From Spirochaetales bacterium (GTDB lineage: Bacteria; Spirochaetota; Spirochaetia; SZUA-6; RPPD01), in assembly GCA_016934415.1 (NCBI GenBank), contig JAFGSW010000039.1:4224-68223 (forward strand): a stretch of 64,000 bases of DNA, given 5' to 3'. The translations under genes and the position numbers were made by a program. Under the pieces are notes generated by a model. It searched no databases, had not been told where the DNA came from, and was given only the letters and a program-made list of their open reading frames with translations. How positions within the stretch are numbered: position 1 is the stretch's first letter; each line of letters starts with the position of its first letter. Positions 1-64,000 of the stretch are shown here, piece after piece.

Positions 1-1160
1 ACCGTCCATTTGGCCGTGGGGTCGAAGACGATGAGGTCCGCATCCGCATTGTCCTCCAGGCGGCCCTTGCGCGGGGCGAGCCCGAAGATTGCGGCGGGGT
101 TTTCGGCGCACAGGCGCACCAGGTCGAACGGCGTGATGCGGTGGGCGTTGACGCCGAGCTCCCAGAGCACGGGGAGGATGGTCTCGACGCCGGGCGCGCC
201 GTAGGGCGCGGCTTCGAAATCGTCCCCGGCGTGCTTGGCCTTGGGCGCGTGGTCGCTTCCGATCGTGTCGATGGCCGTGTCCTCCACCGCCCCCCAGAGC
301 GCCTCCCGATCGTCTGAGTCCTTGATCGGCGGCCGAAGCTTGCCGAGGGGGCCCTTCGCCTTGAGCTCGTTCCAGCTGAAAGCCAGGTAATGGGGGCAGG
401 TTTCGCTCCGGAATTTGACGCCCTCCTCCCGGCCCAGGCTGAGAGCCTCGAGCGCCTTGCGCGACGAGATGTGGGGCAGGTAGACCGGGCAGCCGGTGAG
501 CTTGGCGAGGCAGAGCGTGCGGAAGACGGCCTCCTTGTCGAGGAGGGCGGGGCTGGTGGCGAGGAAGTTGTCCGCCGTCAGCGGCCGGTGCTTGTCCTCG
601 AGGTAGTCGACGGCCCGTCCGTTTTCGGCGTGCACGCAGGCGATCCCGCCCGCCTCGACGATTTTGTCGAAGGCGCGGATGAGCGCGTGGTCGTCGGTCA
701 TCCAGCCGAGTTTCTCGTAGGCGGTGAACATCTTGAAGGAACGGACGCCGCGCGCGGCCAGCTCCGGGATCGAGCCGAGCTGGTTTTTGGTGTCGAAGAA
801 CGAGGCGTGGAGGCCGAAGTCGACGCGCGAGGTCCGCTCGCCCTCGTCCCTCATGCGGGCGACGACGTCGAGGGGATTTTCCCCCGGTTTGATCGAGGCG
901 TAGTGGAGGAGGGTGGTGACCCCGCCGAAGGCCGCGGATTCCGACACGGCGCCGAGATCGTCCTCGTAGACCGGGTGCAGGTGGGGGTCGATCAAGCCGG
1001 GCATGATATAGCAGCCGGTGGCGTCCATCCGCTCATCGGCCTCGTACGATCCCGTCGGCGGAAGGAGCCGCATCGTTTCGCCCTCGACGCCGATCGTCAG
1101 TTTCTCGGTCTTCTCGGGATAGAGCAGCAGGCCGTTCTCGATCAGGTAGCGGTAGGGCAT
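1..1160 (-). CDS. cyclic amidohydrolase, dihydropyrimidinase/hydantoinase family; C-terminus cut by window edge
   Basis: My reverse-complement translation from the cat at 1158-1160 reads MPYRYLIENGLLLYPEK..GLIDPHLHP..VHAENG, i.e. metal-dependent amidohydrolase motifs. The reading frame continues past position 1, which is why the ORF track does not list it. Confidence 0.6.
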   Translation of the reverse strand, partial: MPYRYLIENGLLLYPEKTEKLTIGVEGETMRLLPPTGSYEADERMDATGCYIMPGLIDPHLHPVYEDDLGAVSESAAFGGVTTLLHYASIKPGENPLDVVARMRDEGERTSRVDFGLHASFFDTKNQLGSIPELAARGVRSFKMFTAYEKLGWMTDDHALIRAFDKIVEAGGIACVHAENGRAVDYLEDKHRPLTADNFLATSPALLDKEAVFRTLCLAKLTGCPVYLPHISSRKALEALSLGREEGVKFRSETCPHYLAFSWNELKAKGPLGKLRPPIKDSDDREALWGAVEDTAIDTIGSDHAPKAKHAGDDFEAAPYGAPGVETILPVLWELGVNAHRITPFDLVRLCAENPAAIFGLAPRKGRLEDNADADLIVFDPTAKWT

Positions 1161-1189
1161 CGGTAATCTCCTTTAGCGGGCGGGGAAAA

Positions 1190-1380
1190 AGTGAACCACG
1201 GATTTACGCGGATAAGACGGATAATCACGGATAAGGTAGGGAGCAGGGAGAAAATACAAGCGCATTTATATTTCGTCATGACATCCTTTTTTTTTCATTC
1301 CCTTGTTCTCTGCATTTATTTCCAATTCTCTTCCCTTTCCTATCCGTGTCATCGGCTGCATCCGTGTCATCCGTGGTTCC
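1190..1380. repeat. intergenic inverted-repeat element, CACGGAT(AA) family
   Basis: Left arm holds three ACGGATAA units, the centre is AT-rich, and the right arm carries ATCCGTG units. The right arm encodes the aminotransferase C-terminus. Confidence 0.6.
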
Positions 1381-2665
1381 CTATCTCCTCCGCCGCGGCG
1401 AAGATCTCCTTGAACATCTCCTCCAGGTCCTCCTCGTCGACCGAGGCGAAGCTCACGCGGAGGAGATCCGGTCCGAGGGCGATGACGCCGACGCCCCGTT
1501 CCTTGAGGAGCCGCTCGCGCAGGGCGGGGGCGTCGACGCCGTCGGTGCGGAAGGCGACGAAATACCCCGAATTGAAGGGCAGGGGACGGAGCCGGGCGGA
1601 CGGGGAGCGTTCGAGAATCGCCTTCACCCTCCGATACCGCCGCTCCAGTTTCCGGAAGGCCTCCCGCTTCTCTTCCTTGTACGCCTGGTTCCCGAGGAGC
1701 CGGACGAGCAGGCTTTGCGCCGGCATCGAGGCGGACGACACCGAGGTGCGGACGGCGGCGAGGCATTTCTGCTCCAGGGCGTCATAGTGTTCCCGCGCCA
1801 GCCCTTTGGACGCCAGGGTGATGAAGCCGATCCTGAACCCCCAGGCGAAATCCTCCTTGGTGGCGCCGTCGACCTTGCAGGCCAGGATGTTCTCATGCAG
1901 GCCGGCCAGGCGCGCGAACAGGGACTGGCGAAAAAGGCCGTCTTCGTAATAAAGCCCGAAATAGGCGTCGTCGACGATGACGAGGAGCCTCCGTCCCCGC
2001 CGGGCGGCGGTCAGGAGCACGTGTATCAGTTGTTCTGTTTCTTCATTATATAAAGAGTATCCCGTCGGGTTGTGGGGAAAATTGAGAATGAGAATCGTCT
2101 TCCCCGGCGCGGCCGCGTCCGAAAGACGCCTCTCGATTTCCGAAACGTTGAATTTCATGTCCGCGCCGAAGAGGCGAAACGTCGACCAGGCGGCGCCTTT
2201 TTTTATTTTAAAGATGAGCTCGTAATTTTCCCAGGCCGGTTCCGCGCAGAGGAGCGTATCGCCTTCGTCCGTGAAGAGGTCGGCGGCCACCGCCAGGCCG
2301 TGGGTGACGCCCGCGGTGACCAGGGGCAGCGTGGAGGCGACGCCCCCGAGGTCGGGATTTTTTTCGATGTGTTCCCGGCGCCAGATACGGCGCAACTCGG
2401 GGATCCCGCCCGTGGGCGCGTAGTCGACGCATTCCGCCGGGCTCAAACCCCGCCACGCGGCACCCAGCGAGGGGAGCAGGAACGGCGCGTTCTTTTCCTT
2501 GGCCACCCCGGCCGTGGCGTTGAAGCGCGGCTTCGCCCGGCCCGCTTCCTGCGCCTGGGCGGTGATTCCCCTGGGGAAATAGAGCATTCGGCCCTGTTTC
2601 GACAGAAGGGACTCGACGATCGTGCCCTGAAAATGGCGGTTGAGGTCCTCGGCGAGGGGATGCAT
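1367..2665 (-). CDS. PLP-dependent aminotransferase class I/II
   Basis: 432-aa ORF with NFPHNPTGY-type motif and length typical of the family. Confidence 0.8.
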   Translation of the reverse strand: MHPLAEDLNRHFQGTIVESLLSKQGRMLYFPRGITAQAQEAGRAKPRFNATAGVAKEKNAPFLLPSLGAAWRGLSPAECVDYAPTGGIPELRRIWRREHIEKNPDLGGVASTLPLVTAGVTHGLAVAADLFTDEGDTLLCAEPAWENYELIFKIKKGAAWSTFRLFGADMKFNVSEIERRLSDAAAPGKTILILNFPHNPTGYSLYNEETEQLIHVLLTAARRGRRLLVIVDDAYFGLYYEDGLFRQSLFARLAGLHENILACKVDGATKEDFAWGFRIGFITLASKGLAREHYDALEQKCLAAVRTSVSSASMPAQSLLVRLLGNQAYKEEKREAFRKLERRYRRVKAILERSPSARLRPLPFNSGYFVAFRTDGVDAPALRERLLKERGVGVIALGPDLLRVSFASVDEEDLEEMFKEIFAAAEEIGNHG

Positions 2666-2868
2666 GGCCTTGAAGGATAGCCGCTCGAATTGAGCTTGTC
2701 AATTGGAGGTATTCGTATTATAGTAATCCGTCGCTTGGGGGGCCGGCGGCATCCTCGAAAACAACGAAGAGTGACGCCCATTGCGAATCTATTGACTTTA
2801 CAAATTATCTGTGTTAAGGTCAGGCCGCATTTTTGGAAGGCAAAAATAGGGAAACTCGGGAGGTGAGC

Positions 2869-3323
2869 ATGGATACGAAGGAGATAATCGACCTCTTTGA
2901 GAAATTCGAAAACAGTTCGTTAAGCGAAATATCGATAAAAAAGGGCGATGTCGAAGTCATGATGAAAAAAGGCGGCGTGGAAAAACCGGTCGCCTACGTC
3001 GAACGTCGCGCCGGGTCCGTGGCGCAACCCGCCGCGGCCGCGCATCCGATTCAGAATACAGACGCTCCGGCCCGGAACTCGAACGGTCACGAGACGATCA
3101 ACTCGCCCATGGTGGGAACGTTCTACAGGGCTCCCGCTCCCGACGCCCCGCCGTTCGTGGACGTCGGCGCCAGGGTGAAAAAAGGCCAGACGCTCTGCAT
3201 TCTGGAAGCGATGAAGCTGATGAACGAGTTCGAGGTCGAATTCGATTGTGAAATCGTGAAAATACTGGTCGAAAACGGCAAAATGGTTGAGTTCGGAACG
3301 CCGCTCTTCGAGGTCAAGAAGAC

Positions 3324-3327
<4 letters not shown>
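2869..3327 (+). CDS. accB: biotin carboxyl carrier protein of acetyl-CoA carboxylase
   Basis: EAMKLMNE biotinylation motif; GGGAGGTG SD 5 nt before the ATG at 2869; first gene of the acc operon. Confidence 0.85.
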
Positions 3328-4645
<1,318 letters not shown>

Positions 4646-4649
<4 letters not shown>

Positions 4650-5536
4650 GCGTCTTAGGCAAGGTCCGGGCCTGGTTTCGCGGCGAATACTCCCGGAAGC
4701 ACAAGCTCATCACCCATTTCATCAAGGACGGCGACGAACGCCTGTTCGTCGAGAAAAAACACGAGTGTCCCGCCTGTCATGAAGACCTGAACCAGCCGGA
4801 GCTCGAGGAGGCCATGTACGTCTGCCCGAACTGCAACCACCACTTCCGCATCACGCCCTGGGAGCGGATCAAGTTCACGGCGGATGGGGGCGTTTTTCAC
4901 GAGTTCGCCTCAGACCTGGAGAGCCAGAACCCGCTCGATTTTCCCGATTACGAAAAGCAGATCGCTTCGGACATGAAAAAGACGGGTTTGAAGGAAGCGG
5001 TCGTGACCGGCATCTGCCGCATCGAGCGGAAGGAAGTGGTGATGGCCATCATGGCCTTTCAGTTCCGGGGCGGCAGCGTGGGCTCGGTGGTCGGGGAAAA
5101 AGTCACCCGCGCCATGCTCCTGGCGGCGGAGAAGGGACTGCCCATCGTCATTTTCACCGCCTCCGGCGGCATGCGCATGCAGGAGGGAATTTTCTCCCTC
5201 ATGCAGATGGCGAAGACCTCGGCGGCGGTCAACTTCCTCGAAGAGCGGAAGATCCCGCTTTTCATCGTCCTCACCGATCCCACCTCGGGCGGCACGACGG
5301 CTTCCTACGGCATGCTCGGAGACGTCATCCTCGCCGAGCCGGGCGCGCTCGTCGGGTTCGCCGGACGGCGCGTGCTCGACGGCACCATCAAGGAAAAACT
5401 CCCCGACAACTTCCAGACCGCCGAGTTCCAGCAGGAAAAGGGATTCGTGGACGCCATCGTCTCCCGGAGCGACATGCGCAAGACCCTGTCGTTCCTCATC
5501 GAGGCGCACGCCGATGCGCAGAGGGCATGGAAATGA
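4646..5536 (+). CDS. accD: acetyl-CoA carboxylase carboxyltransferase beta subunit
   Basis: GTG start overlapping the accC stop; N-terminal zinc finger CPACH..CPNCNHH; GFAGRRV carboxyltransferase motifs. The 688-aa ORF at 3470..5536 is a frame shadow of this gene. Confidence 0.9.
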
Positions 5537-6504
5537 AGGACATAAGGAAGAAGCTGTCGGAGCTCAAGGAGCTCGCCCTGAAGGAACGGCTCAACATCGC
5601 CGAGGAGATCAGGCAGCTCGAATCCAAGCTCCACGGCGGCAACCACAACAACAATTCCGCCTGGTCGAAGGTGAAACTGTCGCGGCTCATCGAGCGGCCG
5701 ACCACGCTCGATTACATCAACATCATTTTCGACGACTTCATTGAGCTGCACGGCGACCGGCTTTTCGCCGACGATCCGGCCATGGTCGGGGGCATCGGGC
5801 TCCTCAACGGCAGGCCGGTGACGATCATCGGGCAGCAGCGCGGCCGGAACTTGAAGGAAAACCTGAAGCGCAACGGGGGCATGGCCCTTCCCGAGGGCTA
5901 CCGCAAGGCCCTGCGCCTCGTCCGGCAGGCGGAGAAATTCGGCCGGCCGGTCGTCTCCCTGGTGGATACCCAGGGCGCATACGGCGGGGTCGAGGCCGAA
6001 GAGCGCGGAATCGCCGAGGCCATCGCGCGCAATCTCAAGGAATTCTTCGCGGTCAAGGTGCCGATCATCGTCGTTATCATCGGCCAGGGCGGATCCGGCG
6101 GCGCGCTCGGCATCGGCATCGGGGACACCGTTTTCATGCTCGAGAACTCCACCTATTCGGTCATATCGCCGGAGGGCTGCGCCTCGATCCTGCTCCGCGA
6201 CGGCAGCAAGGCGCAGTTCGCCGCCTCCATCATGAAACCGACCGCCCGGGACCTCTATTTCTTCAAGGTCATCGACGAGATCATCGAGGAACCCGCCGGC
6301 GGCGCGCATACGAATCCCGAAGTGGCCGCGGCCAACATCAAGAACGCGATCTGGCGGGAGCTCGTCAGGCTCATGCCCTTGCCCAAAGAGCAGCTCCTGA
6401 AGGAGCGTTTCGAGAAGTTCCGGAAAATGGGCGTATTTTTCGAAAAGCAGGATGCCAAGAAGGGGATACTGCGCCGGCTCTTCGGGCGCAAGAACAATCG
6501 CTGA
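5527..6504 (+). CDS. accA: acetyl-CoA carboxylase carboxyltransferase alpha subunit
   Basis: RPTTLDYI..GGAYGGVEAEERGIAEAIA motifs; start overlaps the accD end. Confidence 0.9.
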   Translation: MEMKDIRKKLSELKELALKERLNIAEEIRQLESKLHGGNHNNNSAWSKVKLSRLIERPTTLDYINIIFDDFIELHGDRLFADDPAMVGGIGLLNGRPVTIIGQQRGRNLKENLKRNGGMALPEGYRKALRLVRQAEKFGRPVVSLVDTQGAYGGVEAEERGIAEAIARNLKEFFAVKVPIIVVIIGQGGSGGALGIGIGDTVFMLENSTYSVISPEGCASILLRDGSKAQFAASIMKPTARDLYFFKVIDEIIEEPAGGAHTNPEVAAANIKNAIWRELVRLMPLPKEQLLKERFEKFRKMGVFFEKQDAKKGILRRLFGRKNNR

Positions 6505-6514
6505 CCTTCCCGGC

Positions 6515-7231
6515 TCAATTTTTCAGGAATTGCTCAAAATACGGCCGCACGAGCATGAGCAGAAATACGCCTATGTCGTAGAGCGCGTGCCCCCACGCCA
6601 CGGCGTGCAGATCCTTCCTTAACACGAAGATGACGCCGAACGATGCGCCGATGAGAGCGGTCGCCGCCACACCCAGGAGCCCCTGGTTCCAGTGGGCCAA
6701 ACCGAATACGAGCGAGGTGCCGACGATCGCCCAGACGGGCTTCACGCCGAGCTCCCCCAGGCGGGGAATCAAATAGGACCTGAAAAGCAACTCCTCCCGG
6801 TAGCCGACGAAAATGCAGAAAGCGATCATGAGCGGGATTTCTTCGGGCGAGGTGATGGCGAAGGGGGCCTGTTTGAACAGGCTCTCGCGAACGCCCTCCG
6901 GAAGGAGATAGCTCGCGTACGCTACCGCCGACATTGAGATGAACGCGCCGCCGAGGCCGATCAATGCCCACCCGAGGGAGCTCCAGCGCGGTTTCTTGAT
7001 TCCGTACGCGGGCAGCGGGACTTTCTGCAGGGAGAGGATGTACACGAGGAGGCCCATTTGGGGAACGGCCATGATGATGTACACCACCATTTGGATGGGG
7101 GAGGGGGTCGTCGAGCCGACCGCCCCGGGAATGAAATATATCGGGAAGGGAATGAAAAGCAGAAAGACGAGGGCCATTTCGGTGATGAGACTGCGTATCG
7201 ATTTTTTCTTATCGGGCTCCACCATGCTCAT
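6515..7231 (-). CDS. CPBP family intramembrane metalloprotease (CAAX protease-like)
   Basis: REELLFRSYL (EExxxR), FGLAHW (FxxxH) and HALYD motifs; multi-TM protein. The start is chosen at MSMVEPDKK and is uncertain. Confidence 0.75.
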   Translation of the reverse strand: MSMVEPDKKKSIRSLITEMALVFLLFIPFPIYFIPGAVGSTTPSPIQMVVYIIMAVPQMGLLVYILSLQKVPLPAYGIKKPRWSSLGWALIGLGGAFISMSAVAYASYLLPEGVRESLFKQAPFAITSPEEIPLMIAFCIFVGYREELLFRSYLIPRLGELGVKPVWAIVGTSLVFGLAHWNQGLLGVAATALIGASFGVIFVLRKDLHAVAWGHALYDIGVFLLMLVRPYFEQFLKN

Positions 7232-7448
7232 GACGGCCGGACTCCTCGTGCCGCCGCATCGAACGGAAAAGGACAGGAAACCTTTCCGATAGCGCATCCC
7301 GCGGCGATTGTTTTGATGCATATGTACTCAAGTTGCGTGAAAAAGTCAACGTCCTCCCCTCGATTCAGTATATAAAAGGAAATCCTCCCCGGAAACCGGT
7401 GGCATCATATTGTATAAAGTTCTATAATATCTATTCGATAATAAGATT

Positions 7449-8513
7449 ATGTGGATTCTCATTGGAGCCCTGATCCTCCTCCTCTTCCTGGCCGTCGGCG
7501 CGTTTTTCATCCTGCGGCGTCTCGGGGGGAGGAAATTCCCCTGGGTGCAATTTTACATTCGGGGCAAGGAATCAGGGTTCAGCTTCAAGGAGATCAACCT
7601 CCTCCGGAGGATCGCCGTCGAGGGGCAGATGCAGAATCCGACGTCCCTCTTCTGGTCCGTCAAGCAGCTCGACCGGTCGATCAGGAGCCTCATCCTCAAG
7701 TACCGTTCTCTGGGCCAGGAAAACGAGGAGAAGAGCGTCTCGATGGTGGCCAAGCTCCTCGCTTTCCGCAAGAAGGTGGAGTTGAGCCAGCCCAAGTACA
7801 AGATCGGCATCAAATCCACCCGCCAGATCGTCCAGCACCAGCGCCTGCGCATCATGCTCCCCGGAGCGGGACCGTTCTTTTCAACGGTCGTGGAAAACCT
7901 GCGGCGCTACATGGCGTTTTCCTATCCGCAGGGGCCGAAGGTGCCGCCCGGCTTTTCCTGGAAGGGCCGTAAAATCGGGGTGTATTTTTTCAGGCAGGCG
8001 GACGCCGGCTACTATTTCCAAACCAAGGTCGCCAACGACTTCATCGACAAGAAATATCCCATCCTTCATGTCGCCCACGCCGACAATTTGATCCGGACCC
8101 AGAAGCGCCGCTCGGTGCGCGTCGATTGCAACCTCCCGGCCATGCTCTACCCGCTTCGCACCTTGAACGAGGGCAATGAGTCGCCCGAGGCGGCGGTCGG
8201 CCTGCGCTCCCGCATTATCGACGTGTCGGAGGACGGCGCCGCCATCCTCATCGGCGGGAAGGCCAAAGTGGGCATCATCATCAAGGTTCAATTTCTCTTG
8301 GGCGATTCATCCATCGTGTTGAGCGGCGTGGTGAAGAACATCAATTTCGATCCCAAGAAAAACCGCTCGATTCTTCATCTCCAGGCGCAGCCTTTGAGCC
8401 TGATCATGCAGAACCGCGTCCTCGAGTACGTGTATAATATTTTCGGCGAGCGCGAAACCCCATCCTCCTTCACTCCCGAGAATCCGGACGCGGCGTCACC
8501 GCTGCCGGGCTGA
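7449..8513 (+). CDS. PilZ domain protein with N-terminal TM helix (c-di-GMP receptor, YcgR-like)
   Basis: RRSVR (RxxxR) followed by DVSEDGAAI (DxSxxG); AT-rich promoter upstream at 7380-7448. Confidence 0.6.
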   Translation: MWILIGALILLLFLAVGAFFILRRLGGRKFPWVQFYIRGKESGFSFKEINLLRRIAVEGQMQNPTSLFWSVKQLDRSIRSLILKYRSLGQENEEKSVSMVAKLLAFRKKVELSQPKYKIGIKSTRQIVQHQRLRIMLPGAGPFFSTVVENLRRYMAFSYPQGPKVPPGFSWKGRKIGVYFFRQADAGYYFQTKVANDFIDKKYPILHVAHADNLIRTQKRRSVRVDCNLPAMLYPLRTLNEGNESPEAAVGLRSRIIDVSEDGAAILIGGKAKVGIIIKVQFLLGDSSIVLSGVVKNINFDPKKNRSILHLQAQPLSLIMQNRVLEYVYNIFGERETPSSFTPENPDAASPLPG

Positions 8514-8652
8514 AATAAGTCCCCCCCCACACCGATTCCCTCCCGCCCAGAAAAAAAGTTGAATTCGCACCGCTGGCGGCTTAAGATTGAAGCGAAGACT
8601 GCAATGCGCGGGGAACGCCCGGGCGTTCCCCATTGCGACGGGAGAGGCTGTG

Positions 8653-9840
8653 ATGAAAAGAATAGTCGTGTTTTTATTGGCGGTCCTGGCCGCGCCTGTT
8701 GTATGCGCCCAGGAGAACCAGGCCCTGCTCGATGCCTATGTCAAAAATTTCGACAAGGGAAACGAGGACGCGAAGTTCCGTCTCATTGAGGACGCCTCGG
8801 CGCTTAACAATCCGGCGCTGGCGCCCCTGTTCCGGCGGGCCATCGACTTCGCCGTAAGCACCTCGGAATTCGGCAAGAACAAGTCGCTCATCCGCCAATT
8901 CTCCGTGCTTTCGGTCGAGCAGTGCGAGCGGTACAAGCACGTCGAGGCGCGGACCGTCATCTGGAAGCTCTTTCTCATGGACGACGATTCCAATGTGCGC
9001 TTGAAAACGCTCAAGGCGCTCGGCGCGCTCGCCAAGGGAGACATGACGATCATCGGCAGCCTGAACAACTGGCTGGCCGCGCAGATAAGCTCGTATCGGA
9101 CGACCGGCGGCCGGAAGCCCCATCTGGGGATCATCCTGCGCTGCGTCCTCACCTTGGGCGAGCTGGGGGATGAATCGTCGTTTCCCGTTGTCTTCAATGT
9201 CATGCATACGGGATTTTCCCGGGAAGTGGACGACGCCTGCCGCCAGGTGCTGATCGGGATGAAGGGCGACTTCAAGCCCCTCCTCTCGAACCTCATCGCC
9301 GACGGCACGATCCGTGAAAAACGGGACGCGCTCCAGGTCGCCCTCGATTCCACCCGGATGAGCGACGGCGACAAGGCCGAGATCGCCGTGCTCGGCCTGG
9401 ACAAGGGACTCACCGTGAGCGGCGCCACGGCGCAGGACGCGAAAGACCTGCGCGACATGCGCATGCGCTCCACGAAGGCGCTGGGGATCCGCCGGTGGTC
9501 CAAGGCCACGCCCCTCATCCTCAGGTATTTCGAGGAGACCCTGCCCGAGTACGACAAGGGCGTCGCCAACAAGACCGAGTTGCTTGAGATCATCCGGGCG
9601 CTCGGCAGCATGGGAACGCACGAGGCCGCCCAGCGCCTCGCCCTGTACTTGAACTTCCTCAACATTTACACGGAGAAGAGGAAAGTCTATGACGAGCAGA
9701 TCGTCACCGAGGTCGTCGACGGCCTGGGTCGGCTGGGAGACAAGGTCGCGTTCGACTATCTCATGAACGTGAAATTCCTCAACTATTCCGCGAGGATCAA
9801 GACGAACGCGGACGAGGCGATCAAGAGCCTGAAATGGTGA
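8653..9840 (+). CDS. secreted HEAT/PBS-lyase-like repeat protein, hypothetical
   Basis: Signal peptide MKRIVVFLLAVLAAPVVCAQ; repeated ALGALAKGD / ALGSMG helical repeat units. Confidence 0.5.
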   Translation: MKRIVVFLLAVLAAPVVCAQENQALLDAYVKNFDKGNEDAKFRLIEDASALNNPALAPLFRRAIDFAVSTSEFGKNKSLIRQFSVLSVEQCERYKHVEARTVIWKLFLMDDDSNVRLKTLKALGALAKGDMTIIGSLNNWLAAQISSYRTTGGRKPHLGIILRCVLTLGELGDESSFPVVFNVMHTGFSREVDDACRQVLIGMKGDFKPLLSNLIADGTIREKRDALQVALDSTRMSDGDKAEIAVLGLDKGLTVSGATAQDAKDLRDMRMRSTKALGIRRWSKATPLILRYFEETLPEYDKGVANKTELLEIIRALGSMGTHEAAQRLALYLNFLNIYTEKRKVYDEQIVTEVVDGLGRLGDKVAFDYLMNVKFLNYSARIKTNADEAIKSLKW

Positions 9841-11339
9841 AACTCGCCCGGCCGGCGGGAATCGCGGACTACGCCAAGCGCGGCCCGGCTTTCCTTTTCT
9901 TCCTGGGCCTTGTTGCGGCGGCTCTCCTCGTCATGTATCTCAACCGCCCCGAGCTCTCGATTGCGGCCTGCCTCATCGCGATGGGCGTGGGCGGCTGGGG
10001 AGCGGCTCGATTCTCAGCGAAGGGAAAGAATGATGTGTTCGCCTGGCTCGCGCTCGGCGTGGCTTCGGGGCTCCTTGTGGGAGGCGCGCAGAGCTACGCG
10101 CTCGCCGCGGAACGCGCCGCCTCGCATACGGCCATTCCGCTCGACGCGGCCTTCAGCTTCCGCCTGACGCTCACCGCGGACGGCGTGACCGCTCAAAACG
10201 GCGTGAAGGTGTACGCGGCCTCGCTCGCGGAAGCCGCCAATCGAAGCGGCGACAGGCGGGCTTCGGCTTCGGGCGCGGTCGCGGTGTTCGCGCCGAACGG
10301 CCCGGATCTTTTCTGGGGAGAGACGATCGACGTCGAGGGGACGCTTCGCGAAAATCAGGTTCCGGGCGGCGCGCGTTTCGTCCTCAACGCCCGCGGGCGG
10401 AGCGTCATGCGGCTCGGTTTCAACAGTCCGCTTCTGGCCGCGCGCGCCGCGGCGGTCCGCGCCTTTCTGGCCCGGATCGGGCGTCTCGGCGCCCCGGCCT
10501 CCTCCCTTTTCGCGGCCCTTTTTCTCGGCGTCAAGGACAATCTCGAGTTCGAGCTTCGCGACGCGTTCGCCCGCACCGGCAGCCTGCACCTGCTCGCGCT
10601 CTCCGGGCTGCACGTGGGCATGATCGCGGCCCTGGTCCTGTTTTTTCTCTCTCCCCTGCGCTCCAAAAAACTGAAAGCCGTCCTCGCGGCGCTTTTCGTG
10701 GGCGCTTACTTTTTTCTGGCCGGTCCCTCTCCTTCGCTGTTGCGCGCGGTGCTTATGCTCGGCCTCGGTACGATCGGCCTGCTCCTCGACCGCGAGGTCG
10801 ATCCGCTCCACGTGCTCCTGGCGAGCGCGGTCGTCGTCCTGCTCGTCGACCCGGAGAGCGTCCGTTCCCTGTCGTTCCAGCTCTCCTACCTCGCCCTGGC
10901 CGGCATTCTGACCTTCGGCCGCAGGCTGAACCGCGCCCTGACCCCCTTCCTGCCGGGCTTCGCGCGCGGACTCGTCTCCGCCGTGATCGCCGCCCAGGCG
11001 TTTACGGCGCCGCTTATCTTTCAGACGTTCGGCACCGTCTATCCGGTCGGCCTCGTCGCGTCCCTCCTCCTGGTTCCGCTCACCACGGCGTACGTCTGGT
11101 CGGGAACGGGATTTCTCGTCGTGAGCCTGATTCCGTTTCCGCCGCTGGAAGAGGCGGTCCGTTTTCTCATGGATGCCCAATACCGCCTCATCTTCGGAAT
11201 CAGCGATTTTTTTAAAAACGCGCCCGGCGTCACCGTCGTCTGGAGCGACTGGCTCTGGATCCCGGCGCTCGCGGCATGGCTTGCCCTGGTCGCGGGGATT
11301 CCGGTACAAAGAAGGCATGAATTACGACTCACCGGCTGA
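9834..11339 (+). CDS. comEC: ComEC/Rec2 family competence membrane protein
   Basis: Polytopic membrane protein with SGLHVGM motif. Confidence 0.7.
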   Translation: MVKLARPAGIADYAKRGPAFLFFLGLVAAALLVMYLNRPELSIAACLIAMGVGGWGAARFSAKGKNDVFAWLALGVASGLLVGGAQSYALAAERAASHTAIPLDAAFSFRLTLTADGVTAQNGVKVYAASLAEAANRSGDRRASASGAVAVFAPNGPDLFWGETIDVEGTLRENQVPGGARFVLNARGRSVMRLGFNSPLLAARAAAVRAFLARIGRLGAPASSLFAALFLGVKDNLEFELRDAFARTGSLHLLALSGLHVGMIAALVLFFLSPLRSKKLKAVLAALFVGAYFFLAGPSPSLLRAVLMLGLGTIGLLLDREVDPLHVLLASAVVVLLVDPESVRSLSFQLSYLALAGILTFGRRLNRALTPFLPGFARGLVSAVIAAQAFTAPLIFQTFGTVYPVGLVASLLLVPLTTAYVWSGTGFLVVSLIPFPPLEEAVRFLMDAQYRLIFGISDFFKNAPGVTVVWSDWLWIPALAAWLALVAGIPVQRRHELRLTG

Positions 11340-12210
11340 GATCAGGGCCGTGCTGGAGAAACACGGGCTCGCCCTCAAAAAACGATTCGGGCAGAATTTT
11401 CTCGTCAACCGCCACGCGCGTGAACGGATCGCCGGGCTGCTCGAGGCGGGACGCGACGATCTTGTCTGGGAGATCGGGCCGGGGCTCGGCGCCATGACCG
11501 GGCTCCTCCTCGAGCGCGCGCGACGGGTCCTGGCCTTCGAGATCGACCGCGGCCTGGTGCGCGCGCTCCGAGAGCTTTTTCCAGACCGCCCCTCGCTTGA
11601 GATCATCGAGGGGGACGCGCTCGACACCATGGGACCGGCGGGGGAGAAGCGCGGGGCGCCAAACCGTATCCTGGGCAACCTGCCGTACTCGAGCGCTTCG
11701 CGCATCATCGCCTTTTTCATCGAGCGGGAGATCGGGGCGCAAAAAATCGTCGTCACCGTGCAGAAGGACCTGGCGCTGCGCATGCGCGCCTCGCCCGGCG
11801 AAAAGATCTATTCCTCGTTTTCGGTTCTGACCCAATCGTTCTTCGACGTCCGCCTTGAATTCGACCTCAAGGGCGGGAACTTTTTCCCGCGTCCCGAAGT
11901 GGACTCCTCCGTCGTGTCGCTCGTCCCGGCCTCCCGGCTCCCGCCGGGACCCGGCCGCGCGGTCTTCTTCCGGCTCATCCGGCTCGCCTTCGGCTCCCGG
12001 CGCAAGACGCTCAACAACAATCTGTTCAAGTCCGGCGCCTTCTCCCCCGAAGAGCTTACGGCGATGCGCGCCTTCTGGGAGCGGCGGGAGTTGAGCCCGA
12101 ACGCCCGCGCCGAGGACCTGGCGCCGGAGGTCTATCGCGATTTAGCCCTCACTCTGGCGGGGATTCACTCGGGAGAGGGAACCACGGATGGGCACGGATT
12201 GGACGGATAA
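11317..12210 (+). CDS. rsmA: 16S rRNA (adenine1518/1519-N6)-dimethyltransferase
   Basis: FGQNFL, EIGPGLGAMT and NLPYSSAS motifs. The C-terminal TTDGHGLDG residues are encoded by a CACGGAT repeat arm. Confidence 0.85.
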   Translation: MNYDSPAEIRAVLEKHGLALKKRFGQNFLVNRHARERIAGLLEAGRDDLVWEIGPGLGAMTGLLLERARRVLAFEIDRGLVRALRELFPDRPSLEIIEGDALDTMGPAGEKRGAPNRILGNLPYSSASRIIAFFIEREIGAQKIVVTVQKDLALRMRASPGEKIYSSFSVLTQSFFDVRLEFDLKGGNFFPRPEVDSSVVSLVPASRLPPGPGRAVFFRLIRLAFGSRRKTLNNNLFKSGAFSPEELTAMRAFWERRELSPNARAEDLAPEVYRDLALTLAGIHSGEGTTDGHGLDG

Positions 12211-12368
12211 CACGGATAGGGAATGGGTAAAAAGTTATTCGGTGAAAAAAACTATATTCGGCCTTTTTATATTTTTTTAAAATATAACATGAATTACGAT
12301 GTTCTTTTTTGTTTCCTCTTCTCCACATCCGTGTGATCCGTCCGATCCGTGTTATCCGTGGTTCTCTT
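12181..12368. repeat. intergenic inverted-repeat element, CACGGAT family
   Basis: Arms cacggatgggcacggattggacggataacacggat and atccgtgtgatccgtccgatccgtgttatccgtgg; the left arm encodes the rsmA C-terminus. Confidence 0.6.
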
Positions 12369-12399
12369 TTAGGAAGTTGAGTCTTCATGACAAGCAGAG

Positions 12400-13008
12400 C
12401 TAAACGAACAAGTCGGCCATCCGGACCCCGCCCTCCCGGCGCGCTTTCTCCCGGGCGATCTCCCTCTTCGTGTCCATCTCCATCTGGTAGGCCTTGGCCG
12501 CCACCTGCATGTCGGCGCCCGATGGATCGCCGGGCGCGAAGGCGGCGTTGATGATCGCCTGCGCCCTGCGCAGGGTGGCTTCGGGATCGCCGGGCACGGG
12601 CTGGAGGTTGACCGGGATCGATCCGCCCACCGCGTACATGTTCCCGTCCGGTCCCATCACGTAATCGTACTGCACCGGTCCGGCCGCGTTTCCCCCCATG
12701 GCCGCCAGGTGCGCGGCCTCGTGCGCCTTTACCTCGCCGTCGATCGCCTGCAGGCGGGTGAGCCGCGCCCGCTCGGCCAGATCGACCGGCCGGTCGTCGC
12801 GCGGACGCGCGTTTCGCGCTGCCTGAGTTCGGGATGAACGGAGACGCGAGTATTCGAGGAGCATGCTCAGGGCGCCCTTGCGGGCCGTGGTCGAACTGGA
12901 AGGTGAGGCGTTCAGGTTTCCGCGCGCTTCGATCATCGGCATCGGTCTCCTCGAACGGGCGGGGAACAACTCCCCGCTGCAAGCTTCGTCCCCGGCGTCG
13001 GGAATCAA
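12400..13008 (-). CDS. putative HExxH metalloprotease-like protein; start uncertain
   Basis: HEAAHLAA followed by YDYVMGPDGNMYAVGG; amino-acid composition is natural, unlike the overlapping R/G-rich 12149..13042 frame. Confidence 0.4.
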   Translation of the reverse strand: MIPDAGDEACSGELFPARSRRPMPMIEARGNLNASPSSSTTARKGALSMLLEYSRLRSSRTQAARNARPRDDRPVDLAERARLTRLQAIDGEVKAHEAAHLAAMGGNAAGPVQYDYVMGPDGNMYAVGGSIPVNLQPVPGDPEATLRRAQAIINAAFAPGDPSGADMQVAAKAYQMEMDTKREIAREKARREGGVRMADLFV

Positions 13009-13061
13009 AACTGCTTACATCTATAATAAACGCCTTTTCCAAGGCAGTTTAAAACCACCCG

Positions 13062-13595
13062 CTAAATATCCAGCAGCTTCGCGTCCTCCCCCTCGTCCAT
13101 GAACTCCGGGAAGGTGTACACCACCGTGCCGGATTGCCGTACCCTCATTTCGATGAATCCCTTGGCCGCGAGCTCTTCCAGATTTTTCTTCGCCTCCCTG
13201 ATGGGGATGTTGCCCTCCAGCGCCACTTCTCCCGGCGTCACCAGGCCCTTGTTTTTCTTGGCCGTGCGCAGGATCACCTGCTCGGGCGATTCCTTCTCCC
13301 GCTTGACCCGCGCCTTCATCGCCTTGAGCTCGGGGATGACGCTGTCGTGCGCGAGGACGGCGTGGTATTTCGCTTCCATGTTGGCTTCGCGGATCTGGGG
13401 AGGGAGGGTGAGAAGATCGTAGAAGGCAAGAATGTGCCCCAGGCCGGGAATAAAGCGGAGCCAGGTGCCCACTCCGTATTTCTTCATGTAGAGGCGATGA
13501 AAACCGGGGAAGCCGATATAAAAACCGAGCGCCAGCAGAATATACGCGAAACCGATGTTGAGATCGCCTTCTCCGTGTCTCCGGTAACGGCTCAT
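13062..13595 (-). CDS. TM2 domain membrane protein with C-terminal cytoplasmic domain
   Basis: NIGFAYILLALGFYIGFPGFHRLYM TM2-like N-terminus. Confidence 0.55.
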   Translation of the reverse strand: MSRYRRHGEGDLNIGFAYILLALGFYIGFPGFHRLYMKKYGVGTWLRFIPGLGHILAFYDLLTLPPQIREANMEAKYHAVLAHDSVIPELKAMKARVKREKESPEQVILRTAKKNKGLVTPGEVALEGNIPIREAKKNLEELAAKGFIEMRVRQSGTVVYTFPEFMDEGEDAKLLDI

Positions 13596-13693
13596 CTGAA
13601 GAATCCCGCCTCTCGTTTTTTTTCAATATAGCTTTCCCGAAAAAGAAAAGCAACAGGCACGGCCCGCCGTCAAGGTATGGTGAAGGAGGATCC

Positions 13694-15241
13694 ATGCTGT
13701 CCAATATCGCGAGCCACGCACTGGTGGGCCTCGAGGGCGAGATTATTTCCGTGGAGGTCGATATCAGGCGCGGCATGCCGGGCATCGACATGGTCGGGCT
13801 GCCGGACAACGCGATGCGCGAGGCCAAGGAACGCGTGCGCGTCGCCATCAGGAACTCAGGCTTCGAATTCCCCCACGACCGGATCCTGGTGAGCCTCGCC
13901 CCGGCCGGGATGCGCAAGGGCGGCGCCTCGTTCGACCTGCCCATTGCGCTGGGCATTCTCGCCGCTTCGGGCCAAGTCGACCTGCCCGCGGGTTGTCCAC
14001 CGCTCGTTCTGGGCGAGCTCAACTTGAGCGGACGGGTGCGGCCCATCCACGGTGTCATCGCGGCGGTAGAGCACGGGCTGGGCCGGAAGCTTGAGGATTT
14101 TCTCATCCCGGCCGACAACCTGACCGAAGCGCGCATCCTGGGGCGGGGAAACGTGTGCGGCATCACCGACCTGGCCCAGGCCGCGCTCCTCTTGACGAGC
14201 GGCTTCGCGGAAGGCCGTATGCCCGAACCCGGGGAATCCGCCCCGCCGGAGAGCCCGCCGCAGGAGGCGTACGGGGACCTGGCCGACCTCAAGGGCCACC
14301 TCGTGCTCAAGCGCGCGCTCGAGATCGCAGTGGCCGGACGCCACCATCTCCTCCTCTTCGGACCGCCGGGGAGCGGCAAGACGATGGCCGCCCGGCGCCT
14401 GCCGGGCATTCTGCCGCCGCTCTCCGCCGAGGAGTCGCTCGAGGTGACGCGCATTCACTCGGTGGCGGGTACGCTCGACAACGGCGGTCGCCTCATCACC
14501 CGGCCTCCCTTCCGGGCGCCGCACCATTCCGCCTCCCTGGAAGGCGTGATCGGCGGCGGCAAGTGGTGCCGGCCGGGAGAGGTCTCACTGGCTCACCGCG
14601 GCGTATTGTTTCTCGACGAGGCGCCCGAATTCCGGCGCGGGCTCATGCAGTCCCTGCGCGAGCCGATCGAGCAGCAATCGGTCACGATCGTGCGCGCAGA
14701 CCAGAAGGTGAGCTTCCCCTCGTCTTTCCAGCTCGTGCTCACCGCCAATCCCTGTCCCTGCGGCAACCTCGGTCGGCAGGATAAGGTCTGCCTCTGCAGC
14801 CCGGAGGAGGTCAACCGCTACTGGCGGCGCCTGGGCGGCGCGCTTCTCGACCGGGTGGATATCCGCGTGCCGGTGAAGCCGGTGAGGGCCTACGATCTTA
14901 CCGGGAGCCGGACTGAGTCGAGTGACGAGGTGCGCGAACGGATCGAGCGCGTCGCGGCCGTGCAGGCCGAGCGGTACCGCGGGCTGTCGTTTTCCCGCAA
15001 CGGCCAGCTTCCCGCCGGCCTCATCGAAAAATACTGCCCGCTCGACGGCGAGACGCTCTCGCTGCTTTCCCGGGCCGTGGAAAAACTCTCGCTCTCGTCG
15101 CGCGCCTTCCATTCCATCCTGAAGATCGCGCGCACCATCGCCGACCTCGAGGGGGAGGAGAAGATCGGGAAGGAGGCGCTCCTCGAGGCCGTCCAGCACC
15201 GCCGTTACGGGGAGGAGAACGCGTTCTGGGGGTACGGTTGA
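13694..15241 (+). CDS. yifB: YifB/ComM family Mg-chelatase-like AAA+ ATPase
   Basis: GPPGSGKTM Walker A and N-terminal Lon-like domain. Confidence 0.9.
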   Translation: MLSNIASHALVGLEGEIISVEVDIRRGMPGIDMVGLPDNAMREAKERVRVAIRNSGFEFPHDRILVSLAPAGMRKGGASFDLPIALGILAASGQVDLPAGCPPLVLGELNLSGRVRPIHGVIAAVEHGLGRKLEDFLIPADNLTEARILGRGNVCGITDLAQAALLLTSGFAEGRMPEPGESAPPESPPQEAYGDLADLKGHLVLKRALEIAVAGRHHLLLFGPPGSGKTMAARRLPGILPPLSAEESLEVTRIHSVAGTLDNGGRLITRPPFRAPHHSASLEGVIGGGKWCRPGEVSLAHRGVLFLDEAPEFRRGLMQSLREPIEQQSVTIVRADQKVSFPSSFQLVLTANPCPCGNLGRQDKVCLCSPEEVNRYWRRLGGALLDRVDIRVPVKPVRAYDLTGSRTESSDEVRERIERVAAVQAERYRGLSFSRNGQLPAGLIEKYCPLDGETLSLLSRAVEKLSLSSRAFHSILKIARTIADLEGEEKIGKEALLEAVQHRRYGEENAFWGYG

Positions 15242-15291
15242 AAAATCCGGCAGGTGACGGAAAGGAGGAGAAGCGACTACCGATTTTTTCC

Positions 15292-15345
15292 TTGACAGAG
15301 TGCTTCTTTCCTCGTACTTTAAAAAATGAAAACCATTACCATTTA
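15292..15345 (+). promoter_or_regulatory. ttgaca promoter plus Fur-type box AAAATGAAAACCATT
   Basis: The ttgacagagtg string is shared with the fur promoter; the box matches the consensus. Confidence 0.5.
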
Positions 15346-15366
15346 CTGGAAAGAAAGGATAAAAAT

Positions 15367-15747
15367 ATGACGGAAGGCAGAGTGGCTGTTCCCAGCCTGG
15401 GGAAGGGCGGTTTGGAGTGCCGGCGTTCCGGGCATTTCGGGCATTGCGACGCGTTTACTATCGTTGATATTAAGGAAGGAAAGATCGACGGAGTGTCGGC
15501 GATTCCCAACGCGGAGCATTCCCAGGGAGGCTGCCTGGTACCGGTCGATCTCCTGGCCGCGCAGAAGGTAAACGCCTTGATCGCCGGAGGAATGGGCATG
15601 CGGCCGCTCATGGGCTTCCAGGATGCCGGGATCGACGTGTACTTCGACTCGGCGAATCCGGGCGTGAAGGAAGCCGTGGAAGCCTTATTGGCGGGATCAC
15701 TCGAGAAAATGACCGAAAACCACGTGTGCGGGGGCGGCCACCATTAA
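15367..15747 (+). CDS. NifB/NifX-family (Nitro_FeMo-Co domain) protein
   Basis: HFGHCDAFTIVD motif; candidate Fur box plus ttgaca promoter directly upstream. Confidence 0.7.
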   Translation: MTEGRVAVPSLGKGGLECRRSGHFGHCDAFTIVDIKEGKIDGVSAIPNAEHSQGGCLVPVDLLAAQKVNALIAGGMGMRPLMGFQDAGIDVYFDSANPGVKEAVEALLAGSLEKMTENHVCGGGHH

Positions 15748-15832
15748 CGATACTTGCACAAGGAGCCTCTTCGGGACCGGTACGGCTGCCGCGGGGAGAA
15801 TCCTATAAGTAATAAACTATGAGGAGTTTTCT

Positions 15833-16513
15833 ATGGACGAGCAAGCGAAGACGTACGCCATGCCGCTGATAGGCGATCCGGCCCCGGCCTTCAAGGCCAA
15901 AACGACACAGGGAGAAATCAATTTTCCCGACGATTTCAAAGGCAAATGGGTTATTCTCTTCAGCCATCCGGCCGATTTCACCCCCGTCTGCACCACCGAG
16001 TTCATGACTTTTGCGACCATGCAGGCGGATTTGAGAAAAATAAACACTGAACTTATCGGTCTTTCCATCGACAGTCTCTATGCCCACATCGCGTGGCTCA
16101 GAACCATCAAGGAGAAGATCGAATACAAGGGCATGAAAAACGTCGAAGTGAATTTCCCCTTGATTGAGGATATCAAGATGGAAGTCGCGAAAACGTACGG
16201 TATGCTCCAGCCCGGAGCCTCCACCACCCAGGCGGTACGAGCCGTTTTCATCATCGATCCGGCGGCCAAGGTGCGGGCCATTCTCTACTACCCGCTTTCT
16301 TGCGGTCGGAATATGGACGAAATCAAGCGCCTGATTCTGGCCATGCAGAAGGCGGACAAGGACAACGTGGCCACCCCGGCCAACTGGCAGCCGGGCGACG
16401 ACGTCATCATTCCGCCGCCCGGTTCCTGCGGCACGGCCAAGGAGCGGGTGGAGAAGAAGGAAGAGGGAAAATACTGCCTCGACTGGTTCATGTGTTTTAA
16501 GAAAGACAAGTAG
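15833..16513 (+). CDS. peroxiredoxin (Prx6 / 1-Cys type)
   Basis: FTPVCTTE peroxidatic Cys motif. Confidence 0.9.
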   Translation: MDEQAKTYAMPLIGDPAPAFKAKTTQGEINFPDDFKGKWVILFSHPADFTPVCTTEFMTFATMQADLRKINTELIGLSIDSLYAHIAWLRTIKEKIEYKGMKNVEVNFPLIEDIKMEVAKTYGMLQPGASTTQAVRAVFIIDPAAKVRAILYYPLSCGRNMDEIKRLILAMQKADKDNVATPANWQPGDDVIIPPPGSCGTAKERVEKKEEGKYCLDWFMCFKKDK

Positions 16514-16641
16514 TCGGTTGACGCAATGGCGGCCGCCGCGACCCCCTCGCCGGCACGGCGGCCGACCATTCGTCGGCGTTTCCGGTCCTCGGAGGAATCG
16601 GAGAACAATATGTCATCCGATGTTGTCGCTTCCGCTTAGAA

Positions 16642-17157
16642 TTATGCACCCCTGCGCGTCGCTCTTCCTATGCGATTTTTTAAAAATCGCCAGAGTCCCA
16701 GGGGAAGATTGAAGCCGGGCACTTCTTTCATATACGTTCGGTACTCATCGCCGAATTTTTCGATGCCGTCCCTGTCCGCGCCGACGATGCTTGCGATTCC
16801 CAGGATGAAGGCGGGAACGCCCAGTGCGATGACGATCCAATGCTGGGAAAGGAGGGCCAGCGCCGTCGGGATGAGCGGCATGCAGAGAAACTGCGGGTGG
16901 CGGACGATGCCGAAAATACCGCGTGTCACCAGCCGCGTGGTCTTCATGTAGCTTTCGCCCTTGTGAACGCCGCCGTACAGTTTAAGCGTCACGATGGGAA
17001 GCACTCCCAAAAGACAGCACAATGCCCACAGGCAATGCCCGAGAATCCGCAGCACTGGGATTCCGGGAACCGAAAAAAAGAACAAGAGAACGATTTGCCC
17101 CACCATCAAGAGCCCGGCGATCAAGGAGACGAGGAATGAAGTCTTTCGTCGATCCAT
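16642..17157 (-). CDS. ICMT/PEMT-family membrane methyltransferase (paralog 1)
   Basis: VRHPQFL motif in a multi-TM protein; start chosen at MDRRKTSF. Confidence 0.6.
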   Translation of the reverse strand: MDRRKTSFLVSLIAGLLMVGQIVLLFFFSVPGIPVLRILGHCLWALCCLLGVLPIVTLKLYGGVHKGESYMKTTRLVTRGIFGIVRHPQFLCMPLIPTALALLSQHWIVIALGVPAFILGIASIVGADRDGIEKFGDEYRTYMKEVPGFNLPLGLWRFLKNRIGRATRRGA

Positions 17158-17352
17158 ACGACTTCCCTTTCCGGCCGGTACGGAAACGAACACGGCGTCC
17201 CGTCCATTCGCCCCTTCCCGCAGCCGCGGCCGTCGGCTGCGGGAAGCCCCTGCGTCTCTTTTTCGCCGCCGGAGCAGCGGCGCGTATTTACCGGCGAAGG
17301 TGTGCAAGTGCGATGATCCGGAATACGTCTATATGCGGTTCCTTATCCGGTT

Positions 17353-18423
17353 TCACGGGCGGTCGGCGGCCATGCCGGCGCCTTTCAGTTCTGCATACGC
17401 TTCATTCAATAATTGCTCCGTTTCCTCCCACCCAATACACGCGTCCGTAATCGATTGTCCGTAGGTAAGCGCGGACGGATCGCCCTTCGGTTTTTGCGCC
17501 CCTTCCTTGAGATTGCTTTCGAGCATGAAGCCGACGATCGAGGTCCGGCCTTCCGCCCTCTGGCGGATGACGGAGGAAAGAACGCGCCTCTGGCGCGCCG
17601 GCTGTTTCCCCGAATTGCCGTGGCTGCAGTCGATGATGACCGCCGGGTCGACGCCGAGGTCGAAGATCGATTTCTCCGCCAGTTCGACCGTCTCTTCATG
17701 ATAGTTGGGGCCGGCCGTTCCGCCCCGCAAAATCAGGTGCGCCAGCTCATTGCCCGCCGTGGCCAGGATCGTCGTGCGGCCCTCCTCGTCTATCCCCAGG
17801 AAATGCTGCGGATGACGGGCCGATTCCATGGCGTTCAAGGCCGGCTTCAGGTCGCCGGACGTCGCGTTCTTGAATCCGACCGGCATGGAGAGACCGCTCG
17901 CCATCTCGCGGTGCTTCTGGCTCTCGGTGGTGCGCGCGCCCACGGACGCCCAGCTGATGAGGTCGGCGATGTACTGCGGAATGATCGGGTCGAGCATTTC
18001 CGTGCCGCAGGGCAGGCCGAGGGCGGTGACGTCAAGGAGGAGTTTTCTCGCCAGCCGAAGGCCGGTTTCAATGTCGAAACTTCCGTCGAGCCGGGGATCG
18101 GTGATGAGCCCCTTCCAGCCCATTACCGTGCGCGGCTTTTCGAAATACGTCCGCATGACGACGACCATCCGGTCGCGGACGCGTTCGCCCAGTGGCGCGA
18201 GCCTGAGCGCGTAATCGAGCGCCGCCTTCGGGTCGTGGATCGAGCAGGGACCGACCACGGCGAGGAGGCGGGGGTCCTCGCGGCGGAGGATGCGCGCGAT
18301 CATATCACGGCTTTCCGTCACGGTCCGGTTGCTTTTCTCGGTCATGGGCAATTCGCGTTTGAGGAGCGCGGGGGAGAGGAGCGTCCGGCTGCCGGTGATA
18401 CGGAGATCGCTGGTCGGCTTCAT
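17353..18423 (-). CDS. aroG: 3-deoxy-7-phosphoheptulonate synthase (DAHP synthase class I)
   Basis: GPCSIHDP motif and full-length family architecture. Confidence 0.9.
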   Translation of the reverse strand: MKPTSDLRITGSRTLLSPALLKRELPMTEKSNRTVTESRDMIARILRREDPRLLAVVGPCSIHDPKAALDYALRLAPLGERVRDRMVVVMRTYFEKPRTVMGWKGLITDPRLDGSFDIETGLRLARKLLLDVTALGLPCGTEMLDPIIPQYIADLISWASVGARTTESQKHREMASGLSMPVGFKNATSGDLKPALNAMESARHPQHFLGIDEEGRTTILATAGNELAHLILRGGTAGPNYHEETVELAEKSIFDLGVDPAVIIDCSHGNSGKQPARQRRVLSSVIRQRAEGRTSIVGFMLESNLKEGAQKPKGDPSALTYGQSITDACIGWEETEQLLNEAYAELKGAGMAADRP

Positions 18424-19244
18424 GAGGCGCCTCCCGGAAAGGCGGTGATCTTTTCGACGATGTCGTTCATGATTTTTCCGGCCTCCGCGTCCTTCAAGCC
18501 GTGAATGAAAGGGGTGCCCGCGTCCCCGTGCGCGGCCAGCTTCGCCTCGAGGGGTATCCGGCCCAGGAAAGGCACTCCGAAATCTGCCGCCGCCCGCTCC
18601 CCGCCGCCGGTCCCGAAGAGGTTGGTGACGTTGCCGCAGTGCGGGCAGACGAAGCCGCTCATGTTTTCGATGACGCCGATGACGGGCACCTTGAGCTGCC
18701 TGGCGAAGGAGACGGTCTTGCGCGCGTCGAGCACGGCCACGTCCTGCGGGGTGGTGACGACGATCGCTCCGGTGACGTTGGGGATGAGTTGGCAGGCGCT
18801 CAGGGGCTCGTCGCCCGTGCCGGGGGGGGAATCGATGACGAGGTAGTCGAGCTCGCCCCAGTTGACGTCGCTCAAGAATTGCTTGATGACGCCCATTTTC
18901 ATCGGTCCGCGCCAGATGATGGGGCTGTCGCGGTCTTCCATGAGCAGGGCGATGCTCATCGCCTTGAGGTTGGGGAGAACGGGGAACGGCTCCAGCCCCT
19001 CCGCCCCGCCGGGGATCGTCTCCCCTTCCACGCCGAGCATCTTGGCGATGTTGGGGCCGTGGAGGTCGATGTCCATGATCCCGACGGAAAGCCCCTTCAG
19101 GGCGAGACCGACCGCCAGGTTGATGGAGACGGTCGTTTTTCCCACGCCGCCCTTGCCGCTCAGGACGATGATCGTATGCTTGATGCGCTTCAGGGTTTTC
19201 TCAAGGCGCATGTCCTGCTCGCGTTGTTCCGTTGTTTTCTCCAT
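18420..19244 (-). CDS. apbC: Mrp/ApbC Fe-S cluster carrier ATPase
   Basis: SGKGGVGKTT Walker A and CPHC motif; start taken at MEKTTEQ. Confidence 0.85.
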   Translation of the reverse strand: MEKTTEQREQDMRLEKTLKRIKHTIIVLSGKGGVGKTTVSINLAVGLALKGLSVGIMDIDLHGPNIAKMLGVEGETIPGGAEGLEPFPVLPNLKAMSIALLMEDRDSPIIWRGPMKMGVIKQFLSDVNWGELDYLVIDSPPGTGDEPLSACQLIPNVTGAIVVTTPQDVAVLDARKTVSFARQLKVPVIGVIENMSGFVCPHCGNVTNLFGTGGGERAAADFGVPFLGRIPLEAKLAAHGDAGTPFIHGLKDAEAGKIMNDIVEKITAFPGGAS

Positions 19245-19255
19245 CCTATTCCCTT

Positions 19256-19624
19256 TCAATACCGGAGCAAGTAATCGGCGATCGCCTTGTGCAGGGCGCT
19301 CGCCGCCAGAATTGCGCAATGCCGGTGGTCCTCGGGCAGCCCGGCCAGCCCGTCGATGATCGCCTTCGGCGAGAGGCCGAGCGCCTCGGTTACGGTCCTG
19401 CCCTTGGCGAACTCCGTGGCGAACGAGCCGCAGGCGAACGTGGCCCCGCAGCCATCCGTTTGGAAGAGCGCGTCCGTGATGACGCCGTCCTCGACGACAA
19501 GATACATCTCCACCGTGTCCCCGCATAGTCCCTTGATCCAGGCGGCCCCGGTCGGGTCGTTCATCCGGCCCAGATTAACGGGCGCACGCGAATAACGTTC
19601 GTACGGGCTCGTTGTCGTTTCCAT
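19256..19624 (-). CDS. NifU/IscU-like Fe-S cluster scaffold protein
   Basis: GDTVEM..DGCGATFACGS motifs; candidate Fur box in its divergent upstream region. Confidence 0.75.
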   Translation of the reverse strand: METTTSPYERYSRAPVNLGRMNDPTGAAWIKGLCGDTVEMYLVVEDGVITDALFQTDGCGATFACGSFATEFAKGRTVTEALGLSPKAIIDGLAGLPEDHRHCAILAASALHKAIADYLLRY

Positions 19625-19685
19625 AAACCGGGATCTCCCTTCGCCTTTGGTGTTGACTCTATTCGGCGATCGTTCTAATTTAATA

Positions 19686-19706
19686 AAAATGAAAACCATT
19701 TTCAAT
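19686..19706. promoter_or_regulatory. Fur-type box AAAATGAAAACCATTTTCAAT in the divergent nifU-like / DUF1007-NicO region
   Basis: 20 of 21 positions match the reverse complement of the fur-promoter box. Confidence 0.6.
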
Positions 19707-19789
19707 ATACAGTCAGACCCCGCTTCACCGAGACGGGTCGACGATGCTTTTCGGGACGCGCGTGGCTGTCGGCGCGGGGAAGAAAAAAA

Positions 19790-20395
19790 ATGAGAACGCC
19801 GAGGCTCATCCTGGCGTGCGTCGGCTTTCTCTGCGCGTTCGCGGAGGACGCCCCGGCTCATCCGCACGTCTTTATCGAAAATTCGTTCACGTTCATGTTC
19901 GGCGGCGGACGCCTCAAGGGGATCGCGGTCACGTGGATCTTCGACGAAATGTTCAGCGCGTCGATCATCGTGGACAATGACCGTAATCGCAACGGAAAAT
20001 TCGAGGCGCGGGAAAGCAAGGCGATCGAGGAAGGCGCCTTTTCGAACCTGAAAAACTTCAATTATTTTCTTTTCATAGATGCCGGACGCGGCCGTCTGAA
20101 GATTCAGGCGGTCAGAGACTTTCATCCTGAAATACTGGGGAAGAGGCTCGTGTATCGTTTTTTCGTGCCGTTCGACGTCGACGCGGGCGCGGCGGGGAAA
20201 ACGCTTGCGGCGGGTTGCTTCGACAGCACGTATTTCTGCGACGTGACGTACGCCGCAATCGACCCGGTGACGGTCGAGGCGGACGAATTGACGAGCGTTT
20301 CCTGGGATCTCGTGAAAGACAAGAAGAACGCCTACTGGGGCGGGACGATCGTCCCGCGGGTGGTGCGACTGAAATTCAGGTTGAAGAATGAGTAG
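19790..20395 (+). CDS. DUF1007 periplasmic protein (partner of NicO transporters)
   Basis: Signal peptide with HPHVF motif; its end overlaps the NicO gene. Confidence 0.65.
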   Translation: MRTPRLILACVGFLCAFAEDAPAHPHVFIENSFTFMFGGGRLKGIAVTWIFDEMFSASIIVDNDRNRNGKFEARESKAIEEGAFSNLKNFNYFLFIDAGRGRLKIQAVRDFHPEILGKRLVYRFFVPFDVDAGAAGKTLAAGCFDSTYFCDVTYAAIDPVTVEADELTSVSWDLVKDKKNAYWGGTIVPRVVRLKFRLKNE

Positions 20396-21305
20396 AAGAA
20401 GCGCGATGGCGGCGGTATTCTTCCTCCTCGCGATTTTCGCCGCCGCCCAGGACAACCCGTTTTTCTCGGGAAGCGAACCGACCGCGAAACCGCCCGTTTC
20501 GTCCGCGTCCGGACTTTTCCAAGATATAGTCAACGGCGTTGTCGGACTGCAGCGCGACCTGAACGCCCGCTTGTCCGAGCTTTCGCGATCGGTCACGGAA
20601 GAGGGGAACGCAGGGGTCTTTTTTATCCTCCTCGCGGCGGCCTTCGGCTATGGGTTGGTACACGCGCTGGGACCGGGACACGGAAAGGTCGTGATGGCGT
20701 CGTACGCGCTGGCCAATCCCCTCAAAGCGAAGCAGGGAGTGTTGCTCGGCGCGGGGGTCGCCGTCGTTCACACGCTGTCGGCCGTGGTGTTGGTCACGGC
20801 GCTTTACCTGATTCTGAACAGTTCGTATCAGGCCTACGGCGGGATGCCGAAAAAAATCATTACGCTCGTAGGCTACGGACTTATCGCGGGAATGGGAGCG
20901 CTGTTGCTGGTGAGGGCCGTTTTTCGTCTGCGTCGTCCGGGCAGGGGAGATGCGATATCACCGCAAACGGAGGCCCCGGCGGCGGCCGGAAAAACGCGGG
21001 AGTTGGTCCTTCCCGCCCTGCTCATGGGGATGGTCCCCTGCGAGGGAGCCGTCCTCATCCTCGTTTTTTCACTTTCCATTGACGCGTTCTGGTTGGGAAT
21101 CTGTCTGTCGGCCGTCATGTCCGCCGGGATGGCGGTCACCATTTCGGTCGTGGGCTTGCTTGCCTTGGGCGCGAAAAAAGGCACGGCGGCGTTCCTGTCA
21201 AAAAGGAAAAATGCATTGCGGATATTGACGTCGCTGGTCCAGCTGTCGGGGGCCGCGGTCATCATGATGTTCGGCGCCGCGTTGTTCGCCGGCGGCCTGT
21301 GGTAA
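20388..21305 (+). CDS. nickel/cobalt transporter, NicO family
   Basis: HALGPGHGK motif in a multi-TM protein. Confidence 0.75.
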   Translation: MSRRSAMAAVFFLLAIFAAAQDNPFFSGSEPTAKPPVSSASGLFQDIVNGVVGLQRDLNARLSELSRSVTEEGNAGVFFILLAAAFGYGLVHALGPGHGKVVMASYALANPLKAKQGVLLGAGVAVVHTLSAVVLVTALYLILNSSYQAYGGMPKKIITLVGYGLIAGMGALLLVRAVFRLRRPGRGDAISPQTEAPAAAGKTRELVLPALLMGMVPCEGAVLILVFSLSIDAFWLGICLSAVMSAGMAVTISVVGLLALGAKKGTAAFLSKRKNALRILTSLVQLSGAAVIMMFGAALFAGGLW

Positions 21306-21348
21306 TATATTTTTTCGACTGCTTCAGCGAGCAGGAGGGGGGAAGGTC

Positions 21349-21690
21349 ATGCTCAACACAAATTTAAAGCATCTTATGACTGAAGAGGACGTGGCGCGGG
21401 CGATCAAAGAGCATGCGTCCGTCATGATCTGCTGCGGCCGGATGGGACCGATGTGCATCCCCGTGTACCGGGCGATGGAGAAGCTGGAAAACCGCTATCC
21501 GCGGGTGGCGTTTCGGGACATTGATTTCGATTCTCCGGCGGCGGATGGCATCAAGGCCTTGGATGAATGCGCCGCATTTATGAGCCTGCCCTTTACGGTT
21601 TACTACAAAGAGGGGAGGGTGGCGGCGGCCACGTCCGGCATTCAGTCGGAAAAGGAAATCACGGAAAGAATCGAACGCTCTTTCCAATAA
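21349..21690 (+). CDS. thioredoxin-fold protein
   Basis: Size and CGRMGPMC pattern; call is weak. Confidence 0.45.
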   Translation: MLNTNLKHLMTEEDVARAIKEHASVMICCGRMGPMCIPVYRAMEKLENRYPRVAFRDIDFDSPAADGIKALDECAAFMSLPFTVYYKEGRVAAATSGIQSEKEITERIERSFQ

Positions 21691-21823
21691 TCCGAGGAAA
21701 TCCTCAGACAAAATTCCGCGCTTCTTCGTCGTTATGTACAAAACGGGTCGGCATTGTCGCCGACGGCCGTTGCCGCCAAAGTGAATCCCGAATGAGCGCG
21801 GATGCCTGACAGCGAGGGAGAGC

Positions 21824-22699
21824 GTGATGGAAAACCGTATCAATGAAGCGACGTCGATGACCGCGGCCATGACCTGCTCGATCAGGGCGGCGTCTTTTTA
21901 TGAAAAAGATTCGTGTCTGAAATCCGATGATTTCGTCGCGCCGCTTCTTCTCCCCCGGATCATGCAGCCGATGGTAAGGTCGGGCCTCATCCGCCGGACG
22001 TTCATGCGGTTTCTGGCGCCGAAAGGAATCTATGAATACGTAATAGCCCGGACGAAATACATCGACGGAGCGCTTCAGGCCTCCTTGAACGACGGGGTCC
22101 GTCAGGTTGTCTTCTTCGGCGCCGGTTACGACACCAGGGCGATTCGGTTCCACGAATCCGGGCGTGGAACGATCTTCTATGAACTGGACTCGCCGCTTAC
22201 CCAGGAGGCTAAAATCGGGCAATTCCGGAAACGAGGGATCGTCGCGCCGCCCACGTGCCGCTTCATTCCGATCGACTTCAACCGTGAATCTCCCCAAGAA
22301 AAATTACGGGCGGCCGGATTCCATCCGGAGGAAAAATCGCTTTTCATCCTGGAGGGGGTGCTCATGTACCTGGGCGTCGAAGCCGTCGAGGAAACGCTGC
22401 GCATAATGCGGGAGCTTATGAGCCCCGGAAGCCGCGCCGTATGCGATTTCATTTATCGGTCCGTATTGCGCCGGGAAAATTTGTACTACGGCGAGGAGGG
22501 CATTTACAAGCGAGTTAATAAATACGGTGAGGCCTGGAAATTCGGGATCGAAAAATGCGATATGACTTCTTTTTTCCCCGCAAGGGGATTCCGCGTCGTC
22601 GAGATCGCCGATGCCGCTTTGCTGGAAGACAGGTTCCTGAAAGGCGAAAAACGGCATAGAATGAACGGTACCCATTGCATAGCGATGCTGGAAGGATAA
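21824..22699 (+). CDS. SAM-dependent O-methyltransferase, LCM/Ppm1-like
   Basis: VVFFGAGYDTRA motif. Confidence 0.65.
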   Translation: MMENRINEATSMTAAMTCSIRAASFYEKDSCLKSDDFVAPLLLPRIMQPMVRSGLIRRTFMRFLAPKGIYEYVIARTKYIDGALQASLNDGVRQVVFFGAGYDTRAIRFHESGRGTIFYELDSPLTQEAKIGQFRKRGIVAPPTCRFIPIDFNRESPQEKLRAAGFHPEEKSLFILEGVLMYLGVEAVEETLRIMRELMSPGSRAVCDFIYRSVLRRENLYYGEEGIYKRVNKYGEAWKFGIEKCDMTSFFPARGFRVVEIADAALLEDRFLKGEKRHRMNGTHCIAMLEG

Positions 22700-22701
22700 C
22701 C

Positions 22702-23388
22702 ATGAAAAAAACAACCGGTGGTATAGTCAAGGCGATTCGCATTGTCTTTTCCATCGCCGTCGCCGTGGCGGTGATCTTCATCCCTGCCGGCACCCTGGCC
22801 TGGCCTGAAGCCTGGATTTTGCTCGGCGCTTATTTCGTATTCGTGCTCGCCCTCGTCCTAAGAATTAAAAAACGCGATCCGGAATTGTATCAAGAACGGA
22901 CCGCCAGGCAGAAGGAAGGAAAACGCTGGGATAAAATCCTCCTCTCCGTGTATACCGTTTTTCTGCTTCTGATGCTCGTCGCCTCGGGCTTGGACGCCGT
23001 ACGCTTCAGGTTGAGCCATATACCCTTGGAAGTCAAAATCGGGGCGTTTCTTTCCTTTCTTCCCGTCGGTCTTCTCTTTTTTCTCGTGTACCGTGAAAAC
23101 ACCTTCGCCTCCAAGGTGGTGCGCGTTCAAAAGGACAGGGGACAGCGGGTGATCGATTCGGGACCGTACAAAGTCGTGCGCCATCCTATGTATGCGGCCA
23201 TCATCCTCATGATTCCGGCCGTGCCTTTGGCTTTGGGCTCGTGGTGGGCGTTGATCTTCGCGGGGCTGGTCGACATCCTTTTCGTCGTTCGCACCGCGCT
23301 TGAAGACAAAACGCTGAAAGATGAGTTGCCGGGATACATCGACTATGCGAAAAAGACAAGGTTCCGGCTTATTCCGGGCATCTGGTGA
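22702..23388 (+). CDS. isoprenylcysteine carboxyl methyltransferase family protein (paralog 2)
   Basis: VIDSGPYKVVRHPMY motif; sits 2 nt after the LCM methyltransferase stop. Confidence 0.7.
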   Translation: MKKTTGGIVKAIRIVFSIAVAVAVIFIPAGTLAWPEAWILLGAYFVFVLALVLRIKKRDPELYQERTARQKEGKRWDKILLSVYTVFLLLMLVASGLDAVRFRLSHIPLEVKIGAFLSFLPVGLLFFLVYRENTFASKVVRVQKDRGQRVIDSGPYKVVRHPMYAAIILMIPAVPLALGSWWALIFAGLVDILFVVRTALEDKTLKDELPGYIDYAKKTRFRLIPGIW

Positions 23389-23537
23389 CGGGTGAGTCTC
23401 AGGTATTCCCGACCCGGAAGACCGTTCCCCTACGCGCGTCTCAGCGTAAGGTGGACCGCGTATTGCAGTCGCAACCGATCCGAAAGGGCGCTGCCGAATT
23501 TTACGACTGATCCTCCGTTTCTACCGCCGGAACAGCT

Positions 23538-24068
23538 TCAGAGTCCCGCGGCTTGGGCTTTGGAAAAAAGCCGGCGCAGGTTCGGCAGCCATTTCCCCGT
23601 CGCGCGTTTGTAATCGAGGTAGCGCCGTCCGAAGGCTTTTTCGAGCAGCTTTTCTTCCGCGCCCGCGACGTAATTCAGGAAAACGCAGATTACGGTGATA
23701 ATCGCCAGCGCGAGCAGGGAACAGGTCAAGAAAAACAGCCCCAGATAGAGCAGGATCTCCGAAAGGTAGAGCGGATGGCGGATGTATTTGAAAAACGACT
23801 TGGTGATGACGACGGGCGGGTCGCGTCGTTCGACGAAAATGATGCGGTGGCTGATCCATGCCATGACGCCGGCCGCCACGATGAGGGCGGCGGCGATCGG
23901 AATGCGAACGGCGGCCGGAATGACGCTCGAGAGAAAAACCGAGTACTTTAAAAAAAACGAATCGATGATCCAGACGGCCAGGAATACGACGATCCCGATG
24001 AGCTGTCCGATATCGGTGAGGGCGTGCTCGCCCGCCAGATCTTTTCTGTGTTCATGCTTCTTTGCCAT
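23538..24068 (-). CDS. isoprenylcysteine carboxyl methyltransferase family protein (paralog 3)
   Basis: FFKYIRHPLYLSE motif. Confidence 0.7.
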   Translation of the reverse strand: MAKKHEHRKDLAGEHALTDIGQLIGIVVFLAVWIIDSFFLKYSVFLSSVIPAAVRIPIAAALIVAAGVMAWISHRIIFVERRDPPVVITKSFFKYIRHPLYLSEILLYLGLFFLTCSLLALAIITVICVFLNYVAGAEEKLLEKAFGRRYLDYKRATGKWLPNLRRLFSKAQAAGL

Positions 24069-24102
24069 TGCGCGCTCCTTCTGTTACAATAATATAAATA
24101 TA

Positions 24103-24123
24103 GCGAAAATGGTTGTCATTAAC
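24103..24123. promoter_or_regulatory. Fur-type box GAAAATGGTTGTCATT upstream of ABC-2 exporter, divergent from ICMT-3
   Basis: Matches the motif; lies in an AT-rich promoter region. Confidence 0.5.
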
Positions 24124-24195
24124 TTTATAGACGTTCGAAGGGGAATAAACGTCTTTTTTTTTTCTGCGGTGAGTATTTGCTGAGGCGGGACATAA

Positions 24196-25167
24196 ATGGA
24201 AAACATTGTCGAAGTGAAGAACCTCGTAAAAAGTTACGGCGATATCCGGGCGCTTGAGGGCATCGATTTTTATGTTCGCCGGGGCGAAATTTTCGGTCTG
24301 CTCGGCCCCAACGGAGCCGGCAAAACCACCACCATCAGCATTCTCACCGGGCTGTCCCGGCCGGGAGGGGGCAGCGTCACGTGCTGCGGGATGGATGCGG
24401 CGGGGCGCATGAAAAAAATCCAGGCGCGGGTCGGTATTGTTCCCGACGAGAGCAATCTGTACGACGAGCTCACCGGGTTCGAAAACCTCTGCTTCTGCGG
24501 CGCCTTGTACGGAGTAAGAAAAAAGGCGCGTGAACGGAAGGCCCGCGAGCTCATAGAGTATCTCGGGATGGGAGAATTCGCCCGCCGCCGTTATAAGTCG
24601 TATTCCAAGGGCATAAAACGCAAGCTTACCGTTGCCGCGGCGCTCGTGCACGAGCCGGAGCTCCTTTTCCTGGACGAGCCCACCACCGGTATCGACGTGG
24701 CAAGCGCGCGCACGATCAGGGAGATGATCAAGGAGTTGAACGCGCGGGGGACGACTGTGTTCCTCACGACGCACTACATCGAGGAGGCGGAACGGCTGTG
24801 CGGGCGGATCGCGTTCATCACGCGGGGCCGCATCGTCCGCGCCGCGACGATCGGCGAATTGCTCGCGGGAGCGGGAAACGAGAGCATCATCGAAATCGCC
24901 CTTGGCGCGCCGCCGGCCGACAGGGAGGCGCTGGCGGATGATATAAAAAAAATCCTGCCCGAAGCCGTCGTTTCCTTTCCCGAAAAGCTTACGGTCCGAC
25001 TCCAGGCGGGAAGAGACGTCGACCTGGGCCGACCCATCGCCTTGTTCGCCGCCCGGGGAGTGCGGGTGCGGGAGGCGAGACTCGTAAAAAAAAGCCTGGA
25101 GGACGTTTTCGTGAAAGTCACCGGCGTCGAGGCGGACGCCATGAAGGGGGAGAAGGAAAAAAAGTGA
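24196..25167 (+). CDS. ABC transporter ATP-binding protein (ABC-2 exporter type)
   Basis: GPNGAGKTT Walker A and LSGGQ-like signature; candidate Fur box upstream. Confidence 0.9.
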   Translation: MENIVEVKNLVKSYGDIRALEGIDFYVRRGEIFGLLGPNGAGKTTTISILTGLSRPGGGSVTCCGMDAAGRMKKIQARVGIVPDESNLYDELTGFENLCFCGALYGVRKKARERKARELIEYLGMGEFARRRYKSYSKGIKRKLTVAAALVHEPELLFLDEPTTGIDVASARTIREMIKELNARGTTVFLTTHYIEEAERLCGRIAFITRGRIVRAATIGELLAGAGNESIIEIALGAPPADREALADDIKKILPEAVVSFPEKLTVRLQAGRDVDLGRPIALFAARGVRVREARLVKKSLEDVFVKVTGVEADAMKGEKEKK

Positions 25168-25898
25168 AAACGGCGATCGCATTTCTGGCCATTCTGAAAA
25201 AAGACATGCGCAACTATTACCTGAAGCCGCCCAATATCAGCTGGGGAATCATTTTCCCGTTCGCCTGGATGCTCATGCTCCTTATCCGGAGCAGAGGCGG
25301 CATGGACGCGGCCGGCGTGTTTCCGGGGATCGTCGCCCTGGCCGTGATCTTCGGCACCACGTCCATGCTCTCCGTCACCATCACCTTCGAGCGGAAGGCC
25401 CGTTCCTTTGACCGCTTGCTCGCCGCGCCATTGAGCATGACCGCGCTCGTGCTGGGGAAAATCTCCGGGGCGGCGCTGTTCGGCGTCTTCAACAGCCTCG
25501 TTCCCGTCCTGGTCTGTACGCTCCTGTTCGGCTCGCCGGTGATCTCTCCCGCAGCCCTCGCCGGGGGCGTGCTCTTGCTGTCCGCGATCTCCACCCTTAT
25601 CGGTCTCTTCGTCGCCGTGTCCGTGAGCGAGGTGTTCGAGGCCCAGACGTTTTCCAATTTCTTCAGGTTCCCCATGATTTTCCTGTGCGGGCTTTTCATC
25701 CCGCTTACCGATCTGCCGATCTGGCTTCGACCGCTTTCCTACGCCCTCCCCGTCACCTACGGCGTGGATTTGCTCAGGCACGGCACCGCCGGCGCGGGGG
25801 AGTTGCCCGTCCTCCTCGACGTCTCCGTGTCGTGCGCTGCGACGGCGCTGCTCTTCGCCGGCAGCGTGCTTATGATCAGGAAGAAGTGGTTTCCGTGA
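25164..25898 (+). CDS. ABC-2 type transporter permease
   Basis: Six TM helices; start overlaps the ATPase gene. Confidence 0.75.
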   Translation: MKTAIAFLAILKKDMRNYYLKPPNISWGIIFPFAWMLMLLIRSRGGMDAAGVFPGIVALAVIFGTTSMLSVTITFERKARSFDRLLAAPLSMTALVLGKISGAALFGVFNSLVPVLVCTLLFGSPVISPAALAGGVLLLSAISTLIGLFVAVSVSEVFEAQTFSNFFRFPMIFLCGLFIPLTDLPIWLRPLSYALPVTYGVDLLRHGTAGAGELPVLLDVSVSCAATALLFAGSVLMIRKKWFP

Positions 25899-25974
25899 CG
25901 GTCCCGGACCAGGGAAATACCGATTTCCTCAATCGGTGTGACAAGCCACGTCGCACCATGATCCCGCCGGTCAA

Positions 25975-26298
25975 TCAGCGTGCGGTCGACTTTCCGGCTA
26001 ATTTTTCTTCCACCGATTGCATCTTTCCCCGCATCGACAACTTTTTATCCCGGCGTTCGTCTATCTTTATCGAAGTCACGACCCTTTTTATTTTTCCGCT
26101 CAATACCGTCTTGTGCATTTTCTCGGCCACCGCCAGCAGCTTTTTCACCGATGGGGCCTCTATCACCGTTCCCATGGGACATACCTCATAGGTGAGACCC
26201 TTTTCCCGCTGCAGCACGCGCACGGCGGCCGCCACATAACTGCTCACGGAAGCGCTTTTTGTCCCGAGGGGGACGACGCTGATTTCCATCACCGGCAT
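25975..26298 (-). CDS. MTH1187/YkoF family protein
   Basis: ISVVPLGT..YEVCPMGT motifs. Confidence 0.7.
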   Translation of the reverse strand: MPVMEISVVPLGTKSASVSSYVAAAVRVLQREKGLTYEVCPMGTVIEAPSVKKLLAVAEKMHKTVLSGKIKRVVTSIKIDERRDKKLSMRGKMQSVEEKLAGKSTAR

Positions 26299-26329
26299 AC
26301 CGCTCTCTCCTTTTTTGTTCGCTTGCTTA

Positions 26330-26548
26330 TTATGACAAATGTCTGTCTATTGTCCCGTCCGGCAACATCTCGTCCGGATGATACTCTCCCCGTTCCTCCT
26401 TTTGATAACGGACGCAACGCCGCCAGTTGCCATGGCAGTAGGCGTCGATCCATTTTCGGTTCAATTTCCCCGCGTCATAGAAATGTTTCATGGGGCAGAC
26501 TGCATACCATTTGCATTCGGGGCCCATGACGATGTGATTCATATACAT
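26330..26548 (-). CDS. small cysteine-rich protein (4 Cys; zf-like small domain)
   Basis: GPECKWYAVCPMK..CHGNWRRC pattern; partial Fur-like half-site upstream. Confidence 0.45.
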   Translation of the reverse strand: MYMNHIVMGPECKWYAVCPMKHFYDAGKLNRKWIDAYCHGNWRRCVRYQKEERGEYHPDEMLPDGTIDRHLS

Positions 26549-26805
26549 CTATCGTATTTGAAAATGTTATTGGAGACAAGGTTGGGACTGATTTTTACAG
26601 AGTTATGCAACGGTAAATTTGACAGCCTACGGCGAGCCCAAACGACAAAAATAGAGTCGTCCTCCGTTGTATAGCCCGCCGTGGTTTTTGCGGTTTCGCC
26701 TCTGGAACATCAGAAAAGAGAAAGAATGGGGAGGGAGGCAACGGCCTTGTCAGGGGATGGAATCCGGCATACAATAAATGAATCAATACAGAAAGGGAAA
26801 ACATC

Positions 26806-27114
26806 ATGCCTGAATTTAGTTACCCCTTTGCCGGAATGAGGAAAGACCGGAAGCTCACCGACTCGGAATTGATCCGCGCCGTCCGCTTCATGATTGCGGC
26901 GGAATATGAAGCCGTCCAGCTGTACATGCAGCTTGCCGAATCCACGGACAACAAACTCGCCGCCGAAGTGCTCAAGGACATCGCCGACGAGGAGCGGGTC
27001 CATGCGGGGGAATTCCTGCGCCTTCTGAAGGAGCTCGCCCCGGATGAGGAGAAATTCTACGCCGAGGGGGCGAAAGAGGTGGAAGAAGAGATTATGAAGA
27101 TGAAAAAAGGTTGA
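26806..27114 (+). CDS. ferritin-like (rubrerythrin/EncFtn-like) small protein
   Basis: AEYEAVQLY..ADEERVHAGEF, i.e. the ExxH pair of a half-ferritin. Confidence 0.6.
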   Translation: MPEFSYPFAGMRKDRKLTDSELIRAVRFMIAAEYEAVQLYMQLAESTDNKLAAEVLKDIADEERVHAGEFLRLLKELAPDEEKFYAEGAKEVEEEIMKMKKG

Positions 27115-27326
27115 AGCGGCGCCCGTGCAGATCCGGCGGAAAACGCCGCTGTCTTTCAAAAACGATTTCGTTTCCATGACCTGCTCCCCGCATCCGGCAC
27201 ACTGGCGGTCGGGACCGTGGGAGCGCGGGGAGGCGGCGACGCGCCCATGACCGTGCGGGGAAAGCAGAAGCCTGTAAAACCGTCGTTAGCCTTCGAGTAG
27301 TTTTATCCTTGCATCTGAATACATTG

Positions 27327-27941
27327 TTACGGTTTTTTTGCGTTTTTTTCTTCATTTCCCCCCGTACCGCGCCCTGCATGCGGATGGATTTCCTTCATCC
27401 CGGACTTTTTCAGAATGATATTGGCGATAGGGAGGGAGAATGCGTAGGCGAGTCTCCGGCCTTTTTTTTCTTCCGGCGTCAACAGCCCTTCCTGAAAGGA
27501 AACGACGGTATTGCAGCAGAGATTCCCGAACAGAACCGACTGGGTAAACGCCCTGATTTGCAGCGCCTTAAATGCACCATAACATCTTTCAAGTGTTTTG
27601 CAAGAAACCGCAGACGGGTTGCCTCTCGTTTCGGCCATATGCTGGGCGAATAAAACGCCTGCCGATTCGGACCGGTCGACGCGCCGTCCGACGTTTTCCA
27701 CAATGGCGGCAATCTCCTCTTGCGCTATCCCCTCCTCCAGGCCGCGGCGGGCGTGAAGATAGGAACAATAGGCGCATTGGTTCACCTGGGAAACGGCCAG
27801 CATGAGCATTGTCCTGAAGCGGGGGGAAATTGTCTCCCCCCGGGGGATTTTTCTCAACGTCGTCATTCGGCCGAAGGTTGTGAAAAAGAGAAAGAGGAAT
27901 TCCCCAAACGAAGCGAAGATGCGCAGCCGGCCCTGCTTCAT
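27327..27941 (-). CDS. carboxymuconolactone decarboxylase / AhpD-like protein
   Basis: NQCAYCSYLH motif; start is uncertain. Confidence 0.55.
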   Translation of the reverse strand: MKQGRLRIFASFGEFLFLFFTTFGRMTTLRKIPRGETISPRFRTMLMLAVSQVNQCAYCSYLHARRGLEEGIAQEEIAAIVENVGRRVDRSESAGVLFAQHMAETRGNPSAVSCKTLERCYGAFKALQIRAFTQSVLFGNLCCNTVVSFQEGLLTPEEKKGRRLAYAFSLPIANIILKKSGMKEIHPHAGRGTGGNEEKNAKKP

Positions 27942-28088
27942 GACCGCAGTGTACCACACATTTTCCGGACGGTACATCGGACGGCGCGCCGCGCCGGGCG
28001 CCAAAGTCTGGGCCGGAAACGGCAATAATTCCTCGTTTCAATTCAAACGACGGCGCGATCGGATCCGATCGAAACCGGCTTTTTTCTA

Positions 28089-28138
28089 TTGACAGAGTGT
28101 GTAAAGTGAGGTATATTGAAAATGGTTATCATTTTCAA
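28089..28138 (+). promoter_or_regulatory. fur promoter (ttgaca-N17-tatatt) overlapped by palindromic box TTGAAAATGGTTATCATTTTCAA
   Basis: 9-5-9 perfect inverted repeat overlapping the -10 element. Confidence 0.7.
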
Positions 28139-28150
28139 TAAGGAGTTCGT

Positions 28151-28612
28151 ATGCCGCATGGGCACGGACACAGGTGGGGACAGAAATTATCGGGCTGCGG
28201 GTTCAGGTTGACCGTCGGCCGCGAGGCCATTATAGACGTCCTTTCGCGCTCGGACAAGCACCTGAGCGCCGAGGATATCTTCCTTGAGCTGCACGCCGAC
28301 CACCCGGGCATTGGTTTGACGACCATCTACCGGACCCTCGAGCTCCTGGTGCAGACGGGAATCGTGGCCAAGTTCGAATTCGGCCACGGCCGGGCCAAAT
28401 ACGAGCTCACCGAGGAATACGGCAAGAAAAAGCACCACCATCACTTGTTTTGCAAAAGCTGCCAGACGATCATCGATTATTCGGATTTCATGGAAGATGA
28501 AATCACCTATATAAAGAAAACGGAAAAAGGGCTGGCGAAAAAATACGATTTTCAGATTGACGGTCACATCATAAATTTTTACGGGCTGTGCCGCGCCTGT
28601 CGGGCGAAATGA
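28151..28612 (+). CDS. fur: Fur family transcriptional regulator
   Basis: HHHHLFCKSC and GLCRAC motifs; its own promoter carries a 23-bp palindromic box. Confidence 0.85.
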   Translation: MPHGHGHRWGQKLSGCGFRLTVGREAIIDVLSRSDKHLSAEDIFLELHADHPGIGLTTIYRTLELLVQTGIVAKFEFGHGRAKYELTEEYGKKKHHHHLFCKSCQTIIDYSDFMEDEITYIKKTEKGLAKKYDFQIDGHIINFYGLCRACRAK

Positions 28613-28638
28613 AAGGGGATTTTTTTTAAGCAGAAAAT

Positions 28639-28654
28639 GAAAATGGTTATCAAT
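28639..28654 (+). promoter_or_regulatory. Fur-type box GAAAATGGTTATCAAT upstream of the DUF5320 cluster
   Basis: Matches the motif. Confidence 0.55.
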
Positions 28655-28708
28655 AGCAAAAAAAGAGCGCCCGTGAGCGGGTGAAGTTTTTTATAGAGGA
28701 GGCATGAT

Positions 28709-29110
28709 ATGCCGAGAGGAGACAGAACAGGTCCCGCCGGTTTGGGCCCGATGACGGGAAGAGCGGCGGGTTATTGCGCCGGTTATTCGGTACCGGGTTA
28801 TATGAATCCGGTACGGGGAAGAGGTTTCTTCGGAAGAGGAAGAGGCGTCGGCTTCGGCCAAGGCGGTGGTTTCGGCCGTGGCCGCGGATACAGGAACATG
28901 TACTGGGCCACCGGTTTACCGGGTTGGTCGCGTTTCGGCGGTTTTTGGCCGGCGGACGCGTGCGTGTATCCGTATGGGGCCGCGGAGCCTTCGCCCAAGC
29001 AGGAAGCCGAGGCCTTGAAAAATCAGGTCAAATACATGCAGGATTCAATGGACGCCCTGAACGAACGCATCAGGGAGCTTGAGAATTCCCAAGCGGAAAC
29101 CGAAGAATAA
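28709..29110 (+). CDS. DUF5320-like protein (Gly/Arg-rich middle, coiled-coil C-terminus)
   Basis: MPRGDRTGPAGLGPMTGRAAGYCAG N-terminus; AGAGGAGG SD upstream. Confidence 0.6.
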   Translation: MPRGDRTGPAGLGPMTGRAAGYCAGYSVPGYMNPVRGRGFFGRGRGVGFGQGGGFGRGRGYRNMYWATGLPGWSRFGGFWPADACVYPYGAAEPSPKQEAEALKNQVKYMQDSMDALNERIRELENSQAETEE

Positions 29111-29188
29111 CGCCTCTCATGAATCGGGTCTGAGCGCCGGGATGGGAAGCCGTCCGACGTTCTGGCGGGGGGGTAAAAAGGAGGAACC

Positions 29189-29591
29189 ATTGAGAGCGGC
29201 CATTTCAACCGACGGAGCGTACGTATCCGCGCATTTCGGGCGGTGCCCGAGTTTCACCCTGGTGGAAATCGAAGGCGGGCGGACGGTAAAGAAGGAAGTT
29301 ATTGCCAATCCCGGACACCATCCCGGCTACCTGCCGCAATTTTTGAGCGAGCGGGGTGTAACCTGCATTGTCGCGGGCGGCATGGGCGGCCGGGCGCAGA
29401 TGCTCTTCGACGAGCAGGGGATACGCACCGTGATGGGGGTTTCGGGCACAGTGGATGAGGCGATTACCGGGCTCTGCGCCGGAACGCTCGCCGGCGGCGA
29501 ATCCCTCTGTCGGCCGGGTGCGGGCAAGGGGTACGGGGTGGAGAAGACGGATTGCGACCACGCCGGAGACGACAGCCATCAGCATGAGTGA
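29189..29591 (+). CDS. NifB/NifX-family (Nitro_FeMo-Co) protein with Cys/His-rich tail
   Basis: TTG start after a GGAGG SD; HFGRCPSF motif. Confidence 0.6.
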
Positions 29592-29661
29592 CATCGAAAG
29601 GAAAACGGCGGGGGAGCCTGCGGGATTCGCCGGGAACGGCGCTTTCGGGAGGGGAGTCGCG

Positions 29662-30501
29662 ATGAAAAGGCGCGCGGTGGCGCTCATCGCGGGATACTGT
29701 TTTCTCCACTGTCCGCCTGCCGCGTTCGCTCAGCCGCGCGTCGCGGCGCAGCTGATGGACGACCTGACGGTCTATGAGCTGCAGAAAGACGTCCTCCTGG
29801 TAACGCACAGCTATCCCTGGCCCGGGAACTCCCTGCTGGTTCGGCTGAACAGGACGAATTGGGTATGGGCCGATACGCCCTGCACGCCCGAAGCGACCAG
29901 GCTGGTGGTCAAGTGGCTGTATATGAAATACGGCGAACGCATCAGGATCACTGAAATCAACACCGGCTTTCACATCGACAATCTGGGCGGCAATCGGGAA
30001 TTGCTGAAATGGAAGATACCGACCTACGGGTCGAGTCTGACCTGCGAGCTTTTGCGAACGAAAAGTAAAAAGACGATGGCGAAAATGATCGACCTGCTGC
30101 GCGGCCCTGAAAATGAAAAATATCGCGACGCGTATCGGTCATTCGTCTTTTCACCGCCGACGAACCGTTTCGACATTACAAAGATCCAAACTCTGCGCCT
30201 CGGTGGGAACACCGTTGAAATCTATTTTCCCGGCCCGACGCACACCTTTGACAATGTGGTCGTCTATTTCCCGGACAAGCGGGTGCTGTTCGGCACCTGC
30301 ATGGTGCTGGCGGCGGACGCGAAAAGCGCCGGCTATACGGGCGACGCCGACCTCGCGCGCTGGCCCGAGTCCCTGCGGAAGGTGGCGAAACGCTTTCCCC
30401 GCGCGGCGCTCGTCGTGCCCGGCCACGGGGAGCCCGGCGGGCCTGAATTGATCGAGCATTCGATCCGCGTCGTGGAACGGAGCCGGGAGTGTCAAGAATA
30501 A
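29662..30501 (+). CDS. secreted MBL-fold protein (degenerate metal motif)
   Basis: Signal peptide MKRRAVALIAGYC..AFAQ; FHIDNLGGN and VVPGHGEPG motifs. Confidence 0.55.
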   Translation: MKRRAVALIAGYCFLHCPPAAFAQPRVAAQLMDDLTVYELQKDVLLVTHSYPWPGNSLLVRLNRTNWVWADTPCTPEATRLVVKWLYMKYGERIRITEINTGFHIDNLGGNRELLKWKIPTYGSSLTCELLRTKSKKTMAKMIDLLRGPENEKYRDAYRSFVFSPPTNRFDITKIQTLRLGGNTVEIYFPGPTHTFDNVVVYFPDKRVLFGTCMVLAADAKSAGYTGDADLARWPESLRKVAKRFPRAALVVPGHGEPGGPELIEHSIRVVERSRECQE

Positions 30502-30562
30502 ACGCCGATCGGCGGAACGACGGGGGCGGGCCCCCGTTCAATTTATCGACAAGGAGCTCAGC

Positions 30563-30937
30563 ATGAAAATTTGCGTCACGTCCCAAGGCGATTCGATCGA
30601 CTCGCCGGTCGATCCACGGTTCGGCCGGTGCGCGTTCTTCGTGATCGTGGACACCGACACGATGAAAGAAGAGGCGTTTCGAAACGACGCGGCCGCCGAA
30701 GGCGGGGGCGCCGGGATTCAGGCCGGCCAGTTCGTCGCTGAAAAAGGCGCGCGCGTCGTGCTCACGGGCAACGTGGGGCCGAACGCCTTCAGAACGCTTT
30801 CGGCGGCCGGCATCGAAATTTGCCCGGCGGCGACCGGCACCGTCAAGCAGGCCGTGCTGAAATACAAGTTCGGCGAGCTCAAGCCGGCGACCGGCCCCAG
30901 CGTGGATTCGCACGCCGGGATGGGCGGAGGTGCGTGA
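30563..30937 (+). CDS. NifB/NifX-family (Nitro_FeMo-Co) protein
   Basis: DPRFGRCAFFVIVD motif. Confidence 0.7.
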   Translation: MKICVTSQGDSIDSPVDPRFGRCAFFVIVDTDTMKEEAFRNDAAAEGGGAGIQAGQFVAEKGARVVLTGNVGPNAFRTLSAAGIEICPAATGTVKQAVLKYKFGELKPATGPSVDSHAGMGGGA

Positions 30938-30938
30938 A

Positions 30939-31121
30939 ATGCCGGGAAGAAACGGAACGGGACCGGCCGGGACGGGACGGGGAGGCTCCGGAGGCGGTGC
31001 GGGCGCCGGCGGCTATTGCCTCTGTCCGAAATGCGGGGCGAAAACGCCGCATGGCCGCGGAACGCCGTGCTCGGGCATGACGTGTCCCGCCTGCGGGGCG
31101 CGCATGACGAGGGGCGGCTGA
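30939..31121 (+). CDS. Gly-rich zinc-ribbon mini-protein (DUF5320-like N-terminus)
   Basis: MPGRNGTGPAGTGRGG followed by CLCPKCG..CPACG. Confidence 0.4.
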   Translation: MPGRNGTGPAGTGRGGSGGGAGAGGYCLCPKCGAKTPHGRGTPCSGMTCPACGARMTRGG

Positions 31122-31124
31122 GCG

Positions 31125-31889
31125 ATGCGAAGGGAATTCCCAATGCGGATGCAGATCGTCGCGCAGGGTTCGACGAAACGGGATCGCGAGCGCCGGGAAT
31201 GGGGGCTCTCCGTCCTTATCGACGACGACGTCCTCTTCGACACCTACGCCAATCCGGAAGCGCTGGAATCGTATTTCCGGCTCCATCACATCGACGTCGG
31301 GAAGATACGGCACATCGTCATTTCGCACGACCACTGGGACCACACGGGCGGGTTGTGGCGGATCCTGGAGCGGAATCGCGATTGCGCGGTGTACGTCTGC
31401 CGCAAAACGGGCGGTGAATTAAAGGAACGGATCAGGTCCTGCGGCGCCCGGCTCGTGGAGGTTGGGGAATCCGTCGCGATCCGGGACGGCGTCGTTTCGA
31501 CGGGCGAGATCGACGGGACGTACGCGGGCGCGCCCATCGTCGAGCAATCGCTTCTCCTCAAAAACGGAGGGACGCTTGCGGTGGTCACCGGCTGTTCGCA
31601 TCCCGGCATTCTCGCCATTCTTTCGCGCGCGGGCCGACTCTTCCGGGAGCGGATCGATTTCGTCATGGGCGGTTTTCACCTGGCGGACGCGGACGCCGCC
31701 GAGCTGGACGGAATCGCCGTCATGCTGAAAGAGGTGTACCGCGCGCGGACGCTCGCCCCGTTCCATTGCACGGGCGACGCGGCGATTTCGTTTTTCCGGA
31801 AGCGGCTCCCCGAGGCGACGATCGGCGCGGGGGCGGGGGACGAGTTCCGCTTCAATAACGCTGCGGACTCCTGGGAGCCGGTAAAGTGA
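31125..31889 (+). CDS. MBL-fold metallo-hydrolase
   Basis: VISHDHWDHTGG motif. Confidence 0.7.
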   Translation: MRREFPMRMQIVAQGSTKRDRERREWGLSVLIDDDVLFDTYANPEALESYFRLHHIDVGKIRHIVISHDHWDHTGGLWRILERNRDCAVYVCRKTGGELKERIRSCGARLVEVGESVAIRDGVVSTGEIDGTYAGAPIVEQSLLLKNGGTLAVVTGCSHPGILAILSRAGRLFRERIDFVMGGFHLADADAAELDGIAVMLKEVYRARTLAPFHCTGDAAISFFRKRLPEATIGAGAGDEFRFNNAADSWEPVK

Positions 31890-31899
31890 TGGATCGCCC

Positions 31900-32577
31900 G
31901 TGAGCAATTTCACGGCCAAGAGCGGCCCCTTTGACGAACACGCGATACGGTACGACGAGTGGTTCGATCGACACCCATGCGTTTATGACGCCGAGTTGCG
32001 GGCGGTCAGGAAAGCGCTGCCCGCGAGGGGCCGGGGGGTGGAGATCGGCGTGGGGAGCGGCCGGTTCGCGCTTCCGCTCGGCATCTCCGCCGGGGTGGAA
32101 CCTTCGGAGAAAATGAGGGCGCTCGCCCGCGCGCGCGGGATCGACGCGCTGAGCGGCGTCGCGGAGCGGCTCCCCTTCGCGGACGCGATGTTCGATTTCG
32201 TCCTGTTCGTCACCACCATCTGCTTTCTCGACGACGTCGGCGCCGCTTTCCGGGAGGCGCATCGCGTGTTGAAGAAGGGGGGCGCGGTCGTCGTCGGTTT
32301 CGTGGAGAAGCACGGCAGACTCGGCCGGGAATACGAGGAAAAGAAGGCGCAAAGCATTTTTTACCGGGAGGCGGAATTCCGCTCCGCGGAGGAGCTCGTT
32401 TCACTTCTGAAAAAAGCCGGATTCAAGCGTTGTGTTTTTTACCAGACCCTCTTCGGGACGCCGGAACGCGTGACGGCGGACGAACCGGTCCGGCGCGGCC
32501 GCGGCGAGGGTTCTTTTCTGGTCGTCAAGGCGCGGAAAGGAGGGGGTACTTGTGGGAAAATACGAGGAACTCGCTGA
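31900..32577 (+). CDS. class I SAM-dependent methyltransferase
   Basis: VEIGVGSGRF glycine-rich motif I. Confidence 0.7.
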   Translation: MSNFTAKSGPFDEHAIRYDEWFDRHPCVYDAELRAVRKALPARGRGVEIGVGSGRFALPLGISAGVEPSEKMRALARARGIDALSGVAERLPFADAMFDFVLFVTTICFLDDVGAAFREAHRVLKKGGAVVVGFVEKHGRLGREYEEKKAQSIFYREAEFRSAEELVSLLKKAGFKRCVFYQTLFGTPERVTADEPVRRGRGEGSFLVVKARKGGGTCGKIRGTR

Positions 32578-32866
32578 AGCGCGGGCCCTGTTCGGGATTG
32601 AGGAAGAGGAGACGATGGCGGTCGTCAAGCGGAAAATCAACGCGCTTCTTAAAAAATGGCACCCGGACACGGGAAGCGGGAAGGAAGGCGATGGCGCACG
32701 CAACGCGAAAACCGCGGCGCTTGTGGGAGCGAAGAAAATCATCATGAAGTACTGCGAGGGGTATAGGATTTCCTTCGGCCGGGAGGACGTGGAAAGGTAT
32801 CTGTCGCCGGAAGAGCGCTGGAAGAGGAATTTCGGCGGCGATCACGTCTGGGGCGGAAACGGATGA
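32552..32866 (+). CDS. J-domain protein
   Basis: KKWHPD motif; GTG start. Confidence 0.55.
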   Translation: MGKYEELAEARALFGIEEEETMAVVKRKINALLKKWHPDTGSGKEGDGARNAKTAALVGAKKIIMKYCEGYRISFGREDVERYLSPEERWKRNFGGDHVWGGNG

Positions 32867-32897
32867 ACGGGACGAAGAGAGGGGGGAAGGAACAGGA

Positions 32898-34814
32898 ATG
32901 AGGATTCGAATCGCCGTTTCAAGCGGCAAAGGGGGGACGGGCAAGACTTTCATCGCCACCAACCTCGCCCGCGTGCTTGAAAAGGCGGGCGAAAAAGCGG
33001 CCTATCTCGATTGCGACGTGGAAGCGCCGAACGGCCACCTCTTTGTAAAGCCCGTGATCGGGCGCGAGGAGGAAGCGACCCTCCTCGCGCCCGCGGGAAT
33101 CGACGAGGAGCGCTGCACCGCCTGCGGGAAGTGCGCGGAGGTGTGCCGGTACCACGCCATCGCCCGGGTCGGGACGTCGATGTTGTTTTTCAGAAATCTG
33201 TGCCATGTCTGCGGCGCCTGTACGCTCGTCTGCCCGCATAAGGCGATCATCGAGCGGCCGAGAAAAATCGGAACGCTCAGGGAAGGCGCGCGCGGCGGCA
33301 TCGAGTTCCGCGACGGGCTGCTCGAAACAGGCGAGGGCGGCATGACGCCCCGGCTCATCCGCCGCGTGAAGGAGTGGGCGGGCGGGGGAGTCGTCATCCT
33401 CGATTCCCCGCCCGGCACCTCGTGCCCGGTGGTGGAGACGGTCAAGGACGCCGATCTGTGCGTGCTGGTGACCGACCCCACGCCGTTCGGCCTCAACGAC
33501 CTGAAGCTGGCCGTCGCCATGTGCCGGGAGCTCGACAAGGAGCCCGTCGTCGTCGTGAACCGGGCCGGCTACGCGGACGCGAAGTTGAAGGAATATTGCT
33601 CCGGCGAGGGCCTCGCGATCGTCGCGGAAATCCCCGATGATCGCGCCGTCGCCGAATGTTATTCCGTGGGGGATCTGGCGGTCGACCGGTTTCCGGAATA
33701 CGACGAACTGTTTCGCGCGCTCGCCCTGGAGCTTTGTGAACGCGCTTTGAAAACGGGAACCGCGCGCAAGACGAAACGGCCGGCGGCTCGTCCGTCTGGT
33801 GTCCGATCGACCGCCGCGCGGACGGCCGGCGCGGATCGAACCGAAGAGCGATCCCCCGCGGAATCAGGGACCGCCGCCGGCGCTCCCGCAGGCGCGGGAA
33901 GGAACGGCCGGGCCGTGGAGGTGACGGTGATTTCCGGAAAGGGCGGCACGGGAAAGACCTCGCTGGTCGCCTGTTTCGCCGCCCTGGGGAAGGAGATCGC
34001 CGTCGCCGATTGCGACGTGGACGCCGCCGACCTTCACCTCGTCCTCAAGCCGCGGATCGCGGAGCGCGGAGTCTTTTCCGGAGGGGTAAAGGCGTCGATC
34101 GATCTGGAAAAATGCCTGGGGTGCGGGGCGTGCGCCCGCGTCTGCCGTTTCGGGGCCGTCAGCCGCGTTCCTTCGGGCGGAAGCGTCGTTTTCGGGATCG
34201 ACGAACGCGGCTGCGAAGGCTGCGGCGCCTGTTCCCTCGTCTGCCCGGCGGACGCGGTGGCCTTTCATCCCGCGGCGAACGGCGAATGGTACGTCTCGGA
34301 AACGGAATACGGTCCGATGACCCATGCCCGCCTGTACGCCGCGGAGGAGAACTCCGGCAAGCTCGTCTCGCTCGTGCGCGAACGCCGGAACACGCTGGCC
34401 GCGGAACGCGGCTTGGAGTGGTCGCTTTCGGACGGGTCGCCCGGCACCGGCTGTCCGGTCATCGCCTCCCTCACCGGGACCGACTACGCGATCGTCGTAA
34501 CCGAGCCGACCGTCTCGGGCGTTCACGACGTGCGGCGGGTTCTCGACCTGATCCGCTTTTTCAAGCTGCGCTCGGGCGTGGCGGTAAACAAGCACGACCT
34601 CAACCCAGCGAAAACGGCCGAGATACGCGCGTTGGCGGCGGAGTACGGCGCCGATTTTCTGGGAACCGTTCCCTACGATACGGCGGTGACCGAGGCTCAG
34701 ATCCGGGGAAAATCAATCGTGGAACACGATCCTGCTTCGCCTTCCGCCCTGGCGATCGCGGAAGTGTGGCGCCGGGTGAAGGACGAATTGGAGGTAAAAA
34801 ACGATGATGACTGA
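32898..34814 (+). CDS. fused tandem MinD/ParA-type P-loop ATPase with 4Fe-4S ferredoxin domains
   Basis: Two copies of SGKGGTGKT plus CxxCxxCxxxC; low-complexity linker between the halves. Confidence 0.8.
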   Translation: MRIRIAVSSGKGGTGKTFIATNLARVLEKAGEKAAYLDCDVEAPNGHLFVKPVIGREEEATLLAPAGIDEERCTACGKCAEVCRYHAIARVGTSMLFFRNLCHVCGACTLVCPHKAIIERPRKIGTLREGARGGIEFRDGLLETGEGGMTPRLIRRVKEWAGGGVVILDSPPGTSCPVVETVKDADLCVLVTDPTPFGLNDLKLAVAMCRELDKEPVVVVNRAGYADAKLKEYCSGEGLAIVAEIPDDRAVAECYSVGDLAVDRFPEYDELFRALALELCERALKTGTARKTKRPAARPSGVRSTAARTAGADRTEERSPAESGTAAGAPAGAGRNGRAVEVTVISGKGGTGKTSLVACFAALGKEIAVADCDVDAADLHLVLKPRIAERGVFSGGVKASIDLEKCLGCGACARVCRFGAVSRVPSGGSVVFGIDERGCEGCGACSLVCPADAVAFHPAANGEWYVSETEYGPMTHARLYAAEENSGKLVSLVRERRNTLAAERGLEWSLSDGSPGTGCPVIASLTGTDYAIVVTEPTVSGVHDVRRVLDLIRFFKLRSGVAVNKHDLNPAKTAEIRALAAEYGADFLGTVPYDTAVTEAQIRGKSIVEHDPASPSALAIAEVWRRVKDELEVKNDDD

Positions 34815-35763
34815 ATACCGCCATATTTTCGGCCCGGTGCCTTCCCGCAGGCTCGGGTATTCATTGGGCGTCGATCTCGTCCCCTTCAAGACGTGCTCCT
34901 ACGACTGCGTCTATTGCCAATTGGGGCGGACCACGGAGAAGACCGCCGCCAGGCGGGAATACGTCCCGACGGCCGAGGCGATCAGGGAACTGGAACAAAA
35001 ACTGCGGGAGCCGGGGAAGGTTGATTTCGTGACTTTTTCCGGTTCGGGGGAGCCGACGCTTCACTCGGGCTTGGGGGAGTTAATCCGCGCGGCCAAGCGC
35101 CTGACCGACGTTCCGGTGGCCGTTCTCACCAACGGTTCGCTTTTATGCGATGCAGACGTACGGGAAGCGCTCGCCCCGGCGGACCTGATCATTCCGTCGC
35201 TCGACGCGGGAAGCGAAGAGCTGTTTCGTTATATCAATCGCCCTTGCGCCGGGCTTGACTTTCACCGCGTCATTGAAGGCACCGTCGAGTTTTGCAGAAG
35301 ACATCGGAAGAAGGTATGGCTGGAGGTCATGCTCCTGGCCGGCGTCAATGTCACGACCAAGGAAATTCGCGCGCTGAATTCCATAATAAAAAAAGCGAAT
35401 CCGGCCAAAGTGCAACTCAACACGGTGACCCGACCGCCAGCCGAACCGTTCGCGGAGAGAGTGCCGCCGGAGGGCATGCGCGAACTGGCGGACCGATTCG
35501 ACGGGAACGTCCAAATCATATCGGATTTCGACCGCCCGCCGCGCCTCGGGGAAGCGCTGGCCATGGAAAACGAAGTGCTTGCGTTGGTAAGGCGCCGTCC
35601 CTGCTCGGTCAATGACGTCGCGGGAGGCCTCAACCTGCGCCCGAACGAGGCGGACAAGCACCTGGAGACACTCGAAAAGAACGGCTTCATCGTTTCCCTG
35701 CGCAGGGACGGAGTCGTCTACTACGCGGCGCGGCAGGCCCCTGCGCCTCAGAAGCAAGGCTGA
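34804..35763 (+). CDS. radical SAM protein with C-terminal wHTH-like domain
   Basis: GPVPSRRLG..CSYDCVYC motifs. Confidence 0.8.
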   Translation: MMTEYRHIFGPVPSRRLGYSLGVDLVPFKTCSYDCVYCQLGRTTEKTAARREYVPTAEAIRELEQKLREPGKVDFVTFSGSGEPTLHSGLGELIRAAKRLTDVPVAVLTNGSLLCDADVREALAPADLIIPSLDAGSEELFRYINRPCAGLDFHRVIEGTVEFCRRHRKKVWLEVMLLAGVNVTTKEIRALNSIIKKANPAKVQLNTVTRPPAEPFAERVPPEGMRELADRFDGNVQIISDFDRPPRLGEALAMENEVLALVRRRPCSVNDVAGGLNLRPNEADKHLETLEKNGFIVSLRRDGVVYYAARQAPAPQKQG

Positions 35764-35782
35764 CATCGTGTTTTTATCCACC

Positions 35783-36202
35783 ATGCGGAAACTGGAGCGG
35801 GAATACCATCCCCGCTGCTTGTTTTACGGAAAAATGAACGGCGTCCGCGTTTCATTCGATGAGAACGGCGGGATGACGGCGATCGTCGGCTGCGATGTGA
35901 GATGCGGCGGGTATGAAGGAAGAATGCACGGCGGCGTGATCTCGGCCCTGTTTGATTGGGCGATGACGCATTGCCTGTTCGGCCGCGGCATCAAGGCGTA
36001 TACCGCCCGCTTGAACGTGAAATATTCACGGCCGGTGGCGACGGGAACGGAAGCGACGATCAGCGTGATGGTGGAGGGGAAACACAATGAGCGCGTGTGG
36101 CGCGTCCGGTCCTCCCTCGCTCAGAAGCGGAAGGTGTGCGCCTCGGCCACCGCGCTTTTTTGGGAGGAATCGAACGGCAACGGAACGGGCGGTTCGGCGT
36201 GA
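35783..36202 (+). CDS. PaaI-family hotdog thioesterase
   Basis: Size and the HGGVISALFD motif. Confidence 0.55.
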   Translation: MRKLEREYHPRCLFYGKMNGVRVSFDENGGMTAIVGCDVRCGGYEGRMHGGVISALFDWAMTHCLFGRGIKAYTARLNVKYSRPVATGTEATISVMVEGKHNERVWRVRSSLAQKRKVCASATALFWEESNGNGTGGSA

Positions 36203-37077
36203 AGACGTACCGTGAATGCGTTCCCTGTTTCGTCTTGCAGGCGCGCGAGGCGTGCCGTCTTTTGGGATTGAACGATGAGAAGACGAGGGAGATCGACGAG
36301 GCCGCACGGATGCTCTTGGGCGGCATCGACCGATCAACCCCGCCGCCCATGACGAGCCGGCGGCTCTGCGCGCTGGTGGCGGGAAAAAGCGGCAGGCGCG
36401 ATCCCTACCGGGAGCTGAAACGGGAAAGCAACGAAGCGGCGCTGGCCGCGTATCCCCGTGTGAAGGAGATGGTGGCCGGAGCGGCGCATCCCCTGCGCGC
36501 GGCCGTGATCGCCGCCGGCGCGGGCAACATCATCGACTTCGGCGCCCTCAGGCGGCTGAACCTCGCGGACGGAATCGACGCGGTATTCCGGCGGGTGGAG
36601 GCGGCGAGCGAGGCGCGCGACGGCATATCGTTCGAGTTCGACTCGTTCGAGAAAGCGATCGGGAGCGCCCGGCGCCTGCTCTACCTGCTCGATAACGCGG
36701 GCGAGGCCGTGTTCGACCGGGTATTAATAGAAGAGTTGAAAACGTCATATCCCGGGCTGGAGATGACCTTCGCCGTCAGGGGCGCGCCGGTCATCAACGA
36801 TTGCCTTGAAGAGGACGCGGTCGCCTGCGGTCTCGGCGCGCTGGGAACGATCGTCTCCAATGGCTCGGACGCGCCGGGGACGGTGCTGCCCCTGTGCTCG
36901 GCCGATTTCCGCGGGGTGTGGGAGAAAAGCGATCTGGTGATCGGCAAGGGCCAGGGGAATTACGAAAGTCTCTCCGGGGTGCCGAAAAACGTCTTTTTTT
37001 TATTGATCGTCAAGTGCCGGGTGGTGGCGCGCCATATCGGCGCGCGCGTCCGGGACATTGTATTGAAGAGAGAGTGA
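36200..37077 (+). CDS. DUF89 (ARMT1-like damage-control phosphatase) family protein
   Basis: GTG start; CVPC N-terminus and LDNAGE motif. Confidence 0.6.
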
Positions 37078-37323
37078 TCGTTCGTCGTTCGCTCGGCCCA
37101 TCGGGCAGCGATTGAGGAATACGCGCCGGTGATCCCTTTTCGCCCGGGGCGCGATTGCGACACCACGTACTGCGTTCCAGGTGAGGCCGAAAAACGGCAG
37201 GTAGTATAAAACGATCCGGGAAAGCCGGGGCTTCCGCCTCACCGGCTGCCGGGAAGAAAATAGATTTGCGAAGAGCAGCCGTCTGAGCGCGGTCATGAAA
37301 GCGACGAAGAAGGAGTTTTTTTT

Positions 37324-39018
37324 ATGGCGAAGAAAATCATCATCATCGGCGGGTCGGCCGCCGGACCCAAGGCTGCGGCCCGGGCGAGGCGGCTGGACCA
37401 GAGGGCCGATATCACTCTTATCCAGCGGGGACCGGACCTGTCCATGGCCTCGTGCGGGTACCCGTATTACGTGGGGGGCGTGTTTGACGACCGCCGCATG
37501 CTTCTCTCCACGCCCACGGGCGTGGTCCGCGATCCCAAATTTTTCATGAACGCCAAGGGGATCACGGCGCTGACCGGAACCGAGGCGGCGGCGATCGACC
37601 GGAAGCGGCGCGTCGTGTCGTGCACTAATCTTGCGGACGGGAGCGCGAACGAGCTGTCGTACGACAAACTCATCCTCGCCACCGGTGCGACGCCGAAAAT
37701 GCCGCCCGTGCCCGGGCGGGACCTGGAAGGCATCACGACCCTGCAGTCCATGAATGACGCCGATTACCTCAGGAAGATCCGCGACGAACGCGTCATCAAG
37801 AAAGCCGTTATCATCGGCGGCGGGCTCATCGGGATCGAGACCTGCGAGGCGCTCGAGTTGGCCGGAATCGAGATCACGGTCATTGAGGCGCTGCCCCAGC
37901 TTTTAACCTTCCTGGATCCGCAGCTCGCCAAGATCGTGGAGAACCACATACGCGGCAGGAGGGCCAACGTCATCACCGGCAATGCGCTGGCTGAATTCCT
38001 GGGCCGGGACGGAAAACTTACGGGCGTGAAGCTGGTCAACGGCACGGAGCTCCCCTGCGAGCTGGCGGTGGTGGCGGTGGGCGTCAAACCCGACGCCGCC
38101 CTGGCGGCGGCGGCCGGCCTCACTGTCGGCGAGACCGGCGGGATCGCCGTGGACGAGTTCCTCAAGACCTCAGATCCCGATATCTACGCCGCGGGCGACT
38201 GCATCGAGACCGTCAACCGCATCACCGGCAAGAAGGCGCACGCCCCCTACGGCGACCTGGCCAATCTCCAGGGGCGGGTCGCAGGCGAGAACGCGGCCTG
38301 CGGGGACAGCGTTCGTTTCCCGGGCACCATCCAGACCGGCATCTGCAAGGTCTTCGATTTCAGCGCCGGCATCACGGGGCTTTCCGAGACCGCGGCGCGC
38401 GCGGCCGGTTTCACCGACATTGAAACCGTCGTCATCGCGGGACCGGACAAACCCGGCTTCATGAACGGCAAGCTCCTCATCACCAAGATGACGGTCAACC
38501 GCGCGGACGGCCGGCTCCTCGGCCTGCAGTGCGTGGGGGCCGGGGACGTGGGAAGACAGATCGCCTCCGGCGCCCTGGCCGTCATGGGCAAGCTCGCCGT
38601 GACCGACCTGGTGAACGCCGATCTTCCGTACGCGCCGCCTTTCTCGCTCGCCATCGACAACTTCATCGCCGCCGCCCATGCCATGGAGAACAAGCTCAAG
38701 GGCCGCATGAAGGGCATCGGCGCCGCCGAGGTGAAATCGCTCGCGGAAAAAATGAACGGCGTCTTCCTGTTGGACGTGCGCGGGCCGGACGAGTACGAGG
38801 CCGTGCGCCTCGGCATCGGCGAGGTGCTCATCCCCCTGGGCGCGCTCAGGAAGCGCGTCGGCGAGCTGCCCGCGGACAAGGGCGCGACCATAATCTGCTT
38901 CTGCACAATCTCGCTGCGCGGGTGGGAGGCGGCGGCCTTTCTGGCAAGCCAGGGCTACACCGATGTGCGCGTCATGGAAGGCGGGATTGCGGCCTGGCCG
39001 TATCCGAGGGAAAAGTGA
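37324..39018 (+). CDS. CoA-disulfide reductase-like FAD oxidoreductase with C-terminal rhodanese domain
   Basis: IIGGSAAG, SCGYPYY active-site Cys, and rhodanese CFCTISLRG. Confidence 0.8.
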   Translation: MAKKIIIIGGSAAGPKAAARARRLDQRADITLIQRGPDLSMASCGYPYYVGGVFDDRRMLLSTPTGVVRDPKFFMNAKGITALTGTEAAAIDRKRRVVSCTNLADGSANELSYDKLILATGATPKMPPVPGRDLEGITTLQSMNDADYLRKIRDERVIKKAVIIGGGLIGIETCEALELAGIEITVIEALPQLLTFLDPQLAKIVENHIRGRRANVITGNALAEFLGRDGKLTGVKLVNGTELPCELAVVAVGVKPDAALAAAAGLTVGETGGIAVDEFLKTSDPDIYAAGDCIETVNRITGKKAHAPYGDLANLQGRVAGENAACGDSVRFPGTIQTGICKVFDFSAGITGLSETAARAAGFTDIETVVIAGPDKPGFMNGKLLITKMTVNRADGRLLGLQCVGAGDVGRQIASGALAVMGKLAVTDLVNADLPYAPPFSLAIDNFIAAAHAMENKLKGRMKGIGAAEVKSLAEKMNGVFLLDVRGPDEYEAVRLGIGEVLIPLGALRKRVGELPADKGATIICFCTISLRGWEAAAFLASQGYTDVRVMEGGIAAWPYPREK

Positions 39019-39089
39019 CGCCGGCCGCCGCACCGGGAACGGCGATAGAATGAACGACTCATGAAAAATGCACGCGCGTTTTGGGACGG

Positions 39090-39128
39090 GTTCTCGAAAA
39101 AAACCGACGAGGAGAAAACCGAGTGGGA
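39090..39128. terminator. candidate bidirectional terminator hairpin between convergent CoADR and feoB
   Basis: gacgggttc..gaacccgtc stem flanking an A-rich loop. Confidence 0.4.
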
Positions 39129-39133
39129 ACCCG

Positions 39134-41422
39134 TCACGCTCCCAGCCCCGCCAAACTTCCGATCTGGAAAACGAGGAAGGCGATGAGCCACGAGGCGGCC
39201 GTCATGTAGAGGACGGTGAAGCCGAGCCACTTCCAGCCCAACTCCGCGCGGATGGCCGCCATCGCCGCCGCGCACGGGGCGAGGATGAGGATGAAGAGCA
39301 TGAGGGCGTAGGCGGAAAGGGGACTGAAGACCGGATCGTCGACGAGCGCCTGCCTGAGCGTCTCGTCCTCCCCGGAGGCGTCCCGGCCGGTCCCGTAGAG
39401 TATGCCGAGCGTGGATACGACCAGCTCCTTGGCCGCGAAGCCGGTGAGCGACGCCACGCCGATCTTCCAGTTGAAGCCGAGCGGCTTGAACGCCGGTTCG
39501 ATGAACCGGCCGAACCGGCCCGCCAGGCTGTTCTCCAGCGCCTCGCTTCGCTTCAAGCCCTCGATGTAGCCTTCTTTCGCGGCTGCGACGCGGGCGTTCA
39601 CGGCGTCCTCCAGCGTGGCGGCGCCGGAGGCGATGTCCGTTCTCATTCTGACGAGCAGGCTCCTCGTCCCGGCGTTCGGAACGGAGGATTCGTCCAGGCT
39701 TCCGGCCAGGAGCGCCGCCGTCCGGTCGCGGATCCTCATCCTGTCCAGGCCGGCGGCGAACGCGTCCGCCTTGGCCGCCAGGGCCGCCTCGTCATAGACG
39801 GGCCGCGGGAAGGTGGTGACCGCCCAGACGAGCGCCGAGGCCGCCAGGATGATGGTGCCGGCCTTCTTCACGTAGGCCCAGGTTTTGTCCCAGACGTGCC
39901 ACAGTACTCCCCGCAGGGTGGGCAGGCGGTAGGGCGGAAGCTCCATGACGAACGGCGCCGCCTTTCCGCGCAGCACGGTTTTTTTTAAGACCGCCGCGGA
40001 CACGAGGGCGAGAAAAACGCCGATCGCGTAAACGGAAAGGACCATCGCACCGGCGTATCGGCTGAAGAAAGCGCCCGCCAGGAGCACGTACACCGGAAGC
40101 TTGGCGCCGCAGCTCATGAAGGGCGTCACCAGTATCGTGGCGATCCGGTCCTTGGGGTTTTTAAGCGTTCGCGCGGCCAGGATGGCGGGGACGGAGCAGC
40201 CGAACCCGATCATGAGCGGCATGAAGGACTGTCCGTGCAGGCCGAACAAATGCAGAAACTTGTCCATGACGAACGCGGCTCGGGACATGTAGCCGGTGTC
40301 CTCCAGAAACGAGATGAGCAAAAACAGAATGATAATGAGGGGCACGAAGGAGAGGACGCCGCCCACGCCGTGGATGAGCCCGTCCACGACGAACGACCTC
40401 ACGAGGCCGGCCGGCAGAGCCGCGGTCGCGAGCTCGGTCAGCCGGCCGAAGAAGGCCTCGAGCCAGGAGAGGGGATACTCGCCGAGGGCGAAGGTGAGTT
40501 GGAACATCCCCCAGAGCACGAAGAGGAAGATCGGCAGGCCCAGAAAGCGGTTGATGAGCACCTTGTCGATCGCCTCCGTCAGGTTGCGGCGGGCGACTTT
40601 CTTGCGCTTCACCGCCTCGCTCACCGCGCCGTGGATGTAGCCGTAGCGCTGTTCGGAGACGGCGATCTCCGCGTCCAGGCCGAAGTGCTTTTCGATCCAG
40701 GCGATGCTTTTCGCCGCCAGCGCCTCCGCCTCGGCCGCGACCGCGCTCCGGCCGACGATTTTCCGGGCCTCGCCGTCCTTTTCTATAAGCTTCACGGCCA
40801 GCCAATGGATGGGATAGCGCGCGGCGAGCGACTCATCCCGCGAAAGGACGGCGACGAGCTTCCGCGCCTCGCGCTCGATCTCCTCGCCGTAGCCGGGGGT
40901 GAGGTCGGCATCTATCGGGCGTTCCGCTTCCGTGATCACCAGATCGAGCAGTTCCGCCACGCCCTTACCCGAGGAGCCGATTGTCTTCACGAAGGGAATG
41001 CGCAGCACCTCGGACAGGCGCTTTTCATCGATGAGCACCCCGGCCGCCTTCGACTCGTCGCTCATGTTGAGCGCGCCGACCACCGGAATCCCCAGCTCCT
41101 GGAACTGCAGGCAGAGGAAGAGGTTGCGCTCGAGGTTGGTGGAATCGACGACGTCGAGCACGACGTCGGGTTTTTCATTGATGAGGAAATCGCGGGCCAC
41201 GATCTCGTCGAGCGAGTAAGCGGTGAGGCTGTAGGTGCCGGGCAGGTCGATGAAGCGCAGGTCGTATCCCCGATGTCCGCGCCTGCCTTCCTTTTTTTCC
41301 ACGGTCACTCCCGGGTAGTTGCCGGTTTTCTGGTGCGCTCCGGTGAGGACGTTGAAAAGCGTTGTTTTTCCCGAATTCGGGTTGCCGGCGATGGCCACCG
41401 TCAGGGTTTTATTCGATTCCAT
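39134..41422 (-). CDS. feoB: ferrous iron transporter B
   Basis: GNPNSGKTTLFN G-domain followed by a large permease domain. Confidence 0.95.
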   Translation of the reverse strand: MESNKTLTVAIAGNPNSGKTTLFNVLTGAHQKTGNYPGVTVEKKEGRRGHRGYDLRFIDLPGTYSLTAYSLDEIVARDFLINEKPDVVLDVVDSTNLERNLFLCLQFQELGIPVVGALNMSDESKAAGVLIDEKRLSEVLRIPFVKTIGSSGKGVAELLDLVITEAERPIDADLTPGYGEEIEREARKLVAVLSRDESLAARYPIHWLAVKLIEKDGEARKIVGRSAVAAEAEALAAKSIAWIEKHFGLDAEIAVSEQRYGYIHGAVSEAVKRKKVARRNLTEAIDKVLINRFLGLPIFLFVLWGMFQLTFALGEYPLSWLEAFFGRLTELATAALPAGLVRSFVVDGLIHGVGGVLSFVPLIIILFLLISFLEDTGYMSRAAFVMDKFLHLFGLHGQSFMPLMIGFGCSVPAILAARTLKNPKDRIATILVTPFMSCGAKLPVYVLLAGAFFSRYAGAMVLSVYAIGVFLALVSAAVLKKTVLRGKAAPFVMELPPYRLPTLRGVLWHVWDKTWAYVKKAGTIILAASALVWAVTTFPRPVYDEAALAAKADAFAAGLDRMRIRDRTAALLAGSLDESSVPNAGTRSLLVRMRTDIASGAATLEDAVNARVAAAKEGYIEGLKRSEALENSLAGRFGRFIEPAFKPLGFNWKIGVASLTGFAAKELVVSTLGILYGTGRDASGEDETLRQALVDDPVFSPLSAYALMLFILILAPCAAAMAAIRAELGWKWLGFTVLYMTAASWLIAFLVFQIGSLAGLGA

Positions 41423-41771
41423 TATCTCTCCGATTGCGGCCGAACCCGAACCCGCGGCCGCGGCCGAATCCGCGTCCCCTTCCGCCGCGTCCCATTCCTC
41501 TCATGCCGCCGCCTCGTCCGCGCCGGTGCCGTAGGCCGTTTCCCCGTTCCAGAAGCTCGATCCGGACACCTGCGGCCTCGGCCAGGCGTAGGGAGAGGTT
41601 GTAGCCCAGGATCCGTATCTGGACGGGGTCGCCCAGCATGGCGCAGCGCACGAGCACGCCTTCCACTCCCCGGTTGAGTCCCATGTCCACCAGCCGTTTC
41701 CCGATGGCGTCGCCGATCGTCACCTTCACGATGCGGAACCTGTCTCCCACGCACAAATCGCTCAAAAACAT
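41409..41771 (-). CDS. feoA: FeoA with Gly/Arg/Phe-rich C-terminal tail
   Basis: FeoA SH3-like core followed by the RGRGGGMRGMGRGGRGRGFGRGRGFGFGRNRR tail; its end overlaps the feoB start. Confidence 0.8.
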   Translation of the reverse strand: MFLSDLCVGDRFRIVKVTIGDAIGKRLVDMGLNRGVEGVLVRCAMLGDPVQIRILGYNLSLRLAEAAGVRIELLERGNGLRHRRGRGGGMRGMGRGGRGRGFGRGRGFGFGRNRRDNGIE

Positions 41772-41786
41772 CCGGGCCCTTCTTTT

Positions 41787-41802
41787 TATAGGTATACCTA
41801 TA
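41787..41802. promoter_or_regulatory. 16-bp perfect palindrome TATAGGTATACCTATA between feoA and the DtxR/MntR gene (candidate operator)
   Basis: The sequence is its own reverse complement; it lies in an AT-rich divergent promoter region. Confidence 0.5.
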
Positions 41803-41873
41803 TTATATAGTCTCCTCTATAATTAATCAATCTCTTCATTGCCTTATCGTCCGTTTTTCTTTATAGTCGAACG

Positions 41874-42320
41874 ATGGGACTGAAGGACGCGGCTGATAAC
41901 CTCACCGAGAGTATGGAGGACTACCTGGAAGCCATCTTGTTGCTGGCGCACGATCATACGGTCGTCCGGGTCAAGGACCTGATGCATTTCCTCAATTATA
42001 GAGTCTCCTCGGTCAACAGCGCCGTCAAGAACCTGGCCGAGCGTGGACTGGTCGCCCATGAGAAATACGGGCATGTGGAGTTGACCCCGGCCGGCCGCAC
42101 CGTGGCGGAGAAGGTCTATTCCCGCCACGAGAACATATTCCGGTTTTTCCAACAGGTGCTCGGGGTGGAGAAGGATACGGCGCGCAACGACGCCTGCCGG
42201 ATCGAGCATTCCTTGAGCTCGGAAACCTACGCGCGTTTTCTCGGATTTATAAAATATATAGAAGGCACGCTCTCGGCGGAAGAGATCGCCAGAGGCATCA
42301 GCAAGTACCGGAAAAAATGA
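41874..42320 (+). CDS. DtxR/MntR family metal-dependent repressor
   Basis: MEDYLEAI N-terminus; divergent from feoAB. Confidence 0.8.
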   Translation: MGLKDAADNLTESMEDYLEAILLLAHDHTVVRVKDLMHFLNYRVSSVNSAVKNLAERGLVAHEKYGHVELTPAGRTVAEKVYSRHENIFRFFQQVLGVEKDTARNDACRIEHSLSSETYARFLGFIKYIEGTLSAEEIARGISKYRKK

Positions 42321-42734
42321 CGAATAAAGCCCGGAAGAGGCGGCGGCGGATTCCTCCGGGAAAAAACCGGAGGCTGACGCCGCTCGCGCCGGGGGAATAA
42401 GGCATTTCATCTTCAGCTCGGTCGGCGCCGCCGATATCTTTCTCGCCTTCCAATGATTTGGAGAAGCCTCGGCTTTTATTTTCACCGGACTTTCTAAAAC
42501 CATTTATCATCGTGAACCGAAACCAATAAGATCTTCCCGCAGCCGCGTCTCGGCTTCGCTCGACGAACGCCTTTTCTTCTTTTCAGCGCGGGCGAGACGC
42601 CCGCCCTACCTAGCCGTGGTTCCCTCTCCCCCGGGAAGGGCACCCGCGCTTTACACTCCTCCCGCGAGATGCTACCATCCGCTAAACCGGTCACGGAACG
42701 GCGGGTTCCACTTCGATCGAATAAGGTTCGGATA

Positions 42735-44000
42735 ATGGCGCAAAACAACGGAAACCTCGTGCGGCGGAATATCTTTTTCCAATCCCTCGATTCGGGCATC
42801 TTCATGTCAGGGATCGTGTTTTTCAACCAGATGACCATCATGATCGTGTTCATCCAGCAGCTCTACGATTCCGCGCTCATCGTAAGTCTCGTGCCGGCGC
42901 TTTTCATGATCGGCTATAACATCCCGGGCCTGTTCACGACCGGATTCGCGGAGCGGTCGGCCTTCCGCAAGAAATTCATCGCCCTGGGCGGCTTCATCCA
43001 GCGGCTGTTCGTGCTCTGCATGGTCCTGTCGGTCTTCCTCCTCCCGTTCGTCGGGCCCCGCGCCACCGCCCTCATCGTCCTGTTCTTCTACCTCGGCTTC
43101 TCCTTCATGGGCGGCGTGTACAATCCCGCCTGGATCGACTTCTGCGCCAAGACCATTCCCGTCAATTACCGGGCGCGGACCAATGCCGCCCGCTCTCTGA
43201 TCGGCGGGCTGGGGGGCATTGCGGCGCCATTGCTCATCGATTACCTTCTCAATAATTTTTCCTTTCCCGGCAATTACCAGCTCACGATATTTTGCGGTTT
43301 CCTCCTTCTCTTTCTCTCCTTCTCGGCCTTTCTCATGATCAGGGAAACGGAGCCCTCGCCGCCGGTGGCCCATAAGAGTTTCGGCAAATTCCTGCGGTCG
43401 TTGGGAGAGGTCCTGAAAAAGGACCGCAACTTCGTGCGTTTTCTCCTTACGCAGATTCTCTTGAGCGTCTCCGAGTGCGGGGCGGCGTTTTACGCCTTTT
43501 TCGCGACGAAATACCTGTTCGTGCGCACCGCTTGGGTCGTGTGGTACACGCTTTGGTACAATGTCGGTTTCGGGCTCTCCGGGATCGCGCTCGGATTCAT
43601 CGGGGACAAGCTGGGGAACCTGAACGTCCTGCGGATCGGGGCGTTCGGCTGCTTCCTGGGCCTCCTGCTCGTGATCCTGTTCCCGAATCCGGCTACCATC
43701 AGCATCGTTTTTATCATTGTCGGGATCAATTACAATGCCCGTCTCAACAGCTTCCAGGTGTTCATCACCGAATTCGGGGACGACCAAAGCAGAATCCGCT
43801 ATTCGGCGCTCGCCACCTCCATCGGCGCTTCCGCCTTCGGCCTCATGCCCCTTGTGGGGGGCATCCTGCTCGACGTTTTCCACGTCGATTTTGTGGCGCT
43901 GTTTGTCGTCGGAGCGGTCTGCGCCCTGCTCGCGTTCGTCTCCTACCTGTTCTTCGTGAAGGATCCGCGGTCGTACAAGGCGCCGGTGCACAACGCCTGA
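42735..44000 (+). CDS. MFS transporter
   Basis: 12 TM helices. Confidence 0.7.
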   Translation: MAQNNGNLVRRNIFFQSLDSGIFMSGIVFFNQMTIMIVFIQQLYDSALIVSLVPALFMIGYNIPGLFTTGFAERSAFRKKFIALGGFIQRLFVLCMVLSVFLLPFVGPRATALIVLFFYLGFSFMGGVYNPAWIDFCAKTIPVNYRARTNAARSLIGGLGGIAAPLLIDYLLNNFSFPGNYQLTIFCGFLLLFLSFSAFLMIRETEPSPPVAHKSFGKFLRSLGEVLKKDRNFVRFLLTQILLSVSECGAAFYAFFATKYLFVRTAWVVWYTLWYNVGFGLSGIALGFIGDKLGNLNVLRIGAFGCFLGLLLVILFPNPATISIVFIIVGINYNARLNSFQVFITEFGDDQSRIRYSALATSIGASAFGLMPLVGGILLDVFHVDFVALFVVGAVCALLAFVSYLFFVKDPRSYKAPVHNA

Positions 44001-44383
44001 GGAAGAGAACCACCCTTCGGCTCGCGGAGAAAACGACTCCAACATAGACGCGGTTCGGTCCGCCGCCGGAAACTGCGTTGCGAGGTGCGCTCAGGGCAGG
44101 CTCCTGACACGGCTGGGTAGTGCGGGCGTCCCGCCCGCACTGAAGAGTGAAAAACCACGGATCAAACGCGGATGTACGCGGGTAATGAAGGAAGAGGAAA
44201 AGACAAAGACTTGCGAACACCATTTCGATTACAATGATGTCGATGGAATAACGTACTGCCGATAGATCATCTCCGCAACTTTTTGTATATTCTCAACTAC
44301 ATACTTTCGTTACTCAGACGCCGGCGGGACATTGCCGGTGAACGGCTCTATGAAATACTTGTAGAGACGACGGATGTGAGGAT

Positions 44384-45784
44384 ATGGGAAAGACATTGTT
44401 GACCAAGGTGTGGGACATGCATAAAGTGGCGACCCTGCCCACGGGCGAGGACCAGCTCTTCATCGGACTGCACCTCGTGCACGAGGTGACCTCGCCGCAG
44501 GCCTTCCAGATGGCGCGGGCCAGGGGGCTGCCGGTGCTCTTCCCGGAGCGCTCCTTCGCCACGGTCGACCACATCGTGCCGACCCTCGTCCAGGAGCGGC
44601 CTTTCGGCGATCCCCAGGCCGAGGCGATGATCGCCGAGCTTGAAAAGAACGTCCGGGCCAACGGCATCCGCTACTTCGGCCCGGCGAGCGGCCGCCAGGG
44701 GATCGTCCACGTCATCGGGCCGGAGCTCGGTCTCACCCAGCCGGGGATGACGATCGCCTGCGGCGATTCGCACACCTCCACCCACGGCGCGCTCGGCGCG
44801 CTGGCGCTGGGAATCGGCACCTCGCAGATCCGCGACCTGTTGGCGACCCAGACCCTGGCCCTCCGCAAGCCCAAGCTCCGGCTCATCAAGGTCGAGGGCG
44901 ACCTGCCGCGGGGCGTGTTCGCCAAGGACGTCATCCTGCGGGTCATCGCCGACCTGGGCGCCCGGGGCGGCATCGGGTACGCCTACGAGTACGGCGGCGG
45001 CACGGTTGCCGGGCTCTCCATGGAGGAGCGGCTCACCATCTGCAATATGAGCATCGAGGGCGGCGCCCGCCTGGGCTACTGCAACCCGGACACGACCACC
45101 TTCGATTATATCGCGGGCCGCGAGCTCGCCCCCGCGGGCGGGGAGTTCGAGCGGGCGGTGCGCTTCTGGGAAGGCGTCGCCTCCGATCCGGACGCGACCT
45201 ACGACGACGTGTACCCGCTCGACGCCGCGACGCTCGAGCCGATGGTGACCTGGGGCATCAACCCCGGGCAGGGCGTCGGCGTCTCCGGGCGCATTCCGCG
45301 GCGCTCCGATCTTCCGCCCGAGCGGCGGGACGCGGCCGCGCAGGCGCTCATCCACATGAAGTTCGCCGAAGGAGAACCGGTCAAGGGACGGAAGATCGAC
45401 GTCGCCTTCCTGGGCTCCTGCACCAACGGCCGTTTGAGCGACCTCAAGGCGGCGGCGGCCGTGCTCAAGGGAAAAAAGATCGCGCCGCATGTCCGGGCCC
45501 TGGCCGTGCCGGGATCGCAGGCCGTCCGCCGCCAGGCCGAGGAGCTCGGCCTGGACGCCGTGTTCCGGGACGCGGGGTTCGAGTGGCGTCACGCGGGCTG
45601 CTCGATGTGCCTGGCGATGAATCCCGACCGCCTGGTGGGAGACCAGATCTGCGCGAGCTCGTCCAACCGGAACTTCATCGGCCGGCAGGGATCGGCCAAG
45701 GGCCGGACCATTCTCATGAGCCCGGCCATGGTGGCGGCCGCCGCCCTGGCCGGTGAGGTCATCGACGTCCGGGATGTCATGTAG
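44384..45784 (+). CDS. leuC: 3-isopropylmalate dehydratase large subunit
   Basis: Aconitase-family enzyme with CGDSHT and GSCTNGR motifs. Confidence 0.95.
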
Positions 45785-45807
45785 CTACGAAGAAGAATAA
45801 GTCGATA

Positions 45808-45945
45808 AGGAAACCAGGAAACCAGGAAAAAAGGCAAGCAGGAAGGGAGAAAGGGAGAGAGAGGAAGAAAAAAATGAAAATAAAAATGCCTTTTTCTGTT
45901 TTTCTTTGTCTTTTTTCTTTTCCTGGTTTCCTGGCTTCCTTATTG
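45808..45945. repeat. intergenic inverted-repeat element, GGAAACCAGG family (leuC-leuD spacer)
   Basis: ggaaaccaggaaaccagg .. AT-rich centre .. cctggtttcctggcttcc. Confidence 0.6.
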
Positions 45946-45980
45946 TTTTTTCTTCTATAAAGTGAAGCGGAGGAATAACG

Positions 45981-46595
45981 ATGGCGAAAGGGAAAACAAT
46001 CGTAAAGGCAATCAAGGGCCGGGCCATTCCCCTGCCGGGAGACGAGATCGACACGGACCGGATCATCCCCGCGCGCTTTTTAAAGGCGATCACGTTCGAG
46101 GGGATCGGACGGTACGCGTTCTTCGACGAGCGGTTCGACGAGGGGGGAGGCGAGAAGCCGCACCCGCTCAATGACGCGCGCTACCGGGGCGGAAGCATCC
46201 TCTTTGTAAACAAGAACTTCGGCTGCGGCTCTTCGCGCGAGCACGCCCCGCAGGCGCTCCTTGATTGGGGCGTTCGCGCGCTCGCCGGCGAATCCTTCGC
46301 CGAGATCTTCGCGGGCAACTGCACGGCGCTGGGGATGCCGGCGGTGCGTCTTTCGCGCGAGGCGATCGCGACGCTCATGGAAGCGGCCGGGGCGCGTCCG
46401 GAGACCGAGTTCGCGATCGACCTCGAGACGATGACAATCCGCTTCCCGAACGGCGAGCTTCCGTTCGAGCTCCCCGAGTCGAGCCGGCAGGCCTTTCTCC
46501 TGGGGACCTGGGACTCGACCGAGGGACTCCTCTCCCACGTGGAAGAGATCCGGGCCAGGGCCCGCGCGCTGCCGTACCTGAATGGCTTCCGGTGA
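45981..46595 (+). CDS. leuD: 3-isopropylmalate dehydratase small subunit
   Basis: Aconitase swivel domain. Confidence 0.9.
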   Translation: MAKGKTIVKAIKGRAIPLPGDEIDTDRIIPARFLKAITFEGIGRYAFFDERFDEGGGEKPHPLNDARYRGGSILFVNKNFGCGSSREHAPQALLDWGVRALAGESFAEIFAGNCTALGMPAVRLSREAIATLMEAAGARPETEFAIDLETMTIRFPNGELPFELPESSRQAFLLGTWDSTEGLLSHVEEIRARARALPYLNGFR

Positions 46596-46596
46596 A

Positions 46597-46736
46597 GGGG
46601 AGGAGAACCACGGATTGGCGCGGATAAGACGGATGGCACGGATGGGAGAAGAGGCGGAATAAATAGAATGGGTTATTTTTTCCGGAAAGATCTTCATTTC
46701 CTTCCTGTGCTTCGTTCCTCTTCGTGTCCTCTTCCT
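46597..46736. repeat. inverted-repeat element (leuD-ilvD spacer); left arm GGGGAGGAGAACCACGGAT
   Basis: Purine arm, AT-rich centre and pyrimidine arm. Confidence 0.55.
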
Positions 46737-46804
46737 AAACGGTTTGGGAAAATACCGTGTTGGCTTAAGTATGTTTGAAAAAAAACGAGAAACGGGAGGC
46801 AATC

Positions 46805-48481
46805 ATGGCGGAACAGCTGAACCGGCGCAGCCGGGAAATGACGGAAGGCTTGTCCAGGACCGCAAACCGCGCCATGCTCCGCGCGGTCGGGTTCAAAGAC
46901 AAGGATTTCACCAAGCCGATCATCGGCCTGGCCAGCGCGGGGAGCGAAGTCTCGCCCTGCAATTACCATCTCAACGAGCTGGCCGAGTGGGCCAAGGAGC
47001 CGCTTCGCAAGCGGGGCGGCGTGCCGCTCCAGTTCAACACCTTCGTGGTGACGGACGGTGAGGCGATGGGCCACGAGGGGATGAAGTGCTCGCTTCCGAG
47101 CCGCGACACGATCGCGGACGTGATCGAGCTGGTGGCGCGCGGCCACAAAATGGACGCCCTCTTCGGCCTGGGCGGCTGCGATAAGACCATCCCCGGCACG
47201 GTGATGGCCATGGCCCGCCTCAACCTGCCCTCGATTTTCCTCTACGGCGGCACGATCCTGCCCGGGAAATACCGGGGCCGGGACGTGGACATCGTCAGCG
47301 CCTTCGAGGCCGTCGGCGCCGCCGGACGCGGGATCATGAGCGAGGAGGAGCGGCACGGCATCGAGTGCGCCGCCTGCCCGGGCCCCGGCGCCTGCGGCGG
47401 GATGTACACCGCCAACACCATGGCTTCCGCGATGGTCGCCATCGGCATGGCGCCGCCGGGAAACGCCTCCCTCCCCGCGGTGGACAGGGCAAAGCGCGCC
47501 GAAATGGGGCGGGCCGCCGGTTTTCTCACCGGGCTCATCATAAAGAACATCAGTCCGCGGGACATCATGACCCGCCGGGCCTTCGAGAACGCGATCCGGA
47601 CGGTGATGGCGCTCGGCGGCTCCACCAATGCCGTCCTCCACCTCCTCGCCCTGGCCAGGGAGGCGGAGGCGCCGCTCACGGTGGACGATTTCAATCCCTT
47701 CGCCGAAACCACGCCCATCCTCTGCGACATGAAACCGGCCGGGCGCTACGTCATGAACGACCTGCACCGGGTCGGCGGGGTGGAGGCGGTGATGAAGATG
47801 CTCCTCGACCGGGGACTCCTCCACGGCGACTGCCTGACGGTCACGGGCCGGACGCTCGCGGAGAACCTGGCCGGCGTGCGCGTGTCCCTGGAGGGGCAGG
47901 ACGTCATCCATCCGTTCGAGCGTCCGGTGAGGGCGGCGGGACCCATCTTCATCCTCAGGGGCAACCTGGCGGAGGAGGGCGCCGTCTTGAAGACCTGCGG
48001 CATTGAGAAAGCGGAGCATTCAGGCCCGGCCCGGGTGTTCGAGCGGGAGGAGGAGGCGCTGGCGGCGATCCTGGACGGGAAGATCCGCAAGGGCGACACC
48101 ATCGTTATCCGCTACGAGGGGCCCAAGGGCGGGCCGGGGATGCGCGAGATGCTCGCCCCCACCGCGGCGATAGCGGGCGCGGGGCTCCTCAATGACGTCG
48201 CCCTGATCACCGACGGCCGCTTCTCCGGAGGAAGCCACGGCATTCTCGTGGGGCACATCGCGCCCGAGGCGCAGGTCGGAGGGCTCATCGCCTTCCTCAA
48301 GGACGGCGATATGATCACCATCAGCGCCTCCCGCAAGCTCCTCCAGGCCGACGTGAGCGACGAGGAAATCGCCCGGCGCAAGGCCGGCTGGAAGCCCCGG
48401 GAGATCGCCTACACCCACGGCGCGCTCTACAAGTACGCGAAATTGGTGTCCTCGGCGAGCCGCGGCGCGGTCACCAGTTGA
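46805..48481 (+). CDS. ilvD: dihydroxy-acid dehydratase
   Basis: CDKTIPG and SGGSHG motifs. Confidence 0.95.
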
Positions 48482-48487
48482 ACGCGG

Positions 48488-48506
48488 GATCCGTGGTTCT
48501 CCTCCC
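48488..48506. repeat. lone arm ATCCGTGGTTCTCCTCCCC, exact reverse complement of 46597-46615
   Basis: 19 of 19 positions match in inverted orientation, with ilvD lying between the two arms. Confidence 0.6.
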
Positions 48507-48585
48507 CTCTTTTTCACGCAGACCCCGGAAAACCCATGGCACATATCCCCGACTTTATGTATATTGACTGACAGAGGGTAGGATT

Positions 48586-49821
48586 ATGAAAATCTACAGC
48601 CTGAAACACCTGTTGGTCGCGGCCGGCGGGACCTTGGCGGCATTTATTCTCATAGGGGCGCTCCTGGGGTTCGTCACCTGGCCGTTCGACGGCGCGGTCC
48701 GGGCGGCGCCGGCTGTGCCGGCGGAAAACGTCGCGGCCGGCCCGGACCGGACGGTGGACGATTCGCCGTCGCCCTATTTCGAGCAGAACCTCGCGCCCGC
48801 GCCGTCTCAAGCCATGTCGCAGGACGAGAAGGAAAACGTCGACATCTACCGCCGGCTCAACGAGGCGGTCGTCAACATCACCTCGACAAGCTACGGGTAC
48901 AACTGGTTCATGGAACCGGTGCCGCAGCAGGGCACCGGCTCCGGCTCGATCATCAACCGGGAGGGCCACATCCTCACCAACTTCCACGTGGTGGCCAACG
49001 CCGAAAAGCTTACCGTCACGCTTTTCGACGGCAGCGAGCGGGAAGGCACGATGGTGGGCGTGGACCCGGAGAACGACCTGGCCGTCATCAAGATCGATCC
49101 CAAGGGCGCACAGCTCGTTACCGTTCCCTTCGGCTCCTCGAGCGAGCTCCTCGTCGGAAACAAGGTGCTCGCCATCGGCAACCCCTTCGGGCTGGAGCGC
49201 ACCCTCACCACCGGCATCGTCTCCGGCCTGGGCCGGCCCCTCCGCATCAACCAGAACTACGTCATCCGCGAGATGATCCAGACCGACGCCGCCATCAACC
49301 CCGGCAACTCGGGCGGGCCGCTCCTTAACACGCGCGGCGAGCTCGTCGGCATCAACACCATGATCTACTCGCCGTCGGGGGGGTCCGTCGGGATCGGGTT
49401 CGCGGTGCCCATCGACATCGCCAAGCGGGTCGTACCGGAGCTCATACGAGCGGGCATGGTGGATCGCGGGTGGATCGACGTGACGCCGGTGCAGCTCTTC
49501 CCGGCCCTCGTCGAATACGCCAAGCTGCAGGTCACCCAGGGGCTCCTCGTGTCGGAGACGGCGCCGGGCGGACTGGCCGAACGGGCGGGGATCAAGGGCG
49601 GCGCCCGGTCGCGGGGGGTCCGCTACCGCGGGAACATGATCTACCTCGGGGGGGACGTCATCACCGAGGTCGACGGCGTGGCCATCTCGGGCATCCAGGA
49701 CCTCTACGCGGCCCTGGAAAACTCGAAGCCCGGCAAGGTCGTGCCCGTCAAGGTGAACCGCAACGGCCGGATCGTGGAGCTCAAGGTCCAGCTGGCCCGT
49801 CGCCCCCATGCGAACAACTGA
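48586..49821 (+). CDS. htrA: HtrA/DegP family serine protease (trypsin domain + PDZ)
   Basis: TNFHVV, GNSGGPL and PDZ domain. Confidence 0.9.
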   Translation: MKIYSLKHLLVAAGGTLAAFILIGALLGFVTWPFDGAVRAAPAVPAENVAAGPDRTVDDSPSPYFEQNLAPAPSQAMSQDEKENVDIYRRLNEAVVNITSTSYGYNWFMEPVPQQGTGSGSIINREGHILTNFHVVANAEKLTVTLFDGSEREGTMVGVDPENDLAVIKIDPKGAQLVTVPFGSSSELLVGNKVLAIGNPFGLERTLTTGIVSGLGRPLRINQNYVIREMIQTDAAINPGNSGGPLLNTRGELVGINTMIYSPSGGSVGIGFAVPIDIAKRVVPELIRAGMVDRGWIDVTPVQLFPALVEYAKLQVTQGLLVSETAPGGLAERAGIKGGARSRGVRYRGNMIYLGGDVITEVDGVAISGIQDLYAALENSKPGKVVPVKVNRNGRIVELKVQLARRPHANN

Positions 49822-49837
49822 TCCGCGCCGAGAGCTG

Positions 49838-50036
49838 AGGAAGAGAAAATAACTACGGATGGGACGCGGATAGGACGCGGATAAAGAGAATAGAGAAAGA
49901 GCAAAGAGCAAAGAGAATAAATTGTTCTATATTTCTTTTTCTTTCTTGCCTTTATTCTTCATCCGCGTCCTCACGCTGGAAGCTGCGCTGCGCGATCCCG
50001 CGTTCATCCGTAGTTCCATATCTTCCTCATCCGCGC
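49838..50036. repeat. intergenic inverted-repeat element, ACGGAT family (htrA-uvrB spacer)
   Basis: ctacggatgggacgcggataggacgcggat .. atcccgcgttcatccgtag. Confidence 0.6.
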
Positions 50037-50049
50037 GAAGGAGGACGAC

Positions 50050-52047
50050 ATCGACTTCAAAGTAACGGCCGATTTCGACGTTGCCGGAGACCAGGGCCAG
50101 GCGATCGACAAGCTCGCGGCGGGCGTCGCGTCCGGGGAACGCTTCCAGACCCTGAAGGGCGTGACGGGTTCGGGCAAGACGTTCACCATGGCCAAGATCA
50201 TCGAACGGCTGAACCGGCCCACGCTCGTCATCTCCCACAACAAGACGCTTGCCGCCCAGCTCTATCGGGAATTCCGGGATTTTTTCCCGAACAACGCTGT
50301 CGAGTACTTCGTCTCGTACTACGACTATTACCAGCCCGAGGCCTACGTGGCCAAGCACGACCTCTACATTGAAAAGGACGCCTCCATCAACCAGGAGATC
50401 GACCGTCTCCGCCTCTCCGCGGCCGCCTCGCTCATGGAGCGCAGCGACGTCATCGTGGTGGCCACGGTCTCCTGCATCTACGGCCTGGGCAATCCCGAGG
50501 ACTACAAGGGCATGCGGATCGAGCTTAAAAAGGGCGGGGATGACGGCCCGCGTCGGCTTGCCTCCCGGCTGGTCGCCCTCCAGTACGAGCGGAACGACGC
50601 GGTCCTGGAGCGCGGCCGCTTCCGGGTGCGCGGCGACGTGGTGGAGATCGGCCTGGCCTCGGTCAAGGCGGCCCTGCGCATCGAGTTCTTCGGCGACGAG
50701 ATCGAGCGCATCCGGCTCGTCGATCCCCTCACCCTGGAGACCCTCGAGGAGCGCGAGCGGACTTTCGTCTACCCGGCCAAGTACTTCGTCATGCCGCACG
50801 AGCGGGTGGAGCGGGCGATCGAGAAGATCCGATCCGAGCTCGACGCGCGCTACCGCGAGCTCCTGGACGCCAAGAAGCTCGTCGAGGCCGAGCGGCTGAA
50901 GACGCGCACCGAGTACGACCTCGAGATGCTCTCGGAGATGGGCTACTGTCCCGGCATCGAGAACTACTCGCGCCACCTCTCGGGGCGCGAGGCGGGCGAG
51001 CGGCCGTGGGTACTCATCGACTTCTTCCCCGACCCCTTTCTCACCTTCATCGACGAGTCGCACGTCACCCTGCCGCAGATCGGGGGCATGTACGAGGGCG
51101 ACCGCTCGCGCAAGACCTCGCTTGTCGAATACGGCTTCCGCCTGCCCTCGGCGCTCGACAACCGGCCGCTCGTATTCAAGGAGTTCGAGGGCCTGCTCGA
51201 TTCCGTCGTCTACGTGAGCGCCACGCCGCAGGCCTTCGAGCTCGGGAAATCATCGCGCGTGGTCGAGCAGCTCATCCGGCCCACCGGCCTCCTCGATCCC
51301 GCGGTCGAGGTGCGTCCGACCGCGGGCCAGATCGACGACATCTACAAGGAGATTACGCTCCGGGTGGAGCGGGGCGAACGGAGCCTGGTCACCACGCTCA
51401 CCAAGAAGATGGCCGAGGAGCTCACCGACTACCTGGCCGACCTGGGGCTCAAGGTCCGCTACCTCCACTCGGAGATCGAGACGATCGAGCGGGTGGAGAT
51501 CCTGAAAGCCTTGAGGGCCGGCGAGTGCGACGTGGTGGTCGGCATCAATCTCCTCCGCGAGGGACTCGACCTGCCCGAGGTGTCGTTCATCGCCATCCTG
51601 GACGCGGACAAGATCGGCTTCCTGCGCTCCACCACCTCGCTCGTCCAGATCATCGGGCGGGCGGCGCGCAACGTGAACGGCACGGTCGTCATGTACGCCG
51701 ACCGCGCGAGCGACGCCATGAAGGAGGCCATCGCGGAGACCGAGCGGCGCCGCGCCGTGCAGGCGGCCTACAACGAGGAGCACCACATCACCCCGGTCAC
51801 CATCACCAAGGCCGTGCACGACATCCTCGAGCGCAGGATCAAGGAGAAAGAGGAGAGCGAGCGGGTGGAGATCGAGGTGCTCAAGAAGAGCTACAACCTG
51901 CTTGTGCCGCGCGAGCGCAAGGCCTACCTCCGCAAGCTCGAGGAGGAGATGCTCGAGATGGCGAAGAACCTGGAATTCGAGCGCGCCGCGGCGTTGCGCG
52001 ACGAGATCAAGGCGGTCAACGAGATGTTTCAGCCTGACTCCGGGTAG
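50050..52047 (+). CDS. uvrB: excinuclease ABC subunit B; apparent AUC start codon
   Basis: FKVTADFDVAGDQ..GVTGSGKTFT motifs. There is no in-frame ATG/GTG/TTG between the TAG at 50011-13 and the conserved N-terminus. An AAGGAGG SD lies 5 nt before the ATC at 50050. Confidence 0.85.
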   Translation: MDFKVTADFDVAGDQGQAIDKLAAGVASGERFQTLKGVTGSGKTFTMAKIIERLNRPTLVISHNKTLAAQLYREFRDFFPNNAVEYFVSYYDYYQPEAYVAKHDLYIEKDASINQEIDRLRLSAAASLMERSDVIVVATVSCIYGLGNPEDYKGMRIELKKGGDDGPRRLASRLVALQYERNDAVLERGRFRVRGDVVEIGLASVKAALRIEFFGDEIERIRLVDPLTLETLEERERTFVYPAKYFVMPHERVERAIEKIRSELDARYRELLDAKKLVEAERLKTRTEYDLEMLSEMGYCPGIENYSRHLSGREAGERPWVLIDFFPDPFLTFIDESHVTLPQIGGMYEGDRSRKTSLVEYGFRLPSALDNRPLVFKEFEGLLDSVVYVSATPQAFELGKSSRVVEQLIRPTGLLDPAVEVRPTAGQIDDIYKEITLRVERGERSLVTTLTKKMAEELTDYLADLGLKVRYLHSEIETIERVEILKALRAGECDVVVGINLLREGLDLPEVSFIAILDADKIGFLRSTTSLVQIIGRAARNVNGTVVMYADRASDAMKEAIAETERRRAVQAAYNEEHHITPVTITKAVHDILERRIKEKEESERVEIEVLKKSYNLLVPRERKAYLRKLEEEMLEMAKNLEFERAAALRDEIKAVNEMFQPDSG

Positions 52048-52085
52048 GATCAACTCCCCGGGGAATTTATCAGGAGACTATGAAG

Positions 52086-52197
52086 GACAGGAAACCAGGA
52101 AAAGAGGGGGAAAAAAAGAAAGAGAGAGAAGGGGAAACAGATTTTCTTTTACTTTTTATCTCTTTCTCTTTTCCGGTTTCCTTTCCTCCTGGCTTCC
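52086..52197. repeat. intergenic inverted-repeat element, GGAAACCAGG family (downstream of uvrB)
   Basis: ggaaaccaggaaaagag .. ctcttttccggtttcc. Confidence 0.55.
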
Positions 52198-52240
52198 TCA
52201 TAAAATCTTTCCAATTGAGTGGAATGGACGAAGATTATAG

Positions 52241-52660
52241 ATGAGAGGATTTATGACTACAAAGAAAAGCCGTATGTCTATAGGGTGCCTTGCCGCTTTG
52301 GCGATCGCCGTATTCCTGGCTTCAAGCTGCGGGGGGAACGGGAAGGACACGACCATCGAGCTTCCGGGCGAGCGGGTCATGCGGCTCGGGTACGGGTGGG
52401 GGGTGGTGCTCCTCAATTACGTCCGCATCCGGGCCACGCCGGCCGCGGACGGGATCGAGGTCACGGCCCTGGCCAGGTACGCCGTGGTGCGGGTGATCGA
52501 CAAGGGCCGGCGCGAAACGACCAAGACCGGCGCCGATTTCTGGTACCAGGTGGAAGCGGGCTCGAACCGGGGCTGGCTCTTCGGCTCGTACCTGAAGGTG
52601 TTCCACGACCGGGACGAGGCGGTGCAGGCGGCCGCCGAGCTCAAGGCTGAGAAGCGGTGA
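52241..52660 (+). CDS. lipoprotein with bacterial SH3-like domain
   Basis: Lipobox LASSC; YAVVRV and FWYQV motifs. Confidence 0.5.
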   Translation: MRGFMTTKKSRMSIGCLAALAIAVFLASSCGGNGKDTTIELPGERVMRLGYGWGVVLLNYVRIRATPAADGIEVTALARYAVVRVIDKGRRETTKTGADFWYQVEAGSNRGWLFGSYLKVFHDRDEAVQAAAELKAEKR

Positions 52661-54222
52661 CCGGCCAACTTTCCGTCCTTTTCAGCTGGCTGGCTCCGCC
52701 CGTCCTCGGCGCGGTCATCGGTTTCGTCACCAACGACATCGCCGTCCGCATGCTCTTCCGGCCCTTCCGGGAGAAGCGCATCTTCGGCATCCGCGTCCCG
52801 TTCACGCCCGGCATCATTCCCAAGCAGCGGCGGAAGCTGGCTTCGAGCATCGGGCGCATGGTCTCCGACGAGCTTCTCACCGAGGACGCGGTGCGCGCCC
52901 AGATCGGCACCCCGAAGGTCTGGGAGGCGATCCGGGAGAACGTGGCGGGGATCACGAGCTCGATCCTCGACACGCGCCTCGACACGCTCCGCGAACAGCG
53001 CCTGCCGCTCTTCCAGGCCACCCTCCCGGAGATTGTCAACGGCTTCTTAAAGTCGTTTCTCCAGAGCCCGCTCTTCCTCACGGCCCTGAAGAGCGTCCTG
53101 GAGACTTTCCTCGATTCGGTGGCGGGCCGGCCCGTGCGGGAGCTCATCGAGGAGCTCAAGCTCCGTCCCTTCCTGGAGGAGAAGCTCCGGTCGATCGTCG
53201 AGGACGACCGGCTCAAGGAGAAACTCAAGACAAGCGTCGCCGCCTGGGCGCGCCGCAAGGCGGGCGGGAAGGAATCGCTTTCCGGAATCCTGCCCGAGGG
53301 CCTCACGGGCACGCTCACCGGGCTCTTCCGCTCGCTCTATCCTTTCCTCCTGTCGAGCCTCAGGGCCTGGCTCGCCGCGCCCGAGGTGCGGCATAACCTG
53401 GAGACGCGGGGCAAGCTTCTGCTGGACGACATCCTCTCCAAGCTCAACATCTTCCAGCGCTTCTTCCTGTCGGTCGGGCAGTACGACCGCACCTTGAGCG
53501 ACCGGATGCCCGGCATCGTGGACGATTTCATCAACCGGGTGAGCGGGGCGATCGAGTCCGAAAAGGACCGCGAGGAGATCGTGCAGGCCTTCGCGCGCGC
53601 CCTGGACGACTGGGCCGCCAAGGGGCTGGGGGACATCGTCGGGAAGGACGAGAAGGACCTTGATGGGAAAATCTCCGGCCTCGTGGACGGCCTGTTTTCC
53701 TTTCTGCGCCGGGAGGAGCTCGGCACAAAGCTGGCGGACGCCGCCGGCGCCTACCTCGCCTCGCGCGAGGAGGAGAGCCTCGAGTCCCTGGCCGGCTCGC
53801 TCCTCGGCCTGAAGACGTCCCAGGTGGCCGAGTACATTGTCGGCCGCTTCACCGACGAGCGGTTCGCCGCCGGAGCCGCGGAGCGCGTCACCGCCTTCGC
53901 CGTCGACTTCTTCAAGACCCGGGGCGCGCTCACCGTGGGAGAGCTCCTGGGCGCGGACCCTGTGAACAAGGCCGAGTTCGACAAGCGCGCCGCCGCCGCC
54001 CTGAACGGCGTCCTCGGCCAAAAGCTCCCCGAGGCCCTCAAGAGCCTCGACCTCCGAGGCCTCGTGGAGAACAAGATCAACGGTCTCGACATCGAGGAGG
54101 TCGAGGGCCTCCTCCTCATGGTCATCGCCCGCCAGCTCAAGTGGATCAACGTCTTCGGCGCGATCCTGGGCGGGCTCATCGGCCTCCTCCAGGTCCTCCT
54201 CCGCGCGCTGGGCGTGTGGTAG
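52657..54222 (+). CDS. DUF445 family membrane protein
   Basis: VTNDIAVRMLFRP..PFTPGIIPK motifs. Confidence 0.6.
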   Translation: MTGQLSVLFSWLAPPVLGAVIGFVTNDIAVRMLFRPFREKRIFGIRVPFTPGIIPKQRRKLASSIGRMVSDELLTEDAVRAQIGTPKVWEAIRENVAGITSSILDTRLDTLREQRLPLFQATLPEIVNGFLKSFLQSPLFLTALKSVLETFLDSVAGRPVRELIEELKLRPFLEEKLRSIVEDDRLKEKLKTSVAAWARRKAGGKESLSGILPEGLTGTLTGLFRSLYPFLLSSLRAWLAAPEVRHNLETRGKLLLDDILSKLNIFQRFFLSVGQYDRTLSDRMPGIVDDFINRVSGAIESEKDREEIVQAFARALDDWAAKGLGDIVGKDEKDLDGKISGLVDGLFSFLRREELGTKLADAAGAYLASREEESLESLAGSLLGLKTSQVAEYIVGRFTDERFAAGAAERVTAFAVDFFKTRGALTVGELLGADPVNKAEFDKRAAAALNGVLGQKLPEALKSLDLRGLVENKINGLDIEEVEGLLLMVIARQLKWINVFGAILGGLIGLLQVLLRALGVW

Positions 54223-54270
54223 GAGATGGGGGAAGATGAGGGAGATGGGGAGGGGAAGAAGACATGAATG
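54222..54270. repeat. GGGGAAGATGAGG-family purine-rich arm, left flank of the AT-rich DUF4332 island
   Basis: Its reverse-complement partner lies at 55014-55106. Confidence 0.5.
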
Positions 54271-54277
54271 ACGTGAA

Positions 54278-54964
54278 TTAAACATTTCCAATGATTCTGG
54301 GATAGATTTTAGCCCAATATATGTCGGATGTTATTTCTTTCTCAGTTGGTATCGCTCTCTTCAATGTCCGTTGTTCTATAATGCGTTCCATTTCCTTTCT
54401 CAATTTATCAGGGTCCCTTTTACCCAATTCAAATAAAGACATAATGCCGACGTGCATGAATAGATCGGCCTTTATTTCCTTAATTCCGGGTTTTCTGAAT
54501 AAATCAGCCAAAGCGAGAATTTTATGAAAGGTGTTCTTCGGAATTTCAGTTCTCCGTTGCAGCGAAAGCGATTTTTCTTTTGTTGAACAAGAGAGCAAGA
54601 GCTCTCCGTTTGTTTTAATGCCGTTTACTTTCAGTTTCTCGATATGCTTTTTATCAACACCGATAATTATTTTCAATTGATACGGTTTATATTTGTGAAA
54701 TTGCAATAATTGAAATAATAGCCTTACATAAGTCATATCAACCTTCGTTTTTTTTATAAGGTGATGTAAGTCATTATCATTCTGCATTACCAAGAATAAA
54801 TCATTTGAGTCTTTGATACTATTCAATGGAAGTACCGTACAAATATTCTTCAAATTTTCAATTGAATTCCAATATGATCGGGTTAATGTTTTCTCTCCCA
54901 ATACGCTGAAAAGATCGTTTATCTTTATATTGTTTAGTTCTTTATTGTTCACATCGGTCTCCAC
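54278..54964 (-). CDS. DUF4332-like (HhH) protein on an AT-rich island
   Basis: ~32% GC versus the ~64% flanks; GTG start; C-terminal LADLFRKPGIKEIKADL..DPDKLRKEM pattern. Confidence 0.5.
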   Translation of the reverse strand: METDVNNKELNNIKINDLFSVLGEKTLTRSYWNSIENLKNICTVLPLNSIKDSNDLFLVMQNDNDLHHLIKKTKVDMTYVRLLFQLLQFHKYKPYQLKIIIGVDKKHIEKLKVNGIKTNGELLLSCSTKEKSLSLQRRTEIPKNTFHKILALADLFRKPGIKEIKADLFMHVGIMSLFELGKRDPDKLRKEMERIIEQRTLKRAIPTEKEITSDIYWAKIYPRIIGNV

Positions 54965-55013
54965 TTATGGGAATTGCTTTCACCGCTTATACAAATATCC
55001 TGACCTCTCTGAT

Positions 55014-55106
55014 TTTTTCCCTCCTCTCCATCTTCCCCATCTTCTTAATCTTCCCCATCCGTAGTTCCCTCACCTCCTCATTTTCTTCATCCGCAGTTTC
55101 TCTCAC
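55014..55106. repeat. pyrimidine-rich arm (ccatcttccccatcttcttaatcttccccatccgtagtt), right flank of the DUF4332 island
   Basis: Inverted relative to 54222-54270; a similar string occurs at 59921-59950. Confidence 0.5.
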
Positions 55107-55115
55107 CCGGGCCCG

Positions 55116-56057
55116 CTATTTCTTCATGCCGCCGAGGAGCTCCATGAGCTCGCCGCGGGTGCGGATCTCCATTTTTTGGAAAATGTGGTGGACGTGGCTC
55201 TTCACGGTCGGGATGGAGATGAAGAGCCGGGAGCCGATTTCGCGGTAGCTCCGGCGCCCGATGAGATACTCCGCCACCTCGATTTCGCGTTCGGTGAGGC
55301 CGCGTTGCCGGAAGAGGGTCCGGTCGACCGGCGCCTCCGCGACGGGATGCGCCTGGATGAGCACGAGGAGCAGAAAGCGGAATGTGAGCACGCTCGTGAC
55401 GCACAGCAGATAATAGATGACGGGCCAATTGACGCCGAAGAGTGCGGACAGGATATTCATCCCCCAGACGCCTTCCTCGATCGCGATGAGCGGGGCGAAG
55501 GCGAAAAAAACGACGACGGTGACGATGAGGGTGCTTTTGAGATTGCGGTTGACGATTCTTTTCAGGTAGCGGACCGTGATATAGGCCAGGACCACCAGCT
55601 GCACGCCCTTGAGAAGGCCGAGCCCCAGCTCGAGCCGCCGCCACTCTTCCCCGTCGACGGCGACGGCGAAGAGGAAGAAGAAAAGGATCGAGAACGAGAT
55701 AAAGAAATGAGCGATCCTTTTTTTCATGGTGAAGCGGACCTGCATGAGCCCGTAGAAGGACCGCTGCAGAAGGAAGAGCACGCAGGATTTCACGGCGTAG
55801 AGCGCGATGAGCCAGACGATTTCCGGCGTCGGACCCAGGGTGACGCCGGCGATCGTCATATAGACGACCACGGCGTAGAGCAGGACCATGAGGAAATTGC
55901 CGAGACTGACCAGGGCGAGGTGGCGATAGGTTGAGTCCCCGGTCCGGCGGAACAGGATGAACGCCATGAGCACCGAGCTCAGGCTCAACACGAAACTGGC
56001 GATGCTCACGAAATACGTGACGTGGATCACGGTCCCTCCGGTCGAGGGCGGCGGCAC
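55116..56057 (-). CDS. LuxR-family regulator with N-terminal multi-TM sensor domain
   Basis: C-terminal LTEREIEVAEYL..PTVKSHVHHIF helix-turn-helix; start uncertain. Confidence 0.65.
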   Translation of the reverse strand: MPPPSTGGTVIHVTYFVSIASFVLSLSSVLMAFILFRRTGDSTYRHLALVSLGNFLMVLLYAVVVYMTIAGVTLGPTPEIVWLIALYAVKSCVLFLLQRSFYGLMQVRFTMKKRIAHFFISFSILFFFLFAVAVDGEEWRRLELGLGLLKGVQLVVLAYITVRYLKRIVNRNLKSTLIVTVVVFFAFAPLIAIEEGVWGMNILSALFGVNWPVIYYLLCVTSVLTFRFLLLVLIQAHPVAEAPVDRTLFRQRGLTEREIEVAEYLIGRRSYREIGSRLFISIPTVKSHVHHIFQKMEIRTRGELMELLGGMKK

Positions 56058-56261
56058 GCCGCGAAGCTGCGGAAAATCGAGGAGAAAGCGGAGTGGGACG
56101 CTTCATGGCCTCAAGACCCGGTACGCCTCATTTTATCCCGAACGGGGGAGCGTGTCCAGATTTCCGGATGGGGGAAGATGAGGAATTCCGGGAGGAAAAG
56201 AGTGTTTCTCTTCCGATAACCGAAACTCATGCTTTCAGCGCAATTTATCCGACCCGATCCG

Positions 56262-56342
56262 CTGATTTCCCCTTTCCGCTTCCATCTATAATGCATGACC
56301 GTGTATACAAATGCACTCTATGGCGGGCGGGACGCCCGCCAT
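56262..56342. repeat. ~80-bp conserved intergenic repeat ending in GC hairpin ATGGCGGGCGGGACGCCCGCCAT (copy A)
   Basis: Roughly 85% identical to 59836-59916. Confidence 0.6.
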
Positions 56343-56375
56343 GCCGTAGTTTCCCGCAGCCCGGCCGAACGGCGG

Positions 56376-57506
56376 TTATTTTTCGATCCCCTCTTCCTCT
56401 TTTTGAATCTGATGGGCCGTCCAGTAATAGCCGTATTCCTGCCACACTTTCACTCTGTTGCGGTGTTCTCCCTTTTCCTGAAATTCAACGACCCAGTATC
56501 CCCCCGGGCCTTTCCGGAGAACGCCCGGCCCTTTCAGGAAAGGAGACCAGCAGGGAAACTTACTTTCTTCCTTGACCTTGTTCACTTCCCAGGCCGCGAT
56601 CAATTGGTTGTCCGCCTTGCCGTCCGGGAGTGTGAAATCGCCCTGCACCTCAAGATGGATTTTCGCCCCCTCGTAATCGTTGAGTTTCTGCTTCTCGACC
56701 CGCCCCCGGATTTTAATGTGGCGCAGCTCCGGTCCGTTTTTGAGATGCGGGGCGTCGTACTGCAGGCCGCTCGTCATTTTGCGTTTGGTGAAATAATCGA
56801 TCGGTCCGCTCGCCATTTTCGCGCTGGGGACGCCGGGGACGAACGCGCTGATCATTCCCCGGATCTCGGAGACCAGCTCGTCGAGGCCTTCGGTATTCCG
56901 GTCCAGGTCGTATTCAATGGTGCCTTCGCCCTCGATCTCGTCCTTTTCATTTATGTAGAGGAAAAATTTGGTCGCGTGCTTGACCGTCAGGGTGAGGTTT
57001 CGATTGCGAAATCGGACTTCCTCGCCGGCTCCCCCTCCGATCCAATTGCCCCTGAGGGAAGCGGCGGATTCGGACGGGCCGCCTTTTTTATCGCCCTGCC
57101 GATCGTCCGGCGGATTTTCACCCTGCCGGTTCCCCTGCGCGGGGGGGCTTTGGATGGAGAAATACCCGTCTGAAAAATCCGAGGCGGAGCCCCGTACGAT
57201 TTTTATGCGGTAATCGTCTCCGGCCGGCAGATCCGACGACACCTTCCAGAGAAAAACGCCGGAGGAGGCGTCCACGGTCCCGATTTTTTTCTTCAGGGCG
57301 GAACCCTTGAACAGCTCTATCCCGACCTGCCCTGAAAGGCTTCCCCCCCAGGCGACGGTTTGCAGCGATCCTTTATACCAGATCTCTCCGCCGTTCGGCT
57401 GCAGGATTTCCGGCGAGGCCCCTTCGGACTGGCCGTACATCGTCCCGCCCGACGCGAAGAGCGCCGCCGCCAATAAGACGGCGTGGGTAATTTTCACTCT
57501 CATCAC
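56376..57506 (-). CDS. secreted protein with Kre9/GPI-anchored-like N-terminal domain
   Basis: Signal peptide; GEIWYKG..VAW pattern. Confidence 0.4.
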   Translation of the reverse strand: MMRVKITHAVLLAAALFASGGTMYGQSEGASPEILQPNGGEIWYKGSLQTVAWGGSLSGQVGIELFKGSALKKKIGTVDASSGVFLWKVSSDLPAGDDYRIKIVRGSASDFSDGYFSIQSPPAQGNRQGENPPDDRQGDKKGGPSESAASLRGNWIGGGAGEEVRFRNRNLTLTVKHATKFFLYINEKDEIEGEGTIEYDLDRNTEGLDELVSEIRGMISAFVPGVPSAKMASGPIDYFTKRKMTSGLQYDAPHLKNGPELRHIKIRGRVEKQKLNDYEGAKIHLEVQGDFTLPDGKADNQLIAAWEVNKVKEESKFPCWSPFLKGPGVLRKGPGGYWVVEFQEKGEHRNRVKVWQEYGYYWTAHQIQKEEEGIEK

Positions 57507-57577
57507 ATCCCCCTTTTTTCAATATGAGCGGGCGCTCCGCGTTCGCGGCTCCGCTCCGGTTGCTTTGTATTCGCGCC

Positions 57578-58102
57578 CTACTTGTTGGCTTCTTCCACGG
57601 CTTTTATGAGTTTGTCTTGATTGGCCAGGATAAGCTGTTTCTCCCCTTCGCTGACTCCCGCGTCCTTAAAGAGCTCTTCATACTGGTCCGCGATCATCTT
57701 TTTCATGTGCGCCGATTGCCCTTTCATGTTTTGCGAAGCGACCAACCACGGAACGAGGGTCCATATTTTGGCGTGTACGTCCATGAACAATTCCGGATCG
57801 TCCCAGCCGTGCGCCTGCAGCAGAGCGACCAACTCGCCGCCCCCCAGCTGGGCCGCGCCGATCGTGTTGACGTTGTCCCCGATGTCCTTCGCCTTGTGCG
57901 CGAAGGGGGGCAGGGTCTCCAGGTATCTGTCCAGGAGCTCCTGGGTGAGGGTGACGGCGCCGGCCTGGGACTGATCGGCGGAATTTTCTTCGCCGTTCAT
58001 TGTGTCGTGCGTCCGGGTTTCATCGGCGTCGCTTCGTTTGGCGCAGGCGCTGTAGGCGAATACGAGGAGAATAACGGCAATCCGGAAAAAATGCTTTTTC
58101 AT
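57578..58102 (-). CDS. lipoprotein, hypothetical
   Basis: Lipobox VFAYSAC. Confidence 0.45.
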   Translation of the reverse strand: MKKHFFRIAVILLVFAYSACAKRSDADETRTHDTMNGEENSADQSQAGAVTLTQELLDRYLETLPPFAHKAKDIGDNVNTIGAAQLGGGELVALLQAHGWDDPELFMDVHAKIWTLVPWLVASQNMKGQSAHMKKMIADQYEELFKDAGVSEGEKQLILANQDKLIKAVEEANK

Positions 58103-58366
58103 GAGACCTCCCTTCGGCAAAAAAGAAATAAAAGAAAGAAGCACCGGCCGCCCGACATCAGGCGCGTTCCCGGGAGGAAGCATATCCCGCGCCGACGGTC
58201 TCATGGCCCCATCTTTTTTCGCGTAAAAGTATAACACCGGCGCGGATGTTCAACAAGCGGGCGCCCGGGGGGGGTAGATGAGGGAAGATCAGGCGGTTTT
58301 GCCGAGCTTGCTCGGCAAAACTACCGGATAGGGAAGATGAGGAGGATGGGGGGTGCCGGGAAGACA

Positions 58367-59809
58367 TCAAAGCCTTTCGAGCGTCCTCTTGATATTGATC
58401 GAGCCGATACCTTCTTGGTCGCAGATCCGAAACCATTCTTCCTCGGTTATATGCTTGTGCGTCATGGAATGCACCAGATCGAATATTTCCAATTTGCGGC
58501 CCTCGCGCGTCAGCCGGGGGAACCGCTCCGGAACTACGTGCAGGTCCCATCCGCTTCGCGACAGCACCGCCGCGACGACCGTACCGAGGATTTCCGTGAC
58601 GTCCTCGTCGCACAACTCGGCTCCCACGGGGCATTCTTCCATCAGCGTCCAAACATAAGCATGGAGCTCCCGGCAGGTAATGTCCAGTCTCGTCAGGCCG
58701 CCGGTGAAATGTTTCGCCCTCTTTTCGAAAATGAACCGATAGGCTTTTTCCCCCGCTTCCTCCCATTTCAAGGGGATGATATTTTGAACCGAGCGGTGTT
58801 TGAATACCGCCGCGCAATCGTCTTCCAGCGCCGTCGTCATTTTTTCCAGGGGAACGGACGCCTCCCGCGCCGCGCCGCTTCCCGCCTCACCCTTCGCTTC
58901 CATCCTTGCTATTCTTTTCCCGAGCTCCGGATGAGACGAATACCGGCTTCCCTTGGGCTCCGGCATTCTTTCCGCAAGGCCGCACTCGCGGCCGTTTTGC
59001 AGGAAGCGACAGAAGCCTTCCAGGAACGGTGGAACGTATCCCCTCGCGAGCGCCGGAGAATAATACTTGTTCCAGTACGCCGCAAAGCGCTTCTGCACGC
59101 CGACGACGCTCCGCAAGGCGTCCGCCGCGCGCCGGCTTCCCGCATAACGGCAGGCGATCTCGTCGGCCACCGTTTCCTGCCGCCGCGAAACGGCGCTCGT
59201 CACAAGGCGGAACAATTTCGCGAAAAGGATGAAAATACCGTCGATGAGCTTCGTATTCCGCGTCAGCTGTTCTATAATATTTGAAAGCGAATTGTGAAGG
59301 GTGTAGATCGTCGGGCCCAGGGAGGTGTCCTTCCTCGAAAAGTGGCCGAGCTCGTGCGCGATGACCGCTCCCAGCTCCGGTCCCGGAAGCATAAGGATAA
59401 GCGGGACGCCGATTCCGAGAATGGTCTTTCCCCCGAAACCGGACATCGTGTCCCGTTTGCCGATCCACGCGTCCGGCTCCGGGAGGAGATAGATTTCCCG
59501 GGGCGCCTGCTGGCCGAGGTCTTCCGCGATGGCGGCCACCGCGGCCGATATCTCCCGATACCGATCTCCCCGGATCAGAATCCCGGGCGGGATGAACTTT
59601 TCTTTGCGGGGAAACATGGCGACAAGGATGGAGAACGCTCCGATGTAGCATATCCCGATGACGTAGAAATTAATGCGACCCAGTTCCAGCACCATGTAGA
59701 CAGGCAGCGCCATGAGTGCGACGACGACAAACAGCGTGAACGCGTAGAAAAAAACAAAAAGAAAGATCACCAGAAGCGCCCTGAGGGCGAATCCGAGCTT
59801 GTGCTTCAC
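58367..59809 (-). CDS. M48 family zinc metallopeptidase, membrane-anchored
   Basis: AHELGHF HExxH motif; GTG start. Confidence 0.75.
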   Translation of the reverse strand: MKHKLGFALRALLVIFLFVFFYAFTLFVVVALMALPVYMVLELGRINFYVIGICYIGAFSILVAMFPRKEKFIPPGILIRGDRYREISAAVAAIAEDLGQQAPREIYLLPEPDAWIGKRDTMSGFGGKTILGIGVPLILMLPGPELGAVIAHELGHFSRKDTSLGPTIYTLHNSLSNIIEQLTRNTKLIDGIFILFAKLFRLVTSAVSRRQETVADEIACRYAGSRRAADALRSVVGVQKRFAAYWNKYYSPALARGYVPPFLEGFCRFLQNGRECGLAERMPEPKGSRYSSHPELGKRIARMEAKGEAGSGAAREASVPLEKMTTALEDDCAAVFKHRSVQNIIPLKWEEAGEKAYRFIFEKRAKHFTGGLTRLDITCRELHAYVWTLMEECPVGAELCDEDVTEILGTVVAAVLSRSGWDLHVVPERFPRLTREGRKLEIFDLVHSMTHKHITEEEWFRICDQEGIGSINIKRTLERL

Positions 59810-59835
59810 TTAAATTTCCGCCTTTCCCCGACCTG

Positions 59836-59916
59836 CTGATTTTCTCTTTCCGCTTCTATCCATAATGCTTCATCTTGTATACGAATGCACTCTATGGCGG
59901 GCGGGATGCCCGCCAT
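59836..59916. repeat. ~80-bp conserved intergenic repeat ending in GC hairpin (copy B)
   Basis: Same orientation and a similar position upstream of a minus-strand gene. Confidence 0.6.
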
Positions 59917-59971
59917 TTCTCTATCTTCTTAATCTTCCCTATCCGTAGTTTTCAAAGCCCTCCCCGGAACG

Positions 59972-61192
59972 TCAGCGGTACGGTTTCTTCCGGAAGGACT
60001 CGTCACGGCGGCAGGCTTTCTCGTAGTACTCCCCGGCCGCGGCCTTGTCCCCCAGCTTGAATTTGGCCATACCAAGGTAATAGTCGCTCTCCGCGTCGTC
60101 GAAGCCCAGGCCGCGGGCCTTCATAACGTCCTGCAGGCCAGGGGCGGCGTCGCCCGCCTCTATCCTGGCCGCGCCGCGGTTATGGATCGCCAACAGCTCG
60201 TTCGGGTTCAACGCCAGGGCCGCGTCGCAGTCGGCGACGGCGCCCGAGTAGTCGCCGCTGAGCGTCTTGATATCGGCCCGGTTGACGAGATAGCCCGTCT
60301 CTTTCGGATCGAGCCTCACCGCGGCGTCCAGATCCGCCAGGGCGCCCGGGTAGTCGCCCCGGCTTCTCTTCAGGAGCGCGAGCGCTCCGTAGGGCGGCGC
60401 CGAGTGAGGATCGAGCTCGATCGATCGCCTGTAATCCATCTCCGCCCCCGCCGGGTCGTTGCAGCCTTCCTTCGCGACGCCCCGGTGAAAAAACCACTCC
60501 GCCCGTTTGCCGTCGAGGCGGATCGCCCGATTGAAATCCTCCAGCGCCGCCTCGTACCGTTCCTGCCGGTTCCGGCAGAGCCCGCGCAGGAAGTAAGCCA
60601 TCGGCTGGAAGGGATCGATTTCAAGCGACGTCGAATAGTCCTCAATGGCCTTGTCGTCCATCCGCAGGAGCCACTCGGCGATGCCGCGGTTGAAATGCCA
60701 TTCGGCGTCCCCCGGTTTGAGCGCGATGGCTTGGTTGAAATCCGCGAGGGCGGCCTCGTTGTCACCCAGCATTCCGGAACAGATCCCCCGACGGAAATAG
60801 ACCTTGGGGTCCTGCTTCGGGTTGAGCGAGATGCTTTTGGAGTAGTCGGCGATCGCGCCCTTGAGGTCGCCGAGCCCTTCCCTGGCGGCACCGCGGTTGT
60901 AATAATAGAAGTAAAAGTCCGGATCGAGCTCTATCGCCTTGTTGAAGTCTTCGAGGGCCGCTTTATCGTCGCCCGCCCATCCCTCCATGAGCCCCCGCCA
61001 GGAATAGGCGCGGGCGTCGCCCGGGTCGAGCTCGATGGCCCGGTTGAGATCGGCCAGGGCGCCTTCCCTGTCCGTGTCCATTTTCTCAATGGCCCGATCG
61101 ACGAAATCCTTGGCCGTCGTTTGGGCGGAAAGGAATCCGCCGGCCGCGAAAAAGAGCGCGGCTGCGCACAGGACCGGGAAAAATCTTTTCAT
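59972..61192 (-). CDS. secreted TPR repeat protein
   Basis: Signal peptide followed by more than 8 TPR units. Confidence 0.8.
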   Translation of the reverse strand: MKRFFPVLCAAALFFAAGGFLSAQTTAKDFVDRAIEKMDTDREGALADLNRAIELDPGDARAYSWRGLMEGWAGDDKAALEDFNKAIELDPDFYFYYYNRGAAREGLGDLKGAIADYSKSISLNPKQDPKVYFRRGICSGMLGDNEAALADFNQAIALKPGDAEWHFNRGIAEWLLRMDDKAIEDYSTSLEIDPFQPMAYFLRGLCRNRQERYEAALEDFNRAIRLDGKRAEWFFHRGVAKEGCNDPAGAEMDYRRSIELDPHSAPPYGALALLKRSRGDYPGALADLDAAVRLDPKETGYLVNRADIKTLSGDYSGAVADCDAALALNPNELLAIHNRGAARIEAGDAAPGLQDVMKARGLGFDDAESDYYLGMAKFKLGDKAAAGEYYEKACRRDESFRKKPYR

Positions 61193-61427
61193 GGGAACGC
61201 TCCTTCACGGCGCGGCGTGCCCGACCCGCGGTCGTCGTATCAAACAGCATAGCGCCGGGGAGCGCGGATTTCAAGATAAGGATGGCACGGATGGGGGAGG
61301 GGGAGGTGGAAAAATCAAGGTATGCGATGTATTACATCCAGACTTGATCGTGTTTCATCACAGCGCTCAGTTTTTCACCGAAATAAAAAATGTAATCGTA
61401 CGGCGGCGGCATCCGTCTCGAATCTAT

Positions 61428-62153
61428 TCATTTAAAAAGCGAGAATGATGCATGGTATTCGTCAAGCTCCCAATTGTGGGAGTTATAGTGGACATATTCC
61501 CTGATTTTATCCAATTCCCGGTCGTTCCGGATTATTCGGTCGTAGAATCGGGGTTGCCAAATCGGTGATCCGATGCGCACCGTGACGGCGGATTTGAAGC
61601 CGGCTACAAACGACGAAAAGGATTTCGGGGAACGATTCGCGATAGGGCACGATTTTTTGGAATCCGATTGTAGAGACGCACGGCCGTGCGTCTCTACGTT
61701 TTCCGGCTTATAAACGTGATCCCGGTTCACGCGAACATTCCGCGGGTCTTCGCGGCCATGTGTCCGTACAATTGTATCCCTGATAATCACGATCCCGTGC
61801 ACGTGATTGGGCATGACGCAATACGCGTCACAATCCAATTCCGCGCGGATCCCGAACGATTTCAACCATTCCGACTCGACGATTTCACCCGCCGGCGACA
61901 ATTGCATTCGCCCCCGGACGACGCCGCCCAGGAGACATTCCATGTTCCGGGTGCACAGGGTGATGAAATAATACCCGGGAGCGGAATAATCCCGGTTTTT
62001 CAACCGCGTCGAATCGATTCTGTATTTCGTTACATTCAAATTCCGGCTCACGGCATTCCCGCCTTTCCACGCATAAGGAAACCGCGGTTTCAGCCCGGTG
62101 AATTCAAATACACGTTCGCATCGGGGACAGGGTTTTGGGGAGTTAATTGGCAA
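61428..62153 (-). CDS. REP-associated tyrosine transposase (RAYT, IS200-like HuH); a REP palindrome lies inside the ORF
   Basis: YYFITLCT, MPNHVHGIVI (HuH), and FKSAVT..WQPRFYDRIIRN..YVHYNSHNWELD motifs. Confidence 0.7.
   Translation of the reverse strand: MPINSPKPCPRCERVFEFTGLKPRFPYAWKGGNAVSRNLNVTKYRIDSTRLKNRDYSAPGYYFITLCTRNMECLLGGVVRGRMQLSPAGEIVESEWLKSFGIRAELDCDAYCVMPNHVHGIVIIRDTIVRTHGREDPRNVRVNRDHVYKPENVETHGRASLQSDSKKSCPIANRSPKSFSSFVAGFKSAVTVRIGSPIWQPRFYDRIIRNDRELDKIREYVHYNSHNWELDEYHASFSLFK
61670..61697. repeat. REP palindrome GTAGAGACGCACGGCCGTGCGTCTCTAC (inside the RAYT ORF)
   Basis: 28-bp perfect palindrome. Confidence 0.7.
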
Positions 62154-62183
62154 CGGAAACCGGTTTTATTTGGGAATTGAATC

Positions 62184-62211
62184 GTAGAGACGCACGGCCG
62201 TGCGTCTCTAC
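62184..62211. repeat. REP palindrome GTAGAGACGCACGGCCGTGCGTCTCTAC
   Basis: Identical 28-mer with a conserved ggaatYSRaTYgtagag 5' flank. Confidence 0.7.
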
Positions 62212-62263
62212 GATACCGTCCAATACATTACTCCGGATTCGCACGTATATTTCGCAAAAAACC

Positions 62264-62282
62264 ACGGCCGTGCGTCTCTACG
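62264..62282. repeat. REP half-copy CACGGCCGTGCGTCTCTAC inside a ~78-bp tandem repeat unit
   Basis: Unit (REP ..ccgtccaata..tccgRa..atttcgcRaaaa) repeated 2.2 times across 62181-62340. Confidence 0.55.
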
Positions 62283-62350
62283 TTTCCCGTCCAATAAATA
62301 GAATCCGAACCGACACGAACATTTCGCGAAAATCCACGGGCGCCTGCGGC

Positions 62351-64000
62351 TTATTTCAAGAGCTCCGCTTTCAGGAACAGGCCCGACGGGGTGAGATCGT
62401 CGTCCGTCCACGGGCCTGAGAGGGAGGCCGACGGCTTCAGGGCGGAGGTGGTTTCGTCGCAGGTGCTGAACGACCAGTTCATCCAGCTCAAATCGTTGGC
62501 GTCCATCCAATCGATCCACTCACGGGCGGAAACGAGGTCCATCGGCCCGGAGCTCAAGTGGAAGGCCGTGCCCCATTCGGTGACGAACAGGGGCAGGCCG
62601 CCGTCCAGGGCCGCCTGCGCGTATCGCCTCACGTCCGCTTTATGGGACGCGGCGTAAAAATGCTCGGTGTACATGATGTTGTCGTACTCCGTGATGGGAT
62701 CCTCCAGCACCAGGTCGGCCCGCTGGCTCCAGAACGGGGTGCCCACGATCACGACGTTGTCGTGATCGTCCGGATCGGAGCGGCGGATGACGTCGATGAC
62801 GCCGTCGCCCGCGTCGTCCGGGTCCCCCACCGCGTAGCGGCGGATTCTTTCCCAGGGGATGTTTCCCTCCGGCTCGTTCGTGATTTCGAAGATGACGTTG
62901 GGATACTTCCCCCATTTCGAGGACATCATCATGAAAAAGGTCTTCGCCTCGCTCAGGTATTCCAGGGGATCCGAATGGACGTGCCAGGAAATGATCACGT
63001 AGATGCCGTTGTTGATCGCGTCCCTGATGAACATGTTCGCCTGGTCGAGCATGTATTCCGGCTGGGAAACGAAGCCGTTCCAATAGCGGCCGTCCTTGAA
63101 CGCTTCAACGTAGAGCGCCATGCGCACCGCGTTGATCCTGAAATATTCCACGCAATGCGGAATCGTCTTCCCCGCCGAGAAGGGAAACCATTGCGGGCCG
63201 TGGGAGCTCACGCCCCGCAGGCGGACGGGGGCCCCGTTTTCCGCGCACAGTCTCCCGCCTTTCACCTGCAGGTGGCCGTTCTCGGCCACCACGCCGGTCC
63301 CCGGGGGATCGAGCGGGCCTTCCCCGCGGTAGAAAAAACCGTAGAGCATGTAGGATGAATTGACCGCGAACGCCGTCGCCACGAGCAGGGCGATGACGGG
63401 AATGAGCTTGAGCGGGTTCACCGCGCGCCGGGGTTTGACCGCGATGTTCGATGCCGCCGTCCGGACGAGCTTCGGTTCCTCCTCGGTTTTTACGATGAGA
63501 CAGCGTCCGCCGCGGTAGGAAATGTTGCCGATCACTTCTCCCCGCGTCAGCCGCCCGCGGCCGGACGGCAGCCGGAGCCGAAGACGGGCGCCCTCCGCGA
63601 TGTTCCGGGGGAAACGGACGATGAGTCTTTTTTCGCCGGCGACGCAGGCGGACGTCACCATATCCCTCCCGCAATCGAGAAGGAGCGGGAAAAAGGCGAC
63701 GTGATGCAGATGCCTGACGCGCATGCGCTGCCGCCGCAGCCCCTCCTGAAAGGCGATACCGATGACGCGGAGCTTTTCGCTTTCGCCGGAACGGGGGAAA
63801 TCGAGCTCGTACCGGTAGGCGGTTCGCTTCCCGGCGACGGGAAAGGCGGTCTTCGCCCGGATGCGCGCCTCAATCCCGCCCGTCGCGGTTTGGCCGTCGC
63901 CGACGTTCAGCGTCAGGACGGTGTCGCGGGGATAGTCATGTGCGCTCATGATGACGGCCGACGATTCGTTCCAGCATTCCACCGGGCACGTCTCGTCGCG
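62351..64000 (-). CDS. GH5 family glycoside hydrolase (cellulase-like) with N-terminal cytoplasmic domain and TM anchor; N-terminus may run past the window
   Basis: NGIYVIISWHVH, FEITNEPEG and VTEWGT motifs; TM segment LKLIPVIALLVATAF; no in-frame stop before 64000. Confidence 0.7.
   Translation of the reverse strand, partial: RDETCPVECWNESSAVIMSAHDYPRDTVLTLNVGDGQTATGGIEARIRAKTAFPVAGKRTAYRYELDFPRSGESEKLRVIGIAFQEGLRRQRMRVRHLHHVAFFPLLLDCGRDMVTSACVAGEKRLIVRFPRNIAEGARLRLRLPSGRGRLTRGEVIGNISYRGGRCLIVKTEEEPKLVRTAASNIAVKPRRAVNPLKLIPVIALLVATAFAVNSSYMLYGFFYRGEGPLDPPGTGVVAENGHLQVKGGRLCAENGAPVRLRGVSSHGPQWFPFSAGKTIPHCVEYFRINAVRMALYVEAFKDGRYWNGFVSQPEYMLDQANMFIRDAINNGIYVIISWHVHSDPLEYLSEAKTFFMMMSSKWGKYPNVIFEITNEPEGNIPWERIRRYAVGDPDDAGDGVIDVIRRSDPDDHDNVVIVGTPFWSQRADLVLEDPITEYDNIMYTEHFYAASHKADVRRYAQAALDGGLPLFVTEWGTAFHLSSGPMDLVSAREWIDWMDANDLSWMNWSFSTCDETTSALKPSASLSGPWTDDDLTPSGLFLKAELLK

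Follow-up and report, generated by a model that had tools for sequence, protein, structure and literature searches.

Is the short palindrome that recurs in this stretch of spirochaete DNA an operator, and if so, for which regulator and which signal? The window, meaning the whole 64 kb stretch that was analysed, comes from an uncultured anaerobic spirochaete with a 61% GC genome. The core AATGGTTNTCAWT occurs in it five times, at 15325-15337 and 19688-19700 on the minus strand and at 24108-24120, 28121-28133 and 28642-28654 on the plus strand. The number stays at five when one mismatch is allowed, chance expectation from dinucleotide shuffles is 0.27, and five copies were reached in 0 of 100 shuffles, which bears out the five Fur-type sites of the initial annotation. 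All five are intergenic, in AT-rich DNA, with 14-86 bp separating them from start codons. Their matrix scores are 30-36 bits, while the next distinct locus in the window reaches only 16 bits; scores of 21-23 bits nearby come from sites A and D themselves, read on the other strand or in an overlapping register. The sites are as follows:

15321-15341: box E, 31.8 bits
19684-19704: box B, divergent promoter region, 36.4 bits
24104-24124: box C, 30.3 bits
28116-28138: box A, perfect 9-5-9 palindrome and predicted autoregulatory operator, 36.4 bits
28638-28658: box D (TGAAAATGGTTATCAATAGCA), fur-DUF5320 spacer, 32.1 bits

A further half-site had been proposed at 26557-26572; it is a single 9-mer arm scoring below 10 bits with the matrix, and is thus not distinguishable from chance.

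The motif is a predicted Fur operator of about 21 bp, in which two 7-1-7 inverted repeats, TGAAAAT-G-GTTWTCA followed by TGGTTWT-C-ATTWTCA, overlap with a shift of 6 bp. Classical Fur boxes are built in this way, and studied Fur proteins bind them as two dimers, from opposite sides of the double helix. The palindrome reported at fur (TTGAAAATG-GTTAT-CATTTTCAA) is indeed perfect, and the site at 19686-19706 matches it at 20 of 21 positions as described, but it consists of the outer arms of the two overlapping repeats and is no special 9-5-9 element. The consensus drawn from 24 sites, TGAAAATGGTTTTCATTATCA, is identical to the Escherichia coli / Bacillus subtilis Fur box GATAATGATAATCATTATC (7-1-7 form TGATAATnATTATCA) at 16 of 19 positions, with the operator likewise placed over the -10/+1 or -35 element; it differs in its half-site, TGAAAAT instead of TGATAAT, and in an almost invariant central GG. 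The resemblance to classical Fur boxes noted earlier extends to the delta-proteobacterial 7-1-7 box TGAAAATnATTTTCA, with 13 of 14 positions identical (PMC545781). Two boxes overlapping by 6 bp have been described for Desulfovibrio (PMC545781), where the D. desulfuricans site cTGAAAtTGgTTTTCAaTaTCAg, overlapping in the same way, nearly equals our consensus. The delta-proteobacterial Fur regulon, with box WTGAAAATNATTTTCAW (Rodionov et al. 2004, Genome Biol 5:R90, PMC545781), has in common with the present system the half-site TGAAAAT, predicted autoregulation of fur, and feoAB as a target, here in at least one relative. In contrast, the host here is an uncultured member of the Spirochaetales, its Fur subfamily has a distinct N-terminal extension, and the NifU/Mrp, DUF1007-NicO, NifX-like, DUF5320/ORP-like cluster and ICMT/PEMT genes do not figure among the members that PMC545781 lists for the delta-proteobacterial regulons.

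A matrix built from the window sites alone (threshold at least 17 bits) identified 19 sites in 111 kb from six Spirochaetales contigs, compared to 0.1 expected from shuffles preserving local composition. These boxes precede fur, DUF5320/NifX-like clusters, NifU or Mrp, a stand-alone NifX-like gene, PEMT/ICMT genes and a ferredoxin. In metagenomes, the genes with the exact 21-mer in the 250 bp before them include those for Fur (42), DUF5320 (13), TonB-dependent receptors (10), ZnuA-family binding proteins (8), imelysin (2) and FeoB (1). In front of fur, the box follows the -10 element and precedes the ribosome-binding site in WOR-3, Omnitrophota, Atribacterota, Clostridia, Planctomycetota, Aminicenantes and Marinimicrobia; in Marinimicrobia it grades into the classical AATGATAATCATTATCA. 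AT-rich DNA inflates weak matrix hits, as within the AT-rich gene at 54.3-55.0 kb, and the repeats could in principle be chance similarity of AT-rich promoters or a small dispersed repeat. Such a non-regulatory origin is extremely improbable given the shuffle results in window and relatives, and given that site positions are kept before orthologous genes across phyla despite differing flanks; the conservation data effectively refute it.

The Fur-box reading is further upheld by the FUR-family gene that adjoins box A, by the retention of the box at orthologues of fur from no fewer than five further phyla, and by the recovery of sites before the relatives' orthologous targets.

28089-28117, plus strand: fur promoter TTGACA-17-TATATT (promoter scan 11/12)
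28151-28612, plus strand: Fur-family regulator, 153 aa (Pfam FUR PF01475, 103.5 bits)

Box A covers the last bases of the -10 element, as annotated, and the expected transcription start, and ends 13 bp before the fur ATG. The protein has the structural Cys4 zinc site, HHHH motif and recognition-helix Arg (YRTL) of classical Fur; its two CxxC pairs are invariant, and HHHH, H37, E85, E117 and H139 are conserved. Its best NCBIfam match is Bacillus-type Fur (123.6 bits, under the 220-bit cut-off), ahead of PerR (82.1 bits) and Zur (46 bits), and it reaches no NCBIfam Fur equivalog cut-off. Comparison with solved structures gives the same order (Fur 95, PerR 58, Zur 31 bits), with Fur 9ire as best match and Bacillus-type Fur as closest structural relative. 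In alignments, the ligand position that follows the second Cys by five residues is Asp109, whereas canonical Fur has Glu there; Asp corresponds to PerR. Most of the subfamily carries Asp, and the position varies between Asp, Glu and Asn within an orthologous group with the same box and synteny. We infer that the five sites are probably operators of this repressor (28151-28612), with Fe(II)-Fur the probable binding form.

Four sites lie in recognisable promoter regions. The fifth, site D, occupies the spacer between fur and DUF5320, where the promoter scan detected no recognisable sigma-70 promoter, so the "five promoters" of the initial annotation become four promoter regions and one spacer. 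Box E directly follows the promoter of a stand-alone NifX-like gene:

15292-15320, plus strand: promoter TTGACA-17-TACTTT
15367-15747, plus strand: stand-alone Nitro_FeMo-Co (NifX/orange-protein-like) gene (Pfam, NCBIfam)
15833-16513, plus strand: peroxiredoxin (Pfam, NCBIfam)

The -35 context TTGACAGAGTG is common to this gene and fur, as had been observed, and occurs at 15292-15302 and 28089-28099 and nowhere else. The orthologue in relative L083 is 67% identical and has the matching layout TTGACA-17-TACATT-box. The peroxiredoxin, which may be co-transcribed with the NifX-like gene, is not a conserved neighbor in L083.

Box B separates two divergent units. It overlaps the -35 element (TTGAAA) of the minus-strand promoter and lies 2 nt past TAATTT of the plus-strand promoter TTGACT-17-TAATTT.

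17353-19624, minus strand: leftward unit of NifU_N, Mrp/ApbC and DAHP synthase (Pfam, NCBIfam, tblastn)
17353-18423, minus strand: DAHP synthase (Pfam, NCBIfam)
18420 to about 19240, minus strand: Mrp/ApbC Fe-S carrier (Pfam, NCBIfam)
19256-19624, minus strand: NifU_N scaffold, before the Mrp/ApbC gene (Pfam)
19790-21690, plus strand: rightward unit DUF1007-NicO-113-aa protein (Pfam)
19790-20395, plus strand: DUF1007 (Pfam)
20388-21305, plus strand: NicO-family permease (Pfam)
21349-21690, plus strand: 113-aa protein, no family match (Pfam)

The leftward unit recurs as NifU-Mrp-...-DAHP synthase with the box beside NifU in L086, and as Mrp-...-DAHP synthase with the box beside Mrp in L085. Pfam and NCBIfam agree with the earlier gene labels NifU_N, DUF1007, NicO, ICMT/PEMT, ABC/ABC-2, FUR, DUF5320 and Nitro_FeMo-Co, but not with "thioredoxin" for 21349-21690, which has no Pfam match even at E<=1.

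A minus-strand promoter (24119-24091) has its -35 element (ATGACA) overlapped by box C, and a plus-strand promoter (24062-24090) has its -10 element 14 bp upstream of the box.

23538-24068, minus strand: ICMT/PEMT-family membrane methyltransferase (Pfam)
24196-25167, plus strand: ABC ATPase (Pfam; NCBIfam DrrA/DrrB-like)
25164-25898, plus strand: ABC-2 permease (Pfam; NCBIfam DrrA/DrrB-like)

Both sides of this region had been proposed as targets. Boxes before orthologous PEMT/ICMT genes in L081 (5321-5341) and L083 (9230-9250) support the methyltransferase; the ABC-2 exporter (24196-25898) is a possible second target, suggested by the promoter arrangement and not by the relatives.

Box D is followed by a terminator-like hairpin and a gene cluster resembling those for orange proteins (ORP):

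28668-28693, plus strand: hairpin and U-run between box D and the DUF5320 ribosome-binding site (folding -12.5 kcal/mol, z -2.4)
28709-35763, plus strand: ORP-like cluster (Pfam, NCBIfam, synteny), comprising:
28709-29110, plus strand: DUF5320 (Pfam)
within 29079-29591, plus strand: Nitro_FeMo-Co (Pfam)
within 29455-30501, plus strand: metallo-beta-lactamase
30563-30937, plus strand: Nitro_FeMo-Co
31125-31889, plus strand: metallo-beta-lactamase
31900-32577, plus strand: methyltransferase
32898-34814, plus strand: fused double MinD/ParA ATPase with four Fer4 motifs
34804-35763, plus strand: radical SAM protein

A box D variant, ...TCAATATCA, is at the equivalent place in L081, L085, L086, L088 and L089, a second box after fur is also present in L001-L004 and L006, and an analogous hairpin occurs in L081. 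Cluster synteny is retained in L081, L085, L086 and L088, and also in L001, L002 and L004, and the order fur, box, DUF5320, NifX-like, MinD/ferredoxin ATPase is found again in WOR-3, Omnitrophota and Atribacterota.

The sensed metal had been described as not decidable from sequence, which holds in part; iron is the most likely effector. It is favored by the feoAB and TonB-receptor targets elsewhere, by the Fur-type recognition helix and by the best matches to Fur proteins. In L085 the box precedes feoA, within feoAB-DUF1007-NicO, and the metagenome boxes include those before TonB-dependent receptors, imelysin and FeoB. No Fur box marks the feoAB of the window itself (41771-39134, minus strand), whose neighbors are a DtxR/MntR-family regulator and a perfect palindrome of another kind; iron uptake in this genome therefore appears to be at least partly under another regulator. 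This last arrangement would also suit a regulator that uses Fur-type boxes but responds to peroxide or redox state in the manner of PerR, via metal-catalysed oxidation of its Fe(II) site. The regulon would then help a strict anaerobe to withstand oxidative damage and repair Fe-S clusters, and would not be an iron-starvation response. A Glu-to-Asp change renders Fur peroxide-sensitive, and Asp109 is the prevalent state in the subfamily; however, the variation of this position within one group that keeps box and synteny argues against this reading. The peroxiredoxin behind the boxed NifX-like gene and a CMD/AhpD-like open reading frame adjoining fur point the same way as Asp109, but the former is not kept in L083. 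The recognition helix has Arg where PerR has Asn, Glu stands at the position equivalent to PerR Asp85, the full HHHH with E117 and H139 is Fur-like, and PerR models score below Fur models. By the Bacillus subtilis rule TGA marks Fur, TTA PerR and TCG Zur, and the half-site here begins with TGA. Control of ORP operons by the redox sensor OrpR in Desulfovibrio vulgaris (PMC8359166) adds some weight to a peroxide or redox signal, which we nevertheless regard as unlikely.

Sensing of another metal (Zn, Ni, Co or Mn), with the regulon serving its uptake via DUF1007-NicO, is likewise improbable. The NicO-family permease and its DUF1007 partner are among the targets, exact metagenome boxes also precede ZnuA-family binding proteins, and the protein scores under the Fur equivalog cut-offs. 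Zur models nevertheless fit much less well (46 bits where the cut-off is 167, and 31 bits among PDB entries), the half-site differs from the Zur type TCGTAAT, and the boxed units of window and relatives contain no ZnuA-type uptake system or typical Zur-regulon marker. The half-site is also unlike the Nur type, and L081 keeps a separate NikR beside fur for nickel. DUF1007-NicO directly follows feoB in both L085 and L086 (feoAB in L085), and the remaining targets are Fe-S scaffolds and carriers.

With Fe(II)-Fur as the favored regulator, the placement of the boxes suggests how control would work. They lie on or directly after the -10 element of fur, the NifX-like gene and DUF1007-NicO, and on the -35 element of NifU-Mrp and ICMT, so a bound repressor would exclude RNA polymerase. 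We infer that the repressor occupies the boxes in its metal-loaded state, most probably as Fe(II)-Fur, while iron is in adequate supply, and leaves them when iron is scarce. This would release fur itself, the NifU scaffold and Mrp/ApbC carrier, the DUF1007-NicO metal uptake pair, the NifX/orange-protein-like proteins, the DUF5320/MinD-ferredoxin ATPase/radical-SAM (ORP-like) cluster and the ICMT/PEMT membrane methyltransferase. Several targets are Fe-S-rich proteins, and their induction at low iron is not intuitive. In E. coli, the suf Fe-S assembly operon is repressed by Fur; the scaffold and carrier genes here are similarly predicted to be under direct Fur repression and hence induced at iron scarcity, but they encode NifU_N, Mrp and NifX-like/ORP-like proteins instead of SufABCDSE.

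The sites are real and conserved, and represent an ordinary variant of a well-known control system. The ORP-like cluster resembles the D. vulgaris ORP operons (Orp3, Orp4, Orp5, Orp8, Orp9/MrpORP; PMC6345978, PMC8359166) in its Orp8-like Nitro_FeMo-Co proteins, in MinD-like ATPases with two [4Fe-4S] motifs each (as in Orp3/Orp4, but fused here), and in an Mrp/NBP35 carrier encoded nearby under the same box. Unlike MrpORP, the Mrp here has no C-terminal Nitro_FeMo-Co domain, scoring 360.6 bits against a 450-bit cut-off and matching only positions 1-249 of 365 of that profile. Expression of the D. vulgaris operons requires sigma-54 together with OrpR, a redox-sensing activator (PMC8359166); the cluster here has a Fur box instead, and no sigma-54-like element was found near it. 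The predicted Fur control of an ORP-like (orange-protein-like) gene cluster is the only mildly new point to emerge.

The core AATGGTTNTCAWT, searched with at most one mismatch, occurs exactly five times in the 64-kb window, as the initial annotation had claimed. Dinucleotide-preserving shuffles of the window gave an expectation of 0.27 matches, and five were reached in 0 of 100 shuffles. Scored with their own matrix, the five sites (boxes A to E) reach 30–36 bits, as against 16 bits for the next-best separate locus of the window; scores of 21–23 bits near boxes A and D come from those two sites read on the opposite strand or in an overlapping register. The perfect 9-5-9 palindrome reported at the fur promoter is present as TTGAAAATG-GTTAT-CATTTTCAA at 28116-28138 (box A), and the 11-mer TTGACAGAGTG was indeed found only before fur and before the stand-alone NifX-like gene. 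The boxes and the genes around them, labelled from Pfam and NCBIfam, are as follows.

15321-15341: box E (core 15325-15337, minus), immediately after a TTGACA-17-TACTTT promoter
15367-15747, plus: Nitro_FeMo-Co protein (NifX/orange-protein-like)
15833-16513, plus: peroxiredoxin
17353-18423, minus: DAHP synthase
18420 to about 19240, minus: Mrp/ApbC carrier
19256-19624, minus: NifU_N scaffold
19684-19704: box B (core 19688-19700, minus); leftward, on the -35 of the NifU-Mrp-DAHP synthase promoter; rightward, 2 nt past the -10 of the TTGACT-17-TAATTT promoter of DUF1007-NicO
19790-20395, plus: DUF1007
20388-21305, plus: NicO
23538-24068, minus: ICMT/PEMT methyltransferase
24104-24124: box C (core 24108-24120, plus); leftward, on the -35 of the ICMT promoter; rightward, 14 bp past the -10 of a promoter facing the ABC genes
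24196-25898, plus: ABC ATPase and ABC-2 permease
28116-28138: box A (core 28121-28133, plus), starting within the final bases of the -10 in a strong TTGACA-17-TATATT promoter and ending 13 bp before the fur ATG
28151-28612, plus: FUR family regulator
28638-28658: box D (core 28642-28654, plus), between fur and DUF5320
28709-35763, plus: orange protein (ORP)-like cluster of DUF5320, two Nitro_FeMo-Co proteins, two metallo-beta-lactamases, a methyltransferase, a fused double MinD/ParA ATPase with four ferredoxin motifs, and a radical SAM protein

A thioredoxin proposed earlier at 21349-21690(+) has no family match in Pfam or NCBIfam. The 368-aa mechanical ORF for the Mrp gene (18420-19526, minus) is too long at the N-terminus, its upstream part overlapping the NifU_N gene (19256-19624) in another frame, and the start is probably near 19240. 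Membrane methyltransferases of the ICMT/PEMT/DUF1295 type recur beside fur and its targets, with three in the window (16642-17307, minus; 22675-23388, plus; 23538-24068, minus) and others in the related Spirochaetales contigs L081 (4784-5278), L083 (9235-9936) and L086 (1-280); in L083, the ICMT gene and fur appear to be a single operon preceded by one box. A rubrerythrin/EncFtn-like small protein of the ferritin fold (26806-27114, plus) has its own TTGTCA-17-TACAAT promoter (26747-26775) with no Fur box, and is one more iron-related gene in this neighborhood.

Beyond the five boxes, matrix matches in the window are weak. Two loci, 24191-24211 and 30108-30128, score 12–16 bits. The half-site suggested at 26557-26572 matches in one arm only and is a weak lead, not a finding. 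It lies just upstream of a gene for a 72-aa Cys-rich protein without Pfam match (26548-26330, minus), which is followed by a Thiamine_BP/MTH1187 gene (pair 26548-25975, minus), and this half-site is all that precedes the pair; in the relative L087, a Thiamine_BP gene is inside a box-controlled ferredoxin operon. Extra matches at 54655-54779 were rejected as a composition artefact: they fall inside a DUF4332 gene (54278-54964, minus) that is markedly AT-rich in a window of 61% GC and is possibly horizontally acquired.

A consensus pooled from the five window sites and 19 sites from relatives (24 sites) reads TGAAAATGGTTTTCATTATCA. On the other strand it is identical at 16 of 19 positions to the 19-bp E. 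coli Fur box GATAATGATAATCATTATC, and of the 14 positions of the 7-1-7 box TGAAAATnATTTTCA it shares 13 when aligned at offset 0 and 9 when aligned at offset 6. Half-sites start with TGA in 22 of the 24 sites and with CGA in the other two, with an invariant G at position 2. The consensus thus has the makeup of a classical Fur box (GATAATGATAATCATTATC, equivalent to two overlapping 7-1-7 repeats with TGA-type half-sites), which supports and sharpens the earlier impression of a Fur-like core. The half-site is exactly that derived for delta-proteobacterial Fur, WTGAAAATNATTTTCAW, and Desulfovibrio sites consist of two boxes overlapping by 6 bp, as in the D. desulfuricans site cTGAAAtTGgTTTTCAaTaTCAg, which is almost the consensus of the window and its relatives (Rodionov et al., 2004; PMC545781). 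Because the consensus fits both the 7-1-7 boxes and this overlapping layout, what stands at fur as a 9-5-9 palindrome is made up of the outer arms of two repeats that overlap, the standard Fur-box architecture.

The regulator belongs to the FUR family (PF01475, residues 17–144, 103.5 bits against a 23.1-bit cut-off). Its structural zinc site of two CxxC pairs (C101, C104, C147, C150) is invariant in 28 homologues. Alignment of the sequence to solved Fur proteins located the ligand positions: of the regulatory-site ligands His, Glu, His, His, Glu, the first four are present as H37, E85, H96 and H98, and the second, His-rich site has H95, H97, E117 and H139. All curated Fur equivalog cut-offs were missed, the best being NF051892 (Bacillus-type Fur; 123.6 bits against 220), with PRK09462 at 83.9 against 146 bits; Fur is still the top-scoring subtype, by models (123.6 bits versus 82.1 for PerR and 46 for Zur) and among solved structures searched by sequence (95 bits versus 58 and 31). 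In B. subtilis, PerR-type regulation is marked by the box TTATAATnATTATAA and an Asn in the recognition helix, and a TGA half-site with an Arg helix marks Fur as against PerR or Zur. A PerR identity was rejected on the TGA/CGA half-sites, the Arg in the YRTL recognition helix and the PerR model score (82.1 against a 180-bit cut-off), and a Zur identity on its model score (46 against 167 bits). No ZnuA-type uptake genes were found among the boxed units of the window or of the Spirochaetales relatives. We conclude that operator and regulator together are most likely a Fur system whose box is of the delta-proteobacterial type, a known kind.

Closer Spirochaetales contigs were obtained by exact-protein look-up. 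Applied to 111 kb of these contigs, the matrix built from the window alone found 19 sites scoring 17 bits or more, where shuffles preserving local composition predict 0.1. These sites lie before fur; in the fur-to-DUF5320 spacer, as the same ...TCAATATCA variant seen in box D; between Mrp and feoA (L085); between NifU-Mrp and a glutaredoxin gene (L086); upstream of the stand-alone NifX-like orthologue, whose promoter is laid out in the same way; upstream of PEMT/ICMT genes; and upstream of a small ferredoxin gene. The metagenome bin GCA_016928415.1 carries three genes of this Fur subfamily on separate contigs (L083, L085 and L087), 62–70% identical to the window protein and each beside box-carrying genes (respectively ICMT/VIT1/NifX-like; feoAB-DUF1007-NicO and an ORP-like cluster; ferredoxin/DUF5320/ArsP_2), which reflects either true paralogy or a mixed bin. 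Fur orthologues 45–56% identical were found in WOR-3, Omnitrophota, Atribacterota, Clostridia, Planctomycetota, Aminicenantes and Marinimicrobia, and each has the box between the fur -10 and ribosome-binding site; the Marinimicrobia version shades into the classical AATGATAATCATTATCA. The order fur, box, DUF5320, two NifX-like genes and two MinD/ferredoxin ATPases also occurs in WOR-3, Omnitrophota and Atribacterota, with one box before fur and one after, and at least the start of the module (fur, box, DUF5320) is kept in Planctomycetota.

Exact matches to the 21-mer TGAAAATGGTTTTCAWTWTCA were found at at least 120 loci in metagenome contigs. Among the matches listed, genes starting within 250 bp of the box encode Fur (at least 42 loci), DUF5320 (at least 13), TonB-dependent receptors (at least 10), ZnuA-family binding proteins and DinB_2 (at least 8 each), DUF2804 (at least 6), QueF divergent from fur (at least 4), imelysin (at least 2), and FeoB, ferritin and Rrf2 (at least one each). 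This census argues that the 21-mer serves many environmental lineages as a general Fur operator.

With metal bound, the repressor would sit on these operators and keep RNA polymerase off fur and four further units. Once the metal is lost, it would release the Fe-S scaffold and carrier NifU and Mrp, the DUF1007-NicO metal uptake pair, the NifX/orange-protein-like proteins, the ORP-like cluster and the ICMT/PEMT methyltransferase. What is shown here are the sequence-level steps of this scheme; binding to the boxes, the direction of regulation and the effector are inferred. The suf operon of E. coli, which is under Fur control, offers a parallel. The NifX/orange-protein-like family includes the thioferrate-binding IssA (PMC6345978).

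At box D the arrangement differs from that at the other boxes, as the 96-bp fur-to-DUF5320 spacer contains no promoter of the sigma-70 type recognisable by promoter scan or direct reading. DUF5320 may be transcribed from a weak internal promoter or by read-through from fur, and in the latter case box D may serve as a second operator or a roadblock. A hairpin with a U-run follows box D at 28668-28693 (-12.5 kcal/mol, z -2.4), between the box and the DUF5320 ribosome-binding site; its A-run and U-run flanks give it the look of a bidirectional terminator. A comparable hairpin is at the same place in one relative (L081, about 10503-10523) and is absent in three others. It may act as an attenuator, a fur terminator or a 5' stem. 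A run of 6–9 T, kept across phyla, stands about 8–14 nt ahead of the second box (window copy 28620-28627); it is also in the fur-to-DUF5320 spacers of the contigs L001-L006, L011, L081 and L085-L089. A terminator directly after fur was rejected, as the conserved T-run in the window does not fold as one (z +1.25); the run may be an UP-like promoter element. A scan for riboswitches and small RNAs across 15–36 kb gave nothing near a gathering threshold.

Iron is fairly probably the effector; a peroxide- or redox-sensing variant, or another metal, shares most of the remaining probability. For iron speak the TGA-type half-site, the Arg of the YRTL helix and the best scores of Fur models and structures, as well as a box before feoA-feoB-DUF1007-NicO directly upstream of fur in L085, and the exact boxes adjacent to TonB-dependent receptors, imelysin and FeoB in metagenomes. 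The same feoB-DUF1007-NicO order is found in L086, with no strong box directly before feoB. Against certainty stand the missed equivalog cut-offs and the last ligand position, which is Asp109 where the aligned Fur structures have Glu, a position at which Asp, Glu and Asn vary within the subfamily. Asp109 might make the sensor peroxide-labile, and a protein that recognises DNA as Fur does would then sense as PerR does. Also against certainty, feoAB of the window itself (41771-39134, minus) has no Fur box and is divergent from a DtxR/MntR-family gene (41874-42320, plus). Between them, just after a TATATAATA element, is a perfect 16-bp palindrome, TATAGGTATACCTATA (41787-41802), probably a second, separate metal-dependent operator for ferrous iron uptake.

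The content of the regulon is its less familiar part. The ORP-like cluster encodes a protein of the Orp3/Orp4 type, MinD ATPases that carry two [4Fe-4S] motifs (32898-34814, here with two CbiA/ParA domains and four Fer4 motifs), and two Orp8-type Nitro_FeMo-Co proteins (29079-29591 and 30563-30937). The window's Mrp is not an MrpORP, the fusion of Mrp to Nitro_FeMo-Co, matching only profile positions 1–249 of 365 (360.6 bits against a 450-bit cut-off). ORP operons of Desulfovibrio vulgaris require sigma-54 together with OrpR, a redox sensor (PMC6345978, PMC8359166), whereas here, and across several phyla, a Fur box is found instead. A sigma-54 promoter before the cluster was rejected, with no TGGCAC-N5-TTGCW-like element near 28.6–28.7 kb and window-wide matches at or below chance; the annotated neighbors showed no gene for a sigma-54 activator. 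Within incomplete literature coverage, we found no paper on Fur control of DUF5320, DUF1007, NifX-like/MinD-type or ORP-like genes.

The understanding of Fur regulation itself is unchanged by these results. For the Fur protein of an uncultured anaerobic Spirochaetales bacterium they provide a model of the operator and a first outline of the regulon. As Fur orthologues in many environmental phyla use this same 21-mer, the model can serve metagenome annotation. A by-product of greater use is the tie between Fur and DUF5320/NifX-like/MinD-ferredoxin (ORP-like) clusters. To our knowledge, the function of the ORP complex is still unknown, and DUF5320, NifX-like and MinD-ferredoxin proteins are without established function. 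The ORP-like proteins, set alongside NifU and Mrp under a repressor of the iron type, are suggested by this placement to take part in handling iron-sulfur during iron stress. Since the fur, box, DUF5320, NifX-like and MinD/ferredoxin ATPase module is kept from Spirochaetota to WOR-3, Omnitrophota and Atribacterota, we tentatively raise the rather unlikely possibility that this Fur subfamily is a dedicated, anciently linked regulator of ORP-like metallocluster machinery. If true, the ORP complex would be an iron-starvation- or oxidation-induced Fe-S/thioferrate handling system in many anaerobes.

Follow-up and report, generated by a model that had tools for sequence, protein, structure and literature searches.

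A Fur-box-preceded gene cluster related to the orange protein complex in an uncultured anaerobic spirochaete

Introduction

What is encoded by a compact run of genes behind a Fur-family regulator in an uncultured anaerobic spirochaete, and under which conditions would it be expressed? The question is raised by positions 28,089 to 35,763 of the window, i.e., the whole stretch of 64,000 nucleotides of Spirochaetales DNA that was analysed. A preliminary description proposed a metal-responsive cluster of no assigned function, a verdict that was too strong, given that it had not recognised a known relative, the orange protein (ORP) iron-sulfur complex of sulfate reducers. With moderate confidence, the region is taken here to be an extended form, under Fur repression, of the orp system of anaerobes. 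That system is already known, and the variant described here has a radical SAM enzyme in addition, along with several helper genes. Its best reading is that of an ATP-driven machine which would handle metal-sulfur clusters and be switched on at low iron.

Results

Gene content and extent of the unit

The gene content was assigned through Pfam and NCBIfam profile searches (Table 1). The Fur-family gene is followed by 12-13 tightly packed co-directional genes, as first described, with gaps of at most about 70 nt from DUF5320 to DUF89 and several overlaps. The conserved unit does not end at 35763, as had been thought, and continues through the hotdog and DUF89 genes to 37077. The CoADR-rhodanese gene is possibly a further member, and its homologs lie within 10 kb of the radical SAM gene in four of 35 loci. 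This organisation points to a real operon, predicted to be co-transcribed under the control of an iron regulator. A rubrerythrin-like gene is found upstream of fur.

Table 1. Features of the cluster and of the other Fur-box loci of the window
Feature	Position	Strand	Basis or remark
Fur box and third NifX-like gene (GHFGHC motif)	15322..15747	+	PWM scan, profiles; box 15322-15340, 3' of TTGACA-17-TACTTT; gene 15367-15747
Peroxiredoxin	15833-16513		follows third NifX-like gene
IscU-type NifU gene and Mrp/NBP35 gene	18420..19703	-	profiles, PWM scan; nifU 19256-19624, mrp 18420-19244
Fur box	19685-19703		in region common to nifU-mrp (-) and DUF1007-NicO (19790-21305, +)
fur promoter, sigma70-type, TTGACA-17-TATATT	28089..28117	+	11/12 consensus positions matched
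Fur box 1, palindrome ATTGAAAATGGTTATCATTTTCAAT	28115..28139	.	motif statistics, PWM scan; immediately 3' of -10
fur (Fur-family regulator, 153 aa)	28151..28612	+	PF01475 (FUR) 1.1e-29
Fur box 2 (GAAAATGGTTATCAATAGC), fur-DUF5320 spacer	28639..28657	+	motif statistics, PWM scan
Terminator-like hairpin and T-run, DUF5320 leader	28668..28693	+	sequence
DUF5320 protein (133 aa)	28709..29110	+	Pfam 1.4e-25
NifX-like 1 (Di-Nase type, AHFGRC motif, Cys/His tail)	29142..29591	+	PF02579 7.5e-22
MBL-fold protein, secreted-looking, subclass-B1-like	29662..30501	+	NCBIfam bla_subclass_B1 168.9 bits, below cutoff 200
NifX-like 2, orange-protein (Orp8)-like	30563..30937	+	PF02579 2.3e-23
Gly-rich 60-aa protein, 6 Cys (CxCxxC...CxxxxCxxC), DUF5320-like N-terminus	30939..31121	+	sequence
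Cytoplasmic MBL-fold protein (COG1237/TM1679 type)	31125..31889	+	Pfam Lactamase_B_2
Class I SAM methyltransferase	31900..32577	+	Methyltransf_11 1.3e-18
Divergent J-domain protein (104 aa, WHPD)	32552..32866	+	DnaJ E=0.022, 15.3 bits, below Pfam threshold
Fused Orp3/Orp4-like double MinD-type ATPase, four CxxCxxCxxxC motifs	32898..34814	+	profiles: 2x MinD, 4x Fer4
Radical SAM enzyme (CX3CX2C), C-terminal wHTH	34804..35763	+	PF04055 1.2e-17, HTH_20
Hotdog-fold thioesterase	35783..36202	+	4HBT/4HBT_3; counterpart in L040 cluster
DUF89/ARMT1-like damage-control phosphatase family protein	36199..37077	+	PF01937 4.7e-59
CoA-disulfide-reductase-like flavoprotein with rhodanese domain	37324..39018	+	unit membership uncertain: 246-nt gap, no box

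The profile searches upheld most of the original assignments, i.e., those of the DUF5320, Nitro_FeMo-Co and MinD-ferredoxin (COG1149) families, the two MBL-fold proteins, the SAM methyltransferase, the fused double MinD-ferredoxin ATPase and the radical SAM enzyme with its wHTH tail. The cluster holds two NifX-like genes rather than the three reported, and the gene at 15367, which had been counted as a fourth, is the third of the whole window. The start of NifX-like 1 is uncertain, being either the ATG at 29142 or the TTG at 29190, which is preceded by GGAGG. This protein matches the C-terminal domain of the NCBIfam MrpORP model (89.7 bits), with TM1816 and PH0822 as its relatives in the PDB, and NifX-like 3 matches the same Di-Nase domain, while the separate Mrp gene matches the P-loop part of the model (360 bits). 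The best solved relative of NifX-like 2 is the D. gigas ORP (2WFB, 2.3e-24, full length).

The DUF5320 protein consists of a conserved N-terminal motif, a disordered middle rich in Gly, Arg and aromatic residues, and a C-terminal helix. Residues 21-88 include 20 G, 8 R+K, 1 D+E and 15 F, W or Y (pI 10.3), a composition that is constant among 22 homologs and matches that reported for the tail of IssA (PMC5524996). The mini-protein described as a Gly-rich zinc ribbon is indeed Gly-rich with six Cys, and its zinc-ribbon matches are weak; L004, L007 and L088 carry homologs at the corresponding place (L numbers denote loci of other genomes).

The Cys pattern of the fused ATPase is invariant among its homologs, and four [4Fe-4S] sites are predicted, together with two further invariant Cys per half. 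In a confident AF2 model (pLDDT 86, pTM 0.85), where 295-334 form a disordered linker, the protein would be an intramolecular pseudo-dimer of two MinD/NifH-class domains, and its fold matches include MinD, NifH, HypB and ApbC. One of the further invariant Cys, C519, falls within switch II, spaced like the cluster ligand of NifH, and from this position in the sequence an interface cluster may be suggested. The radical SAM enzyme, whose gene overlaps that of the ATPase by 11 nt, reached the cutoff of no NCBIfam family; its best matches there (MoaA, W-maturase, viperin and TYW1) reach about 45 bits where 180-380 would be required, and its best PDB match is 1.4e-5. Given that only one conserved Cys is found besides CX3CX2C, no auxiliary-cluster domain is evident.

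The first MBL protein, whose signal peptide was called by eye, is present in L087 and missing from L004, L007 and the other loci, which marks it as a lineage-specific insert. The cytoplasmic MBL protein is related to 7DCK (1.3e-26) and TM1679 (1.1e-22), and domains of the Methyltransf_11 type are fused to some radical SAM homologs (P0043, P0081, P0107 and P0120). The proposed J-domain falls short of the Pfam threshold in this copy, where its identity is weak, and is supported at the level of the family, given that the WHPD motif is invariant, that the homologs in L040 (7.2e-12) and L090 clear the threshold, and that J-domains come on top of the fold search with weak E-values.

Conservation across genomes

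The genes are co-conserved across phyla, as had been anticipated. Among the 35 loci in which a radical SAM homolog is flanked by 6 kb or more on each side, NifX and MinD-ferredoxin genes occur together in 21, DUF5320 in 17, MBL in 13 and DUF89 in 10, with DUF89 adjoining the radical SAM gene in L002-L005. The radical SAM gene often sits between the two MinD-ferredoxin genes, and the window, L004 and L087 all show an overlap of its start with the stop of the ATPase gene. Mrp accompanies 16 of the 21 NifX and MinD-ferredoxin loci vs none of the 14 radical SAM loci in which ORP genes are missing. In L002 and L003, methyltransferase, radical SAM and DUF89 genes occur with a PLP enzyme and no ORP genes. 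The radical SAM gene is in turn absent from three sampled loci with a fused ATPase (L088-L090), of which L090 retains the methyltransferase, J-domain and MBL genes beside the core. Given these two absences, the radical SAM module may be functionally separable, and the radical SAM, methyltransferase, J-domain and MBL genes often accompany the core but are optional, and not obligatory parts of it.

The same radical SAM gene is found in L006 and L040 within sigma54/PAS-EBP (OrpR-like) clusters, the order in L040 being EBP, NifX, DUF5320, NifX, MinD-Fd, radical SAM, two methyltransferases, DnaJ, MinD-Fd, NifU_N, Mrp, NifX, MBL, hotdog and Prx. L040 by itself carries all the genes that are here split among three Fur-box loci, which in a Syntrophaceae genome are united in one sigma54/OrpR-type cluster.

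Promoters and Fur boxes

The best solved relatives of the regulator are all Fur proteins (9IRE, 2.9e-26, vs PerR 1e-14 and Zur 3e-16). Fur box 1 abuts the fur promoter, and its core GAAAATGGTTATCATTTTC, a 19-bp site, shares 15 of 19 letters with the classical Fur box of E. coli (GATAATGATAATCATTATC). Its form is that of two delta-proteobacterial FUR boxes (WTGAAAATNATTTTCAW) with an overlap of 6 bp, and such a form, shifted by 6, has been reported for Desulfovibrio (PMC545781). A search with TGAAAATGGTTATCATTTTCA at up to three mismatches returned four matches against 0.00 expected, and the recurrence of the box is not due to chance. Only five sites score high in the PWM scan (15322, 19685, 24105, 28118 and 28639), each of them within a promoter region, and the box also precedes DUF5320, the third NifX gene and the NifU-like gene (as had been noted for the last two), nifU-mrp sharing it with DUF1007-NicO, and an ABC transporter.

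A Fur-type site lies at orthologous positions in five other genomes (L004, L007, L017, L087 and L088), where the -35/-10 layout upstream of fur is repeated, which bears out the candidate operator originally proposed. Fur box 2 has an equivalent at the matching place in L004, L007, L017 and L088 and is degenerate in L087. The site of L017 matches the canonical Fur box at 18 of 19 positions, and feoAB in L004 is preceded by the same box. The leader hairpin is retained in L087, with changes on both sides of the stem, and was not found in L004 or L017. Dde_3197-3199, which belong to the ORP operon of D. alaskensis, co-vary with feoA and flavodoxin (PMC10533852). Taken with this co-variation, the box statistics, the 15/19 match, the identical placement in relatives and the Fur-like regulator argue for Fur control of the cluster.

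Discussion

The closest known system is the ORP complex of Desulfovibrio, a kinship indicated by the match of NifX-like 2 to the orange protein, the Orp3/Orp4 architecture that the two ATPase halves share with that complex (PMC6345978), the MrpORP matches and the OrpR-like clusters of L006 and L040. The characterised Desulfovibrio cluster is without the radical SAM, methyltransferase, J-domain and MBL genes that are found here. In D. vulgaris, the orp genes respond to redox potential through OrpR, and not to iron, and their role has been described as unclear, with cell division suggested (PMC8359166). What has been published on the complex (PMC6345978, PMC8359166) accords with the earlier proposal of a system that responds to metal and handles an Fe-S or heterometal cofactor.

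An assembly line for a complex metal-sulfur cofactor, following the logic of nitrogenase cofactor synthesis, appears unlikely. In such a line, the radical SAM enzyme and methyltransferase would act like NifB, the NifX-like proteins as carriers of intermediates, the MinD-ferredoxin pseudo-dimer like the NifH maturase/reductase, and IscU and Mrp as the source of [4Fe-4S] building blocks, a scheme that accords with the position of the radical SAM gene beside or between MinD-ferredoxin genes in many phyla and its overlap here, the NifH fold match and switch-II Cys, the fusions of radical SAM enzymes to methyltransferases, the NifX domain common to NifB, NifX and NafY (PMC8351635), and the Mo-Cu-S cluster which the orange protein holds non-covalently (PMC6345978). 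However, the radical SAM enzyme has no specific similarity to NifB, only one extra conserved Cys and an optional place in ORP-type clusters, and the nearby genes include no client enzyme. It is quite unlikely that the region is a store of the IssA type, in which the NifX-like domains and a separate cationic DUF5320 protein would hold a thioferrate-like Fe-S polymer, to be converted into [4Fe-4S] clusters at iron shortage with reducing power from the ATPase-ferredoxin. The DUF5320 middle does resemble the IssA tail (Gly, Arg, aromatic, a single Cys, pI ~10-11), and IssA has a NifX domain and requires a reductant for the mobilisation of its iron (PMC5524996); IscU, Mrp and metal importers share the Fur regulon, and CoADR-rhodanese, a sulfur-reducing type of enzyme, is encoded next door. 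On the other hand, the likeness is one of composition rather than demonstrated homology, NifX-like 2 is closest to the orange protein and not to IssA, and IssA is produced under plentiful iron and sulfide (PMC5524996), whereas the operator geometry predicts expression at low iron.

The gene content of L002 and L003, of the 14 loci without ORP genes and of L088-L090 could also mean that two unrelated neighbours meet here, i.e., an ORP core (DUF5320, NifX and MinD-ferredoxin) and a pathway for a small molecule, with a function of its own (methyltransferase, radical SAM, hotdog and DUF89). This is very unlikely, considering that 60% of the well-flanked radical SAM loci, in many phyla, lie inside ORP-type clusters, often between two MinD-ferredoxin genes, that start and stop codons overlap in three loci, and that methyltransferase, J-domain and MBL genes accompany the core even in L090. 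Equally improbable is a regulator of the PerR, Zur or Nur kind, sensing peroxide or another metal, whose regulon would repair or protect Fe-S clusters under oxidative stress. Fur boxes and PerR boxes resemble each other, a peroxiredoxin follows the box-controlled NifX-like 3, the rubrerythrin-like gene lies upstream of fur, and DUF1007-NicO belongs to the nickel/cobalt/zinc-type transporters; Fur nevertheless leads PerR and Zur by some ten orders of magnitude among the solved relatives, and the feoAB box of L004 and the near-canonical site of L017 point to iron.

Under the preferred reading of an extended ORP system, the Fur-family repressor, probably loaded with Fe2+, would occupy the predicted boxes of 19-21 bp, which abut or overlap the -10/start region, at five promoters: those of fur itself, the DUF5320 spacer, NifX3-peroxiredoxin, the divergent nifU-mrp/DUF1007-NicO pair and the ABC transporter. 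Iron scarcity would be expected to turn on the whole set together. The peroxiredoxin of this regulon would also suit a PerR-like signal.

The engine of the putative complex would be the fused ATPase, whose ATP-driven switching would shuttle electrons or a cluster to or from the NifX-like proteins, with NifX-like 2 resembling the orange protein and NifX-like 1 and 3 the Fe-S-binding Di-Nase domain of MrpORP. The polycationic DUF5320 protein, rich in Gly and aromatic residues, would bind anionic metal-sulfide species, as proposed for the IssA tail, while the IscU-like and Mrp proteins would supply Fe-S clusters. By analogy with HscB and IscU, the J-domain protein would bring in Hsp70. The radical SAM enzyme, whose translation is coupled to that of the ATPase, would perform some modification together with the methyltransferase, the COG1237 MBL, hotdog and DUF89 proteins. 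A machine so rich in Fe-S would be costly to make when iron is scarce, which speaks against induction at low iron; the one precedent that can be named for Fe-S machinery made under such conditions is the suf operon of E. coli, which is repressed by Fur.

Kinship with the orange protein complex

The system found in the window is a variant of the ORP cluster, the orange protein complex of Desulfovibrio, in a form that is fused, extended and swapped in its regulator, and it has precedents; clusters of this ORP type are common in uncultured anaerobes. The kinship was indicated by NCBIfam matches to "MrpORP", which pointed to the ORP complex of Desulfovibrio vulgaris. In D. vulgaris Hildenborough, the orp genes (DVU2103-DVU2109) form two operons under the control of sigma54 and OrpR, a redox-sensing activator, and they encode the MinD-like Orp3 and Orp4, with two [4Fe-4S] motifs each, the small Cys-rich [2Fe-2S] protein Orp5, the orange protein Orp8, which binds a Mo-Cu-S cluster, and Orp9/MrpORP, made up of an Mrp P-loop part and a NifX-type "Di-Nase" domain, the role of the complex being described as still unclear (PMC6345978, PMC8359166).

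Counterparts of most of these proteins can be recognized in the window. The best PDB match of NifX2, the counterpart of Orp8, is the D. gigas orange protein (2WFB, 2.3e-24, residues 2-113), and the fused ATPase consists of two paralogous MinD-type halves, each with a CbiA/ParA domain and two CxxCxxCxxxC motifs, as in Orp3 and Orp4, which are here joined in a single 638-aa chain. NifX1 and NifX3, both with HFG(R/H)C motifs, align with the Di-Nase part of MrpORP (profile positions ~260-365), whereas the Mrp/NBP35 carrier matches its P-loop part (positions 1-249) with 360.6 bits, short of the cutoff of 450, so that the equivalent of MrpORP is split in the window into Mrp and NifX genes at other loci rather than fused. 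The 6-Cys protein of 60 aa and DUF5320 are candidates for counterparts of Orp5 and Orp7. Like the D. vulgaris system, the set is confined to anaerobes, and some of its relatives (L006, L040 and L089) are headed by a PAS-sigma54 activator (EBP) similar to OrpR. No EBP was found in or beside the window cluster, which has a Fur gene and Fur boxes instead of OrpR/sigma54 control. The window cluster also differs from that of D. vulgaris in the addition of conserved radical SAM, methyltransferase, J-domain, COG1237 MBL-fold (metallo-beta-lactamase), hotdog and DUF89 genes.

Gene content and operon layout

The source is an uncultured Spirochaetales MAG, with a GC content in the window of ~0.55-0.65, and the matches of 100% identity for the radical SAM, J-like and ATPase proteins are named "MAG: ... 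[Spirochaetales bacterium]". From DUF5320 to DUF89 the intergenic gaps are at most ~70 nt and several genes overlap, which makes the run operon-like, and we infer from this spacing that the genes share a transcript.

Profile searches showed that the families named in the preliminary description are real; for example, DUF5320 (PF17253) scores 90.8 bits against a gathering threshold of 27, covering profile positions 1-99 of 99. The run of genes described there at 28089-35763 also stands, although the conserved unit continues past that end. The count of three NifX-like genes in the cluster and a fourth at 15367 was too high, given that two are found in the cluster and three in the whole window.

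Coordinates of the genes and predicted Fur boxes of the system in the window
Feature	Position	Strand	Remarks
Fur box	15322		behind TTGACA-17-TACTTT, 5' of NifX3; peroxiredoxin further downstream
NifX3	15367-15747		separate locus
Mrp/NBP35, plain	18420-19244	-	
NifU-like, IscU-type	19256-19624	-	upstream of Mrp/NBP35
Fur box	19685		between divergent nifU-mrp and DUF1007-NicO units
Fur box	24105		5' of ABC transporter
Fur box	28118		fur promoter
Fur family	28151-28612	+	PF01475 1.1e-29
Fur box	28639		spacer between fur and DUF5320
DUF5320	28709-29110	+	1.4e-25
NifX1	to 29591	+	Cys/His tail; PF02579 7.5e-22
MBL-fold	29662-30501	+	N-terminus signal-peptide-like
NifX2	30563-30937	+	2.3e-23
6-Cys protein	30939-31121	+	Gly-rich, 60 aa
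Second MBL-fold	31125-31889	+	
Methyltransferase	31900-32577	+	Methyltransf_11
104-aa protein	32552-32866	+	HPD motif
Fused MinD-ferredoxin ATPase	32898-34814	+	638 aa; two MinD/ParA domains, two 4Fe-4S motifs each
Radical SAM enzyme	34804-35763	+	C-terminal HTH
Hotdog thioesterase	35783-36202	+	
DUF89/ARMT1	36199-37077	+	
CoA-disulfide-reductase-like flavoprotein	37324-39018	+	C-terminal rhodanese domain; after 246-nt gap

The flavoprotein at the end of this region is of the persulfide/polysulfide reductase type, and no Fur box is present in the gap before it. Its homologues lie less than 10 kb from the radical SAM gene in 4 of 35 loci, and a link with sulfide supply is possible.

The ATPase, the radical SAM enzyme and their companions

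The fused form of the ATPase (~610-640 aa) is found in at least 120 database clusters, and its halves correspond to two separate genes which flank the radical SAM gene in other loci. Among 35 homologues, the eight Cys of the two CxxCxxCxxxC motifs in each half are invariant, and two further Cys are conserved in each half, a "DCD" Cys and one located seven residues past the Walker B Asp (C176/C519). In an alignment to MinD, the latter Cys falls in the Walker B/switch II segment, which we take to be the position of the NifH cluster ligand Cys132. The AlphaFold model is confident (pLDDT 86, pTM 0.85), with a disordered linker at residues 295-334, and the fold of each half matches MinD, FlhG/FleN, NifH, ATPase-type HypB and ApbC.

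The radical SAM enzyme has a CX3CX2C motif in which C31, C35 and C38 are invariant (PF04055, 65.1 bits), and one further invariant Cys is located in an RRPC motif of the wHTH. Compared with the characterized families TYW1, MoaA, viperin and NifB, the best NCBIfam scores were 43-48 bits against cutoffs of 180-380, with NifB unmatched, and the best PDB match (E-value 1.4e-5) did not provide family membership; "wyosine synthetase", its label at JGI, is no more than a name at the COG level. The family is very large, with more than 8000 matches (database clusters). Some homologues of the enzyme (P0043, P0081, P0107 and P0120) are ~510-aa fusions with Methyltransf_11, which links the radical SAM enzyme and the methyltransferase functionally. 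In L087, the closest relative on a long contig, the enzyme is called as two pieces of 117 and 213 aa (11862-12810), which points to a frameshift, a pseudogene or a misassembly. A 123-aa ORF in L089 (3770-3970), a sigma54-type ORP cluster without the radical SAM gene, matches the window enzyme over 67 residues with 51% identity, and could represent either a fragment that stands alone or a relic.

The 104-aa protein, which had been described as a J-domain protein, is accepted as a divergent member at the level of its family, although the window copy itself falls below the DnaJ threshold (PF00226; E=0.022, 15.3 bits against a gathering threshold of 27.8). The WHPD motif is invariant in 12 family members, and homologues in L040 (7.2e-12, 45.7 bits) and L090 do pass Pfam. 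In a model of moderate quality (pLDDT 70.5), helices 22-36 and 47-70 flank this motif, and nearly all of the fold matches are J-domains, with weak E-values.

The second MBL-fold protein is of the TM1679/7DCK type. The first one scores 168.9 bits with the subclass B1 NCBIfam, below the cutoff of 200, and its HxHxD motif, read by eye, is FHIDN, with the first His replaced, so that it is B1-like rather than a B1 enzyme. Beyond the window this gene is present only in L087, with no copy in the other related clusters, which suggests an insertion specific to this lineage.

Fur boxes and their conservation

The fur gene is preceded by a promoter (TTGACA-17-TATATT) with 11/12 consensus matches, and the palindrome ATTGAAAATGGTTATCATTTTCAAT lies directly 3' of it, starting 1 nt past the -10. 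With up to 3 mismatches, the 21-mer box occurs 4 times in the window against 0.00 expected, and only the five places listed in the table score highly with a PWM derived from three sites. At three promoters (fur, NifX3 and DUF1007) the operators abut the -10. The core, GAAAATGGTTATCATTTTC, is identical to the classical E. coli box, GATAATGATAATCATTATC, at 15/19 positions when read directly. For the delta-proteobacterium Desulfovibrio, a form with two WTGAAAATNATTTTCAW boxes overlapping by 6 bp has been reported (PMC545781), and the core box of the window has this form.

The candidate operator of the preliminary description proved to be real and conserved in other genomes, and the NifU-like gene does carry a box, as had been proposed, in the form of a separate IscU-type ORF. 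Both sites of the cluster, the one just past the fur -10 and the one between fur and DUF5320, recur in four genomes (L004, L007, L017 and L088), the site of the Leptospirales locus L017, GATAATGAAAATCATTATC, being 18/19 canonical; in L087, the first box is identical in form and the second is degenerate. The Spirochaetales locus L004 has an additional box 5' of feoAB. A Fur-family regulator, Fur-like palindromes overlapping promoters, conservation at orthologous sites and, in relatives, iron transport genes thus occur together, as expected of a Fur regulon. As in classical and delta-proteobacterial Fur regulons, fur would be autoregulated, the box abuts the -10, two overlapping boxes are shifted by 6 bp and, in relatives of the window cluster, feoAB belongs to the predicted regulon. 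Unlike in those regulons, the predicted sites of the window would mostly control the handling of Fe-S and metal clusters rather than uptake.

In the list of ORFs, Mrp appeared with a 110-aa N-terminal extension. This was considered an artefact of an overlapping frame at high GC, given that the real NifU-like gene is a separate ORF in another frame. A ComM/Mg-chelatase-like ATPase gene (13694-15241) precedes the box-bearing NifX3, and the interval from NicO to the ABC transporter with its box contains LCM-type and ICMT/PEMT-type methyltransferase genes (21824-23388).

A hairpin resembling a terminator, with a T-run (28668-28693), is found between the second Fur box and the start codon of DUF5320, and it could act as a leader attenuator. 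It is kept in L087 (~6040-6070), with changes on both sides of the stem, and is absent from L004 and L017; as it is retained in the closest relative only, its interpretation as a conserved regulatory RNA was rejected. No Rfam family matches this hairpin or any other part of the window, which leaves no link to a Moco or other riboswitch.

Gene neighbourhood across genomes

A scan for the radical SAM enzyme, with one genome per species, yielded 80 loci in Spirochaetota, Planctomycetota, Desulfobacterota/Syntrophales, Acidobacteriota, Ignavibacteria, Methanocellales and others. Companions were counted by tblastn with the window proteins in the 35 loci flanked by 6 kb or more on each side. NifX together with the MinD-ferredoxin ATPase (MinD-Fd) accompanied the enzyme in 21/35, followed by DUF5320 (17/35), the COG1237-type MBL (13/35), DUF89 (10/35), the methyltransferase and Fur (4/35 each) and the J-like protein (2/35). 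Mrp was present in 16 of the 21 ORP-type loci against 0 of the 14 others, an EBP in 10/21, IscU in 7/21 and a peroxiredoxin in 5/21. A TrmO_N-like gene and, directly upstream of the radical SAM gene, a Zn_ribbon_8 (FmdB-type) mini-gene each occur in 10/21 (examples in L040, 7646-8284 and 9738-9995; L090; and L004, 12360-13463), and neither has a counterpart in the window.

The most telling locus is L040, from a Syntrophaceae genome, which reads EBP, NifX, DUF5320, NifX, TrmO_N-like, MinD-Fd, Zn_ribbon_8 and radical SAM, and then two methyltransferases, DnaJ-domain, MinD-Fd, NifU_N, Mrp, NifX, MBL, hotdog and peroxiredoxin. Three loci that share the Fur box in the window are therefore contiguous here in one OrpR-type cluster, which provides independent support for the box defining a single functional set. 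The gene order of the window is found in L004 (radical SAM enzyme 52% identical), as FeoAB-DUF1007-NicO-Fur-DUF5320-NifX-NifX-75aa-MBL-MTase-104aa-fused MinD-Fd-rSAM-NifU-DUF89. A window-type radical SAM gene is absent from L088 (Fur-DUF5320-NifX-NifX-66aa-CGGC-Mrp-fused MinD-Fd), from the EBP-type L089 and from L090 (KSB1), which retains the MBL, methyltransferase, DnaJ, TrmO_N and Zn_ribbon_8 genes, and the loci L002 and L003 have methyltransferase-radical SAM-DUF89 without ORP genes. Given this, the core is DUF5320, NifX and MinD-Fd (with Mrp), and the radical SAM, methyltransferase, J, MBL and DUF89 genes often accompany it without being obligatory.

Proposed mechanism and alternative readings

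The best-supported reading is a Fur-repressed system of the ORP type, which bears out the functional direction first proposed, that is, metal-responsive handling of Fe-S or heterometal clusters. Fur-Fe2+ would repress the box-bearing set, which would then be induced by iron limitation along with importers (DUF1007-NicO in the window, feoAB in relatives) and a scaffold and carrier (IscU and Mrp). In D. alaskensis, the ORP-operon genes Dde_3197-3199, one of them NifX-like, change by ~-6 and +7 log2 in step with feoA and flavodoxin (PMC10533852), which agrees with a link between ORP genes and iron. By analogy with SIMIBI ATPases and MrpORP, ATP-driven switching of the fused ATPase might move electrons, or a cluster, towards or away from the NifX-type proteins, DUF5320 may stabilize anionic metal-sulfide species, and the J-domain protein may recruit Hsp70 to the IscU-like scaffold. 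The 11-nt overlap between the ATPase stop and the radical SAM start suggests, through translational coupling, that the ATPase may serve the radical SAM enzyme or share its substrate.

Two Fe-S systems of E. coli offer a comparison. As in HscB-HscA-IscU, a J-domain protein and an IscU-type scaffold travel with the cluster (L004 and L040), and, as in Fur-repressed Suf, an Fe-S system is under predicted Fur repression. On the other hand, the J protein of the window is a stand-alone 104-aa domain without the C-terminal domain of HscB, and SufBCD and cysteine desulfurase are absent from the unit.

Other readings differ in the signal or in the product. A signal of the PerR kind instead of iron, which the peroxiredoxin in the predicted regulon would also fit, is unlikely, given that the best solved relatives of the regulator are all Fur (2.9e-26, against 2.7e-16 for Zur and 1.1e-14 for PerR). 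The genes could also represent two independent modules side by side, as the loci with only one of the two sets would allow, against which stand the 21/35 radical SAM loci inside ORP-type clusters and the overlap of the ATPase and radical SAM genes. A cofactor assembly line resembling NifB/NifX/NifH shares with nitrogenase maturation a radical SAM enzyme, carriers with NifX domains and an Fe-S ATPase of the SIMIBI class; the window enzyme, however, is not NifB-like by sequence, NifEN and nitrogenase genes are absent, and the ATPase has inserted ferredoxin domains. In its boldest form, this reading would make the extended cluster an assembly line of general use in anaerobes, building a complex metal-sulfur cofactor other than that of nitrogenase, in which an uncharacterized radical SAM family works on a cluster held by NifX, the MinD-Fd pseudo-dimer acts as an ATP-driven low-potential reductase or insertase similar to NifH, and DUF5320 is a polycation, like the IssA tail, that holds an anionic inorganic intermediate; we regard this as improbable.

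Storage or mobilization similar to that of IssA, the thioferrate storage protein of Pyrococcus furiosus, is a further alternative. The IssA tail of 70 residues has 7 cationic, 14 aromatic and 15 Gly residues, the only Cys and a pI of 10.7, and has been proposed to wrap anionic thioferrate (PMC5524996). By composition, compared with those published figures, the middle of DUF5320 closely matches this tail, with homology unproven: residues 21-88 contain 20 G, 8 R+K, 1 D+E, 15 aromatic residues and 5 Pro (pI 10.3), and the means over 22 homologues are 31% G, 12% R+K, 1% D+E and 18% aromatic, with a single Cys and a median pI of 10.9. Both systems combine a NifX domain with a disordered, cationic, single-Cys segment rich in Gly and aromatic residues. 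In the window, however, these are separate genes, the NifX proteins bear short acidic or Cys/His tails instead of a cationic Gly/aromatic one, and the predicted regulation is opposite, by low iron rather than by the excess of iron and sulfide of IssA.

Significance

Few gene clusters specific to anaerobes are as widespread as those of the orp genes. The present finding sharpens the long-standing question of their function with testable leads, being neither a mechanism nor a categorical surprise. One lead is the company of the core, that is, IscU, Mrp, a J-domain protein, peroxiredoxin and often a radical SAM-methyltransferase pair, which favours a role in the biogenesis of metal-sulfur clusters over one in cell division. 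Another is that one and the same set comes under a redox sensor (OrpR) in some lineages and, as predicted from the boxes, under Fur in others, which links it to iron supply, and the third is DUF5320, which shares its chemical make-up with the tail through which IssA is proposed to bind thioferrate. Should these leads hold, they would provide entry points to the function of DUF5320, COG1149 and the large radical SAM family. A limited literature search found no papers on the radical SAM, J-domain, methyltransferase and MBL companions of the ORP cluster, on the alternation of Fur and OrpR in its control or on the likeness of DUF5320 to the IssA tail, and nothing relevant or useful on DUF5320, on orange protein with radical SAM or on COG1149/Nitro_FeMo-Co.

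Small Gly-rich proteins and flanking genes

The small Gly-rich proteins were also considered as RiPP precursors, with the radical SAM enzyme as their maturase. This was rejected as unlikely, given that DUF5320 has a conserved N-terminus and a coiled coil and lies beside NifX/MinD-Fd even where the radical SAM gene is absent. An extra small ORF in the fur-DUF5320 spacer of L088 (~5220-5400) opens with the N-terminal motif of DUF5320 (MPNFDGTGPQGAGPMTG...), and the start of the 6-Cys protein of the window (MPGRNGTGPAG) is similar, so that this motif may be a shared module.

On the 5' side of fur are a gene of the thiamine-binding-protein family (25975-26298, -), a Cys-rich ORF of 72 aa (26330-26548, -), a small rubrerythrin/EncFtn-like gene (26806-27114, +) and a CMD/AhpD-like gene (27327-28025, -). 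The pair formed by Thiamine_BP and the ~70-aa ORF is syntenic in L087.

Follow-up and report, generated by a model that had tools for sequence, protein, structure and literature searches.

The ilvD gene (dihydroxy-acid dehydratase) of a Spirochaetales MAG is bracketed by a perfect pair of inverted repeats that are, in our assessment, probably the outer ends of one ancestral intergenic hairpin, here called H, split by the inserted gene: the scar of a change in gene order and not a transposon or a DNA switch. The two copies would then match perfectly because both derive from a single stem, one from each of its strands. We analysed a 64-kb stretch of this genome (the window), whose intergenic spacers contain long hairpins, and compared the ilvD locus with the same region of related genomes and metagenomic contigs.

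Perfect inverted repeats enclose a complete ilvD gene

The features of the ilvD locus, in window coordinates, are as follows.

44001–44014, + strand: relic left terminus of a hairpin, GGAAGAGAACCACC, immediately following the MFS stop; at the same place L085 has TGA followed by GAGAACCACCGATGACAC, and L081 has GGGAACCACCGATAACAC
44384–45784: leuC (family match)
45981–46595, + strand: leuD, left neighbour of ilvD, its stop abutting the left terminus (family match; 69% amino acid identity to L100 leuD)
46596–46615, + strand: candidate left terminus (stem base) of ancestral hairpin H; perfect 20-nt inverted repeat of 48489–48508 and positional orthologue of GGGGGGAAACTACGGAT after the leuD stop in L100/L101
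46597–46664, + strand: candidate left arm of H, comprising the terminus and four CGGAT units with a period of ~10 bp (CACGGAT TGG CGCGGAT AAG ACGGAT GG CACGGAT), then a purine-rich tail (family D8)
46665–46735, + strand: AT-rich centre and right arm (CTTCGTG type) of a different hairpin, K, apparently travelling with ilvD; homologous to the centre and right arm of a complete CACGAAG/CTTCGTG hairpin in L081
46805–48481, + strand: ilvD, the cargo in the split hairpin (NCBIfam NF002068/TIGR00110)
48482–48488, + strand: seven-base junction ACGCGGG from the ilvD stop to the right terminus; the junction TGAACGCGGGATCCGT is identical in L081
48489–48508, + strand: candidate right terminus of H and sole remnant of its right arm; the htrA-upstream homology of L085 and L100/L088 starts exactly at ATCCGT[GA]GTT, there the outer end of a complete hairpin
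48536–48565, + strand: promoter-like region of htrA (ATGGCA...TATATT; promoter scan), conserved, which anchors the orthology of the right terminus
48586–49821, + strand: htrA-like serine protease, right neighbour of ilvD (family match)
50161–52047: uvrB (family match)

The left copy of the repeat, GGGGAGGAGAACCACGGAT, occupies 46597–46615 on the + strand and is separated by one base from the leuD stop (46593–46595). Its exact reverse complement lies at 48489–48507, one position to the right of the 48488–48506 given in an earlier sequence-only reading of this DNA. That reading was correct in reporting perfect 19-bp inverted repeats around ilvD and in placing the right copy seven bases (ACGCGGG) past the ilvD stop (48479–48481), and the pairing in fact extends to 20 bp (46596–46615 with 48489–48508) by the addition of A46596 with T48508. 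These two are the only matches to GGGGAGGAGAACCACGGAT in the whole window with up to three mismatches tolerated, where shuffled sequences predict 0.01. The 20-bp repeats stand 1,873 bp apart, in inverted orientation, around a complete ilvD with its own upstream region, and both 19-mer copies fall outside coding sequence. The enclosed gene has a native composition (GC 68%, GC3 0.91; leuC GC3 0.92, htrA GC3 0.91) and its protein is identical to MBN2352457.1 from a Spirochaetales bacterium MAG. An intrinsic terminator at either 19-mer was considered and rejected: a terminator scan finds none, and neither L085 nor L100 conserves the T-run that follows the right copy.

Relatives without ilvD carry one hairpin at the site

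In relatives L100–L103 the gene order is leuC-leuD-htrA-uvrB-SH3-DUF445, without ilvD (amino acid identity to the window: htrA 79%, leuC 80%, uvrB 89%), and the leuD–htrA spacer is 302 bp long and holds one hairpin. The left end of this hairpin, GGGGGGAAACTACGGAT..., abuts the leuD stop and its right end, ...ATCCGTAGTTTCTTTCTTCCC, lies just ahead of the conserved promoter region of htrA, and these positions are those of the window's two 19-mers. The sequence-only reading was right on two points: the two sequences are a genuine pair of element ends, and they enclose an entire housekeeping gene. The htrA promoter-like region of the window, ATGGCACATnTCCCCGACTTTnTGTATATTG, is kept in L085; the L100 version, ATAGCATCTCCCGCCCTTTTTTTTGTATATTG, is more diverged and still recognisable. 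Relatives L085–L087 have MFS next to htrA with one complete hairpin, whose right end, ATCCGTGGTTCCCTTCCCCC, aligns to 48489–48507, with homology starting exactly there. Because L085–L087 and L088/L100 have this right end without ilvD, it is older than ilvD at the site. The same hairpin is thus seen in three states: MFS, H, htrA; leuD, H, htrA; and leuD, left part of H, ilvD, right part of H, htrA. An alternative in which the partner of the right 19-mer is the relic after MFS, with the whole leuCD–ilvD block splitting an MFS–htrA hairpin, was dropped after L100–L103 showed leuD, hairpin and htrA in succession. The relic is a separate neighbouring junction; in comparison with L085-type genomes, it stands at the opposite limit of the leuC-leuD(-ilvD) block.

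These comparisons bear on the possibility, raised in the sequence-only reading, that two separate elements have come together by chance. On this view the left 19-mer would belong to a hairpin of the leuD–ilvD spacer, the right would be left over from an unrelated hairpin upstream of htrA, and they would match only through the consensus terminus of a family. The terminus is indeed shared: the identical 19-mer caps hairpin arms in the unrelated metagenomic contigs L094 (a complete hairpin), L095 (which has one nested hairpin copy) and L092, a near-identical end, GGGGAGGAGAATTACGGAT, caps the hairpin after DUF445 in L088/L100, and GAACCACGGAT arms are widespread, with 73 IMG/VR stretches, compared with 13 when the pattern was reversed as a control. 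Since the 19-mer also caps hairpins in unrelated contigs, identity alone is no proof of partnership, and the argument depends on positional orthology. The refuting observation named in the sequence-only reading, relatives whose two arms belong to independent, complete hairpins, is borne out only in part: the close relative L081 does have a separate complete hairpin in its leuD–ilvD spacer, the right half of which is kept in the window at 46665–46735. Against chance, in L100–L103 one uninterrupted hairpin reaches from the end of leuD up to the promoter region of htrA. In addition, the arm beside the left 19-mer lacks complementarity to the right half of the spacer that holds it, and the other termini of the window and its relatives diverge from the 19-mer in the 8 nt beyond GAACCACGGAT. 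We therefore consider chance juxtaposition very unlikely.

The spacer upstream of ilvD is a chimera of two hairpins

L081 is the closest relative, with shared leuC-leuD-ilvD order and an ilvD of 95% amino acid identity in the same place; the only ilvD orientation found in this one close relative is that of the window. Its leuD–ilvD spacer contains a complete separate hairpin, K, and it lacks the left 19-mer: homology to the window ends in the last leuD codons and restarts at AGAATGG, position 46665, leaving 46597–46664 without a counterpart. The left arm of K in L081 is 96.6% reverse-complementary to window positions 46698–46726, and the window segment 46665–46735 is not complementary to the H left arm that adjoins it. 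The leuD–ilvD spacer of the window is a chimera, with a CACGGAT-type left arm and a CTTCGTG-type right arm, and it folds weakly (z −2.4; intact hairpins range from −6 to −10). Conservation of the bracket does not extend to L081, which lost the left end. The L081 contig stops 13 nt past the ilvD stop, inside the repeat, so that just 6 nt of the right end are visible; as an independent assembly with the same junction TGAACGCGGGATCCGT, L081 shows that the arrangement is not an assembly artefact.

The hairpins form a family, and a second member is also split

The hairpins share an architecture in which a purine-rich arm of units with a ~10-bp period (for example CACGGAT) is followed by an AT-rich centre and a complementary pyrimidine-rich arm. 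They are 140–250 bp long, and their arms are built of tandem 7–10-nt units with strong purine/pyrimidine asymmetry. The unit differs by locus (CACGGAT, CACGAAG, GGAAACCA, GATGGGG), and internal sequence varies between copies, the arms having co-evolved; the termini GAAC[CT]ACGGAT ... ATCCGT[AG]GTTC are conserved on several hairpins of the window, its relatives and unrelated contigs. Complete and split members in the window include the following.

1176–1396, no strand: complete CACGGAT-type hairpin, member A (fold z −6.0)
12164–12372, no strand: complete CACGGAT-type hairpin, member B (fold z −9.3)
45790–45950, no strand: complete hairpin with unit GGAAACCA in the leuC–leuD spacer (fold z −9.7), largely conserved in L081
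49846–50030, no strand: complete hairpin AACTACGGAT ... ATCCGTAGTT in the htrA–uvrB spacer (fold z −6.2), with an orthologous hairpin in L085
54223–55081, no strand: second split hairpin, with complementary arms (left 54223–54261, right 55013–55081) around a DUF4332 gene

Members A and B, with ends GAACCACGGAT...ATCCGTGGTTC, confirm the CACGGAT element family that had been postulated from the window. Paired arms, an AT-rich centre and folding far below shuffles are found at the first four positions listed and at 52072–52205; of this architecture the ilvD bracket retains the two ends and the left arm only. Genomes that share only ~80% protein identity carry hairpins in orthologous spacers, and with this distribution and their co-evolved arms the hairpins behave as long-resident elements. 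No Rfam 15 covariance model matches them at gathering score, and the long hairpins reach only sub-threshold similarity to plant and animal miRNA precursors. In the papers searched, by sequence string or by topic, we found no description of the family. Two other readings of the sequence were rejected: that the arms are coding, as a small ORF exists only in copy B and its frame is not conserved in copy A, and, on sequence, that the motif resembles a DnaA box.

The second split hairpin lies 6 kb from the one around ilvD. Inside it, on the minus strand, is the DUF4332 gene (54278–54964), which has a GC content of 34% and is clearly foreign. In L088/L100 this hairpin, placed after DUF445, is uninterrupted, with no gene inside.

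A proposed history of the ilvD insertion

The arrangement can be accounted for by a short series of events. H would formerly have filled the leuD–htrA spacer. In the common ancestor with L081, a segment comprising ilvD and, upstream of it, a hairpin of its own, K (CACGAAG/CTTCGTG type), would have entered H, an insertion that, judging from synteny, deleted the H loop and the whole right arm save its last ~20 nt. Comparison of the two genomes suggests that the window lineage may later have lost the left arm of K, fusing the left arm of H to the centre and right arm of K, and that L081 may have lost the left arm of H together with the last leuD codons. Because both descendants have since altered the left junction, this two-deletion scenario is not unique; loop exchange between the two hairpins, followed by homogenisation of the arms in L081, would also fit. 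A scan of genome contigs with ilvD returned relatives at 70% identity or less only, with no useful synteny. L082/L083 (ilvD 83–84%) have other neighbours and no hairpins of the kind described here, and do not reveal a donor site; the gene neighbours in P0006 are Planctomycete-like and uninformative.

Cleavage of a palindrome is expected to remove the loop and one arm and to leave junctions at the stem base, as at ilvD. The outcomes of palindrome fragility are mostly deletions or loss of viability, and the capture of an intact gene by a naturally occurring palindrome of the chromosome, observed here two times within 10 kb, is to our knowledge not among the standard documented ones. Hairpin and cruciform cleavage and SbcCD-type processing classically act on palindromes that are long, near-perfect and AT-rich at the centre (PMC7999016). 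We conjecture that the palindrome most likely broke first, because the hairpin or cruciform was cleaved or replication stalled, and that after resection the ends were joined illegitimately to a displaced fragment of native DNA.

The polarity of the change, insertion here as opposed to loss elsewhere, is suggested by parsimony across three roughly equidistant lineages known from metagenomic contigs only. The ends are inverted, and simple recombination between them would invert and not delete the intervening DNA; this makes an ancestral state the best reading of the intact hairpins in two other lineages. Were leuD-ilvD-htrA ancestral instead, with L100- and L085-type genomes having lost ilvD (and leuCD) and the hairpin having re-formed from its flanking halves, two independent and precise losses of ilvD would be needed, each restoring a complementary hairpin, and the half of a second, different hairpin in the window spacer would not be predicted. 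We judge this decidedly improbable, even though leuC, leuD and ilvD lie in a tight operon, ilvB-ilvN-leuC-leuD-ilvD with spacers absent altogether, in the contig of a more distant relative (P0005), and the left arm of the L085 hairpin looks composite (an 18-nt MFS-proximal terminus, then a second terminus-like sequence), consistent with deletion.

The perfection of the pair could also have been kept by selection for a long-range role, for example if a predicted 20-bp duplex in the RNA held the ilvD message in a loop and so served stability, RNase III processing or the insulation of leuD, ilvD and htrA from one another. As RNA, 46596–46615 and 48489–48508 would form a duplex with a computed dG of −39.9 kcal/mol, the intact hairpins examined have less perfect outer stems, and the noncoding copies of the pair accord with such a role. 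Among hairpins between co-directional genes, G.U-compatible mismatches on the sense strand exceed A.C mismatches by 64:32, a hint of RNA-level selection; the hairpins counted are, however, partly non-independent, and strand-biased mutation could explain the excess. The left copy is, moreover, lost in L081 with ilvD otherwise unchanged, and a recent split of H would equally leave its ends perfect. We regard a long-range role as very improbable as the reason for the match.

The bracket differs from known mobile systems

That the repeats act as terminal inverted repeats or recombination sites of a composite unit that moves or flips ilvD, as the sequence-only reading had suggested, is extremely improbable: perfect 20-bp repeats around a complete gene and a family terminus conserved across distant organisms do recall transposon ends, but a Pfam/NCBIfam scan of the ~60 ORFs of the 64-kb window finds no transposase, integrase or invertase, H has no target-site duplication (its flanks GGTGA and CTTTT, in ...CCGGTGA and CTTTTTCAC, form no direct repeat), and the right end occurs without ilvD in L085 and L100 and ilvD without the left repeat in L081, place and orientation unchanged. 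A length of 20 bp is also at or below the usual minimum for RecA-dependent recombination, which counts further against such a unit. Composite transposons and invertons have inverted repeats flanking a gene, as ilvD does; unlike them, the ilvD locus has no two IS copies or cognate transposase, no recombinase and no duplications, its repeats are just 20 bp, and the bracket is not conserved in the sister genome. The empty sites of a composite transposon should lack both ends, whereas the ilvD-less L085 and L100 retain them as one intact hairpin.

Integron cassettes resemble the locus in their alternation of gene and hairpin, in their imperfect palindromes of ~100 bp and in their AAC...GTT end triplets. 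The attC core sites are RYYYAAC ... GTTRRRY, and a cassette recombined at attC has complete attC sites to its left and right. An attC origin was rejected: the ends here are GGAGAAC ... GTTCTCC (RRRRAAC / GTTYYYY), with the purine/pyrimidine pattern reversed, no integrase is present among the window ORFs, and the genes concerned are housekeeping genes. In contrast to a cassette, one hairpin is here divided, with its left arm complete and its right arm cut to a 20-nt stub.

MITEs such as Correia/NEMIS and ERIC share with these hairpins conserved termini (shared terminal inverted repeats), a hairpin-forming transcript, many copies, occurrence in distant organisms and a nested copy. They differ in that the hairpins here have no conserved interior, no cognate transposase was identified, copies A and B, like H, lack target-site duplications, and whole elements do not come and go between lineages but keep to orthologous spacers, although the distant P0005 operon has no such spacers at all. 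REP, BIME and REPIN sequences are likewise intergenic, palindromic and multi-copy and stand between genes. REPs, however, are GC-rich imperfect palindromes of 20–40 nt (REPIN doublets ~100 nt) with a conserved 5′ GT[AG]G and an associated RAYT gene, compared with 140–250 bp, tandem-unit arms and an AT-rich centre here; no RAYT gene lies within the window. Published work documents REPs as insertion targets, mainly of IS elements, and as rearrangement sites (PMC1525189, PMC3116915, PMC2817692, PMC3184786). The inserted item at the present locus is a housekeeping gene, whereas REP insertions are mainly IS elements.

Significance

The ilvD locus offers a clean natural case of a complete housekeeping gene within a chromosomal palindrome, with the uninterrupted site kept in relatives, and it brings to light a widespread family of hairpins with no match in Rfam. 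A bolder proposal, which we hold to be unlikely, is that the hairpins, instead of being passive fragile sites, are a cosmopolitan sequence-specific element (end GAAC[CT]ACGGAT) serving as a landing pad for gene capture and gene-order change through a putative hairpin-specific nuclease or recombinase, with ilvD and the DUF4332 gene as two cassettes caught in the act. If the split of H is an instance of something general, the hairpins would be sites of gene-order change in this spirochaete lineage, useful as markers of rearrangement and a source of MAG contig breaks, as where the L081 contig ends in the repeat.

Inverted repeats around ilvD

A single pair of perfect inverted repeats brackets ilvD in the window, with GGGGAGGAGAACCACGGAT at 46597-46615 and its exact reverse complement at 48489-48507. 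No further copies occur in the window with up to 3 mismatches allowed, and the chance expectation for 19-mer matches is 0.01 from shuffles. A single base lies between the leuD stop (46593-46595) and the left 19-mer, and seven lie between the ilvD stop (48479-48481) and the right 19-mer; the genes here run leuC, leuD, ilvD, HtrA-like protease and UvrB (NCBIfam). The ilvD product matches MBN2352457.1 exactly, an entry annotated 'MAG: Spirochaetales bacterium'. A sequence-only reading had found this pair and located its left copy and the 7-bp distance to the ilvD stop correctly, but had set the right copy one base too far left (48488-48506) and the left copy 2 bp after the leuD stop. That reading is partly borne out, in that the pair is real, but its suggestion of a composite unit able to mobilise or invert ilvD is not supported: the bracket is best read as a scar rather than a device, with no transposase, integrase or invertase among about 60 window ORFs, no target-site duplications, and no bracket in the sister genome L081.

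ilvD probably lies inside an ancestral hairpin

The two 19-mers are orthologous to both ends of one hairpin, H, the ancestral intergenic hairpin of the leuD–htrA spacer. In JGI contigs L100-L103 and L088 (80% identity to the window in leuC, 69% in leuD, 79% in htrA and 89% in uvrB), genes run TrkH (minus strand)-leuC-leuD-htrA-uvrB-SH3-DUF445 without ilvD, and a hairpin makes up the 302-bp leuD–htrA spacer. On the left it begins directly at the leuD stop (TAG, then GGGGGGAAACTACGGATGGCGTGGATAAACGCGGAT), on the right its end (GGTAGTTATCCGTAGTTTCTTTCTTCCC) lies directly 5′ of the htrA promoter region, and the window 19-mers occupy exactly these two end positions. JGI contigs L085-L087 (FeoB 86%, uvrB 91%, htrA 79%) have the order FeoB-FeoA-repressor-epimerase-MFS-htrA-uvrB and lack leuC, leuD and ilvD; one complete ~250-bp hairpin occupies their MFS–htrA spacer, and window homology upstream of htrA starts exactly at ATCCGTGGTTC and continues through a conserved promoter-like block, ATGGCACATnTCCCCGACTTTnTGTATATTG. 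A more distant relative carries a tight ilvB-ilvN-leuC-leuD-ilvD operon, and the leuC-leuD-ilvD order itself is therefore not unusual.

The close relative L081 (GCA_964554445.1; amino acid identity 95% in ilvD and 94% in leuC) shares the MFS-leuC-leuD-ilvD order, mostly keeps the leuC–leuD hairpin and has an identical junction, TGAACGCGGGATCCGT, at the right end of ilvD, where its contig stops inside the repeat. No homology is present from the last leuD codons up to AGAATGG (window 46665), and LeuD ends in FRQVT in L081, FR in the window and FRA in L100. The L081 leuD–ilvD spacer is a complete self-complementary hairpin, K, with four CACGAAG units opposite CTTCGTG units. Window 46665-46735 retains only the centre and right arm of K, with 46698-46726 being 96.6% complementary to the L081 left arm; the window spacer thus joins a left arm of the CACGGAT type to a right arm of the CTTCGTG type, a chimera that folds poorly (z -2.4). 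ilvD lies inside H, preceded by a half-hairpin of a different type. In the L081 assembly an N-run comes with a second copy of the ilvD 5′ end (7866-7964), and the contig ends at 9657, 13 nt past the ilvD stop within the repeat terminus; hairpins of this family seem to interrupt or mislead short-read assembly.

We infer three steps in the simplest history. K together with ilvD would have inserted into H in the common ancestor of the window genome and L081, costing H its loop and most of its right arm; the window lineage would have lost the K left arm, and L081 the H left arm plus the end of leuD. Insertion is favoured over loss of ilvD elsewhere because the site holds an intact, self-complementary hairpin in two other lineages, because simple recombination between inverted repeats does not remove the DNA that they enclose, and because an ancestral leuD-ilvD-htrA order leaves half of a second hairpin beside the H left arm unexplained. 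The GC3 of ilvD (0.91) is like that of neighbouring genes, making relocation within the genome more likely than recent foreign acquisition.

As an alternative role for the pair, a functional RNA duplex formed at long range is conceivable but unlikely: the A46596-T48508 pair extends perfect pairing to 20 bp, worth -39.9 kcal/mol as RNA, but the pairing is not conserved in L081. Neither 19-mer has a terminator-like structure. An attC reading of the ends fails: the core sites do not fit, and recombination at attC would not leave a site split in the way that H is.

Proposed breakage at hairpins

Long palindromes with AT-rich centres are described as fragile sites (PMC7999016) and REP-type palindromes as insertion targets (PMC1525189). 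We conjecture that H broke and underwent asymmetric resection and illegitimate joining, which would fit the loss of the loop and one arm and the position of the junctions, at the base of the stem or inside an arm. Another case elsewhere in the window supports a general tendency of this kind.

54278-54964, minus strand: DUF4332 gene, 228 aa, 34% GC against 61% GC for the genome

Complementary arms at 54223-54261 and 55013-55081 enclose 770 bp of 27-39% GC encoding the DUF4332 protein, and the hairpin after DUF445 in L088/L100 has no gene inside; the DUF4332 gene resembles foreign DNA that a palindrome has captured. The junctions of the two cases are built differently, an argument for non-specific breakage and against site-specific recombination.

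At its left edge, too, the leuC-leuD block coincides with a hairpin terminus: the MFS stop is followed by GGAAGAGAACCACC in the window, GGGAACCACCGATAACAC in L081, and GAGAACCACCGATGACAC and then a hairpin arm in L085. In L085 an NmrA-like epimerase gene separates the iron repressor from MFS, and in L081 this gene stands immediately 5′ of MFS. It is absent at window 42320-42669, where a lone right terminus, AGCCGTGGTTCCCTCTCCCCC, remains at 42604-42637, just before the conserved promoter region of MFS, making this a further rearrangement at the end of a hairpin. Upstream of leuC (44118-44215), a GC-rich stem-loop, GTGCGGGCGTCCCGCCCGCAC, precedes an array resembling a left arm (AAACCACGGAT CAAACGCGGAT GTACGCGGG), for which no clear right arm is seen, all kept in L081; window 44015-44097 is an extra ~83-bp insertion relative to L081. 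Two copies of a 90-nt direct repeat (56253-56342 and 59827-59916; 87% identity) flank three minus-strand genes (Kre9/KNH-like, an unknown and M48 peptidase), and both copies end in a GC-rich stem-loop. Outside the repeat lie the left arm (56167-56201) and the right arm (59917-59950) of a hairpin; the arrangement could be a third split hairpin or a promoter region that was duplicated.

Two further repeats occur in the window. Three copies of a REP-like perfect palindrome starting GTAG, GTAGAGACGCACGGCCGTGCGTCTCTAC, lie around a 241-aa ORF of unknown function (61667-61701, 62180-62214 and 62252-62286). An AT-rich ~27-nt motif (for example TTGAAAATGGTTATCATTTTCAA) at 15318, 19681, 24095, 24188, 28114, 28629 and 54652 forms palindromes at 19680-19710 and 28111-28141. 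This motif precedes genes with metal-related roles (DUF1007/NicO, Fur at 28151-28612, and peroxiredoxin) and resembles Fur-type operator sites.

A widespread hairpin family

The window is 61% GC, with AT-poor genes and AT-rich spacers, many of which fold as very long hairpins (z -6 to -10 against shuffles).

1176-1396: long hairpin, copy A, CACGGAT units
12164-12372: long hairpin, copy B, CACGGAT units
45790-45950: long hairpin, leuC–leuD spacer, GGAAACCA units
49846-50030: long hairpin, from folding against shuffles
52072-52205: long hairpin, from folding against shuffles

All share one layout: on the 5′ side, three or four short units (period about 8-10 bp) form a purine-rich arm, followed by an AT-rich centre and a mirroring 3′ pyrimidine-rich arm. 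Units vary by locus (GATGGGG/GAAGATG after DUF445), and several hairpins have the outer end GAAC[CT]ACGGAT ... ATCCGT[AG]GTTC, preceded by a G/A-rich flank. At the place of the window's 52072-52205 hairpin, L085 has an 80-aa 'gene' (13542-13784) annotated between uvrB and the SH3 gene, probably a spurious ORF on a hairpin. In hairpins between co-directional genes of the window, L081 and L085, a partly non-independent sample, sense-strand arm mismatches comprise 64 G.U-compatible versus 32 A.C, a hint, not proof, of selection on RNA structure; strand-biased mutation could also produce this excess.

The CACGGAT type extends beyond the source organism. Eight JGI metagenome contigs contain the exact 19-mer, including the unrelated L092, L094 and L095 (53-68% GC), where it ends a repeat arm in L092 and a complete hairpin in L094. 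In L095 (135-375), a CACGGAT-type hairpin capped by the 19-mer sits inside CACGAAT-type arms, suggesting that one element inserted into another or that the stem grew outward. The pattern GAACCACGGAT-N3-6-CGGAT retrieved 73 IMG/VR stretches (L104-L176) versus 13 for a reversed control; 37 of 80 arms have three or more units, and 14 of 80 have an inverted partner 51-75 nt away (controls, 0 of 13). Many unrelated contigs (53-68% GC) carry hairpins made of GAACCACGGAT and repeated (N)CACGGAT; these are frequently perfect and short, at about 75-95 nt.

As with known palindromic intergenic repeats, the ilvD site is one of insertion and rearrangement. The hairpins match no Rfam family, giving only sub-threshold miRNA-precursor matches that mean a generic long hairpin. 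Literature searches by sequence string found no description of the family. This widespread unannotated hairpin family, and the three-state hairpin at ilvD, merit follow-up.
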